A stretch of 64,000 bases of DNA, from NCBI GenBank assembly GCA_023213395.1, contig CM041465.1, forward strand, positions 206,715,741 to 206,779,740, in the 5' to 3' direction. This document shows, piece by piece, positions 1-64,000 of this stretch (its first letter is position 1; each line of letters begins with the position of its first letter). The DNA is from Cycas panzhihuaensis. Its lineage: Eukaryota; Plantae; Cycadophyta. The position numbers and the translations under genes are program-made. A model generated the notes under the pieces. The model searched no databases. It saw nothing but the letters and a program-made list of their open reading frames with translations, and had not been told where the DNA came from.

Positions 1-1992
1 TATCCCCATTTCATTATGATGGCTATAAAATAAGTTTTTGTGGCAAAGGAGATCCCATAAGGTGCGTATCTTATAGGTAAAATGATTACAATTTTAAATT
101 GAATGGTCCAATCAAAGCAAGGTTCACATAGAAGAGATCAAGAATATGTCATGGTGGGTAACTTTATAGAAGATTTATAGGATGTGTTACATCCTTAATC
201 ATAAAATGGTCATGGGATGCATGAATCATGTGGAGTTCCAAGAGCCACCTTAGGAAAATAGTTAATTATGAAAATCTAAATTAACTCAAATTGAGTTAAT
301 ATATAATGAGAAGGTAATCCCTTATCTAAGATTACAATGTGAGAAAACATGAGGATTTGGCATAGTAAAGTCAAAAACATGCATGTAAGGGGAAAACCCT
401 AAAGGTTAAAATCTAGTTATGAAGATAACCATAAGTAGAGGATGGAAAGTATCATAGAGTTATACCTTTATTTATCCAACCTCCATCAACAATTATCTAA
501 TTAACTAACTAAAGTAGGGTTAGTATATATGATTCAAATCTAGCACCCAAAAATAAGTGAAAGATTACCTCCACCATTAGCTAACCTTGATCTATAGGCA
601 ACTAACTTTCATCATGATGAATATCTTCATGGTAATAGAGGGTCATATTTCACAGTACCATAGTGATTGAGACCACTCTAATGGCCACACTCATAAGTCT
701 ATTATAATAATAACACCAACTTATAGGGAGTTGCATTAGACCAAATGGCCATCACAAAATTTATCACCTCAACATGGGGTAAGATCATTCCCTAATACAA
801 TGGTTATAGATCAACATAACATAGGAAAGGTCTAAACTCTCATAAGAGATATTCTTCACTAATTTGTAATGCAAGTGGAGGAAACTTATAAGAGAATACA
901 TTATAGTTTAAAAGGGGTTCAATTGTGACTTGTGAAAAGAGAGAGAATTATGAGGGGTCCTTTAGGTGATTTTTTTTTTCTCTTTTTTTTTTTCTCTTCT
1001 TTGTCTTTTTCTATTTTCATCTTCTCTCTAATTCTTCTTTGTTGATGTCTATCTATATATGTAATTTATATGAATTATACTTTTGGTAAGAGGTAATTCT
1101 AAATGTAATATAACTTATGAAACTAAGAGTACTTAGGAAGCACATTTTGTTGCTGGAGGCCTTACTTCATTATAATTGTACCTATTTGTATTAAATGATT
1201 TTGTTGGGTAGCATTTATACACTCAAGTACTCTATTATATATAAAAATTATTTATAATAAAGTGTAAATTACTTTAAGAAATAATTGTTTCTTCAGTTAT
1301 TTTGTGACGTTTTATTGAATAATTTATCATGAGGAATAAAGATATATATATATATTACTAAAGTTATATTGCTTGTGGTTGACCTTTTTATGTTTCCCTC
1401 TGATTCTAAAGTTGAGATTCACTTGAATATATGCTAGGGCTCTCTAACTATGTATTTGACACTTTAACTTTGAATTATTGAGGCACATAATCTACACTTT
1501 TAGTATGTATTTTTGGCATTAATGAGGGAATTTGATAAAGGGTTAGGGAGTATAGTCTAGAGCTATATCCATTATGATTCTATTTGAAGGTCTTTTCCAA
1601 TTGGTTTATCCTAGGTAGATTAATACATTAACCTTCTTTTTAGTGATAAATACTTAAGTGAAATAAGTAAAGCTTATATTTCTCTATTTCTCTTTAGTTT
1701 TTATCTTCTTTTCTTCCTCTTTTCAACATTCTATTTCTTCCCCTTTTCTTTATCTTTCCTTATTACACTCTGAAAAATATCCTTTGTAATTCTATGTAAT
1801 GGCTATTTTATTTATTAGTTTTATATATTATGCATGTCATTTATATCATGTATCATAGGACAAGTCAACTTGGCTATACTGTAGAGTTAGATATCTTGTG
1901 TTTGCTTCACTATCATTTGTTCTTATTTGGCAAACATGTAAATCTTGTCTTATTATTATCTAATCCTTGGGGGGTATAATAATAGGGGAAGA
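1..1992 (+). repeat. 5' LTR of element A (partial)
   Basis: Ends ggggtataataataggggaaga, matching the right copy's ggggtaaaacaatagagaaaca. The end coordinate is approximate. Confidence 0.75.
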
Positions 1993-2000
1993 ATATAAAT

Positions 2001-2018
2001 TGGTGACTATACTAGGGA
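2001..2018 (+). promoter_or_regulatory. Primer-binding site (tRNA-Arg type) of element A
   Basis: tggtgactatactaggga resembles the Tat/Ogre PBS TGGCGACTCCACTGGGGA. The same motif occurs at 26736-26753 (-) and 46033-46050 (+). Confidence 0.75.
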
Positions 2019-2269
2019 CATATCTTCTATAATTACTTTTATGTTTTCTTTTTCTTAGGAACATTACTATATATATCAAACTCATGTTGTTATTAAATGG
2101 CCAACTCATCAAGGAGGCCATACATATAATCATTGAAAGCAAAAAGCATTTATGATAAATTGTTAAATACTATTAAAAAAATAAAATCAAGAAACATTAA
2201 TATAGCTAGGTATACATAGAAATTAATTTAGTTAGGAGGCTAAAAATCCATAAAATTATAATTTTTAGT

Positions 2270-2850
2270 AGATATGGTAGCCTAGGAGAATATTCTTCCT
2301 AGGGCCTACAATGGTCCTATAAATCTTGAAGGTCAATTACACAATATTCCTAAGGTAGCTTTGAAATATTGGCCTATATTTAGTGGAGATGACTCAATCT
2401 CAATAGAAAAATATATTATAGATTTTTCTCCTAAATCCACAAGTCTTATGTTACTATCAGATTATTTATTTATTCTTTGACTGGAGGAGTAATGATTTGG
2501 TTTTATTCGTGTTACCACACACATCTATCAACAGTTGGAATGATTTGATGTAGGCTATTAATTTTGAATATAACAGTAGGAGAATCTCTTCTCCCATCAC
2601 TAGAGAGTTATCTTCCATCAAGAAAGAGGTGAGAGAGACCATTATATAATATGTCAATAAATTTGATTTCATTCCCAATCATATTGAGGTAGAATCAAGA
2701 CGCACTCAACATATCCTAATTGGGTGGTTTTATGAGGGCCTTAATTGTATAATCAAATAGTAGATTACTTCAAAGGGACCATTGAATTTTGAAGTGGCTA
2801 AATCACTCACTCTTGATTTGGAATTGATCATGGATATATTTGTGTAATAA
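2270..2850 (+). pseudogene. gag: Retrotransposon gag remnant (element A)
   Basis: Manual translation across frameshifts gives GQLHNIPKVALKYWPIFSGDDSISIEKYIIDF ... RLFIYSLTGGVMIWFYS..PHTSINSWNDLM, typical Retrotrans_gag motifs. Confidence 0.7.
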
Positions 2851-3183
2851 TAAAAGGATAATCTTTAAGGTAATGTTCTACTAATAGAGCTAGAAGAAGA
2901 GCAAAGTGATACTAGTTAGGATAACAAATTTGATGATAGGATGATACATGAGGATGATACGAAGATAATATTAGATATCATAGGCACTTATATAATAAAA
3001 TATGAGAGTGTTGAGATCATCCTAGTATCTAATAAAGATGAATACATAACAAATATCATTCAAGATGAGCTAGCAATCTTAAATAGCTCTTAAGATATTC
3101 TAAGAGGTCACACTCTAGATCAATAAGATTATATTATCATTATACCTAAATATTTTAAAAAATTTTATAGGGATTCTAAGAGG

Positions 3184-3827
3184 TGTTGGATATTGTGACA
3201 ACAATTGTTTAAGGTTAAAATTTTGGCATGTTTTTGGTGCAGTTTCCCACCCTAATATTTCTCAGGGGGTTCCAAGGGGGGCGGGAGCCCCCCTTGTCCA
3301 GGAGGTATGGGGGGGTGGAACACCCCTTGCTAAGAGCGGATTCAGGGATGATAGCCCTCGATCCAAAAAATTAGCCCTATAAACCTTATTAAAATGTAAA
3401 GAGAATCATGGTTATTTGATACAAATACCCTAGATTCTACGGTTGAGATTCATGCCTTAGATGTCCCTCTCCTGTAGCATATTTTAAGGCTTTTCTTATT
3501 ATTTTGAATGTAATATAATGTACTGTGATGAGGGCAGTGACTGGTTGTTATTCCTGAGAGCACTTTACTATTGAGGTGTACTATTTCTCCATTCTACAGT
3601 AATAAATATTGATACCTTTCCTGTGTAGATATTTCCCTAGCACACTGCTAGGGTTTTACCACGTTATATTAGGTGCATATGTGATGTTTAGCTTGTATAT
3701 TGATGTTATTGTATTATCTATGATTTTAGAACTTGCATGTTAAATCTTAGTTTCGATTCCTATAACTAGTTGCAAAATAGTTTAGATCCTATGGCAGTTT
3801 AAAGTTTGGGACCTTGTATTCTCAACA
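3184..3827 (+). repeat. 5' LTR of copia-1
   Basis: tgttggatattg...ttctcaaca is a direct repeat of 7858-8525. Confidence 0.95.
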
Positions 3828-3829
3828 AG

Positions 3830-3842
3830 TGGTATCAGAGCC
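3830..3842 (+). promoter_or_regulatory. PBS (tRNA-iMet) of copia-1
   Basis: tggtatcagagcc lies 2 nt after the LTR end. Confidence 0.95.
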
Positions 3843-3899
3843 ACTTTTTATTTTGTAGTGAGTCTGTAAAGGTTTTGGTGTCAGGTTTTCTACACCAAA

Positions 3900-6800
3900 A
3901 TAATAAAACTAGCAGGTGCAAAGTTTGAGGTAGAGAAATTCAATGGCAAGAACAACTTCAAGTTGTGGAAGCTAAAAGCGCATGATATTCTTATACAGTA
4001 GGGTTTATACAAAACCCTTGCAGGTAAATCAAAGAAATCCACAGGGATGGACGATGATGATTAGGATGACTTAGACAAAAAGGTACTTAGCACAATATGA
4101 TTGTGCTTAGCAGATGAAGTCTTGTTTAACATCGCAAGGGAAGAGACAATAATAAGAGTATGGACTCAGTTGGAAGGCCTATATATGACCAAATTAGTAA
4201 CAAATTGAATCTACCTGAAGAGGCAACTATACTAATTACAGATGAAGGAAGGTACAAAAATGTTGACCATTTAAATATTTTCAATACTCTTATTTGTCAA
4301 TTGATTAGTATCGATGTTAAAATTGAGGATGAAGATGAGGATGTTACCTTGTTATGCTAATTACCCGAATCCTGGGATAATATTGTCACCTCAATTAGTT
4401 TTATCACTACAGATGTATTGGATTATGATTACAGTGAGTGCTTTACTAATGGAAGAAGTGCAGAGGAAATCTAGTTTTGAAACCTCCACACCATAAGCCA
4501 TGATAGTAAGGGGTAGAACATTTGAGAGAGGATAAAATTCCAGGGATACATCGAGGTCCAAGTCAAAGAGAAAAAAGAGTAAGCTCAGGTGTTGGCATTG
4601 TAATAAGACCGGTCACCTCAAGAAGGATTATTACAAAAGGAAGGAGTTCTAGAAAAAGGGAGATCCTGCTAAGGAGGCAAATTAGGTGGAATCAAATCAA
4701 GGTATGGATGATGATGTCTTGGTCGCTTGTAATATTTCTCATTATCACCATGACTGTCTATTAGATTAAGGTGCTTCGCACCATATGTGTCTACATAAGA
4801 GTTGGTTCTCATCATACCAACCTCTTGATGGTGGTGATGTGCTTACGGGAAATGAAATTTCTTATAAGACAGTGGGCATTAGTAGCATTAGAATTAAGAT
4901 GTTTGATGGGGTAGTTAGAACATTAGCTGAGGTTAGATATATACCTGATTTGAAAAGGAATCTGATTTTCTTAGGTGAATTAGATTCAGGTGGTTTTAAA
5001 CATATAGGTCATGAAGGAGTCCTAAAGGTGTTAAAGGGTGCCTTGGTTGTTATGAAAGCAATAAAGAAAGGAAATCTTTACATTTTAGTGGAAAGTACAG
5101 ATGTCAGCCAAACAGCTACAACATCAAAGACCACAGAAGATCCAACTCAGTTATGGCATTAGAGACTTAGGCACATGAGTGAGAAAGGATTTAGGGTGTT
5201 GATAAACCATAAGTTTCTTCCTAACTTGCAGCTTTTAGATTTAGCTTTCTCTAAATATTATATTTTTGGAAAGCAGTGTAGACTTAGGTTTACAGTAGGG
5301 AGTCACACTAGTAAAGGTATTCTAAATTACATACAGTTAGAGATATGGGGACTAGCCCCTAAAATATCTTGTGGAGGATCCTTGTATTATGTCACATTTA
5401 TAGATGATTTCTCTAGGAAGGTATGGGTCTAGTTTTTGAAAAGGAAATCTAAAGTTTTCAGTGTGTTTAAGTAGTTCAAGGCTCTAGTTAACAATAATAC
5501 TGATAAGACAATCAAATGTTTAAGAACTAATAATGGAGGTGAGTTCAACTCCTTGAAGTTTGAGAACTATTGCAGAGAAGTTGGGATCAAAAGGCACAAG
5601 ACCACTAGCTTTACTCTGTAGAAAAATGGCATTGCTGAGCGCATGAATAGGACACTCTTAGAAAGAGCAAGAAGCATGCTAAGTAATGCAGGAGTGGAGT
5701 AGGGCTTGTGGGTAAAAGCTATTCAAACAACTTGCTATCTGGTAAAGAGGTCACCATCACTTGCAATAGATTACAAGATTCCTAAAGAGGTATGGACTAG
5801 ACATCCATGTGATTATTTAAATTTAAAAGTTTTTGGTTATGATGCTTATGCCTGGATTGACAAAATAAACATTCAAAGTTAGACCTAAAATCTAAGAGAT
5901 ATATCTTTGTTGGTTATGGTAATAAGGATGGTGTGAAGGGATACATGTTGTGGGATCCTATTGCCCATAAAATCACCATTAACAGAGATGTTGTATTTGA
6001 TGAATCTCCCTTTGTAAAATCAAATAGTAGAGAATTTGAAATGAAACAGGAGTAGCAAGATGAACATCAACAAATGTAGCCATCTGTGGAATCAGAAGAA
6101 CAGGAAGATCTTTCTAAAGATGAATCTGCAATAGATTTATAGGAGTATGTGGACACTCCTCTACCAACAGTTAGAAGATCTAAATGAGTCAGTCATCCAC
6201 CTGATAGGTACAACCCGTCTACTTCTATTACTTTGGTTTCTAATGATGGTGAGCCTACATGTTTTCAGGAAGTAGTAGATGATATCCATGGTGAGAAGTA
6301 GAAAAAGGTTGTGTAGGAAGAGATAGATGCTTTAAAGAAAAATAATTCATGGGACTTGGTAGAACTTCCACATGGCAGGAAGACTGTTAGTTCCAGGTGG
6401 GTTTTAAAAAAGATAATAGATGTTGATGGAAAAGTTAATAAATATAGGGCAAGACTGGTGGCTAAAGGTTTTACACAGAAAGAAGGTATTGACTTTCATG
6501 AGATCTTTTCACCAGTTGTCAAAATTGTTTTAATTTGAGTGCTGTTAGCATTGGTAGCTTCTCTCGATTTGGAGTTGGAGCAGTTAGATGTAAAAATAAC
6601 TTTTCTACATGGAGATTTAGATGAGGAGATATATATGGATCAACCAGAAGGGTTTGTATAAGATGGCAAGAAAAGACTTATTTGCAAGCTCAAGAAATCA
6701 TTGTATGGCCTAAAACAATCATCTAGGTAGTGGTACAAGAAGTTTGATGCCTTTATAGAGAGCCAAAATTTCAAAAGAAGTGAGTATGATCATTGTGTTT

Positions 6801-7809
6801 ACTTTAAATTTATGGACAATGGATTATTCATTATCTTGGTATTATATATTGATGACATGCTGGTTGCAAGCAAGAGCATGGCAGAAATCAATAAGCTAAA
6901 GGCTCAATTAGCTAGGACTTTTGATACGAAGGATCTAGGAGCTTCAAAACAAATCTTAGGCATGGAGATACATAGAGACAGGAAAAATGGTAAGCTATGG
7001 TTATCACAGTAGAAATATGTAGAGAAGGTGCTAACCAAGTTTGGTATGGCAAATGTGAAACTAGTGAGTATCCCATTGGCTTACCACTTCATGCTTTCTT
7101 TGAATATGAGTCCTAGTAGTAAAGAAGAAAAGGCTTATATATCTCATGTGCCTTATGCTAGTGCAGTAGGAAGTTTGATGTATGCTATGGTATATACAAG
7201 ACCTAATATTTCACATGCAGTCAGTGTAGTTAGTAGGTTTATGGCAAATCCAGGAAGAGAACATTGGGCTATAGTGAAATGGGTGCTTCGGTATTTGAGA
7301 GGCATAAGTGACTACTGCATCGCCTATGGAGGTACAGGTAATCAGGTTTGTGGATATATTGATTCAGACTTTGCAAGAGATTTAGACAAAGAAGGTCTAC
7401 TTCAAGTTATGTTTTCACTGTTGCAAATGGTCCAGTTAGTTGGATGTCCAAATTGCAGAGCACAGTTGTACTGTCAACCACGGTAGCTAAATATATTGCT
7501 GCATCACATGCTTGTAAAGAAGCAATCTAATTACAGGGTCTATTGGTTGAGCTTGGAAGAAGATAGGAAAATATAAAGGTATTTTGTGATAGTCAAAGTG
7601 CCATTTACTTAGCCAAGAATTTGACTTATCATAGTAGAACAAAGCATATTGCTCTTAAGTATCATTTTATTAGATAGGTTATGGAAGTAGGTGGAGTGGC
7701 ACTTAAGAAGATTTACACCAATCAGAATTATGCTAATATATTCATAAAACTAGTACCGGTAGAGAAGTTCAAATGGTGTTTGACTTCTCTTGGCTTATAG
7801 AAAAGATGA
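3900..7809 (+). pseudogene. copia gag-pol polyprotein pseudogene (gag, Zn knuckle, PR, INT, RT, RNase H)
   Basis: Motifs [72 protein letters not shown] and RTKHI. Start ATG has mutated to ATA and there are many stops. Confidence 0.95.
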
Positions 7810-7845
7810 TGAAGGGTCCAGGAAAGGTACCGGGTAAATTGCTGT

Positions 7846-7857
7846 CAAGGTGGAGAT
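7846..7857 (+). promoter_or_regulatory. Polypurine tract of copia-1
   Basis: caaggtggagat lies immediately before the 3' LTR. Confidence 0.85.
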
Positions 7858-8525
7858 TATTGGATATTGTGACAACAATTGTTTAAGGTTAAAATTTTAG
7901 CATGTTTTCAGCACAATTTCCCCCCCAATCTTTCTCGGGGGGTTCCAAGAGGGGCGGGAGCCCCCCTTGGCTAGGGGTGCAGGGCCAGGGGGGGGGGGGG
8001 GGTGGGGTGGGGGCTGGAACGCCCCCCACTAGAGGGGGTTCAGAGGCGATAGCCCCCGACCCAAAAAATTAGCCCTGTAAACGTTATTAAAATATAAAGA
8101 GAATCAGGGTCATTCGACACAAATACCCTAAATTCCATAGTTGAGATTCATGCCTTGGATATCCCTCTCATGTAGCCCATTTTAGGTCTTTTCTTATTAT
8201 GTTGAATGTAATGTAATGTTCTGTGATGAGGGCGATGGTTGGTTGTTGTTCCTAAGAGCACTCTGCTACTAAGATGTACTATTTCTCAATTCTACAACAA
8301 TAAAGATCAATACCTTTCATGTGTGGATGTTTCCCTAGCACACTGCTATGGTTTTACCACATTATATTAGGTGTATATATGATGTTTAGCTTCTATATTG
8401 ATGTTATTATATTATCTCTGATTTTAGAACTTGCATGTTAAATCTTAGTTTCGATTCCTGTAACTAGTTGTAAAATAGTTCAGATCTTATGGCGGTTTAA
8501 AGTTTGGAACCTTGTATTCTCAACA
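7858..8525 (+). repeat. 3' LTR of copia-1
   Basis: tattggatattg...ttctcaaca, with an expanded G-run. Confidence 0.95.
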
Positions 8526-9730
8526 AGAGGTAAATGTACATATGGTCTTATCTTCACTAGATTTTATATCACTTATAGAGAAAAAGGATGACATTCAATA
8601 CTTAATTTATAGCCTATATTATAATGAAAAAAAAATTGGTTCTAAGTTTGACTCTACACACAATTCAAAACTTATTATAATAACTATTTAGATATCATCA
8701 TCCTTCCATAAAGTTATTAGATATTCTCTAGAGGAGTTTATTGATAACGAAGAGTCTTATATAGTGTCAATATTAAAGGCATAGTAGGATGGAGACATTT
8801 TTAAAGATAAAGAATATGTGTTACCCATCATACTAGGGCATGAAAAACTTAGTAAAGGGTTAGAAGCCTACCAAGAAATTGAAATGGTGACAAAAGTTAA
8901 AGATATAGTCATAGATCATTTCACTAGTAAACTATAATAGGATGACACTCTTAGTGGATTTGAAAAAAGAAGGGTCTTTTCTACAAATAAAGATGATTAC
9001 GATTCAATGTTAAACATGGATTTTGAAGAGGAAGTATCTATCTTTCTAACTAACATACATGATCACTTCTCATATGAGTAGGAAATCTATGTTGCATAAG
9101 CATTCATAATTGACTGTAAAAATTCATCTCGAGATAAGGGTGGGGAAGTCTACCTTGTTCTTAATAAGAGGACAAGATAACAATGCGACCATTGTGACTA
9201 TCATATAAGTAACTAAAAAATAATAGAAGCCTATAGAGAAAATGAATAGATTAAATGTATTAATTATTGATTTAGATTTTAGTTTGATATTTTTTAATCT
9301 TGTATACTATGATCTATACTTAATATACTTTAGTTCTCACTTCAAGATTGGCTTTGACTCTATATTGTGTGACAAAAAATAAAAGCTCCTATTAGACTTA
9401 AAGTCTCCACTAAATCTAATTAGTGAAGTCTTTCTATATCATAAGGGATACTACTGTTACTTGATGGTGTCTAGTAAGGAGATTCTCCTCTTACATAATA
9501 TCATTTTTCACAATCTATAATTGGACGTATAATGTTTTGAAAGCTACATCCTAAAATTATTAAATCTATATGGAGACATTATGTTTGTACTTCTAACAGG
9601 ATAGTTCATGACCAGATTCTACTAAGTTCCTGAGCACTATCACCTTGTACATATTAGACTAAATACTTTTATTTTTAGAAGTTTACCTTTTATCAACTTG
9701 TAGGGGGTTAATAAAAGCAAGGAGACTAAA

Positions 9731-12700
9731 TGTTACCCTCTATTTTTAGTCCCTACTAAAAAAACAGAATGTAAATGGATAAAATAAGTCATGAATTTAA
9801 TAATAAAAGAAGAAGAAGGTTGCATAGATCATGAGATTAACCTACTAGTTTTGAAGATCATTGAAAGCTAGGTTATGAAGTACTAATAAGAGTTAATAAC
9901 AATTAAGATTCATGTTTCATTGAATTTGCTATGACAATTTTATCAATTTAAAGGGTGTCTTACAAGAATCAAGGAATCATCTAATTCTAGAGGTTATTAT
10001 GTATGTTGCAAGAAGTTTCAAAAGGTTCACTTAATATTATATATGGTAATATGCAAATGGAGTTTTATTTAAAAGAATAAAGTGACATGAGTAAGTAAAT
10101 GCCATAAAGCCTCATGTGAAAAAAGAATAATGATCAAGTCATTGTCTTGTAGGAATGCTCTATTTGAGAACATTTTTGAAGAAATAAATGATGACAAAGG
10201 AAGTGTTAACATAGGAAACACCTCATGTGAGAAAGGCTAATGCATGAGAATAAAAAAGTGAGATAGTTACTATGAGTTGTTATTCCTCAAGGAGGCATTA
10301 TTCAAAAATACTTTTTAAAAATATGGGTGTCAATGTGGGAAAGATTAATGTGGGTGGAAGCATATGACGAAAGAAAAAAAAGTTATTTATCAATCATACA
10401 AAATGAGCTTCCACATAAATTCTTATGTGAAGAGATGAACTCCTAAGAATAAGCATTTGTACAAGAAGCCATGATGTAGGAAATAGAGGAAGAATAGACA
10501 ATTCCTATAGATTGTTTGAATATATGAATTTTTTTTCTTACAATATTTTTTAAAAGTAAACCCTCATGATGAAAAGACCACTATGGAAAGTAGCCATGCA
10601 AGACTATATTTATAAGATTTAGAGATTTATAAGAGCATATTTATAAATGGACATACAAAATACAAAAATACAAATACAATTTGGGACCTTGATTCAAAAC
10701 ACACTTTAAATTATAACCATTTATCTCCCATTACATATCATGATTAAAGTCTAATTACTCAATGTGATGATGACCTAATGACTTTAGCAATGCTGACACA
10801 TCATTGATATGATTATATGCTTGACTTATAAGAAATAAACATATGATTATAAAGGCTATGAGACATGAAGTAGTTATTAATCTACATCATGTACCCCCAT
10901 ATCATTCAAATAGATATAGAATAAAGTTTTAGGGGAAAGGAGATCATACAAGTTGCACAACCTATAGGTGGAAGGATTGGAATTGTAAATTAAATGGTCT
11001 AATCTAAAAAGGGTTTGAATACAAGAGACAAAGAAGATCTTGCAGTGGACAAGTTTATAGAAGATTTATATGATGTGTTACATCCTTAATCACTAAATGG
11101 CCATGGGATGCACAAACCATGTGGAATTCTAAGATCCATATTAGGCCAATAATTAATTTTAAAAAGTCAAATAAACTCAAATTAAGTTAACATATAATGA
11201 GAAGACAATCCCTCATCTATGATCGCAATGCAAGGAAACATGAGAATCAAACATAATAAAGTTATATACATGCACATAAGGGATAGACCTTGAAGGTTAA
11301 AAACTAGATACAAAGATAGCCACAATTGGAGGATGGTAAACATCATGGACTTATATCTTTATTCATCAATCCTCGATCAATAATTTCATAACTGATTAGC
11401 TAAAGTAAGTCTACTACATAGGATTCAAATCTATTGACCAGACATAAGTGAAAGATTACATCCACCATTAGCCATTCTCAATTACTAATCAATTAATTTC
11501 TATCATGATGACTATCTCAACAGCAATGTAGGGTCACATCTAACAATACCTGAGTGATCATGACTACTCTAATGACTACACTCATAAGACTATTATAACA
11601 TTAACACCAACTTATAGGGATCATTTTAAAACCAAATAACCAACACAAAATTTACCATCTTAATAGGGGGTAAGATCATTCTTTGGCATAGTGGTTATAA
11701 ATCAATGGAGTAAAGGAAAAGTTTGAATTTAAATTAGAGATATTCTTCATTAACTTATAATGAAAGTGGAGGAAACTTAAAAGATAAGACATTGTAATTT
11801 AAAAAGGGTTTAACTGTGACATATGAAAAAAGAGAGAGTGTTGCAAGAGGTTCTTCAAAGGGAAAAGTTCTCTCTCTTTATTTTTTCTTTTTTCCTTCTT
11901 CTTTTTTCCCATTCTCTCTTCTTTTTCTTTATTGATATTTATTTATATATGCAATTTGGCTAAATTATATTTTGGTAAGAGGTAATCTTAATTGAAATAA
12001 AACTCATGAAACTAAGAGTACTTAGCAAGCACATTTTATTTATAGAGGCCTTAATTCATCATGATTGTACGTATTTGTATCAATTGATTTTGTTGGGTAG
12101 AACTTTTGTACTTAGGCACTCTATTATATACAATGCTTCTTTATAATAAAGCACATATTACTTCAAGAAATAATTGTTTTCTTAATTTATTAAACATATT
12201 ATCAGATGTTTTACTATAAACAATTCATTTTAGGAAATAGATATATATATATATTACTAAAGTTTTATTTCTTGAGGTTGACCCTTTTATGTTTCCCTTT
12301 GAATATACTTAACTCGCATGACTATATACTTTGAATAACACTTTAATGTTTCCCTTTAAATACATGCTATAATTCTTTGACTATTCACTTCAACTTTGAA
12401 TTATTAGGGAGGCATACAATTTATATTCTTATGAGTGTATTTTAGGCATTAATGAGAGAATTTAGTAAAAAGTTAGAGAGAATAATCTAGAGATATACCC
12501 CTTATGATTTCATTTAAAGGTCTTTGCCTACTAGTTTAGCCTAGATAGATTAAGACATTGACCTCATTTTCTATGATAGATGCTCAAGTGAAAGAAGAAG
12601 AGCTTATTTCTCTTTATTTTTCTTCATTTAAAAATCTTTTTTCTTACTCTTTTTATCATTCAATTTCTTCCCCTTTTCTTTATCTTTCCCTGTTATACTC

Positions 12701-12922
12701 TAAAAAATATACTTTGTAATTCTACTTAAGGGCCACTTTATTTCTTAACTTCATATATTATATACATCATATCTATTATGTATCATTGAATGGGTCAACT
12801 TGGAAATACTATAGAGTTGGATATGTTGTAGTTACTTCACTATCATTTATGATTATTTGTCAAATGTGTAAACCTAATCTTATTATAGCCCATCATTATA
12901 GGGGTAAAACAATAGAGAAACA
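9731..12922 (+). repeat. 3' LTR of element A
   Basis: ~10890-12922 matches 1-1992. The start is inferred at tgttaccctc (9731) after purine-rich aaaagcaaggagactaaa and cannot be verified inside the window. Confidence 0.6.
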
Positions 12923-13285
12923 TAGGTAATTGATTTAAATCCTAATCCTATATTACATTGTCTATTACTTTTAAAAAGTGCCCTCATTAATCTTGATTGT
13001 CCTACCTCTATAGCCTTGGAAAATTCCCCAACCCTTGCATAATAAGATCTTAGAACTAAATTAGAGTTTGAAGATCAAAATTTTTAACATCTAGTACAAA
13101 AAATTCTTGTCCTAATTAACATACTTATTTATGTCCCATTCCTAGGAAATATCTTTATCACCATTCCCATATTACTCAACCCTTGTAATAAAACCCATCG
13201 TTATTATTATACACCCCTTCTATAAAAGCATTGATATTTTTTCCTTTGCATTTACACTCTCCCTACCACCAACCTTCTTACTAGC

Positions 13286-14632
13286 TAGAAGCATAGCTCT
13301 GGGGGGTCACCAGATGCAAAGGGGATCAATCCTATTTAAACAACAACTAGAGGCTAAAAGATCTTCAGGAGCAAGGGTGTCCATGCATCAAAACATAGGT
13401 TTGAGGACCTGCAAATGGCACACAAACCTCCCCTTAAGGTAACCACCTTCTTGATATCACAATGGGTAAAGGGAGGCTCCCTCAGTTTGCTGAGTAGCCT
13501 TAAAATGACCCTCCTATCCTAAATAGCCAAGGAAGGAGGATCGAGCTAGGGGACACCCTTCTTAAGAAAAAGGGAACATAAGAGGTAGGTCTTAATTGAA
13601 AGTAAGGGTACCTATAAGAAAAAAATAAATAAATGGTAATGTAAGTGTAATGGGGAACTTGGAAAAGGGCCAACTTCCAAATAGAGGCAAGGCAAAGTAA
13701 CACCCTACCAAAGGAATGAAAAGGGACCTTAAGGGGGATGCCCCTAAGGTGCCTATACCTAGAAAAGGTGGCTAGATGCAAGGAGTTAGGCAATGCATTT
13801 TTGTTTCTTTGTTTTTGTTGTATAATGAAGTGATATGGTGATATGAGTCATTATTGTCCCTAGTTTGTACTTGAATAAAAAGGAAGAAAAGAACAAAAGA
13901 AGACAACAACTCTCTCTCTCTCTTTCTAGATCCTAGACTTCCTCTCTTTATTTTTTTATAAGCACAAAAAGGAAACAAGTAGGTAGGAAGCATAGGAAGA
14001 GGATGCAAGGACTAATACAAGTTAACCCAATGGCGCATGGGAAAGAGGACAAGTTGGGAGTAGAGGAACCCATAAACTTTCACACTTAAACTCTAGTTAA
14101 TGCAAGGGTTTGAGCTAGGAGAGGGGGATAAAGATGTAATTAGTGGGGATCAATATCTACTTGTGCAAAGTAGTTACCTTTCCCTCTATATGATTGAACA
14201 TGTCAAGCAATGAACAACAAAGTATAAAACTATATTTTCTTTTGTTCCTTCTTTTCTTATTTTGGGAATAAGGTGGGGAAAAGAATGAGTGAGAGGATGG
14301 GATGAAAGAATGCACTTGGAAACTAGATGATTGGTGTAGAGGCCCTTTCACTTTCTATACGATCCATGCTCATCCACCTAACACTCCTTGTTGCAATCGA
14401 TATTGTGAGAGGAATACCAATAGGGCTTCCTTACCTTCCCCAATGTCCAAATGTAGAAAGAACCAAAGGAAAGAAAGAAAGAGTTGCTTATAATAAGGTT
14501 TCAAAATAATTCAATGATAACAAACAAGATATGCATACCTGTTGTGAAGGCCCTTGGTTGCTCCAAAAGGGGTGAAACCTACACAACAAATGGTTTACTC
14601 TCTCCTAAGGGGCACTAGGCATACACGGGAGT

Positions 14633-14680
<48 letters not shown>

Positions 14681-16517
14681 ACACACACACACACACACAT
14701 GTATATGTTTATTTAAAGGAAAACAAGAAAGGAAGTGACCTTATATAAATCCTTCAAATGAGCACAATATACATTGTTAGTTTTTCTTATTATTCATACA
14801 ATTCATTTCAATGATTACGGGAAAAGGGGGGAGAAAGTAAGAAGGGTGGCCTCAGAATGGCAAACCCTTTGAATGATGTATCTCCACGTACCTAAGCACT
14901 TAAGTGGTTGATCAAGAAAGGGGCTAAAATCATCTAATAGTAAAATGGGCAACAAATTTTGTATATGGAAAAGTGTTGTAAAAAGTTGTAAAAGTTGCAA
15001 TGTGCAACTTTTGCAAGATTTTCAAAAGTAAGGATAAGGCTATGTGAATCCAAGGAGATACTACTAAAAACTAGATTTTATAGGGCTATGATGGTTGGTT
15101 GTAGGCATAGCAAGGTGATGCTAATGCTACAACCAACATGGTTACCTATCCCTAAGGATTTCTAGGTGAACAAGGGAGGTATAAGGAGAATAAAAGAAGT
15201 GAAGAGTAGGGGGTTGCCCTTGAAGAGATGGAAAAATGGTGCAAAACCCTACCTGGAACTCTTTTCTCTCTTTACTAGTCTCTTTTCTCTCTACCTCCTT
15301 GAGTGGGACCAAGGGAAACCTTAAGGTGGAAGGGAAAAAGACAGTAAAAGGGAGGGTTTGCCTCTTATAATGAAGAAATAAGAGGTAGCTTCACACAGTA
15401 AATAGAAAAGTAAGTAAAGAAACTCTTATTCTTAAGGAGAAGAAGGATGTACATGCCTAAAACATACTTGGTAAGAATAGATCTAAGGCAGATCTACCTT
15501 GTATGTTGGCTGCGGAAGAGATTTACCTTGGAGGATTAGTGAAGAACCCTTGTAATGACATAAGGAGGGAGCATAACCTATAACAAACTTGATGCTTGAG
15601 ACTTGGTGGAGCACTTATGGGGAAGATCTATCTTGTAAACTCACTACTACAACCCTGCAACTGAGGGTTTTACCCTAAGGAAGAAGATGGTTGGAGTAGA
15701 AGATAGGTACAATAGGAGAGAACCTTTGTTTTTAGAAGTTTTCTTAGAGATGAGGAGGAAGAAGAGGAAGAATGAGGTAAATTTTAGGTTTTTAAACCTA
15801 ACCCTAGCCTAACGGGCGATTAGGGCTTGCCCTGGGTGGGAAACAACTTGGCACCATATGTCAATTTTGCATTTAATATAAAATTAGATGTGGGCAGATA
15901 AAAAAATAAATTTAGATAGTTGCATAAACTTCATGGTACTATAAAGTTTATAGTAGTACCCTAGAATTTGTAGTGGTGCACTCAAAACTAGGAGAAAACA
16001 AAATGGGGAGCTTAGAAGGCTTCCTAAAAAGGGGGCCCTAGACCCTAAAAGGGAAAACCAATATATTACTAAGGTGCCAAGGGTGTTTTAGGACCTAGAG
16101 GGACTATGATGAACAAGAAAAAGGTGGCGATAAGGGCCCAAAAGAAGGACAAGTGGTGAACAAAGATGATGACTGGTCTTAAAGAGGTTGCTAGGGGTCA
16201 CATCATGCCAAGGAGTGATAAAGGTCAGGGTTGCAAGAGCCAAGAGTGCTTGGAGGCATTGTGGATGCATAGTAGAGGGTTACAAGTTACCATGGGATAT
16301 GTATCCCAAGTTGTCATAGGCTAGAATATTCTTTGCAAATATGAATGTGTAGGTAGGCTAGGCACAATGATCATATAATCAGTCAATCAATCAATCATAC
16401 AATGTATATCTATCGATAATCCAACAGCATCCTAAAGCCAATGAAAGTAAGGATAGACACATACCTATACTTACCCGAGGTGAGTCATTTATGTCTATTC
16501 CCGATGGTCAGGAAACA
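13286..16517 (-). repeat. 3' LTR of element B
   Basis: tagaagcatagctctgggggg...ggtcaggaaaca is colinear with 26755-30037. Confidence 0.93.
14635..14699. repeat. (CA)n microsatellite inside LTR
   Basis: Visible dinucleotide run. Confidence 0.95.
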
Positions 16518-16530
16518 CTGCCCTCTTGGC
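16518..16530 (-). promoter_or_regulatory. Polypurine tract of element B
   Basis: Minus-strand gccaagagggcag abuts the 3' LTR start TGTTTCC. Confidence 0.7.
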
Positions 16531-17024
16531 AAAAGAGCCTCACTTCTTAGATGCATGATGTAATGGCGAATGTTAGCAACACAAAGGTTAGTATCATGCA
16601 TCAAAGTATAGTGGTTTCATCATCCAAGGGTGTGGTGAGTGTCATGGAGGAACACGTGGACAAGGAGGAGAGAGGGGTAACATAGGGGCGGCCTATGCAT
16701 CACCCTAGAATGTAATAAAAGAGAGGGTGGATGAGGGGGATACTCCCATCACACCTACGCAAGATGGATGGCATTGACAATCATGAGAATAACAAGATGA
16801 CATACTAGAAAGTAAGATAACATAATAAAAAGCAGGTACAAGTGGAGGTCGACATGTAAGGGCTTCATGCCATAGGTGTTATGAAGGATAAGGTGAAGAA
16901 ACAAACCTAGTGGTCACTATAGTTTAACCTCATTAGTGACTAACTTTTAGAGGTGTGAATGGATCATAGGATAAAGGACAAGACGATCCTAGAACCGAGG
17001 TGATTAGACAACCTGACAGGTCCC

Positions 17025-17447
17025 TTAGAGAGGGTCATCAAGCATAGGGAGATGACACTCGAGGATGCAATGAACAAGACCATTTGACTTAGAGTTTAAG
17101 TCTCGAGGAATATGTTGAACACACACAAAGGTAAAACATGATAGGAGAGTCTTGGTAATCAAAGTGAGGGCTCTCAAATTTGGGTAGCATACCTAGTAAA
17201 GATGGGTGAGCTGTGACATGATGATCTGAGAGTTACAAAAGAGGATGATAGGACCATGGTAGAAATCAAGTGCATTAGTAAGAGCCTTGATAACGATTAT
17301 GTATTCATCTTCATTATTGGTGGCCTTAGGGAGAAAGACTCTAGAATATAAGTAGTCATATGTAAAGGGGTCACAGAGGATCCATGTGATAATAGAAGGT
17401 CCTGGGTTACCACGACTTCCTCCATCAGTAAAGATGAGCAATACCAT
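17025..17447 (-). pseudogene. Stand-alone archaeal/bacterial-type RNase HI (aRH, RVT_3-like), ~140 aa, one in-frame TAG
   Basis: MVLLIFTDGGSRGNPGPS...ATNNEDEY...ILFCNSQIIMSQL...Y*VCYPNL...QHIPRDLNSKSNGLV...DDPL*. All RNase HI motifs are present in order. Two catalytic Asp positions read Asn. Confidence 0.88.
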
Positions 17448-17890
17448 GATGAAGAAATGAGGAACCTCATTAAATGGTGGAAGGAATAATGATGGTAAGA
17501 TCAATAGGTAGAGAGAAAAGAAGAGAGGTAGTGAAGGGGATATAAATCACTCAGAAGGCTATGAATAATGGGTCATGAAGGATAGGAGAGTCCTAAAAAG
17601 AGGCTACCTAGGGATGAGAAAATTGACCTAGTAAAGAGGTAGGAAACGATAGTAAAAAAGGACCCTTTAGGGCCCCAAAGGTTTTTAAAAGGACCAAGAT
17701 GAGGCCTAGAAAAGGGGAGGCACTTCCTTTGGGATCCCCAAAGGCTTGAACGGGTAGCAAGAACAGATCTAGAATGGAAAAATGAGTTAAAGGAGTATAA
17801 ACATGGGTATGTTTTAGAGCGGCACAAAAAATGAGACAAAAGGGGTCTATGAGAGATTGAAGAGGTAGTTATAAATGCACCAAAAAGCTT

Positions 17891-17970
17891 AAAAGGAAGG
17901 CCATAGAGGCAAAATAGGGGATGTACCCTGAAAAAGGAGGCCATAGAGGTAAAACAGGGGATGGACCCTA
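17891..17970. repeat. 40-bp tandem duplication in the spacer between the aRH and PMD genes
   Basis: aaaaggaaggccatagaggcaaaataggggatgtaccctg / aaaaaggaggccatagaggtaaaacaggggatggacccta. Confidence 0.85.
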
Positions 17971-18056
17971 AAGACAAAGGTGATGAGGCCAAAGAAATAG
18001 TCTTGAGGGTTGTCACAGTGGCAAAAAAGGAGAAAGTGCCCCTCGGGGCCCTTGCA

Positions 18057-18064
18057 TATATAAA
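18057..18064 (+). promoter_or_regulatory. Candidate TATA box for the antisense PMD gene
   Basis: TATATAAA lies ~150 nt upstream of the first plausible PMD-gene exon. The call rests on position only. Confidence 0.35.
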
Positions 18065-18199
18065 GGAAGGAGGGTGAAAATGAGATTTATTTTCATCAGC
18101 TCATGATCAATCTAGAGCCCTTCCTTCTATGTAGTGGAGCCCTGCCTGACTTTAGGAGTATACATCAAGAGATTTGTTCATTGGATCAAGGTGAGAAGA

Positions 18200-20029
18200 T
18201 AGCCAACATGACCAGGATGATGAGATGGTAGTGGTGAGGCCAGATCCTGTGAGTGGATCACCCCTTACCTTCTACATTTAATTGTTTTATTTAATGACTT
18301 TTGATATTTTTTAGAGCTTAATTTGGGCCTCTTAAGGGCAAGTTAGGACTCTCTAGAGCTTGAATGAGGCCTAGAGAGGGGGAGGACTAGGACATTAGGT
18401 AGCCCTGGTCCTAGTGGACCATGCCTTGGCCCACTCTAGGAAAGTTTTGAGGTTTTTTAGGCATCACCCATTTTTAGGAGGGAAACAATGGCCCCGTGAC
18501 AAAGATCATGGTGTTGCAAAGTTTGTTATGGGGCTACTCAGGGGATGTAAAAATCTCAGCATGGCCCATGTCAAACTTTATGGTACCATTAATTTTGGCA
18601 TAGGGCAGATAGGAGATGGAGGAAAAAAGAAGAAAAGAGGCCTAGAAGGATGGCTAGCTCACCCAAGTGGAGCAAGGGGTATCCCAAGGGCAACTATATA
18701 TGGTATAGAGAGTATTTAGACTGATACTTGGGTGGTTTTATAGGTGATTCTTATAGTGGACAACTGTGAGAACATTAGAGTTGTGATGATGAGCTTCATA
18801 AAGATGATGTCGTGAAGAGATAGAGGGGTCTTGAGATGTTGCAGGCTCCTAAAGGTCATCAAGACACCTTAATACACATTAGACCAATGTCTCCTAGTGG
18901 ATATAGTCTCCCACTAGGATCATAGGTAATACATTTTCCACCTCCCCCAGGTAGGAGATGTCACTATCATACTAGGGACATCACAAGGATTCTGGAGGCA
19001 CCAACAAGAGGAGTGCTAGTATCATTGGGCACATTGCCTAGTATAGATATCATACACATGGAGGCAGCCATATATTTCATGAGCTAGGGTAGATGGGACT
19101 GATGAAGGTGCTAGTACAAACTATGGTAATGTCCAAGATTCCTTAGGTGAGGAATCTCATTACACTAGCCATTCTATTCTAGATCTCTCAGAAATAGAAT
19201 TACAGGGATATTCCTGGTAGATGGATGGTCACAGTGAGGAGATGCAAGGCTAAGGAGAGATTGGACTAGGCTGCCTTAATAGTAATAAACATAATGGCAC
19301 ATTTGGATGTGATCTAAGTGGCAGGGAGAGGTATTTTTTCATATTATACTCTACTATAATGCTAGTGCTTCGATCACTTTGGAGCAGTGGAATAATCCAA
19401 AGGGCCTCATCCTATCTCAGCACAAGTGCCCATGGTCCACAGGTGGTAGACTTAGTTTAGGGGAACCAAGGATCATGTTCATGTAAGGAGGTCCATGGAG
19501 GTGACATCGCTAGACCTCCTCACCCTAGCATACTATACAATGGACCTATATAGAGGGGTACATTGGGATAGCAATGACATAGTGGGGGATCTTGGAGATG
19601 ACCATGACAAGGTTAGAAGCAATTATGAAGACAATAGAGTAGGCCCATTAGGAGCTACAAGAGGAGAGGTGGGTCCCTCAAGAGTTGCAATAGGGGATAG
19701 GCCACCCCATGCACTAGCATAGAGAGAGAGTGGCAGGCAGAGCTCCAATGGCACTAGTGGCAATGGTAGAAACAAAAGAGGCAATGATAGCTATGATGGA
19801 TAAGGGAGAGGAGGTAGGGGATATCTTAATAAGACATGAGGTAAGAGAGGTGGTACCAGAGGTAGAGGAGGATGGACCAACAACTGAGGAAGGTCTTATG
19901 GAGGAGGTGGTCATCAGAGAAGAGGAGCCAACCGTCCCAAGAGATAAGACACTATCCCTAATCAACATCTTTCAACCACTAACTGCCTAGATAACTTACT
20001 TTAATTTAATTTTGATGCTTTGATATATA

Positions 20030-20065
<36 letters not shown>

Positions 20066-20750
20066 TGTATATATGTATATGTATTAGACTGATGCATGGC
20101 ATGCATGATTTGGCAGGAGCAATAGAGATGAGAAAGTTAATAGAGGCAGTAGTCTAGGAGTTATTCCCCTAGATCTACATGGAGGGACAGCCTCCCATTT
20201 AGGCTAGAGAGGAGCCTCAATCAGTAGGGGCACACATAGTGGAATTCACCCCATTAGTTAGGGCCAAAGATATGTAGGCAATAGAGTCTTACAGACACCA
20301 GATGAGGTAGGACAATTATAGGGAGAGCTAGATGGACTTTGTGTGGAGAGGGGCCAGATAACTACAAAGAGGGACCAGATAACCGTGGAGAGGGATGCCC
20401 TACGAGGCTAGGTCTAGGCGCTAGAGGCTCATGAAGGAGGATTTGCAGGAAGAGATGTAGAGAGTCATATTAGAATTACTATGCTGGAGGAGGGTCTCGA
20501 GAGAGTAGAAGTCGAGAGAGATCGTATCCAGACGAGTTACAATTAACTGGTAGAGCGGGTCGCTACCAGGTCGTCGTAGAGCATGACTTACACTCATATG
20601 ATGACACCAACCCAAAGGAGGCATTAGGACAAGGGGAGCAAGGCAAGGAGCTTACAACAATGTAGGAGGAGCCTATGAGGCATGTGGTCTCCTAGCGAGG
20701 GGTCTCACAGGTGAGGAGACGATACCCCTTAAGGGTAGGGCATCGAGGAG
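18200..20750 (+). pseudogene. Antisense Plant Mobile Domain (PMD, MAIN/MAIL1-like) gene with RGG-rich and coiled-coil C-terminal parts, probably intron-containing
   Basis: Translation from 18882 gives DQCLLVDIVSH*DHR*YIFHLPQVGDVTIIL/DITRILEAPTRG, then RLD*AAL, TLL*C*CFDHF, PMVHRW and LDLLT..YTMDLY. These match PMD motifs LVERW..ETHTFHLP.GE.TITLQDV, WG.A.L, LLQ.W.WEH and LD.L....W.PY. Ends are approximate. Confidence 0.8.
20023..20082. repeat. (TA)n/(TATG)n microsatellite inside a putative PMD intron
   Basis: Visible run. Confidence 0.9.
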
Positions 20751-21557
20751 CTAGATGCATGATTAGTTCTAAGCAGGAAAGCATTGGATCTGTAGGGAGT
20801 CATACCATATGTAGACACATGATCATATTCTTCCCTATAAGGATTCCAACTTCCTCAGGATGATGTAATATATGGATTTGTATGATATGATTCATTATAA
20901 TTATAGACATGGGCTAATTGGTATCCCATTTGACCCATGATGATGGTATAGTGATGGTTTTATGGTATTGCTATATTGTTTATTTGCTTGATTTATTTAT
21001 GCATATGCATGGAGTGGTAGATGCATGGAGATAAATGTGCATGAGTACATGAGGGACTAGGCACTACAATGATTGTAATTGATTGTTATGTATAGCTTTT
21101 ATTGTTACATCATATGGATCATACTCACATTTCCCTTTATGCAGCATCACACTCATAGCGGGCACATATGACCATTGTGTATATAGGTGATAGGCATGTA
21201 TGGGGCTAGGAGAGGGAGATCCATTTATGTTTATTGAAGGAGCAGAATGGATATGCAAGGGAAACAACAACAAGGAGGGAGTATAGATACTCAAGTAGAA
21301 GGCCCTAGTTTGGATACGATTCAGAGCTCGGGAGTGACGAAAGATTACACATCCAAATAAGAGGAGCGGTTTCCCTTAGGAGGGAAACAAAAAAAATGCA
21401 ATACAAATGATGAAACTATAAAGATGAGAGGCCACCTTGAGTTATCATTCCACCTATGGTTAGGAGAAATGGGGACACGCTCAGGGTGGTAGTTTAGGCT
21501 CATTTTAGAGCGAAAGAGGAGAAGGAGTGTGCCTAATCTACTCAGGAGTAGGGAAGG

Positions 21558-22445
21558 TTATACATAGAATTTCTTTAGAAATTTACCATTGATGGCCTTC
21601 TTAAACTCAAGACCCTCTAGAGTTATAATCTTGTAGGAACCATTGTCAAGACTTTTTAGGATGACAAAAGGACCAATCCATTTGGGCCCAAATTTGGAGA
21701 AGTGGTCATGGAGATACTCTAACTTGAGGACGTCATCCCTAAGATGTAAAGCCTGATGCAGGTATTTTTCATACATTCTTTACATCCTAGCTTTAGAGGT
21801 GAGATTCGCTTAATATGCAATGAAATGTTTCTAATCTAAGGCTTCGAGATTAAGGAGGTAAGCTTGGCAATTAGATTCCTCATCGATAAGACTTCAGAAG
21901 GAAACATGCAAGCAGGGAATTTCAGCTTCCAAAGGGAGAATCACCTCAGTTCCATACATGAGGGAGAACGAGATCATCCCTGTGGCCATGCAGATGGAAG
22001 TGTAGTATGTCCATAAAGTAGAGGGAAGTTAAAGGTGTTAATCCTTTTGGGATTGAGCAATGGTTTTCTTTAGGATGCTTATAAGAGTCTTGTTAAAGGA
22101 CTTGATTTGGTTGTTGGCCTGAGGGTAATAAGGAGAGGAAGTCTTATGGGATATCCTAAACTTCCCATAAAGCTCATCTATTTCCTTATTATAAAAAGGA
22201 GTTCCATTATCTGTGATTAAGATATCTAAGACCTCAAATCAAAAGATAGTATTTTGGTAGATAAATGTAGCTATAGTCTGACCAAAAATGGAAGACAAAG
22301 GGATCACTTTGGCCCATTTAGTAAAATATTCCATCGCAATCAAGATAAACTTATGCTATGATGAAGAAGGAGGGGTTATGGACCCAATGAGGTCTAATCC
22401 CCATTAGGAGAAAGGCCATGGAGAGATAAAGGGGTGTAGGGGGTG
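21558..22445 (-). pseudogene. Integrase core and GPY/F C-terminus of element B (HHCC zinc finger missing)
   Basis: SPWPFS*WGLDLIGSITPPSS..HKFILIAMEYFTKWAKVIPL, ITDNGTPF, SPYYPQANNQ and KFGPKWIGPFVI...NGSYKI...INGKFLKKFYV. Confidence 0.92.
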
Positions 22446-23439
22446 TTGCTTTTGTAGCATAGGGTGAGCACCTAGAAAAGTAGTAAGGTTATGGGTGACA
22501 ATGGAAGGGTCTATTCCCTTCATGTCATCATAATCTCATGTGAAGACATCATGGAACTCCTAAAAAAGAAGGGTATACTCCTTCATTTCACTAGGAGAAC
22601 ACTCCGCTCTAACCTTGATGACCTTTCCAGGAGCAAGGATAATGTCCTTAGTTGCCCCTATACACATGGAATTCCCTTCCTCAAAGTGAAAGGGGGCTTA
22701 GTCAATAGGAGGGGAAAAGAAGAAGAAAGGAGGTTTGGGTTAGCTAAGGGTGACCTAAGGGATAAAATCTTCTGGTAACTAAGTTTATGGTGACCAGGAG
22801 GGAGATTGGACGTGGAGCCCACTAGATGCTCTAATAAAGCCTTGTCATTCTCAAAGCAATCTATCTCATGGATAGTTATACTTGGAGAAGATGAGGAATG
22901 AGGAGTAGGAGGAGCATCGAGACCATAATAGTTGACCCACGACTTGATATAGTCAGGAGAGTCTTTATAAGAGTCAGAGGATGATCTCTTATAATAGATA
23001 GTAGGAGGTTCCCTTGTCTTATTACTCGAGGAGGGTAACAAGGTAGAAGGTGAAGTGAGATGGGAAGTCACATATCAGACATGAGAGATGATGCGTGACT
23101 CAGCAGGAGGATTATGCTCCTCAATAGAAGAGGCTTCAGGTTGGGACCTAAAAAGAGGTGAACACCCCCTACTCATGTTCAGGAAGGATATGGGATAAGG
23201 GAGGTGCTCATCCTCATCATCAGACTTATTGTCGCTCAATAGGATGAGGTACCCATAACTCCCCACACCAATAGGGGTGAAGCGAATAAGGTTGGAGGAA
23301 GAGCCTTCTTCCAAGCAAGATGAGTTGGGAATGTCAATGGAGCAAGTGGAAGCATGGGTGGATGGGCCCTTGTTGCCCTTCGCCTAGTCACGAACTACTT
23401 AACGGGGTTGGTGTGATTGCTTAGTGGGAGGAGGCTCCC

Positions 23440-26400
23440 ATGAAATAACCTTTATTCAGCCTTTATGGATGAACTTGAGTTTCCCTAAATGGGACAAACA
23501 CACGGCTCCTATCTAATCAATCCATAGACATCCCAATAAAAGATTGTATTCACGTCTATGTCGAGGACTACGATGTCAGTGAGGATAATTTTGTCCTCAA
23601 GGGTAAGAGGAATGGAAACCAACACCAAGGGCATCTTCTCACTACCATCATAACCTTGACAATGCTAAGGGACCAGCTTAAGAGTAGTTATGTCCAACTC
23701 TTGTATGATTCACAAGGGCATAGGATTAAGGGAAGAGATGTTATCTATAACAATTCTTTGAAGAGTACATTCAGGTGTGTCTATGGATATAGTGAAAGGG
23801 TAGTACCATTGGCATTGCCTTTCATGGGTTGGAGGGAGATCTTTAAGGTCAAACAAGATGACAGGTTTATGGCTTGGGGTAACACTCAAGGCATGAACAA
23901 AAGCATCAACTAATCCTAAAGCCTCTAGGAGGAGAGCATATTTCTCTAGGTAGCTTCTGAAGATATCCATCATGGACATTCCTATAGCCATGGTGTATAA
24001 CTCATCAATGATAGAGAAGGGTTTCCCCTTCATGGTAGGTTGGGGAAGCACCCTTCAAAAATCATAATGACTGGGGCAAACGGGGATTGTCTTAGGGGGC
24101 AGTGGGATCTCTGAAGGAGGATTCTCTAATGGAGGGTTAGGATGAGAAGAAGAAGAAGCACCTCTTACTTCTTTAACTGCTTAGTACCAAGTTAAGGAAT
24201 ATAAAGGCATGGTCTCAAGCATCTAGATGACTCTCTTTCTCTTATCTTAGGATCAAGAGGGATAAGGAGTTTAGTGGTAGGAATTAAAAGAGGATGAAGA
24301 GTTCCTTACCCCCTTCCCCTTAGATTATATGGGGTGAGGGTTAGAGGACCTTCCCTTATTTTGACTCCCTTTTTTCTAGGCACATGGATCCTGTTCCTTG
24401 TGTTTGGGGAAAGGATCCTTATGAATGGGTTGGTCCAGGTTGAGCCTAGATGCCTATTTAGGAGAGGAGTCATGATGTGGGGCTGATTTAAGATGTTATG
24501 CCCTACATTGTGAGTCCTCATAGAAGCACTCACCATTAATGGAGCACCATCTCTTCTCCAAGGAAGAGGTTATCTTCCTCACTTGAGAAGTATGGGTATC
24601 TCTATTCTTGAGAGGTGTATCTTGAGAAGCTTAATGAACAAGTTTATATGAGGTAGGCGATAAAGGCACTTGGAGTTTAAGCTCCTTCATTATATGATCA
24701 AAGGAATATATAACAAAAATCAAGGGGTCCAAGGTCTTCTTTGTCGAATGAGTCGAAGACCTAGGAGGTCGTTGGGTTTTGGTGTCACGGGATAGAGGGG
24801 GTGCCTCACGTCATTGTAATAACCTAAGAGGTATTTTAAGACCTGCTCAGATCTCAATGGCCTCAAGAGCCAAACATTTAGCTATGGCAGAGTCACATGT
24901 TATTGCCTCCATCTTGAGGACTTCAATATGTACATTGGGGCAAAAAACATTTATAAAAAGATCACTCCTTAACTCCTTGGGTGAAGTTTCCTTCATGGAG
25001 TGGAGGAGACCATGGAAATACCTCACAAAGTCATGATTCATTTCATTCTAACCTTGTTTGAGGGATAAGAGAGCCTTCGTTATGCTCTCAAAGGGACAAG
25101 CAATATCTAAATAATTGACAAACTCATCGACGAGTTGCTAGAATGAGTGGATGGAGTATGTGGGAAGGTGATAGAACTATTTAAGGGAATCATCTTATAG
25201 AAAATGTGGGAAACGTTTCATTAGGATGTGGTCATATACCTAATAATCAATGAACTCCATAGAAAAGCTTATAACGTGCTCTGTTAGGTCTTTAGAGGAG
25301 GTTCTGTTAAACTTGGGCACCTCAGGAGGGTGAGGCAAGTAAGTTGGTTCTTAATGCCTCAATGGATAAGGGAGTTGACCTATAGTCCATGAAAGGATAG
25401 GCCCTTGGTTGGACCATTGGGTCAATGAAGGATGAAGGGAGAGGTGGGCAAGGATGCCCAAAGCCTCCTTGGGAAACTTGGCTTGAAAGGGGATATAAAC
25501 TTCCTCCCACTTTGTGGGAGGGAACTAATCCTAAGTGTGAGGGGATCAGAAAAGAAGTGGATGGGTAGGAGGGACCCATCCCTCCTTAAGAGTATACCTC
25601 TTATTGAAAGGGGACTTAAGAGAGGGTACCTTGAGAAGGGGTTGGCCCTCCTTGTGAAAACACTACAAAGAGAAGAGTTTAAGAAGAAGGGATAGATGGG
25701 TACAGGATTGGATTTTTCTTATACAGAATACTTATAGGTGGTGCAATACCATATGGATGCAAGGGATCTACCTTATAAATGGGAAGAGAATTCTCCTTAC
25801 CATGCTCCCATGGTTAGGAAGTATGTCTTAGGGGTACGTAAAGGGATAAATCCTAGAGTTGAGTTCAAGAATTTGTGGGGTCTTATCCCACATGGCTAGA
25901 AGTAGGGGGATATGTAGGTCCCCTAGATCCAACGGGAGACAGATGGACTATGATCAGTTGGTGCATAGTCAGTTGGCTAGAAGGAGGCATACTCAACCTA
26001 AGTTGGGAAGTAGATATGCCTCAAGTGGCTGCTAAGAAATACAGGCCACAAGAAAAATAAGGCATAATGAGGGAGGCCCCCATTACAGATAGGTAAGTTG
26101 AATGAAATCAATGTGAAGGAGGGAAGTGCCACTCTTTGCAAGATGCTATCCAACCATTTGGGAGGTGGTTGGAGGTTAGCCACTTGGAAGCATTGATTAA
26201 TCGCTTTCACCATGTCCACATGTAGGGTATCCACCTACTCGTATGAGGTAGAAGGATCCTCATACAAAGTGGACACGACAGGGTGATCCTCATGGGCATT
26301 ATCACCAGGATGGTGGTATCCCATGAGAGAAGATACTTCCACTTCGTGAGTGGAAAGATGATGAACTTGTGGGTGCTCTCGGTCACCTGAGTAAAATATG

Positions 26401-26700
26401 GGATCCTCACCCTCTTGGGTGGGTCCCTAGAAAGAAGTAGAGGGTTGGTGGGACTCATAAACATAGGCACGGTACATCTAATCTGAAGCAAATCCCTCCA
26501 TGATCAATTTAGAATACAACGATGGAAGGGGAAAATAAGGAGAGTCTTCCAACAAGGGAGGGAGACCCTATAAACGACGAGAAATCATTGCATACAAGTC
26601 CTTCCATAAGAGTTAGAAGAAAGAGGAGTGACAAAATGATAGAGATTGTGGGATACCTAATGAATCAACGAGGGCTACCAAAAAGAGAAGTAGAACTAAG
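23440..26700 (-). pseudogene. gag and aspartic protease remnant of element B
   Basis: Gag motif EVPKFN...YDHILMKRFPHFL*DDSLK*FYHLP..SIHSF*QLVDEF at ~25100-25320. Protease motifs RIVIDNISSLNPMP (~23710-23750) and YNLLLGCLWI (~23520-23550). Confidence 0.85.
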
Positions 26701-26735
26701 AGAAAAAAGACTAGGATAGACGCATTACTGATGAG

Positions 26736-26753
26736 TCCCTAGTATAGTCGCTA
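26736..26753 (-). promoter_or_regulatory. PBS (tRNA-Arg type) of element B
   Basis: Minus-strand tagcgactatactaggga lies 1 nt after the LTR end CA. Confidence 0.85.
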
Positions 26754-26754
26754 G

Positions 26755-28128
26755 TGGAGGCGAATCTTTGGGGGGTCACTAGATTCAAGGGGGATCAAGC
26801 CTATTTAAACAACAACTAAAGGCTAAAAGATCTTTAGGAGCAAGGGAGAGGATTACCCACAAAGGGTGTCTATATGTCAGAACATAGGTTCGAGGACCCA
26901 TAAATGGTGCATAAACTTCCCCTTAAGGTAAGCACCTTCTCGATATCGCAGCGGGCAAAGGGAGGCTCCCTCAATTTGTTGAGTAGCCTAAAAAGGATCT
27001 TCTTATCCTGGATGGCCAAGGAAAGAGGATCAAACTTGGGGACACCCTTCCCAAGAAAAAGGGAATGGAAGAGGTAGGTCTTAATCGAAATGAAGGGTAC
27101 CCGCGAGAAAGAAATGGATAACTGATAATGAAAGTGTAAGTGGGAAGTTGTAAAAGGGCTAACTTCCAAATACAAATGAGGTGAAGTGACACCCTACCAA
27201 AGGAAGGAAAAGGGACCTTAAGGGGGATGCCCCTAAGGTGCCTATACCTAGAACGGGTGGCTAGATGCAAGGAGTTAGGCAACATATTTTTGTTTCTTTG
27301 TTTCTGTTGTATAATGAAGTGGTATGGTGATATGAGTCATTGTTGTTCTTAGTTTACACTTGAATAAAAAGGAAGAAAAGAAGATAACAACTCTCTCTCT
27401 CTTTCTAGATCTTAGCCTCCCTCTCTTTGTCTTTTTATAAGCACAAAAAGGAAATAAGCAGGAACGAAGCATAGGAAGGGAATGCAAGGACTAATGCAAG
27501 TTAACCCAATGGTGCATGGGAAAGAGGACAGGATGGGAGTAGAGGAACTCACAACCTTTCACACTCAAACTCTAGTGAATGTAAGGTTTTGAGCTAAGAG
27601 AGGGGGGTAAAGATGTAACTAGTAGGGATCGACACCTACTTATGCAAAGTAGTTACACTTCCCCTTATATGATCAAACAAATCAAGCAATGAATAGTGAA
27701 GCACAAAACTATATTTTCCTTTGTTCCTTCTTTTCTTCTTTTGGGAATAAGGGGGGAAAAGAATGAGTGAGAGGATGGGATGAAAGAAATGCACCTAGAA
27801 ATAAGATAATCAATGTAGAGGCCCTTTCACTTTCTATATGATCCAGTCTCATCCACCCAACACTCCTTGTCACAATCAATATTGTGAGAGGAATACCAAT
27901 GGGGCTTCCTTACCTTCCCCAATGTCCAAATGTAGAAAGAACCAAAGGAAAGAAAGAAAGAGTTGCTTACAATAAGATTTCAAAATAATGCAATGATAAC
28001 AAATGAGATATGCATACCTTTCGTGAAGTCCCTTAGTTGCTCTAAAAGGGGAAAAACTGATGCAACAAATGGTTTACCCTCTCGCAAGGGGCACTAGGCA
28101 TACATAGGAGTGAAAAAATAAAATAAAA

Positions 28129-28224
<96 letters not shown>

Positions 28225-30037
28225 TATTTAAAGGAAAAAAGGAAAGGAAGTTACCTTATATAAATCCTTCAAATGAGTACAATATACAATGTTAGTTTTG
28301 CTTATTATTCATATAATGTGTTTCAATGATTACAGGAAAAGGGGGGAGAAAGTAAGAAGGAAGGGAGGCCTCAGTATGGCAAACCCTTTGAATGATGTAT
28401 CTCCACATACCCAAGTACTTAAGTGGTTGATCAAGAAAGGAGCTAAGATCATCTAATAATAAAAGGGGCAACAAATTTTGTATATGGAAAAATGTTACAA
28501 AAAGTTGTAAAAGTTGCAATGTGCAACTTTTACAAGATTTGTAAAAATATGGCTAAGGCTATATGAATCCAAGGAGCTACTACTAAAAACTAGATTTTAT
28601 TGGGCTATGATGGCTAGTTATAGGCATAGCAAGGTACTACTATTGCTACAACTAACAAGTTTCCCTACCCCCAAGGATTTCTAGGTGAACAAGGGAGGTA
28701 TAGGGAGAAGAAAAGAAGCAAAGAGTAGGGGCTACCCTTGGGGAGATGGCAAAAGGATGTAGAACCCTACCTAGAACTCCTTTCTCTTTTCATTGGTCTC
28801 TTTTCTCTCCATCTCCTTGAGTGGGCTTGAGGGAAACCTCAAGGTGGAAGGGAACAAGCCAACAAAGGGGAGGTTTTGCCTCCCAAAATGAAGAAATAAG
28901 AGGTAGCTTCACATAGTAAATGAAAAATCAATCAAAGAAAATCTTATTCTCAAGCAGAGGAAGGATGTGCAGGACTAAAAAGTACCTGGTAAGAATAGAT
29001 CTGAGGTAGATATACCTTGTATGTTAGCTAGGAAAGAGATTTCCTTTAGAGGATTGTTGAAGAACCCCTATAACGATGCAAGGAGGGAGCATAACCTACA
29101 ATAAACTTGATGCTTAAGACTTGGTGGAGAACTTATGGAGAATATTTATCTTGAAAACTTATTATTGTAGCCATACACCTTAGGATTTTACCCTAAGGAA
29201 GAAGATGGTAGGAGTAGAAGACAGGTACAATAGGAGAGAACTTTTGTTTTCAGAAGTTTTCTTAGAGATAAGGAGGAAGAAGAGGAAAAATGAGGTAAAT
29301 TTTAGGTTTTTAAACCCAACCCTAGCCTAACGGGTAATTAGGGCTTGCCCTAGGTGGGAAACTATTTGGCATCATGTGTCAATTTTACATTTAATATGAA
29401 ATTGGTTGTGGCCAGATAAAAAAATAAATTTGGATAGTTGCAACATAGCAAACTTCGTGGTATCATGAAGTTAGCAGTGGTACCACAGAATTTGTAGCAG
29501 TGCCCTCAAGACTAGGAGAAAATAAAAAGAGGAGCTCAAAAGGCTCCCCAAAAAGAGGGCCCTAGACCCCAAAAGGGCTAACTAATGCATTGCTAAGGTG
29601 CCAAGGGGATTTTAGAACCTAGAGGGACCATGATGAATATGAAAAGGGTGGTGACAAGGCCCCAAAAGAAGGACAAGTGGCAAATAAAAACGATGACCAG
29701 GCCTAAACGTGTTACTAGGGATCACGCCGTGCCAAGGAATGATAAAGGATGGGGTTGCAGGAGCCAAGAGTACTTAGAGGCATTGTGGAGGCATGGCAGA
29801 GGGTTATAAGATGCCATGGGATATGTATCCTAAGTTTTCATAGGCTAGAATATTCTGTGCAAACATGAATCTAGAGGCAGGACAAGCATAATGATCATAT
29901 AATTAATTAATCAATCATACAATGCATATTTATTGATAATCCAACATCATCCTAAAGACAATGAAAGTGAGGATAGACACATACCTATACTTACCTAAGG
30001 TGAGTCGTCCATGTCCATTCCCGGTGGTCGTGAAACA
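26755..30037 (-). repeat. 5' LTR of element B
   Basis: tggaggcgaatctttgggggg...ggtcgtgaaaca, followed by TSD ctagc. Confidence 0.93.
28113..28222. repeat. Compound (TAAA)n(TA)n(CA)n microsatellite inside LTR
   Basis: Visible runs. Confidence 0.95.
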
Positions 30038-30321
30038 CTAGCCTATGTATTTTTTTCTTATCCCTTTGTATTACTCTATAAAGTACCTCTCTTTTTTTTT
30101 TAATTTGGTTTAAATAAATAGGGGGATTTAGAAGGGGACCCCAACCCTTATACAAAATCTACCAGATCATTTACAAAAGATCTAACTTGCCAAGACCACG
30201 ACCTAGTTAACCAGAATAGCCTTTTCTACCTAGCCACGATAAGCCCAGTGGTTAGCTAAGAAATCTGTGGGTAGTAACAAATAATGTCTGACCTAGAGTA
30301 TCTGCTAGAACCTATTCCTTC

Positions 30322-33300
30322 CTAGTCTTTCCTAATCATGCCTATAATATCCTTAAGAAAATCGTCCCTCCACACTTTGGCCCTTTTGAATTGTACCCCC
30401 CAATTTGCCAATCTATCATCAACCTTATTTCCCTCCTTATAAGTATGAGTCATCTGAACACTTTCTCTATCTTTAGGAAGCTCCTTTGCATCATTAATCA
30501 TGGCCTTGAGCTTACAATCTAACTTTGGTTCACCTCTAATCAATCTTATCACATTTAGGGAGTCCCCTTCCACAATGACCCTTTGGATCCCCTCTTGGGA
30601 TATCATATCTACTACTTTATGCACCGTACTAAGCTCAGCTTGGTGGTTTATTTGGGTATTCTAGTACTTAACAAAAGCCTAGATAACCTTGCCCTCCTTG
30701 TCCCTACATAGTCCACCGCCCCCAACCTCCCCTAGGTTACCTTTTGAAGCTCCATCAAAATTTACTTTAGACCAATTATCCAGAGGGGGGTGCTAGTAAA
30801 CTTGTCCTTTTGTTTACACCTTGAGGTTTTATAATGTTACGTCCCAGTTTGCCAAAATCCTCCTTTTCTTAGGAGATATATAACTATCTTCATTGTCCTT
30901 TAAGATTTCTTTAAGAGCAGTAGTAATCATCCTAAATAACTTACACATGCTTATATTTATATCTTGGAAAATATACCTATTCCTTTCTTTCCACATATTC
31001 TAAACTAGCATAGGCAAGAATGTCATCCATACAAATCTCAAGGTCCTGCTTCTGAAGGTATAAGATCAAGTCGATGCCATATCCTTTACTGACCTAGGTA
31101 AGACCCAAGCAACCCCGAAAGTGCTCTAAAGCTTTTCCCATACCTCCCTAGTATAGGGACAGTGCAATGCTATATGATCTAGTGACTCCTCCTCTCGAAG
31201 GCAGAGAGAGAACTTGTTCACCAGTGAGAAACCTCATTTCCTAAGGTTGCCAATGGTCAGAATCTTATTCTTGAGACATAGCCACTAGAAGAAGGCAACC
31301 TTAGGAATTATATCCATTTTCCAAACACCCCTTAGCATGCTATTTTTATTTAAACCATTTCTAGATATTAAAAATAAATAGCTTGATTTTATAGAATAGT
31401 CCCGCAATGTGGATCCAAGCAAAACTAAAGAATCTTCTTTTGGGAATCTGGTGATATACATTTTATTAAGATCATTCCTGAGAGCTTCTACATAGGCTAG
31501 AGGTATTTTAGCAAGACTTCTCCATTTCATTTTCCCCTCCTAATCCTCCCAATAGTTCTCCACCTTTTTACCATAGAGGTTTTCATATATGCCTTGGAAA
31601 GGAGGGAGAATAGGGCTCTTGCTCATCTGGGTGTGGCTACACCAAATATCCTACCAAAAATCAATTGACTTCTCATTCCCTAAGTACTAGTTGGCCCCCT
31701 CCACCAACATCTTCCTTGCATATACAAGGGCCATCCATATAGTAGATCCCTAGTTACTGAGAGGGTTTTGTTTCATATACTAATTATCTCTAAGATATTT
31801 TTATATAATTATCCTACACCATAGATTCTCATCTTTTTTTGCTAGACTTCAGCCTAATTTAGCAACCAAAGCTTTGTTAAAACATGTAATATCCTTGATA
31901 TTTAGGCCCCTAGCCCATTTAGGAGTTCAAATTTTCTTCCAAGATACTAAGTGAATTATGTACCTATCCTCAACCCCAGACCGTAGAAACCTTTTCTGAA
32001 TGGACTCAAGAGCCTTAATAACCTTCTTTAGACACCTAAATAAGGGCACCATGTAAGTCAAAATGGTCTAGAGAGATGCCACCAGTAATTGTAGTTTGCC
32101 AGCTTACCTGAGTAAGGCCCCTTTCTAGCCTACTAGTTTTGCTTAGATATGATTGATAATTGGATTCCAGAAATCCTTCTGTATTCTTCCCATGAATAGG
32201 GGCATACCAAGATACATCGTAGGAAGATTCCTAGAGGGCATTTCTAAGATCCTACTAATATTTCTTTGAGTCCACTCCAATGTATTTAGAAAATAAATAT
32301 TACTCTTATTAAGGTTAACCTTCTGATTAGTAGTCACTTCAAACCTCTCAAGCACTACTTTTATGGCTCTAGCATCCAGTGTGGCTACCCTAATCAGTAA
32401 GATATTATCATTTATAAAGTGATGATGAACCACATTATCTACTCCCGAAGTGGGCTTTAAGCCCATAATCTTCTGTGCAATCCTAGCCCCTTTAATAGTT
32501 TTGCCTAGCAACTCGGCCATAATAATAAACAGGTAAGGGGCTGTGGGATCATCTCATCTTAGACCCCTATAACCTAGAAGAAAAGCTATAGAATTTCCAT
32601 TAACAATCACAGAAAATGTTGGTTTAGAAATACAACTTTCTATCCATTTCCTCTATCTTTCATTGAACCTGAAAGCTTTAATACATTTAGTCAAGAAGCT
32701 CTACGAAACTCTATTGTAGGCCTTTAAAAGATCAATCTTGATGATCATACCAAGATCTTTCCTCTACACAATCAAGTGAATTATTTCATGAACTACAATG
32801 ATTCCATCCAAAATTTTTCTTCCCTTTACAAACCCATCCTGACTAGGGGCTATTATCATATGGAGAATATCATTTAATCTGTTTGCTAAGATCTTTGCCA
32901 GGCTTTTCTATTTCATGTTACATAAGCTAATAGACCTAAAACTCTCCATACTCTTTGCATCCTTTTTTTTTGGGACAAGGACCAAAAAAGTGCCCTGCCA
33001 TTCTCCATGAATCTTTCTATTCTTAAAGAATTCCACCACTGCTTTGAAGAGATCCTCTTTAATAATATCCCAGTATTCCTAGTAAAAACTGGGAGGAAAA
33101 CCATTGAGACCAGGAGCCTTCTCTCTCTTCATACTAAAAACTACTTTCCTCATCTCATCCATTGAGAAGGGAGCTCCTAAGGCTCTATTCATTTCATTCC
33201 TAACCTTGTTGGGGATCATAGTCAGTAAATCTCTTTTGTCTTCCTCATCCACATAGCTAGGTTCATTAAATTACTCTTTGAAGTAATCCACAACTACATC

Positions 33301-34494
33301 CTTTATAGCTTTATGCTCTGTTATTAACTCCATATCCTTGCTAACCAGAGTTTTTATTTGATTGCATGATCTATGTTTCAGAGTCATCATATGAAAAGAT
33401 TTTATGTTTATATCACCTTTAGCAAGCCATAAAGCCCTAGATTTTTATCTCTAAAAAATTTCCTCCTTAGCCAAAACTCCCTTAAGATTAGACAAGAGTC
33501 TTCTCTCAAATTGATCTAGGAGTAAGGACCTCCATTTCACCTAGATCTTTTCCTCTAGGACCTTTAGTTCCTCTAAGATTTGATCCATTAATACAAAAAT
33601 ATCACCATGGATTCTCTTATTCTAATCTTTTACCTAATGCTTCACTCAGTTTAATTTTTTCGAGAATCTCAGCATCACATAACCCTGTACGAGGATCTTC
33701 CACCACTCTGAGATTAGATTTTAGAGTCCTAAGTCTTTCATCCATATTAATTTAAAGCTGAATGGGGCCCCTATATGGCCTTTATTTTCATCGAATCCCA
33801 ACATTAGGGGAGAATGGTCTAAGACCATCTTTGACAAAGCTTCCAGAGTTATGTTACTATGCCTACTAGCCTAAGCATAGTTGACAAGCACTCTATCTAG
33901 TCTAACCTATACATGATTATCTCCCAATCTTCTATTCAACCAGGTATAGTTGGGATCCTTCAGAAAAACATCCATCAGGGCTCCCTTTTGCATGAACTCC
34001 CCCAAATCCTCCATGCTTATTATCCACCTAGGTTGACCACCTTTCTTCTCCTTAGGGGTAAAAGTTGTGTTAAAATCATCCGTGATCAACCAGGGCCCCT
34101 TCCATTCCTTATGGACTTCCAACATCCTGACCCATAAACGATTCCTCCCCTCATGTGCTAAGGGGGTATATACATTAGAAACCAGCCACTTACTATTTGA
34201 TTTCCTGTATGTTAGCCACCTAGAGATAAAGTGCTCTTTGATATGGTAGACCTTCTCCACCTAGCCTCTGGGATTACACATGGTGGCTATTCCATCTGAT
34301 CCCTTATAACCATATGAAACTGTCTACTTAGCACCCCTCCATATTCTGTTCTTAATTTTTTCCCTATTCTCAATTTCTAATTTGATCTCTTTGAGGAGAA
34401 GGATATCCAACTTCATATGATCATATAACTCTTTTACCATTCTTTACTTTGATGGGGCATTTATGCCCCTTATTTTCCAGGAGGTGAGCTTCAT
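30322..34494 (-). pseudogene. LINE ORF2 pseudogene: APE endonuclease, RT, zf-RVT, RNase H
   Basis: MKLTSWKIRGINAP, PWLITDDFN, YTWLNRR, IKIDLLKAYNRVS, YLGMPL, PKVAFF*WL, WSKVNFDGASKGNLG, VIVEGDS and HTYKEGNKVDDRLANWG. Confidence 0.92.
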
Positions 34495-34499
34495 GTTCC

Positions 34500-36443
34500 T
34501 CTCCTCCCTATTAGGATTCAACATCTTTTACTTTTAGTTTTGGGGCCTTGGTCTCCACCCCTATCTCTGAAGGTTCTTTGAGTCCCCAAATCTATTTGTA
34601 ATGCTGCCTCCCTTTTACACACAAACCTTCAATGGTGGTCCCCCAAGCCTCTTCTCATTGCCATAATTTAGACTTTTAGGATTTACTAAATCCTTGCCTT
34701 CCCATGTTCCTAAATCCCTAACCTTCTAGACATTCTCAAACCCCCTTTTCTCTTCTTGCCCATATGAGGATGGGCCTCCTATCCTAGGCTCTTTTAACTC
34801 TTTGATATCCTTATTGATCTCCTTGTTAATAACTTTTGTTTGGATTTATTCAATTTGGATCTAGGTAGGGATAAGGGGAGTAGCCATTTCTTCCTCCCCA
34901 TCTTCAAAAAGAGTATCTTCTTCCTCTAAATTTAAGTCATATCCTAGTCCAGTTGAGACTTGTTCCTATCCATTCTCTATTTGATTTCGTTCCTATCTAG
35001 CCTTTGTTTGAGTTTCATCATTCCTCTTTTCCTCTTCAAACACCTTTTTTGGGTTGTTTTTTCTTATCCTTATCTTTATCAGTCCCCAAAAGATTTTACC
35101 TTAAATCCCCTAGATAGCTATAAGGGAGGTGGCCTAACCATTTACACCTTGAACACCTCACATTCTCAAGCTCAAACATTAGTTTTTGATCCATGTTCTA
35201 GTAAGATTTATTAATAAGAACCTTATCAGGTAGAGGTTTATCCGTTCTAACTAGAATACAAAGCATAGCATTCACAAGTCTACTTCTATTCTTTATGGTT
35301 GAATACATTTCCAATAGGGGTCCTATAGCCTTTGCTACCTTTCTGATAACATCCAAATCCTAGGCTTGAAGGGAAAGGCCTAGAAGTTAGATTGAGAGAG
35401 GAATTTGCTTTATAGATCCCTCACTCAGATTGAAGTTTGGGTGCTATTTCTCCATTAACACTGCCTTCCTTGCTATCATCCAAGGATATTTTAATAACAC
35501 GCTTACCATATCTTCATGGAGAGTAGACTTAAAAAGTACACACCCTTCAGGAAGAACAATAACCTCCATTGAACCTTTTAGCTTCCACCTTTAGCTCACC
35601 CATTTCCTTATGGGATCCACCCCTAGCTTGGGGCCTAAGAAGCACCCCACTAGACTATTCCCCTAGTATTTTTCCATCTGATCTGATAGTCTTTTAGGAA
35701 CCAAGATTCTAAAATGATTCTCATCTATAATAGGATTAATTTCAAATGACTCCCCCTCTTCATTTCTAAGTGTCTATAGGTATAGTTTACCCCTAAGGGG
35801 GCTATGAGTCTGATTCAGGTTTTAGGCTTGATTAGATAAGGGATCCATATCTTGTTTATATGGTTCCTCCATAATTTAAACTTCCATCTAAACCAGGACT
35901 AAAACCAGATGCTTAAAGAAAAATAAGAGAAAACTTATCTCCGCTCAAGATGAACCCAATCTAGAATCCAACTTGTCCTCTTCTTTGCCTATTCCTAGCT
36001 TTAGATCTATTCTCCTATTTGCAGAACTACATCTCCTAAGGGCCTTCTATCTCTTCTCTCGAAGCCTAAATCTATTCCATCTAATGATGCCTTATCCTAT
36101 CACTCCTTACAAGGACCTCAAACTCCTCATTAATTCTTGCTCTAGCTAGTTATACTAAACCCCAAATTAGGAGGAGTTCCTTAATCAACTTACAGGATGG
36201 ACGAAAGCCTCTGAAATTGCAATGGTTAATATCTTATATGCCTTCATGTGGTTTCCTCTAGAACATACTCCATAGGGGAGGTGAAGACTGTTGCTTAAGT
36301 CCTCCTTGGTGCTCGATAAACCTTTGTGTGGTCCCAACTAGAGCATAGTCCTAAAAATATGTAGCTTTATAAATCTGGGGGCTCGCCCCCCTATCTTTTA
36401 TCTGCAATTCTCCCAGGTTGCCCAGTCTTAAAACCCTAGCCAT
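34500..36443 (-). pseudogene. LINE ORF1 pseudogene (DUF4283-type)
   Basis: LVGCFLGPKLGVDPIRKWVS*RWKLKGSMEVIVLPEG...YPWMIARKAVLMEK*HPNFN at ~35430-35655. Candidate ATG at 36443. Confidence 0.75.
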
Positions 36444-37110
36444 CTTTGATCCTCAACCATAATTTTCTCTTCACATATAACTTCTCTACTCTTCACCTTG
36501 ATCTCACTTATTGAAACTTTAACTTATCAATAAAGATTTAGGAAATTACATCACTCCATAAAGTACCTTCACACAACATTACCAAAAACCTTTTTACATA
36601 AGTAATACCTAGTTCTTATTCCTTACTAGTTTCCTTTAACCTTCTCAAACCCTAAGTTCCCATATACATCTAAATTTTCTTACTTTTCATTTTATATAAT
36701 ATCATCATCATCATCATCTGTAGATTCCTCCTATTAATCTCTTATCCAACCTAGCCTTCACATATTGCATTCCTCTATCAAATCCCTATATATACTTCCC
36801 CCTACTTTTCTCCTTGATATAACTCATGCATATCCTTTATACCCCATGTTTTTTAATTCTATGTCCTTAATGTGTATTTATATATATCTCTTTTCATGTA
36901 ATCTACCCCTCATATTCTATGTCCCCTATATGGATTTTCACTCTTACACTCTAAAGCACTAGTCATAGGAGAGGAGAATGAATAACATAACTCATCAAAC
37001 AAACCCTAAGGACAAAGGGAATTTGTGTTAATTAAGGGATGAACTTGTACCTCTTATAGGGCACCTATGCATCTCATAGACCAAGTGTAGAGACAAAAGA
37101 CCATTAAGTT

Positions 37111-37515
37111 TGGAATGGTTCTAACTAGTAATTCTACACTAAATTGTAATAAAGAGTTTAAGAGAATCATAAAAAGAGCAACTAATAGATTTTTATTGAT
37201 AAATTTTATTTAGTAAAAGATTATAAGAGGACAAAAGGATGCTTGTAAGAGCACCAAATTGAATACCAAATTCATATAAGGTACAATATTATAAATGAAC
37301 TTAAGATATAAAATCACTCTTTCCAAATATTTGGCCTTAAATAGGCAAAAATGGCCACTTCTAATAGAATCAAATTAGAGGGGTATTTGGCCTTCAATCC
37401 TATTGGTGGACTTGTATAGCTTACACATATATATTAATAGATAACATTAACCTTTATCCACCTTGGTTATATGTATAAATACTCATATTCTTCTAATTGT
37501 GATAATTATATAACA
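37111..37515 (-). repeat. 3' LTR of element E
   Basis: tggaatggttctaactagtaattc...tataaca. It is preceded on the minus strand by PPT aagaggggagga (37518-37529). Confidence 0.85.
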
Positions 37516-37559
37516 AGTCCTCCCCTCTTAGATGCTAAGTCCCTGAAGCATAGAAGATA

Positions 37560-40500
37560 TGGATGTTACTTAATAAAATTGGTTAATTTCCATGTTGTTT
37601 TATTAGGTTTATAGTCAAACCATTATATTAGATACTTCAAAATAGTTTAATTATGGAGACAACACTATCAAATATCTAAGATATATTTAGGAGGAACTAT
37701 GAGTATTTCTTCTTCGCTAAGGATTAGGAGGGTAGGCTGAGGGATAAGATTTCTTAAGGTGCTTCTTAAGATAGGAAACATGGGATACATCATGGATCTT
37801 GGTGTTAGAGGGAAGTTCAAGGGCATAAGAAACTTCACCAATGTATTGGATAACCTTATAAGGACCATAATATTAAGGGTTGAGGTTATGAGGTTTCTTG
37901 TTGTAGAGTGATTATTATTTATATAGTGGAAGATGAAGGAAGACTAAATCATCAACAAAAAAGAATTGATTGAAAGGATGGCAATCAACTAATTACTTCA
38001 TGTAATTTTAAGGAAAGGCCAGGTTTTACTTGAGAGTATGTAAGTTTTAGTCTATATCTTACAATTTTTATTGGACTCAGTAGTTTAAAGATTGGTGGCC
38101 ATTATATGGTGAGATAGAGGGTCGTGAATTGAGCCATTCTAATGGTAGAATAATAGGATTAATTAAACCAATATTCTATTAGGGTTAATAGAGAGGTCCA
38201 TTAGTTCTAATATTCAAAGGAAAAACAACATAAATATATCTTAAATATTTGATTAAGAACTTTAGATTGAACATCCATTTATGGATAATATGATAAACTT
38301 ATGTTAAAGGAATTGTTTGACATACATAAGAGTTCTTACCAAAATGAACTCATGAGTTTAGAATCTTTGTTAAACATGGTTGTAGAGGGGGATCCATGCA
38401 AGTAATAAATAGATCAGATGTATAAGTTAGTTAGGCAAGGGCTTTGTAGGTTGTGTGGATTAGTAGAAAATAGGTATATTTAGTTAATCAATCAATAATC
38501 ACTTAGATAAAATCATACTTGATAGAAGATGGGAGGCTAATAATTAAGTTCATGGCAATGTCTTGCCATTTTCCTTGAGGGATTTCTAGGGGTTAGAGAA
38601 GGCCTAGTTGATCCTTAGTATTTACCTTATTACAATAGTAGGTGTTAAATCTAGATACACATGTGAGGATTGATGCCTTTATATAAAGCTATTAAAAATT
38701 TGATCGAATACAATGGTAAGTTTTATTAAACCCCAAATGTTTACCTAAAGAATTGGTATAATATTCTAATAAGATATAAGAAATGAAGGAGGATGTTAGG
38801 TGAACAAAATACAATTTCAATAAAGGAGGTGATCATTTTATAGGTGTAATCCTTATGGTTTTAAACTTTTTTAATCCATGAAGTAAAATCAAATTGAGAT
38901 TGATTATCATTTACTAGCTCTTGTAACCATGATGGTAGGGGAGTAGTGATGACTTGAATTATGGATTTAAAGGGTAGGTAAAGGAGAGTATCTACAACCA
39001 CATTATCTTTTAATTTTTTTATAAGAAATAGTGAAGTTAAATACTTATAATTAATCAACCTATTTTACTTGTTCTTCTAATAGAATAGGTGGGTCTAGGA
39101 GGTGACAAAGGCTTTGATGGCTTGTTAAGATTGTGAATTTTGATCCAAGTAGATATTGACACCACTTATCTAGAGTGTGCAGATTGGATTTCATTTCTCT
39201 TTGGTATATTGATAGTTGACATTCATAATCTTTGAGTTTTTAGCTTTGAAATGTAATTAGATAGAAATTTTAGATGAGTACCACTCCTAATGCAACTCCA
39301 AAGGAGTCATATTCTAACTGAAATGGTTGGGAAAAGTCAAGGGTAGCAAGGACTAAAGTGGTGGATATTACCATCTTTAAATAATTGAAGGTGTCATTAG
39401 CACTTGAAATCCATTAAAGGGAGTCCTTACAGAGTAGATTAGTCAAGGGGACTATAATCAAGGCATACTTTTTGACAAATTGATAATAGAATCTAATTAA
39501 TTTAACAAAGGCATGTAATTATAGTAGATTCTTTTGTGTAGGCCAAGTATTGATGACAGAGATTTTATCAGGGTCAATACATACTCATTGTAAGGAGATG
39601 ATGTGGCCCAAGTATTATAGTTCAATCTTACCAAATTCACATTTTAAAATTTTGCTATAAAGTTAGTTTTGGGAGAGGATTTGAAGGGCAATTTCTATGT
39701 TGAGACATGTTAGAGCTATAAATAAGTATATCACTAAAAAGCACAATAATAAAGTTGTGAAGATAGCATAAAAGGATCTTATTTATCAAATCTTGAAAAG
39801 TAGTTGGAGTATTACAAAGGCCAAATGGCATGGCTTAGAACTCAAAATGGCCATGATGTATTGAGAAGGTTATTTTATATATATCTTCAAGAGTAATGGG
39901 AATTCTATAATATCTTGATTGAAGGTCCAATTTAGAGAAAATGGTAACCCCAAAAATTTTATCTAACATATTATTAATTTGTAGGGTTGAAAATTTATTC
40001 TTGATGGTAAGTTTGCTAAGTTCTTGATAGTCAACATAAAATCAAAATGAGCCATCTTTCTTCCATATGAAGACAATGGGGACAACATAAGTGCTTTTAT
40101 TGGGTTGAATTATTCTCATACTAATGAGCTCATTAATAATGCATGTGATTTCATTTTTTGAGAAATACAGATTTTAATAAGGTTGTAGGCTAAAAAGTTT
40201 ATGTAGGTTTTGGAGATCCATGGTATGGTAAAAATCACGATCTAGAGAAGGGTTACTAAGAAATGAGGAAAAAGTTCATTAATATATGGTGAGGATAGTT
40301 TGTATGTCTAGGTGAATATTTGAATAAGGATGAACATTTTTAAGATGTACTATATATCTGACACTATTATTTAATTATTTGTTCATTTATTTAGGGGAAA
40401 TGAGATTATTAGGGGGTGGTTGGAGAGTATTCCCCATAACCCAAGGACTTCACAGTCATCATGCCAATAGGTAAGTAAAGATATGTACTTATTACTTTCT
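37560..40500 (-). pseudogene. Chromovirus pol remnant: RT, RNase H, integrase, chromodomain
   Basis: KKDGSF*FYVDY, FSKLDLQSRYYRI, GHFEF*AMPFGLCNTPTTFQ, PLEIPQGKWQDIAM and PKYILD...KYLI*WFDYKPNKTTWK. Confidence 0.85.
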
Positions 40501-43500
40501 AGATTAACTTAGATTAGCTTATATTAGTTCTTTTACAAGCATGTGTTATCATTTTCCTATTGATTTATTAGATGAATGCATGTGTACTTAGTCGATGATG
40601 ATTCTAACCATGGTTGATGGCTTAATATTATCCATATGAGTTTGATGGTTTAAAGAATGACCTTTTAGTACCTCTATTAGTCATATTTAACCCTTCTTTT
40701 GGGCCAATTAATACTCTAGCATTAATTGGACATAAAACCATGGGCTATTAGCCCATGGTTTTGGCCTAGGGATTCTCCCAATCTATGGGTCCAAAATAAT
40801 AGGCCCTAGCCTTCTATCTTCTATTTATACACCTTCCTTTTCATTAGAAAAAGAAACCAAAATCTATAATGTTATATTACTAAAATACCACCAAAATTTG
40901 GGTAGAATTTCTATTGCACTCATATATGATCATGGGCTTCCTCACTTGGCTTAGGGATTGAACACTAATTAATGTTAAAACACTCTCTCATTAGAGTTTG
41001 ATGTTATTGGCATCTATTTTTTACTAATAACTATGGCAATCCCACCCCATAATATTGGAATTTTCAACCCTTCCTAAGTGTTTTTTATTCAAAATTTCTA
41101 ACATTGAGTTCCTCTCTTTTTATGCTTTTTATTTTCTTCAATTACAATTACTTTCCATTTATATACTTCACTCTTCATTGTGTTGGTGTCCTATACAGAC
41201 AAATAAGGCTTAGTACTACTTGTTAAGCTCAGAAAAGGGTGGCAATGCTACCTTTTTTAGGCTCCCTTCATGCTAGTTTATGACTTATTTTTAGCTTGTA
41301 ATTCAATTTCTTATTTAGTAGTGTTTCCATCATATTTTAATACATCTTGCATGCACCTAACTTTGTATAGATGGAGGAACATTTTAAGTATTTTGATACA
41401 AGTTTAGGAGTTAGTGGGGCTCCCCTTTCTCTCCCCCTCCTTCTTCTTCTTCCTTAAAATGATCAAGTGCCTATTGTGCAACTAGCATGATGCCAAAATT
41501 TCATGAGAAAAACACTAAAGGTTATTATTCAAAAGTGGGATTTAAAGTTTATTTTTGGCATTTTTAATTTCTTATCAAGCCCTTTTCTATCATAGATCAA
41601 TTTGGTAAGAAGTTACCAATTTTTTCCTAGGAATTGGAAAATATACTTGCACACTATATTAACCTCATTTTGAGCTTGGTGATTTGACAGCTTTTGGGAA
41701 TTTGCATTAAAAAAAAAAGTTTGTGATAAGTATTTGGTGCATTTCTCTATCTATTTTTCAAAACCCCCCTTTTGTAGATATTATTCTAAAATAAAAAAGG
41801 CTAAAAAATTACATTTTATTTTGTGGCTTATTTTGAAAATAAAAAGGTAGGAAAAGAGTAGTTTGTTTGTTGGTTTTCCCATTGTTACTTACTCCTCCCC
41901 ACTCTTATATATAGGTGCATTTTTAGTTTTAAAAGAAAAGCATATTAAAATAACAAAAAATAGTTAAAAGTTCTTTTTTATTTTAGTTCATTGCATTGAA
42001 TTTACATGCCACTTTATTCTTTAGTATGTGCTTTCAAAGGCCATAATAGGGAAAAGGGACACACTAATTATGAGTTCTTGAATCCATGGGGCTCATAAAC
42101 TTATTGTCTAGGTTAATTTTATTGTAGTTTGTATATAAATTAAAGTTTCATAATAGCTACATTTAATATGTGTTGTTTACTCTCTATAGTCCTTTTAGGG
42201 TAGGGTTGATTCTTATACCAAAGAGGGAGGAATATTGTTTCTCTACCTGGATTTCATCACTAGATGAGAGATATAATCTTATGCCTGTAGGTGTATTGAG
42301 TCTTCCATATTTGTGTTCTAAACGAGTTAGTGAGTAGCATATCTCCTCACCACATGCTTACATATGTGGCATGTATAACTAAGTGAATCTCATTTACATC
42401 ATTGAAAGTAGTATCCTCTTAGGAGCTTGAGGGTTGTTGGGATCAAATGTGGCATAATCGAGATATCCTATACTCCTATGAGAAATATCACCAATATTGA
42501 TGAGTCCTCATCAACTTATCCATGAGCGAATCTATCTTATTGATTCCTAGGATTAGACCTAATAAATTAAGTTATTTTAATATGAAGATCTAAGTGATCA
42601 AGTTCAATGGGAATCTTTGACCCTTATTTTGGTAAAAAAGGGATGTTTTTCTAGGAGTGATTCATGTGATTATTGCGATGGCATTTTAGTTGATTACTTT
42701 TTATATTAAAAGATGAAAACTCAAAAGAATATTAAAGAAATATTAGAAAAAGGCTTAGGCTAAGATCCTCCTTTTTGTCAGGGATAAAAATAAACAATCT
42801 CTTCATAGATAAGATAATTATTGAGGGAAACTTATCCCTAAATAAGAACACTAAAGTTTCTTATTTTTCTATGCTTTCTAAAGTTTCATTCAGAGGAGGG
42901 GTCCTATCCTAGACCTCTAGCCCACCTACAAGGATAAATGCTACATTGTTTTAAGCTAAAGTAAGGGAGGACTAACGAGTGCAAGGATCTAAGAGATGTC
43001 AAACCCTAGATTAATGACCCTATTGAGGGTCATCCACTTGGGACTCACTCACCTAATGATGATCCACCTATGAAGATGGATAGCCTAGGGATGCTTAGGT
43101 CTAATTCTAAAGGATTGTCATACTTAGAGGTGAAATAAAGAAAGAAAAATATTCTCTCAACCTAAAATATAATGACAAGCTGACACTTTTAGTGTTCAAA
43201 ACATGACTAGGATATAAAGAGTCTCAAAGGAGGGAAAGCTTACATCATGGATATTAGGGCCTGACTAATTAAATAATCCTTTACAATGAGGTTTATTTAT
43301 TCCTAAAAGAAGGATGAGGTTGATATGCCAAGGATATCATGTCCTGTCCAATCAAATAAGTCCTAACTAATAAGCATAGGACCTAGCCTAAGGGGACCAC
43401 ATAATAAGCATACTTAGATAAAAAACTAACATGCAATTTTATGATTATATGAAAATAGTCAATCAACAAAAAAATTAACATTATATTATCCTATTCTAAT

Positions 43501-43890
43501 GTAATATGAATGCACTTTCTAATGGAATATAAATGCACTTCTATCCTTTTTTTCTCCCCTAAAAAAAGTTAAATATTCCTAAAGAAATATAAGGGTTCTT
43601 TTAATATACTTATGCTTATCCTAACAAACATTTCTTTTATTTCTTAAGAAAATTGACTAGAAAAGAACTTTATATGCCTATATATTATTCCTTTTTGGAT
43701 TAAGAATAAAACCAAGCAATGAGCAGAAGGAAACTAACATAATAAAAGGAAACTTTTAGATGATGAGTTGACTTTAAGCTCCAATAAGGAGGAAAGAGAA
43801 TATTTTTGCTACTATAATAATTAGAGATCTAATAAATAGACTAAAAATCATTTCAATCATTCAAATGTCATATATATATATAGATCTAAG

Positions 43891-43960
43891 GCAATATTCA
43901 TATTTACAATCCTCTTCAAGTGTTATGTAAGCTTGTTTATTATGAATTTCTTCTTTTGTG

Positions 43961-43993
<33 letters not shown>

Positions 43994-44146
43994 AATATAT
44001 ATATCTATATCTATATCTATATCTATATATAGATATATATAGACATAAACACACACACACACACATACATAAAGAGCTCAAAAGAAGAAATTCATAACAA
44101 ACAAACTTACATTATACTTGAAGAGGATTGTAAATATGAATATTAC
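43891..44146. repeat. 74-bp inverted repeat with a microsatellite loop
   Basis: Arms at 43891-43964 and 44073-44146 have 6 mismatches by manual comparison. The loop is (CT)n,(CA)n,(ATATCT)n. Confidence 0.92.
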
Positions 44147-46032
44147 ATTAATATCAATGTATTTGGATTTTCAAATGGTCCCAAGCTTATTTGCAAACTA
44201 GTTAAAGATGAGAAGGTAATAAAAGAAGAGGAGGAGAAAAATGAAATTGAGAACAAAGTGGGACGAGAGTGAAAGAACAAAGATTGGATAAGGAGAAAGG
44301 GATAGTGAAGAAGAAAACAATCCTGCTCTAAATCTCCAAGTACTTTGGAAGAGTAAATCTCTTTCAAACTCTAGAAATTGCCAATTGATCTTTGGCTAAA
44401 GAATTCATAATTTTTCAAAACTTGACATAGTTTCTAAAGCTTTCTTAACCTGTAAAGTATGTTATAATTCCTAATGTCTTCCCAAGTTTCTTCAAATCCC
44501 AAAGTGTATCTTTAGATCTAAATCTCCAAAAGTCACTCAATCTATATCTCTAAGAGCTATCTTATTTCTTTTTCTAAGTATTTTCAAAGTTCAACTCTAG
44601 AAGTCTAAAGTTGTAAAGCTCTAACCCTTAATCCTATCTCAATCTCCCCAAGTCTCTTAGTTCTTCTAATCTACTTGATATAATGGGGTAGTTTTCTATT
44701 CATAGAGGGAAAATATGAGAAAATAAGAGGTGAAATAAAGGGGGAGGCAAGCTATGGTCACATATAGGCTAAAATCCCTATGACAAAAACCACAACTTAT
44801 CATTGTTTTTTTTTTTTTTTTGTGGGCAAAAAGATGAAAACCATAATGAACAATAAAAAATATGACTAATAAATTAAAAATGTGATAAAAATTTGACTAA
44901 ATATATGATCAAATAAGAGGTTACATTTTTAATTATATGAAGGTCATGCCTTATTAAAAAGGTCAAGGTTCTAGGCTAGGATAAAAAACACGATCATAGT
45001 TTTGGTTATGATGAATATTACAACTAATTAAAAAAGACAAAAAAAGAAGATTTTTCTATAGAATTTTAAAATTTTCAAAGAGAAAAGTCATCAAAGGGTA
45101 ATAATGTAGTTGAACAAAGGGATCAATTAAGTAATCAAAGTGATTATTAGAGGGAAAAATGCATCATTAAGACATCAACTAGATAAGCAAGATGAAGTGA
45201 CTTAGAGCACTTGTATTAAGCCTTGATTTAATAGACACTTTTATGATCTTTTTATCATTGGCAGTATAAGTAAAAAATAGGCATAATTAACATGAATTCA
45301 ATTAGTTATGATGCCAAGTAATCATTATGTTACCATGCAATCAAACAATCAAACCCTAGAAACAAATAAAAAGGAAAGAAACCTAACCAATTTCAAGAGG
45401 AGGGTGTAGTTGATTGAAACACTTATGGTCTTAATTATTTCAAACCTCTCATTCTAGGTAGCTCTTTCCTCACTTCTCATAGATTGAGTCCATCATTTTA
45501 GGGTTGTGTTGGAGTCTGGGATAAGATAAACTAGTCTACTTAGGAGGGCTTAGTCAAATATGATAGGAATGTAATCATATAGCAGTTGAGCACTTATACT
45601 CAATTGACCTCCTTACATTATGAGGGATTTTTTATGTACTATTTGGTTATTTTGAGGGTATTGGCTAATTGATAAATTTATATTATCTTAAAATATTTAG
45701 TTAGATTTTAGTTCACTCTTGCATTTAATGCACTATTGCCTCATTTATATGTTTGCATGGTGTATTTTATTTATTAGTTAGTCATTGATTCATTTGTAGG
45801 TCTCTTTTCTTTTCTTTATTTTTTCTCTTATACATCACCTATACTTGCATATTACCCTTAGCTAACCTAGAAAATACATAGTTATTTTCCCTATACCTAT
45901 GTATAAGAGATGAACAAATGCTTCACAAAAGGTATATTCTTGAATTCTTCTTCCCTTAGATCCCTCCTTATCTCTTGGGTCTATTGCAAGCTTGTGCTTG
46001 CCTATTCTCTCCCCTTATTCTTAGTAGTTCAC

Positions 46033-46050
46033 TAGTAGCTCTACTAGGGG
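46033..46050 (+). promoter_or_regulatory. Degenerate tRNA-Arg PBS of element D
   Basis: tagtagctctactagggg lies 1 nt after CA at 46031. Confidence 0.6.
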
Positions 46051-46439
46051 CTCATTAGTAGGGTGTTAATAAACATTGAATTGATGATTCCCTATCTTTT
46101 CCTCACTTTAACTTTGAGTATTATGATGATATTCTTACAAGCTTATAACCCATCCCTGTGAGGATTCCTCACACCTTTCTTATAACTTTAGAGTGTAGAT
46201 TTACACTAGAGCTCTAAACCATCTTTACATTTTACTTTTGCCTCTCATATATAATGATTTTATTATCATTTTAGAGGTCTCTCTCCATTTGATTTTAATC
46301 TTTTATTTCCATCTAGTCCCTTGGCTATTAAGTAGTCCTAAATAGTAGGTTAGATCCAACCTAAGTGGTTTATAGACCCCTTTCAAGCTTAACCACCTTA
46401 TCAACCATAAGATCCTTATCCAGTGTAAGACCCATATCA

Positions 46440-47079
46440 TGTTGAGAATACAAGGTCCAACCCTTTAACCACCACCAAGATCTATTGCATTCTTACAACT
46501 AGTTATACAAATTAAAACTTAAAATTACATTCAAGTTCTAAAATTAGAGATTATACAGTAATGAGAAAATAAAAGCTAAACATCACATGTGCACTCGATA
46601 TAACATGGTAAAACCCTAGCAGTGTGCTAGGGAAACATCCACACAGGAAAGGTATCGATCTTTATTATTGTAGAATGGAGAAATAGTACATCACAGTTAC
46701 AGAGTGCTCTCAGGAACAATAATCAGCCACCGCCCTCTTCACAGTTACATTACATTATACCATAATAAGAAAAGCCCTAAAATAGGCTATATGAGAGGAA
46801 CATCCAAGACCCAAATCTCAACCGTAGAATCTAGGGTATTTGTATCGAATGACCCTGATTCTCTTTATATTTTGATAAGGTTTACATGGCTAATTTTTTG
46901 AGTTGGGGGCTATCGCCCTCGAACCCCCTCCTAGCAAAGGGCATTCCACTCCTCTTGAACCCCTTGGCCAAGGGGGGCTCCCTCCCTCCTTGGAACCCCT
47001 CGAGAAAGATTAGGGGGGGAAACTGCACTGAAAACATGCCATAATTTTAGCCCTATAATTGTTGTCACAATACCCAATA
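46440..47079 (-). repeat. 3' LTR of copia-2
   Basis: tgttgagaatacaagg...tacccaata, adjacent to PPT (plus strand atctccaccttg). Confidence 0.93.
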
Positions 47080-47126
47080 ATCTCCACCTTGACAACAATT
47101 ATTTGATACCTTTCCTGGACCCTTTA

Positions 47127-50100
47127 TCATCTTTTCTACAAGCCAAGAGAAGTCAAATACCATTTGAACTTCTTTATTAGTACTGGTTTTGTGAATATAT
47201 CAGCATAATTCTGATTGATGTGAATCTTCTCAAGTGCCACTCCACCTACTTCCATAACTTGTCTAATGAAATGGTACTTAAGAGTAATATGCTTTGTTCT
47301 ACTGTGATAAGCTGGATTCTTGGCTAAGTAAATGGCACTTTGACTGTTACAAAATACCTTGACATTTTCCTATCTTCTTCCAAGCTCAACCAATAGACCC
47401 TGTAACCAGATTGCTTATTTACAAGCATGTGCTATAGCAACATATTCAACTTCCATGGTTGACAGTGTAATTGTGCTATGCAATTTGGACATCCAACTAA
47501 ATGGACCATTTGCAAGAGTAAAAACATAACCTGAAGTAGATGTTCTTTTGTCTAAATCTCCTACAAAGTCTGAATCGACATATCCACAAACCTGATTACT
47601 TGTACCTCTAAAGGTGATGCAGTAGTCACTCGTGCCTCTCAAATACTGAAGCACCTATTTCACTGCAGCCCAATGTTCGTTTCCTAGATTTGCCATAAAC
47701 ATGCTAACTACACTGATTGCATGTGAAATATCAGGTCTTGTACATACCATGGCATATATCAAACTTCCTACTACACTGGCATAAGGTACACGAGATATAT
47801 AAGCCTTTTCTTCTTCACTACTAGGACTCAAATTCGAAGAAATTTGCCATACTAAACCTGGTTAGCATGCCTTCTCTACATATTTCTGCTGTGATAACCA
47901 TAGCTTACTATTTTTCCTATCTCTGTGTATCTCCATGCCTAAGATTTATTTTGCAGCTCCTATATCCTTCATATCGAAAGTCTTAGCCAATTGAGTCTTT
48001 AGCTTATTGATTTCTTCCATGCTCTTGCTTGCAACCAGCATGTCATCAACATATAACACCAAGATAATGAATAAGCCATTGTCCATAAATTTAAAGTAAA
48101 CATAATGATCATACTCACTTCTTTTGAAAATTTGGCTCTCCATGAAGGCATCAAACTTCTTGTACCACTGCCTAGGTGATTGCTTCAGACCATATAATGA
48201 TTTTCTAAGCCTACAAACAAGTCTTTTCCTGCCATCTTATACAAACCCTTCTGGTTGATTCATATAGATCTCCTCATCTAAATCTCCATGTAGAAAAGCT
48301 ATTTTTACATCTAACTGCTCTAACTCCAAATCGAGAGAAGCTACCAATGCTAAGAGCACTTAAATTGAAATAAGTTTAACAACTGGTGAAAAGATCTCAT
48401 GAAAGGCAATACCTACTTTTTGTGCAAAGCCTTTAGCCACTAGTCTTGCTCTGTATTTATCAACCTTTCTGTCAACATCTATTTTCTTTTTGAAAACCCA
48501 CCTGTAACCAACAGTCTTCTTGCCATGTGGACATTCTACCAAGTCCCATGAATTATTTTTCTTCAAGGTATCTATCTCTTCCTGCATAGCCCTTATCCAC
48601 TTCTCTCCATGGATATCATCTATTGCTTCCTGATAACATGTGGGCTCACCATCATTAGAAACTAAAGCAATAGAAATAGAAGGGTCACACTGCCGTGGAT
48701 GACTAACTCATGTAGATCTTCTAACTGCTAGTAGAGGAGTGTCCACATACTCCTATGAATCTGTTGCTGATTCATCTTCAGAAAGATCTTCATGATCTTC
48801 TAATTCTACAGATGGCTGCATTTTAAACTTAACTTGTTAATGTTCATCTTGCTACTCCTGTTTCATTTCAGCTTCTACACTATCTGATTTTACAAGGGGA
48901 GATTCATCAAATATGACATCTTTGTTAATGATGATTTTCTGGGTAGTAGGATTCCACAACTTGTATCCATTCACACTATCCTTATCACTATAACCAACAA
49001 AGATATATCTCTTGGATTTTGGGTCTAACTTTGAACGTTTACTTTTATCAGTCTAGGCATAGGCATCACAACCAAAAACTTTTAAATTTGAATAATCATA
49101 TAGATGTCTAGTCCATACCTCTTTAGGAATTTTACAATCTATTACAAGTGATGGTGACCTATTTACCAGATAGCAAGCTGTTTGAATAGCTTCTACCCAC
49201 AAGCCCTGCTCCACTCCTGTATTACTTAGCATGCTTCTTGCTCTTTCCAAGAGTGTCATATTCATGTGCTCAGTAATGCCATCTTGCTACGGAGTATAGC
49301 TAGTGGTCTTGTGTCATTTAATCCTAGCTTCTCTACAATAGTTCTCAAACTCCAACAAGTTAAACTCACCTCCATTATCAGTTCTTAAACATTTGATTGT
49401 CTTACCAGTACTGTTCTTAACTAAAGCCTTGGACTGCTTAAACACACTGAAAACTTCAGATTTCCTTTCTAAAAAATAGACCCATAGCTTCCTAGAGTAA
49501 TCATCTATAAAAGTGACAAAATACAATGATCCTGTACAAGATATTTTAGGGGTTGGCCCCAATACATCTGAATATATATAATCAAGAACACCTTTACTAG
49601 TATGACTCCCTACTTTAAACCTGAGTCTACACTATTTTCCAAAAACACAATGTTTACAGAAAGCCAAGTCTAAAAGCTGCAAGTTAGGAAGTAACTTATA
49701 GTTTATTAGTACCTTAAATCCTCTCTTTCTCATGTGCCCAAGTCTCTGATGCCATAGTTGAGCTAGATCTTCTACAGTCTTTGACACTGTAGCTACTTGG
49801 CTAACATTTATACTTCTTACTAAAATGTAAAGAGTTCCTCTCTTTAAGGCTTTCATAACAACCAAGGCACCCTTTGACACCTTTAGGACTCATTCATGAC
49901 CTGTATGCTTAAAACCACTCAAATCTAATACACTTAAGGAAATCAGATTCCTTTTCAAATCAGGTACATGTCTAACCTCATTTAATATTCTAACTACCCC
50001 ATCAAAAATCTTAATTCTGATGCTACCAGTGCCCACTGTATTACAGGAAACTTCGTTTCCCATAAGTACATCACCACCATCAAGAGGTTGGTATGATGAG

Positions 50101-51011
50101 AACTAACTCCTGTGTGGACACATGTGGTGTGAAGCACCTAAATCTAATAATCAGTCATGGTGATAATGAGAAACATTACAAGCAACCAAGACATCATCAT
50201 CCATACCTTAATTTAACTCCACCTGATTTGCCTCCTTGGCAGGATCTTCCTTTTTCTGGAACTCCTTCCTTTTGTAACAATCCTTCTTGAGGTGATCGGT
50301 CTTATTACAATGCCAACACCTAAGCTTACTCTTTTTGCTCTTTGACTTGGATCTTGATGTATCCCTAGAGTTTTATCCTCTCTTAAATGTTCTACCCCTT
50401 ACTATCATGGCTACTGGTGTGAAGGTTTCAAGACTAGAGTTCCTCCACACTTCTTCCATTAGTAAAGCACTCACAACAGAGTCATATTCCAATTCATCTA
50501 TAGTGCTAAAACTAATTAAGATGACAATATTATCCCAGGATTCAGGTAATGAGCATAATCGGGTAACTGCCTTGTCCTGATCCTCAATTTTAACATCGAT
50601 ACTAGTCAATTGATAAATAAGAGTATTGAAAATATTTAAATGGTTAGTGATTTTTATACCTTCCTTCATCTATAATGAATATAGTTGCCTCTTTAGGTAG
50701 ATTTAGTTTGTTACTGATTTGGTCACATACAGGCCTTCCAACTAGGTCCATAATCCTACTACCGTCTGCTCCCCTGTGATGTTAAACAAAACTTCATCCA
50801 CTAAGCACAATCGTATTGTGCTAAGTCCCCTTTTGTCTAAATCATCCTATTCATCATCGTCCATCTCCACGGGTTTCTTCGATTTTCCCGCAAGGGCTTT
50901 GTGCAAACCCTACTATACAAGAATATCATATGCTTTTAGCTTCCACAACTTGAAGTTGTTCTTGCCATTGAATTTCTCCACCTCGAACTTAGCACTCACT
51001 AGTTTCACCAT
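47127..51011 (-). pseudogene. copia gag-pol pseudogene (copia-2)
   Basis: ATG at 51011 (MVKLVSAKFEVEKF), LWHQRLGH, CLRTDNGGEF, LVLYVDDML and GYVDSDFVGDLD. There are multiple stops and a ~40-bp deletion near 47841. Confidence 0.95.
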
Positions 51012-51067
51012 TTGGTATAGAAAAGCTAACACCAAAACCTTCACAAACTCACTGCAAGAAAAAGAGT

Positions 51068-51080
51068 GGCTCGGATACCA
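51068..51080 (-). promoter_or_regulatory. PBS (tRNA-iMet) of copia-2
   Basis: Minus-strand tggtatccgagcc. Confidence 0.9.
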
Positions 51081-51082
51081 CT

Positions 51083-51720
51083 TGTTGAGAATACAAGGTC
51101 CAACCTTTTAACCGCCACCAAGATCTATTGCATTCTTACAACTAGTTATAGAAATCGAAACTTAAAATTACATGCAAGTTCTAAAATCAGAGATTATATA
51201 GTAATAAGAAAATAAAAGCCAAACATTACATGTGCACCCAATATAATGTGGTAAAACCCTAGCAGTGGGCTAGGGAAACATCCACATAGGAAAGGTATCG
51301 ATTTTTATTGCTATAGAATGGAGAAACAATACATTGTAGTTACATAGTGCTCTAAGGAACAACAATCAGCCGCCACCCTCTTCATAGTTATATTACAGTA
51401 CACCATAATAAGAAAAGCCCTAAAACAAGCTACATGAGAGGAACATCTAAGACCTAAATCAACCGTAGAATCTAGGGTATTTGTATCGAATGACCTTGAT
51501 TCTCTTTACATTTTAATAAGGTTTACATGGCTAATTTTTTGGGTCGAGGGCTATCACCCCCGAACCCCCTCATAGCGGGGGCCGTTCCACTCCCCCCACA
51601 CCCCCCGGCCAAGGGCGGCTCCCGCCCTCCTTGGAACCCCCCAAGAAAGATTAGGGGGGGAAACCACGCTGAAAATATACCATAAATTTAGCCCTATAAT
51701 TGTTGTCATAATACCCAACA
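51083..51720 (-). repeat. 5' LTR of copia-2
   Basis: tgttgagaatacaagg...tacccaaca. Confidence 0.93.
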
Positions 51721-53059
51721 TAGCAATCCCAAGATCTTTATTAAGCTTATGTTAAGGATTAGTCACAAGGGGCCTATGAATATGGTTCCTAAGTGCCCTA
51801 CTAAGAGGAAGTGGATTTTGCCTACTAACCTTATGAAGTAGATGCATTTTATCAGGACCCTATACACTCCACTACTCATGTCAATGGAGCTATGCAGCTC
51901 CATGACCCTTCTAAAGCCCTTGAGCCATTAACTTATGCCTTTTCTTTTTATCAAATCCAAGTGGCTAAATAGATCCTTAATCTACTTTAAACTTAGAATG
52001 CTTATTAGGATATTATAGCCAACCTTAGAGCATAATTTAAAGAAATTGTAGGAGATACCATCCCTATTTAGGCTTGTCATTTATTTAGAATTACCTTGGC
52101 ACCCATCCCACTTATTTTTCAACCTCAATAACAAGCAATTCTATAATAACCTATTACCACATCTTCCCTTTTATTTACCTAACTCCCACTAATAAAAACC
52201 CTATTTATAGGTCCTACTTTAGTGGTAGGTCTTTAGCTTACCTAGTCTATTTCTTAATATGTTCCACCTATCCCTCCATTCGTTTCTCTAACAAGTGGGC
52301 TTCACACCTCTATTCTATAACTAATGGTTGTATGGTCTAATCACCATACTTATGTTCTACCTTACCGTTATCTAGTAGGACCTTAAAGATGCCTCACCCT
52401 CCTCCATATCTTATTCATCCTATCTAACCCATACTTTAACCTAACTAATTCACCTTTCTCTTATTTGGGTAATTTCCTAATAATGGGGTTAGGGGGGAGG
52501 GGGATTGTTCTCAACTAACATTTAGAGTTAATCTGCTCCACCCATATGGGGTAGCCCCTTTAATTGGGGGCCCATATAGGTAGAATATGGTTCCACACCT
52601 TGCCTCCTACCCTATTCTATCCTACTAAGCTATAGAACCCTAATCTACCTTAGTCTATCAAGTCCTATCTATTAAATCTTACCAAGTTTAACCTAGGCCT
52701 ATATATATTCTGTTTTATGTATTAATTCCTTAAGGAGATGTTTCATAAGGTGGTATTTCTTATCAAGCCCTTCATATAGTACTTTGGCCTTTGGAGGACC
52801 CTCTTTTTGTATACCTAACCCTTATACTTAAGTAACAACTCCTTATTAAGTTAAAGGCATGCCCTCACCTATTCCCTAATATCAGTCCTACTAATAGGGG
52901 TATACCCCTTATGGTGGGGCCTATACATAATAATTGTATCAACCTCAACCTACTTTCCCACTACTAGATCCCTTAGAGTAACTTGGGGAATGTCCCTTTC
53001 TTAACTACAAGTCTAGTCCATTCTTTGTAAAGCTAAAAGGACTATTTACCACCTCAACC

Positions 53060-53560
53060 TTAAAAGTGTCTAAGTTTGAGGGGTACTTCTTTCCAATATT
53101 CTAGAGACCATGTCAGGGCATTCACCATGGTATGTATTGATTATCAATCATATGACCACATCCTAATGAAGTTATTTCCTAAGTCTATCTAGGGAGATGC
53201 CTTGAAATAGTTATACTATTTGCCTGTCCACTTTATTTACTACTTCTAGTAGTTAGTGGACACCTTTATTAACTATTTTGATGTTTTATATCCCTTTAAG
53301 AAAGGGGATAAGTCCCTACTCTTTATTAAATAAGGCTATGATGAGCTCAATTAAAACTTTATGTGTTACTTTCATGATTTTCTCTATGTATCCAAGGCTG
53401 CTCTTCCTAAAGATTTAAAATATATCATATTTTTCAATATTCTTTATCTTGAGGTTCATATTGAGGTGATTAAACTAGGTACAATTATGTGTAACTCCAT
53501 AATCTCCAAGTGCCTTACTTTGGAATCCATCTAGATCTAGGCAAGTTTAAAGAAGATCAA
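53060..53560 (+). pseudogene. gag: gag remnant of element D
   Basis: VSKFEG...RDHVRAFTMVCIDYQSYDHILMKLFPKSI*GDALK*LYYLP...QLVDTFINYFD. Confidence 0.8.
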
Positions 53561-54189
53561 TAAATTCCTGCTATGAGGAGAGGCACTACCTCTACCACAA
53601 GGCTAAAGGCCTCAACCATAAGCTCCAAGACCCTATGTCAGTAACACAGATAGGACTATGTATTCCTTGTCTTATATAGTTCATTCATTTAAGTGAGTGT
53701 TAAAGGACCTTAAATTGTAACTGCCCTAGGGTCAACCATAACTACCTACTCCCTTATATGGACATAGGATGGTTCATCAAGTAGCATGAAACTCACTTCA
53801 AACTAAGGGAAACAACCTTACAATCCCTTAAAACAAGAAGAACCCACACCCTCTCAAAAAGAGGTAGTGTTCTATTTATAAAAATTACACTTGTAACAAT
53901 ACCCATTGTTAGACCTTGCACCTCTAGTAGTCATCACCATTAGGTCCTCCTCTTTAATCTACATCAAAACCTAGCCTAGAGTAGTTGGTCCATCAAGACC
54001 CCTCTTAAAATTATGAATCCCAAATCTTCAAACCTAATAACAAAACAAATAAGGAAGGGGAATACCCCAATCTTAAAGAATACCCCCACCTAGTCCACTT
54101 GTAGATAAATCCAAAGGTAAGTCCTAAACTAAACTAGGCAACCCTTCTTCTAAAGACCAAAAGTTTGCCAAAGATACCTAACACTATAA

Positions 54190-55700
54190 TGCCAAGGGAA
54201 AAAGAATTATCCAAATGCTTAATACTAGAGACCATAAAGTTTACAAGTTTAGCCAAATTGGTCTTTGAATAATATAAAAGCATTGTTCAAGGAATTATTA
54301 GTGCTATAAATTCCAAATGTTTAAAGTCATTAGACCCCTAAAATAGAATTAGATCCTCTAATATATAAGGCATAAAAATTAGTCTTCAATTAATAAGTAC
54401 CAATTGGGATATATAAATTCTTTATAGTCTATACATAGTGAAGGGTGTGATGGCCTTGTAAAGAATAAGTGAAACTAGTTTTTGGTTTGATATATAGGTT
54501 GATTTATCTAGCTAGTAAAATATAAATAAAATTTAATGATATACCGCCATTGATCAATATGGTAATGGGAGTCTTTCATAAAGTGCCTTTAATTCATAGT
54601 GGTTCAAGGCAATCATTGGAAGAAATGACTGATAGGGTCATTTCTTATTGAAACTTAGGGAAGACTTCTAAGGGTGATTCTTCTTTGTCTTTATTTTTAT
54701 AGCTAGAGTCTTCATCAAGGGACATTATAGGATTGATGGTGAATATCATTCACTTTACTTTATAAACTTTACTGTGATCAGGGATCTAGTTTTTTGTACA
54801 TTGGATGCATAGACTAGCCTCTGTACACCTATGCTTCTTTATGTTGTATGTGTTCCAACCTTGATATCAATTCTACTATTGGATCTTTTATTGTAAGTCA
54901 TTAGAGGTATTTTTCTCAAAATTATGGTGCTCAATATGGGTTTACTAACTGAGGATGTTTGTTCCATATAGAATCCCTTAAAAAAGAAGGTACCCATTTT
55001 GCCATAAATTTAACCTCAATTGCTTTGGCCTTATTTATGGATTCTCTTAAAGTAGGGAATGGGTTAGTCTTCATTCACATTTAGATGCATCCCTTGAGTT
55101 TGGATACATATATTTCTATAATTATTTATCAATTACGATTTTGGCTAACTCAAATTTAAAGAGCCTAAAACTCATTGATATAAGCTTCTACAAATGATAA
55201 TCATTTTAGCCAAGTGATTTGGCTAAAGAAAGTATAATTCCAAGTTTCTTTGTATCATTTTAAGAAATATTTATAAAATTAATCCTATGTTTGATTATTT
55301 GAATATTTATAATTCTACCATTAGTGTTAGTGATAGGACTTACCCCTAAGTGGATGGATGCAAATGTTAATTAATCATCTTCATTAATGGGATTAAGAGA
55401 AAAATAAGAGTCCAATATGCTAATATAACTATGAGTAAAATCTTTGTTGAGATCCAGATAAAAAGCTAGTATATTAAGTTTGTGATTGAATACTTATTGA
55501 TGAGGTGGTCGAGGAGAGGGAACACTACCATCATGTATGTTATTAATGGAGTTGGATGTATATGTGATATTGGAAAGTTGAGCATTCATGGTTTCCATCT
55601 CCTTTATTATTTTTATAAAATCATTCTAGATGATCGAATTTATTACATCTATTGTGATCTTGGCCATGTCATATTTATATGCATCTTGCATATTGATAAG
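54190..55700 (-). pseudogene. Chromovirus-type gag-protease remnant (part of E or of a second nested chromovirus)
   Basis: Gag-like HKLNILAF...ILDSYF...LRGKSYH and protease C-terminus FYALYIRGSNSILGV**L*TFG (compare DVVLGVQWLKTLG). Confidence 0.6.
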
Positions 55701-57190
55701 TGATGTTTCTAATATAGAAATGTAATTGACCTTAGTTTATGCCATTATTTATACATAAGGAGATAGGGATTTAGCAAAGGTGAATAAGGAAGAAAGAATA
55801 AAATGAATGAGTTAGGGATTAGACATAAAGAATAGGATTATAAAATTAAGAGATGATATAAGGGAGAAGAGGGAAAGAGGGTGTGTGTATCTAGGGGAGG
55901 GTGATGTCTATAGTTTGTTGACCTTGAAAAATAAGTAATAAAATCACTTAGTATACTAAGACATATATAAAGAGCCTATCAAAATTGGATAGGTGAGTTT
56001 TATATTAAAAAAAAGAAAAGGTTAGGAGGCCTAAGAGGTATCTATAGGTTGTTTTCCTCAAAATTAACTATTAAAATTAGCCTAGTAGAAAATAATCAAC
56101 ACAATGTATTGATTGAAATAAGATGTATGTTTGACTAATAGTAACTTATAAACCATGTACTCTTTTTTTTTTCCCTCTTTTATCTTGAGATTATTTGTAT
56201 AAGGTTTATTTGAATAGAAGAAGCATTCATTAAATTGACCCTATAAACTCTTTTTCTTTTCTTTTTTTGATTTATAAAGAAGTGGATATTAGACTAAAGA
56301 TTAGACTCAACTAGGTATTATATCCAAAAAATTGTGTTGTAGGTTTGGATATAAAGTATTTAGACTTTGGTGCTCATATTATAGGACTATTCTATTATTG
56401 TATTATAGGATGGTGTTGTTATTGTATTTTAAAATTAAGTTTTTTCTTATATTATGAAATTATCAATAGGAAGTAGAGTAGTATTAATAATTTATATTTG
56501 GATGTATAATAGTCTTAACAATCTTATTATATTTAAAAGTATAATGATTTCAACAATTTTATAGTGTAGTGACCTACTAGACTCTTTAATAAAGAATTAC
56601 CTAGTTTTGGAGGCCTTTGAATAAACTTCTCTATCATTACTTAGTCTAATATCTTAGGGTACTAACTATGAAAGAGTATCCATACCTATAGCCACAAAAG
56701 TCATGCAAAGGTATTCAAGAAGGGTAACTTCCCGGTGCTAATTGCTAACCAATACACTATAGAGGACAAGTGATTAGTAGCTTTTCTTAAACTAGGTAAG
56801 GCAAGACGACCTAGAAGGGGCCTATAATACATGTGAAGGTATGTAGAGACTCAATTCTATAGTTGAGTTTTACTTAAGGCCTATGTAAGTAGTGTAAGCT
56901 ACTTTTCATCATGCATAGGCAGATACCCTTATATGCTCGATAGAGAATGTTTGATCCCTATGATGTTTAAAGAACCTTGATATAGGTCTCTACCTAACAA
57001 TTAGGGGATATAGAAAAAAAATGATCTTACTTCCCACTTATAACAGATTACAAAACTTAAAATTAAAGAATTATTAAATAGAACATAAATATAGAGAGGG
57101 TTTAAGGGGTTTCACTAAGAAAAAAGAATCCTATTTTATAGTCCTCTTTGACTTGATCTTGTTACTACTTTAGATGGATCTTGTGAACTA

Positions 57191-57203
57191 AACTTTGATA
57201 CTA
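57191..57203 (-). promoter_or_regulatory. Degenerate iMet PBS of element E
   Basis: Minus-strand tagtatcaaagtt (compare tggtatcagagc) lies 2 nt from the LTR. Confidence 0.7.
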
Positions 57204-57205
57204 CT

Positions 57206-57609
57206 TAGAATAGTTTCAACTAGTAATTCCATACTAATTTGTAATAAAGAGACTAAAAGAAGCATAAAACAAGTATCTAATAGATTTTTATTGATAGATT
57301 TTATTCAACAAGAGATTATAAGAGGATAAAATGATACTTACAAAAACACCAAAATAGACACCAAATTTATACAAGATATGATATTATAAATGAACTCAAG
57401 ATATAAAAATTTGATTATAAATATTCAACCTTAAATAATGAAAAGTGATTGCTTTCCATAGAATCCCATTCGTAGGGTATTTATGCTTTAATCCTATTGG
57501 TATATTTTTATAGCTTACACAAATATATTAATAACTAATATTAATTTTTACCTAGCTTAGTCATATATATAGATGCTCATATTCTATTAACTATAATAGT
57601 TATGTGATA
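57206..57609 (-). repeat. 5' LTR of element E
   Basis: tagaatagtttcaactagtaattc...tatgtgata is colinear with 37111-37515. Confidence 0.85.
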
Positions 57610-58349
57610 AAGTTCTAGGTTAAAAGGGAAACATGTAAGTGTGTGCAATATATCAAAAGAAAAAAAAAGAGGAATAACCTAAAAGAAAATATAAATTTTT
57701 ATCTAATTAAATATGTATAAAAATAGCTTAAAGAGTGAACTATTAACTAACTAAAAGTATAGAAATAATATCAATCAATCTATTAATAGTTATCCTTAAA
57801 AAGATTAAATAACATTAAATAAAAATTCCCTTAGAGTGTGAGGGTGTTATAGGGTACATGTACCCCAATTATCATAACTTTTATATGCTTAAATTAACAC
57901 AACTAATTACTCTAAAGTTATAATGACCTACACTAGCCCTAACTCTTAAATAATCTTAAACAATAGACTCAATCAAGAAATAAAATAAGGAACCAACTAG
58001 AGTGAGAGATTTGAGGGAATCAAGACTATATGATATATCTTATTATACATAAGATGATGGGGACTAATCAATATTGATAACTTATATTATAATAAGTGCA
58101 ATATAGCTTAATAATAGCCACATTCAACTTTAATGAACCTTTAACTCTAAGAGAAAAAAAAAAGAAAAGGTTATTATTATTAATATGATAAATAAAGTTC
58201 ACTTGACTATTAACACCCTATTTGTTAGTATATGGTAGAGATATGTGCCCCTCACTAGCTTATTTAGAACATAGATTAGAAGACTCAATTAACTTGAAAG
58301 AAGAAGACCACTTCTCTCATCTAGTGATAAAATCTAAATAGTAAGGTAG

Positions 58350-60401
58350 TGGTCTCCCTTTTTTGGTGGAAGAATAATTTTAGTCCTAGATAAAACTAGT
58401 AGAATCCTTAGTTAGGTGGGCAAAATTCAGTTGGTAGAAACCTCTTTATAGAGCATCTCAGTTTACATGATGTCAATATTCAAGATTCTGAGTAAGGTCA
58501 TTTCAATCTTATAAGGCATTCAGAAAAGATTCCTCTAGTCTCGTACATAGGACAAAGATAGAATCTATTTGGTATCTTGGGACAAGGTTTGTAGGCCCAG
58601 GTGGATGGGAGGGCTCAATATCAGAAGATTAAGGTTTTTTAATAGGGCTTTGGTGGCCAAATATGGATGGAGATAGGCAAAGGATGATGGCGCCTAATGG
58701 AGAAATATCATTTCCAAAATGTACCTAGGAGGCAAGCACTTTTTGAAAGACAAGGTGGGGGATGTTTCTAGTTCCTCTATCTGGAAGGGTTTAGTTCATA
58801 CAAGATCCATTTTAATTAATGGAATGATATGGAAGTTGGGAAGTTGGGGAATGGGGAAAGTATCAAGTTTTGGGAGGATGAATGGTGTGGGAACTATAAA
58901 TTAAAAGATAGACCCTTCATCAATAATCTGTAGGGTGTCTATGAGGGAACCTTCGGTTTGTTGGTCAAGGACCACTAGGAGAGTTAGTATAAAGATAGAG
59001 ATTAGATATCCTTTGAGGAGTTACAAGGGACCCAAGATGTGGGGGTGGTATTTAGATCCTTAAGAATGAGCTGAATCAATGATATATCTTAAAAAGGCCT
59101 ATGGATGATACACTTATTTGGTTGTACTCCCCTTCTAGGATGTACACTATGAAGGAGGGTTACCAAACTATATGCATGGAGGATGGGTTTGGCAAGAACC
59201 CATTGTTAGATGGGGTATGGAAGTTAGGGTTTATCCTAAAGATGAAGGTCTTCTAGTGGCTCTATCTATAGAATAAGATATTGACAATTGATAATCTTCA
59301 CAAGCAAGGCTTTACCATGATAAATATATGTGTGTTGTGTAAGAAGGATGAGGAATGATTAGACCATATTAGTATTTATTGCCCCTTTTCCAGGGGAATA
59401 TGGGCCTATATCTAGTCTAATTATGGGATAGTTAGGTGTCTTCTAAGACCCTCTTAGATCAATATATGTTGTGGAAATATCCCTTTAGGAGTAAGACATT
59501 GGAACTGCTATGGAAATTAATTATGCTTATAGTAGTCTGGAACATTTAGAAGGAACGTAATAGATTTTTCTAAGGGAAGGATTTTGACAAGCCTAGGCTT
59601 TATGAGATGATTTGAATGGTGACAACCGAAATACTTAAACCTTTAGATGAGGAAGGGAACCTAAAGGGGGAGGGAAGCATCATGGACGATTGGGGGATTA
59701 GGAGACCAAAGATCACTGGGGTGAAAAGTAGGAAGTGTTCTTGGTAGTTGCCTAATGAAAACTGGGTCAAAATAAATTTTGATAGGGCATTAAAATATAA
59801 CCCAGGTGAGGCTAGTAGGGGCACCTATGTAGATACCCAGATGGTATAGTAAGGTGGTCCTTTACAGAATACAATGGCCAATAGATAACCCATAGTGCTG
59901 AACTTAAGGCTATGCAGGGAGCTATAACTATGGTTGATGAGGATGGCCGTGATAAGGTGATGATAGAAGGAGATTCTCTGAACATGATAAAGATCTTCAA
60001 GGGTGAGACAAAGGCTAATTGCTATAATGTGGACATGGTGAGGGATGCTCAAGATATTCTAAGATCCAAATAGAGTACCCAGATTTGGTACACATATAGG
60101 GAAGGCAATGCAACTATGGATTGGCTTGCCAATTAGGTGGCTTTGAATAAGACAATAAGGGTTTGGAAAGAGAATTTCCCAGAGGAGCTTCTGGATTTGG
60201 TTAGAATGGATGTGTTAGCCCAGAGTTGGGAGAGCTAGTCATTGGGCTTGTCATAGCTTAGTGAGATAGTATGGGTGTCCAATTATGCTAGGCCATGGGC
60301 ATGTCATGGCCATACTGTTCCATAGCAGAAAGGCTACTTTTGTAAAAGGTTTGGGGACCTATTAAAACCCCTTCTATTTTTCACCAAAAAAAAAAAAAAA
60401 A
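58350..60401 (+). mobile_element. 5'-truncated L1-clade LINE (ORF2 C-terminus: post-RT, zf-RVT, RNase H; poly(A))
   Basis: GKIQLVETSL*SISVYMMSIFK, LVSWDKVCRPRWMGGLNIR, NKILTIDNL, WVKINFD, IEGDSL and HTYREGN. The 3' tail resembles that of element C, with an A-run at 60386-60401. Confidence 0.9.
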
Positions 60402-63301
60402 GAAACTTTTAAAAATAAATAAAAATAATAATTGAACTAACCTAAAACAAGACTTTTGGCTTCACAAATTTAAGGACTCATAATAAGTATGAATCTCCAC
60501 TCTCTTTTGGCCCTTGTAATGTGTGAAAACATAAATATAGATAAAATGTGAAAAGAAAATAATGCATGTTCTTTTTTCCTTTTTTTTTTTTAATTATTCT
60601 TATATACTCTTTCCCTTTATAACTAAAATTACTTACATGAGATATGAGGAAAAAACAAACATGTATATCAAGTATTTAAGCAATATTCCTCGTTCTTTCT
60701 TTTCAAAATTTAGAATAAACAATATATTTTTAAAGTTCTTTTTATTTTTCTTTAGAAGCAAAGGGAAGGTTAAAAGAGGAAAACCTTAAGCTTACTTATT
60801 CTTTATTTTTACAATCTATTCTCTTATTTTCATGATTTTAATGACTCCTTAACATTGATTTTATCGAAAGTAGCAAACTACATTAGAAAACATATGCGTG
60901 TAAACAAGATTTTTAAATAAGATTTGATAGCATTTCTACTTGCTCGATTGACTTATGATAGGAAAACATTTTGATCAAATATCAAAATCACTAAAAATAT
61001 ATTTAAAGCATACTTAGTAAAGGTATATATTTTTAGCAATTTTAGGAAGATTTAAGAAACATTCAACTATGCAATAGGCACTATTTAGTTTGGTTCGAAG
61101 AATTTAAGGGAGTGGGAGAGGAAGTGGTGTATCTAACTTAATTTCAAGTTTTTAACCTATATAAAAACACATCAACATTCTCTTCCACCTGCCAATTTAT
61201 ACATACAATATAGAGGAAACACTAAAATTTAATAATAATTAAAAGAATCATAAATTAAAATTTATAATGATTTAAAAAGTAAAATGGAGTCTCAAAACTA
61301 ATAAGGTTTCCACCACATTCAGAGCTCAAATAGAGCTACTCAACTTTTATTTTCCTCATAAGATACTCTTACCAAAGTAGAGTAAAACATATAAGGTACA
61401 ATAACCAAAAAATAAACTTTTAAACATAAAAGAAATAGTAATTAAAAAAAAAAAAACATAGTTTAAAATAAAATGAAATACAAACAATGTGGGGGTCTGT
61501 CCCTAATTCTTGGTTAATGAGTGATGCTCATTACATATGGCTCTAATCTAAGATGTCTCCAACAACAATTAGACTCTAATTATTAAGCTAAAAAGTGGAA
61601 GCTTTTGAAGCAAATAAATAAGGGAATTCTATAGAAAATTTAGTAGCTTTCTAATAACACAACACTACAAATTTTGACCTTCTCTACCATGTGAAAATAG
61701 CAGAAATTTATAGATATATTGAGTTATAAGAGGAGTGGTATTAGGCCTATGGTTTGGTTCTTAACTATAGAAACATTACCCATAGATTTAGTTTAATTAA
61801 GATAAAAAAACATTAAAAATTAAGTCTTTAGAAAAAATTATAGATTTCCCCAATATTGGTAACCTTACTAATGTCCAAAAATGAAATTAGACATGTTAAT
61901 TATGCATAAAAATATATATAACCCTTTTTCTATTTTTGTATTATCATCCCATGAAAATTTCAATGGTATTATAAAGTTTGGGCTTTCATGGTACCATGGT
62001 AAACTTTAAGGTACCATACAGTTTCCTAAAAATAAAATACAATGTGGAACAAACAAGTTTCAACATAGAATGGTCTAAAATCAAGGCTAGAGATGCATTT
62101 ATCATAGTGGGATGGGGGGAAATACATATAAAAATGATAGTTTTGATAATAAGAGGACCCAAAAGAGTAAGAAAAGTAATTAATCATTATGAGTGGAAAC
62201 AAAAGAAGAGCAAAATTTGTCCATAAAGGTACAAAAAATCCTTACTATATTTCATTAGCCTCAAATATACAACCATCTTAGCCACTTACCATGGTCAAAA
62301 TCATCATTTAACTGATAAAACATATGCCTATTCACTAAAATAATAAACAAATATTAGTATATGCTTGTAAAAATATCTAAATTTAAACTAAATTGAATTA
62401 AAAGATGAATCACATTCCTTCACTTACCTGATAGCTAGATGACTATGGACTTTATGGATTATAGGAAATATTCACACCCTTGGTAGCATAACCTCTTTGG
62501 ATATAGACTATAAGATAATGAATGTTATCAATGATTCCCTATAAAAACTATTTATATGCTTATAAAAGTAATAGGGAAAGGCAATTAATCATAGTTTAGT
62601 CTCCTTAATAAGTGTTTAGAGAATGTTACCCCTAATATAACCTCATAGGCAAGAACTTTAGAGGTACACTTAATATGGTGGATATTGGCTCTATAGTCTA
62701 ATCCAACCATGATAAACTTGAAAGTTATAATGATACCTAAATGAAAATGAAAGGGTTAACATAGTTTATCCTCTTTAGTGACTATCCTTTAGAGCAAACT
62801 TAGGCTCTTAAGGGGTTGCCTTAATAGGTAGGAAGTGGGGCTTTAAAGCCAAGAGTCTATAGGCTTGAAATCCAAGGGTTTTCATCCTAATTTAGCCTTA
62901 TTAATAAATTCCCTTTAAAGGAGGAGTTGATTGGGTTTATCTCAAAGCCAATTGTGAAGTTGTCCACAAAGGGGGCTTCCTCAAAAACTTAAATGTTAAT
63001 AATGATCATCATAGATTAACCTTGCTAGTGATTATTTTTTGAGGGTTGGAGTTGTTTAGGCTTATCTCAAAGCTGAAGGATAATATTTTGGTTATTTTAG
63101 TTTTGTAGTTTTTTAAAAATTATTGTAATTTATAGAATTTTTTGACTTTTAATTTCATTTATTATTTTTTTCAGGCAACTAAAATTATAAAAACAAATGA
63201 AACTAAAATGATGCTATAGAGGAACGACCAAACTAAGGATGATATTAGGGGATTACCCATTTTAGAAAGTTATAATAGGGTCAATATTTATACATTTATA
63301 A

Positions 63302-63470
63302 GGTAATTAAGCTCATGATAGAGAATTTGGTAGTTTACCCTTATTTCAAAGAAATAAGGGTAGTTTAGGCTCATACCAAAGCTTTAGGTAGTTGACCCTT
63401 ATTTTAGAGAATGGGTTCTAGCTTAAACTTGTAATGGAGCTTTAAATAGTTTATCCTCAATTTGGAGATC
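63302..63470. repeat. Degenerate 58-bp tandem repeat, ~3 copies
   Basis: tagtttacccttatttc / tagttgacccttatttt / tagtttatcctcaattt at 63331, 63389 and 63447. Confidence 0.65.
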
Positions 63471-64000
63471 TCATGTAGATCAATAAGGAAACTGGAACAT
63501 AGGCTTAGTTTTGTTGATAGGATTAAAAACCCTAAGGAGAAAAAACCACTTATGGTAAGTCATGTTTAAGAATAAAGGTAACTAGAGGATCTATTTTAGT
63601 ATTTTATTTTCATAAAATATATCAAATTATGATAGAAGAAAATAAAAATAAGAGTGATCTAGCTTGGTTGGAAAGGTCACGTAGTTTAGGGTAGTAAACT
63701 TGATAAACTTGGATAAGATGGAAAATAATGAGTTGAGAGTTAGATAGCAATAAAATAGGATCATTATAGACTTGAACTACATTGGTAAGAGCTTTGATAA
63801 TAGTAGTTTACTTAGTGTTATTATTAGTTACTTCAAGTAAGAAAATCCTAGTATGAGTTAAGACATAGCCTACTTAGTCCTTAATGGTCCATGCTATAGT
63901 AGAAGTGCTAAGATTCCCATGGGTTCCTCTATTAGTATAAATAATTAATTACATGAAAAATATAATAGTAGCTTATAGATAGCTTGATGAATATGGAAAT

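What the first reader, a model, noticed from the sequence alone, without database searches (positions are those of the whole stretch)
17025..20750. Head-to-head accessory cassette in a gypsy 3' region: stand-alone RNase HI plus antisense PMD gene
Seen: between integrase (ends 21558) and the 3' LTR (16517) are two divergently oriented genes ~750 bp apart, an RNase HI on the element's sense strand and a PMD gene antisense to it. Known: Tat-group elements carry an additional archaeal-type RNase H, placed behind integrase in the gymnosperm TatIII group. PMD ORFs occur as extra ORFs in some Tat/Ogre elements, and domesticated PMD proteins (MAIN/MAIL1) act in chromatin silencing. Inference: the two genes form a separately transcribed module, possibly an R-loop-removal plus chromatin anti-silencing pair. 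I do not know of this exact arrangement being described.
Basis: partly seen in the sequence, partly recalled or inferred. Interest (0 to 1): 0.78.

Follow-up and report, generated by a model that had tools for sequence, protein, structure and literature searches.

The report
Gymnosperm retrotransposon's back-to-back accessory genes
An old, broken jumping gene of a gymnosperm carries behind its integrase a separate RNase H gene and, back to back with it, a backwards-reading plant-mobile-domain gene; both parts are already described for this retrotransposon group, and only their order and a likely shared promoter seem undescribed.

Summary
A 16.7-kb Ty3/gypsy element (13298-30037, minus strand) carries an archaeal-type RNase HI (17447-17025, minus; Pfam RVT_3 E 6e-10) 4.1 kb behind the integrase stop. 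A PMD gene lies on the plus strand between them, shown through relatives at 18780-19707. Their starts face apart across about 770 bp. The cassette belongs to the family: relatives cover it throughout in four organisms, and a second, divergent element in this window also ends in a stand-alone RNase H. Novelty is mostly gone. The antisense PMD of gymnosperm TatIII (PMC4408406) and the separate-ORF RNase H behind integrase (PMC10508981, PMC13468544) are published. I did not find the order INT-PMD(antisense)-RNase H, the head-to-head spacer or the likely introns in the texts read; figures were not visible. The RNase H most likely serves reverse transcription in trans, because Tat native RNase H is degenerate. 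R-loop removal has no direct support. Expression and dN/dS were not tested.

The parts
26767..30037 (-). 5' LTR (3.27 kb)
   Evidence: self-BLAST; 85.8% identity over 3205 sites to the 3' LTR, K2P 0.16
26747..26764 (-). decayed primer-binding-site-like stretch
   Evidence: position next to the LTR; its likeness to the tRNA-Arg PBS of Ogre/TatIII is recalled, not tested
24700..25400 (-). gag-like remnant
   Evidence: no Pfam hit; tblastx E 7e-45 to another gag-like stretch at 53052-53552; label by eye
23480..23760 (-). protease-like remnant
   Evidence: by eye in six-frame translation; no Pfam hit
22434..22640 (-). stub of the RT N-terminus, joined in frame to the integrase core; RT core, native RNase H and integrase zinc finger are deleted
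   Evidence: junction translation; relative L003 has RT_RNaseH and H2C2 upstream of integrase, but its integrase match to this element starts at 22439; reads and contigs leave the window's sequence at 22424-22429
21558..22433 (-). integrase core, 9 stops in 290 codons
   Evidence: Pfam rve E 2.4e-4, below cut-off; 62% identity to L003
20930..21139 (+). T-rich island behind the PMD gene, likely 3' UTR or terminator region
   Evidence: composition scan; inference
20119..20760 (+). likely last exon of the PMD gene, weakly coiled-coil-like
   Evidence: Pfam CC149 E 0.11; heptad score reached by 3 of 300 shuffles; no homolog aligned; end uncertain
19990..20118 (+). intron-like island (26% GC, 44% T, AG acceptor, decayed donor, TATG microsatellite)
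   Evidence: splicing not shown
18780..19707 (+). plant mobile domain (PMD) coding region, pseudogene, antisense to the element
18250..18315 (+). intron-like island (GT...AG, 27% GC, 48% T)
   Evidence: 2 islands observed in 18200-20760, 4 of 500 shuffles reach 2
18209..18249 (+). likely first exon of the PMD gene (ATG at 18209 or 18226)
   Evidence: sequence only; inference
17448..18208 (.). divergent spacer with a plus-strand TATA box (about 18058-18065), a 40-bp tandem duplication (17891-17969) and a CT-rich leader ahead of the RNase H
   Evidence: promoter function not shown
17025..17447 (-). stand-alone archaeal-type RNase HI (aRH), 140 codons, pseudogene
16912..16952 (-). 41-bp non-coding motif shared with the second aRH-bearing element
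   Evidence: 83% identity, E 6e-5; depth spike at 16903-16966; no significant fold; no Rfam match
16518..16527 (-). short, imperfect polypurine tract
13298..16517 (-). 3' LTR; 5-bp flanks match at 4 of 5 bases

Best explanation
This is an old, decayed, RT-deleted copy of a gymnosperm Ty3/gypsy element with the TatIII (post-integrase, structure #3) layout, in which a stand-alone RNase HI likely serves as the element's working replicative RNase H and a likely spliced antisense PMD gene likely acts as a chromatin accessory factor. Shown: both genes, their order and orientation, the stand-alone frame, a multi-copy family context and the decay. Inferred: the 770-bp spacer is an internal two-way promoter. 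One short mRNA would run through the RNase H into the 3' LTR and give a free protein of about 15 kDa. That protein would join reverse transcription in the particle and replace the catalytically dead native RNase H. The other mRNA would run antisense, be spliced and give a PMD protein with a possible coiled-coil tail. Its introns would survive retrotransposition because they lie on the strand opposite to the genomic RNA.
For: [quoted passage not shown] The native RH is degenerate in all aRH-bearing Tat structures whatever the aRH position. The aRH is closer to prokaryotic RNase HI (34-40%, 69-84 bits) than to the LINE aRH or the aRH of the 10 fetched loci, which give no significant match; PMC4408406 reports that lineage III aRH groups with a bacterial enzyme. 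The closest named PMD relatives are three Ginkgo proteins. A second element in the window has a 39%-identical aRH with its own ATG and an in-frame stop six codons ahead of it, followed by the same 41-bp motif and an LTR-like repeat. All 30 bins are covered in 4 contig sets from 4 organisms. Raw-read depth over aRH, spacer and PMD is within about twofold of integrase (X14 medians 22, 37, 17 vs 33; X15 7, 9, 12 vs 14). Stop density does not differ from integrase (aRH 1/140, p 0.18; PMD 13/218, p 0.13; integrase 9/290), which fits decay after insertion. Grande's antisense gene has its own promoter. Ty1 particles admit RNase A (about 15 kDa) but not benzonase.
Against: No RNA data bear on promoters, splicing or expression. 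No record in the listed pieces links aRH to PMD in another copy; the longest listed piece covers under 400 bases. dN/dS could not be computed, and the stop-density test has low power. RT is missing, so the element cannot be placed on the RT tree that defines TatIII. The same paper that cites RNase A entry notes that its density maps show no regular gaps of that size. Gypsy PMDs (PMD-A) have no tested function; the silencing data concern PMD-C. The 2015 text places aRH at the end of Pol and the PMD ORF at the 3' end, a different order.
Confidence: 0.62

Rival explanations
1. One reading: the free RNase H removes R-loops at the element's DNA in the nucleus, and together with PMD forms a dedicated anti-silencing pair.
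For: The genes share a spacer and could be co-expressed. A free enzyme is not tied to the particle. The plus strand is G-skewed (+0.20 to +0.34), so the antisense PMD transcript would be prone to R-loops (inference). MAIL1's PMD resembles the VANC anti-silencing domain.
Against: The G-skew runs across the whole element, so it is not specific to the cassette. A degenerate native RH in structure #3 elements needs a replacement for replication. In other Tat lineages the same enzyme sits inside Pol. The two roles are not exclusive.
Confidence: 0.15
2. The RNase H is joined to Pol by splicing: a 4.1-kb intron, with the PMD gene on its other strand, is removed, which would give the C-terminal INT-aRH fusion drawn in 2015.
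For: A GT lies in the last codon of integrase, and an AG lies 18 nt ahead of the aRH ATG in the same phase, behind a pyrimidine-rich tract. It would reconcile the conflicting reports named in PMC13468544.
Against: The acceptor reads GAG, a rare form (recalled), and the donor is weak. The aRH ATG aligns with the first residue of stand-alone bacterial enzymes. The second element has an in-frame stop six codons ahead of its ATG and no AG in the same phase at that place.
Confidence: 0.13
3. The antisense unit matters mainly as RNA (double-stranded RNA or transcriptional interference that tunes the element), and the PMD protein is a passenger.
For: PMC7264820 discusses this role for antisense transcripts. 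PMD has the highest stop density of the three regions (6.0% vs 3.1%, not significant).
Against: Protein similarity persists to Ginkgo (about 30%) and among four unnamed relatives (63-81% where they overlap) in open frames, which suggests selection on the protein.
Confidence: 0.07
4. The cassette is a later, private insertion, or an RNase H picked up from the neighbouring LINE.
For: A LINE with its own RNase H lies next to the 5' LTR. Three X2 contigs join about 16935 to about 21487, skipping the cassette, but with sides of only 20-24 letters.
Against: The cassette is covered at multi-copy depth in four organisms. The aRH shows no significant match to the adjacent LINE's enzyme. A second element has the same 3' end. 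No flanking direct repeat was found (94 of 500 shuffles score as well).
Confidence: 0.03

Closest known systems
TatIII / Tat lineage III (Ustyantsev 2015, PMC4408406: parts 2-4 of 6, table S1 part 1 and supplementary legends read; Neumann 2019, PMC6317226: passages and Additional file 5 read)
   Same: Gymnosperm Ty3/gypsy, archaeal-type RNase H behind integrase, antisense PMD ORF in the 3' region, 5-bp target duplication, 13-17 kb.
   Different: The 2015 text puts aRH at the C-terminus of Pol and the PMD ORF at the 3' end, without a coiled coil. Here PMD lies between integrase and a separate aRH, likely with two introns and a weak coiled-coil exon. The element is 16.7 kb although RT-RH is deleted. 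Figures 2B (2015) and 4 (2019) could not be seen.
Tat structure #3, 'post-integrase', clusters Tat H (conifers) and Tat I (Cycas, Ginkgo) (Biryukov and Ustyantsev 2023, PMC10508981: whole text and supplement part 3 read; PMC13468544, 2026: passages read)
   Same: aRH as a separate ('solo') ORF behind integrase; 68% of Tat elements in Cycas panzhihuaensis have this structure.
   Different: PMD, promoters and the spacer are not discussed: 'PMD' has 0 hits in the 2023 supplement; 'PMD', 'mobile domain', 'eORF' and 'promoter' have 0 hits in the 2026 main text. The 2023 paper leaves open how aRH works from a separate ORF.
Antisense aORF-3R genes of Ogre, Retand and Grande (PMC7264820 and PMC11963269, passages read)
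   Same: An antisense accessory gene between pol and the 3' LTR; in Grande it has its own promoter.
   Different: No sense-strand enzyme gene shares the promoter region; 'intron' has 0 hits in both texts.
MAIN/MAIL1/MAIL2 PMD-C proteins (PMC5418596 and bioRxiv 2024.09.27.615353, passages read)
   Same: PMD fold family; chromatin role; anti-silencing by TE-encoded PMD is proposed there.
   Different: They are host genes of clade C. Gypsy PMDs are clade A, with no tested function. The clade of this PMD was not tested.

Membership tests
TatIII / Tat structure #3 | archaeal-type RNase H behind integrase | tested here: met
   conserved arginine present
TatIII / Tat structure #3 | aRH in a separate ORF (2023 definition) | tested here: met
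   4,111 bp behind the integrase stop, 69-87 stops per frame in between
TatIII (2015 description) | aRH fused at the C-terminus of Pol | tested here: not met
   this point was revised by the same group in 2023
TatIII | antisense PMD ORF in the 3' region | tested here: met
TatIII | position in the RT (RT-RH-INT) tree | not testable with these tools
   RT is deleted in this copy; REXdb references were too large to read
TatIII | degenerate native RNase H | not testable with these tools
   deleted here; in the relative L003 (62% integrase identity) the native RH is followed directly by integrase and looks degenerate by eye
TatIII | 5-bp target site duplication | tested here: met
   4 of 5 bases match
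TatIII | tRNA-Arg or tRNA-His primer site | tested here: inconclusive
   decayed site next to the LTR; likeness to the Arg type is recalled
TatIII | gymnosperm host | tested here: inconclusive
   nearest named PMD relatives are from Ginkgo at about 30%, unnamed ones reach 57-67%; a cycad-like host is an inference
Ogre / Retand (Tat IV-VI) | aRH between native RH and integrase | tested here: not met
   aRH lies behind integrase; L003 has none between RH and integrase
PMD (PF10536) | score above Pfam's cut-off | tested here: inconclusive
   the broken window frames give no hit; 1 of 7 relatives passes, 4 hit below cut-off, 2 have no hit; 27 of 30 atlas hits for P0122 are PMD clusters

The most novel reading that the evidence does not exclude
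Post-integrase Tat elements of gymnosperms run a third and fourth gene from one internal two-way promoter: a free RNase H that completes reverse transcription in trans, and a spliced PMD-coiled-coil factor that keeps the element open. A core replication enzyme would thus be taken out of Pol and co-regulated with an anti-silencing gene, which would answer the open question of how a separate-ORF RNase H can work.
Probability: 0.3. Interest if true: 0.65.

Novelty: new member of a known kind. Interest (0 to 1): 0.34.

Why it matters
The parts are known, so this is not a new system. The detailed anatomy bears on a stated disagreement (aRH in Pol or in its own ORF; PMC13468544) and on a stated open question (how it works from a separate ORF; PMC10508981). 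It gives exact places to look for transcription starts and splice junctions. If the PMD gene is spliced, ORF-based surveys would miss it, which may explain why REXdb assigns none of its 434 PMD hits to TatIII.

Tried and rejected
No host genome is held, so copies could not be collected. No RNA holder was listed. Direct Pfam scans of the PMD frames gave no PMD hit. A search for longer relatives of P0122 found none among 809 candidates (weak evidence). The aRH search covered lengths 77-247 only and returned 122 hits; all named ones among the 120 listed were prokaryotic or of no stated organism; fused forms were not searched. Sister loci: none in viral contigs or in metagenomes with the PMD profile. 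The integrase query gave 10 loci, 9 of them distant (27-41%) and none with PMD. RAD-seq run X11 laid only 9 reads. A direct repeat flanking the cassette was rejected. The 41-bp motif does not fold better than shuffles (z -0.45 and -1.19) and the region has no Rfam match. Single-contig joints that skip parts of the cassette (17463-20203 in X7; about 16935-21487 in X2) are too weak to use. Contig depth was not used to rank parts. Literature searches behind 'not found in print': with term look-ups. Figures, REXdb Additional files 1 and 3 and subscription papers such as Steinbauerova 2011 were not visible and may already show this order.

Full report
The element. Self-comparison shows two 3.2-kb LTRs, 13298-16517 and 26767-30037, of a minus-strand element of 16,740 bp. 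They are 85.8% identical over 3205 sites (K2P 0.16), and the 5-bp flanks match at 4 of 5 bases. With a recalled conifer rate of 2.2e-9 per site per year the insertion would be about 36 million years old. CpG is depleted to 0.12-0.25 of expectation, so methylation decay likely inflates this figure. Every identified gene is broken. The copy also has an internal deletion: a stub of the RT N-terminus runs in frame into the integrase core at about 22434. A metagenome relative with 62% integrase identity (L003) has native RNase H and the zinc finger upstream of that point, and the window's element has no match to them. Many contigs and reads leave the window's sequence at 22424-22429 (107 in X1; 47 in X15 and 64 in X2), so many relatives do not share the deletion. 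Whether some do is unknown.

The RNase H. 17447-17025 (minus) matches Pfam RVT_3 at E 5.7e-10 and four prokaryotic RNase HI structures. A search at lengths 77-247 gave 122 proteins, 29-41% identical among the 120 listed; those named with an organism are bacterial or archaeal. The archaeal-type arginine is present. Two of the four catalytic acidic positions are not acidic and there is one stop, so this copy is dead. It starts at its own ATG, in register with bacterial stand-alone enzymes, 4,111 bp behind the integrase stop, with 69-87 stops per frame in between. It shows no significant similarity to the adjacent LINE's RNase H or to the aRH of the fetched loci.

The PMD gene. Pfam did not see it directly. 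A plus-strand frame found 3 relatives among 1.84 billion proteins, and their profile found 7 in all: four unnamed Logan proteins and three Ginkgo proteins. One passes the PMD cut-off, four hit below it and two have no hit; 27 of 30 atlas hits for P0122 are PMD clusters. Together they tile 18780-19707 across at least two frameshifts. On the plus strand of the 5-kb region there are exactly three T-rich islands. Two are bounded by splice-like signals (18250-18315, 19990-20118), and 4 of 500 shuffles of 18200-20760 give two islands. The third lies behind the gene. A TATA box sits about 150 bp ahead of the first ATG. The last exon is weakly coiled-coil-like (Pfam E 0.11; 3 of 300 shuffles). The gene model outside 18780-19707 is an inference.

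Family context. All 30 bins of 15700-27100 are covered in four contig sets from four organisms, mostly at 80-95% identity. In two capture libraries, raw-read depth over aRH, spacer and PMD is within about twofold of integrase; nearly all reads align only in part, so this is a rough figure. No listed piece links the two genes in another copy. Stop densities of aRH (1/140) and PMD (13/218) do not differ from integrase (9/290; p 0.18 and 0.13). A second, more decayed element at the window's right edge has a 39%-identical aRH (63954-63553, minus) with its own ATG and an in-frame stop six codons upstream. It is followed by the same 41-bp motif and an LTR-like repeat. Its PMD side lies outside the window.

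What is known. PMC4408406 (parts 2-4 of 6 read) states that gymnosperm lineage III has an antisense PMD ORF at the 3' end and aRH at the C-terminus of Pol. PMC6317226 (passages; table) gives TatIII as aRH after INT, 12.7-17.3 kb, with a reverse 3' eORF in 18% of 39 elements. PMC10508981 (whole text; table) places aRH in a separate ORF in conifers, Cycas and Ginkgo. Its text says 'upstream of pol', but its table gives INT.aRH. It reports that native RH is degenerate in all aRH-bearing structures and asks how aRH can work from a separate ORF. PMC13468544 (passages) calls this the post-integrase structure with a solo aRH and notes the conflicting reports. An anti-silencing role for TE-encoded PMD is proposed in PMC5418596 and bioRxiv 2024.09.27.615353 (passages) for clade C; gypsy PMDs are clade A. 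In these texts and in the searches I found no statement that PMD lies between integrase and aRH, head to head, or that it has introns. Figures and the large REXdb files were not visible.

Mechanism. The most likely reading (0.62) is an internal two-way promoter that gives a free RNase H of about 15 kDa for reverse transcription, replacing the dead native domain, and a spliced antisense PMD accessory protein. Ty1 particles are reported to admit RNase A but not benzonase, with a caveat from density maps (passage). Rivals are a nuclear R-loop role (0.15), a spliced Pol-aRH fusion (0.13), a role of the antisense RNA alone (0.07) and a private insertion (0.03). Transcription, splicing, selection and function were not tested.

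Verdict. This is a new member of a known kind, with an order and gene structure that may be undescribed. Interest 0.34.

Noticed in passing
window 63954-63553 (-), 62794-62754, about 62475-60400: A second, more decayed element with a stand-alone aRH (39% identity), the shared 41-bp motif and an LTR-like repeat. Pieces of that repeat match 40425-42150 in opposite orientation, possibly a solo LTR.
   Followed up: partly
window 16903-16966: A non-coding motif behind aRH draws far more reads than its surroundings (140 vs medians of 12-37 in X14) and is conserved between two divergent elements. It is a candidate cis-element or protein-binding site; no significant fold, no Rfam match.
   Followed up: partly
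window about 22434: RT core, native RNase H and integrase zinc finger are deleted in frame; the two ends may share a short similar motif (by eye). Whether a non-autonomous subfamily shares this junction is unknown.
   Followed up: partly
window 30300-32100 (-) and 58400-60340 (+): Two LINE remnants with zf-RVT and their own RNase H (Pfam E 6e-18 and 9e-9), about 55% alike; one lies next to the 5' LTR.
   Followed up: partly
window 3184-8528 and 46437-51720: Two 5.3-kb LTR elements with 640-bp LTRs, 85% alike, in opposite orientation; class not tested.
   Followed up: no
window 1-1985 and 10892-12915: A 2-kb direct repeat, 76% alike, possibly the LTRs of an older element that holds the 3184-8528 insertion.
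   Followed up: no
window 18380-18420 and 19494-19714: Short stretches of the PMD gene draw much higher depth than their neighbours, which suggests they are shared with a larger sister family.
   Followed up: no
window 53052-53725: A gag-like remnant on the plus strand, related to this element's gag (47% in tblastx).
   Followed up: no
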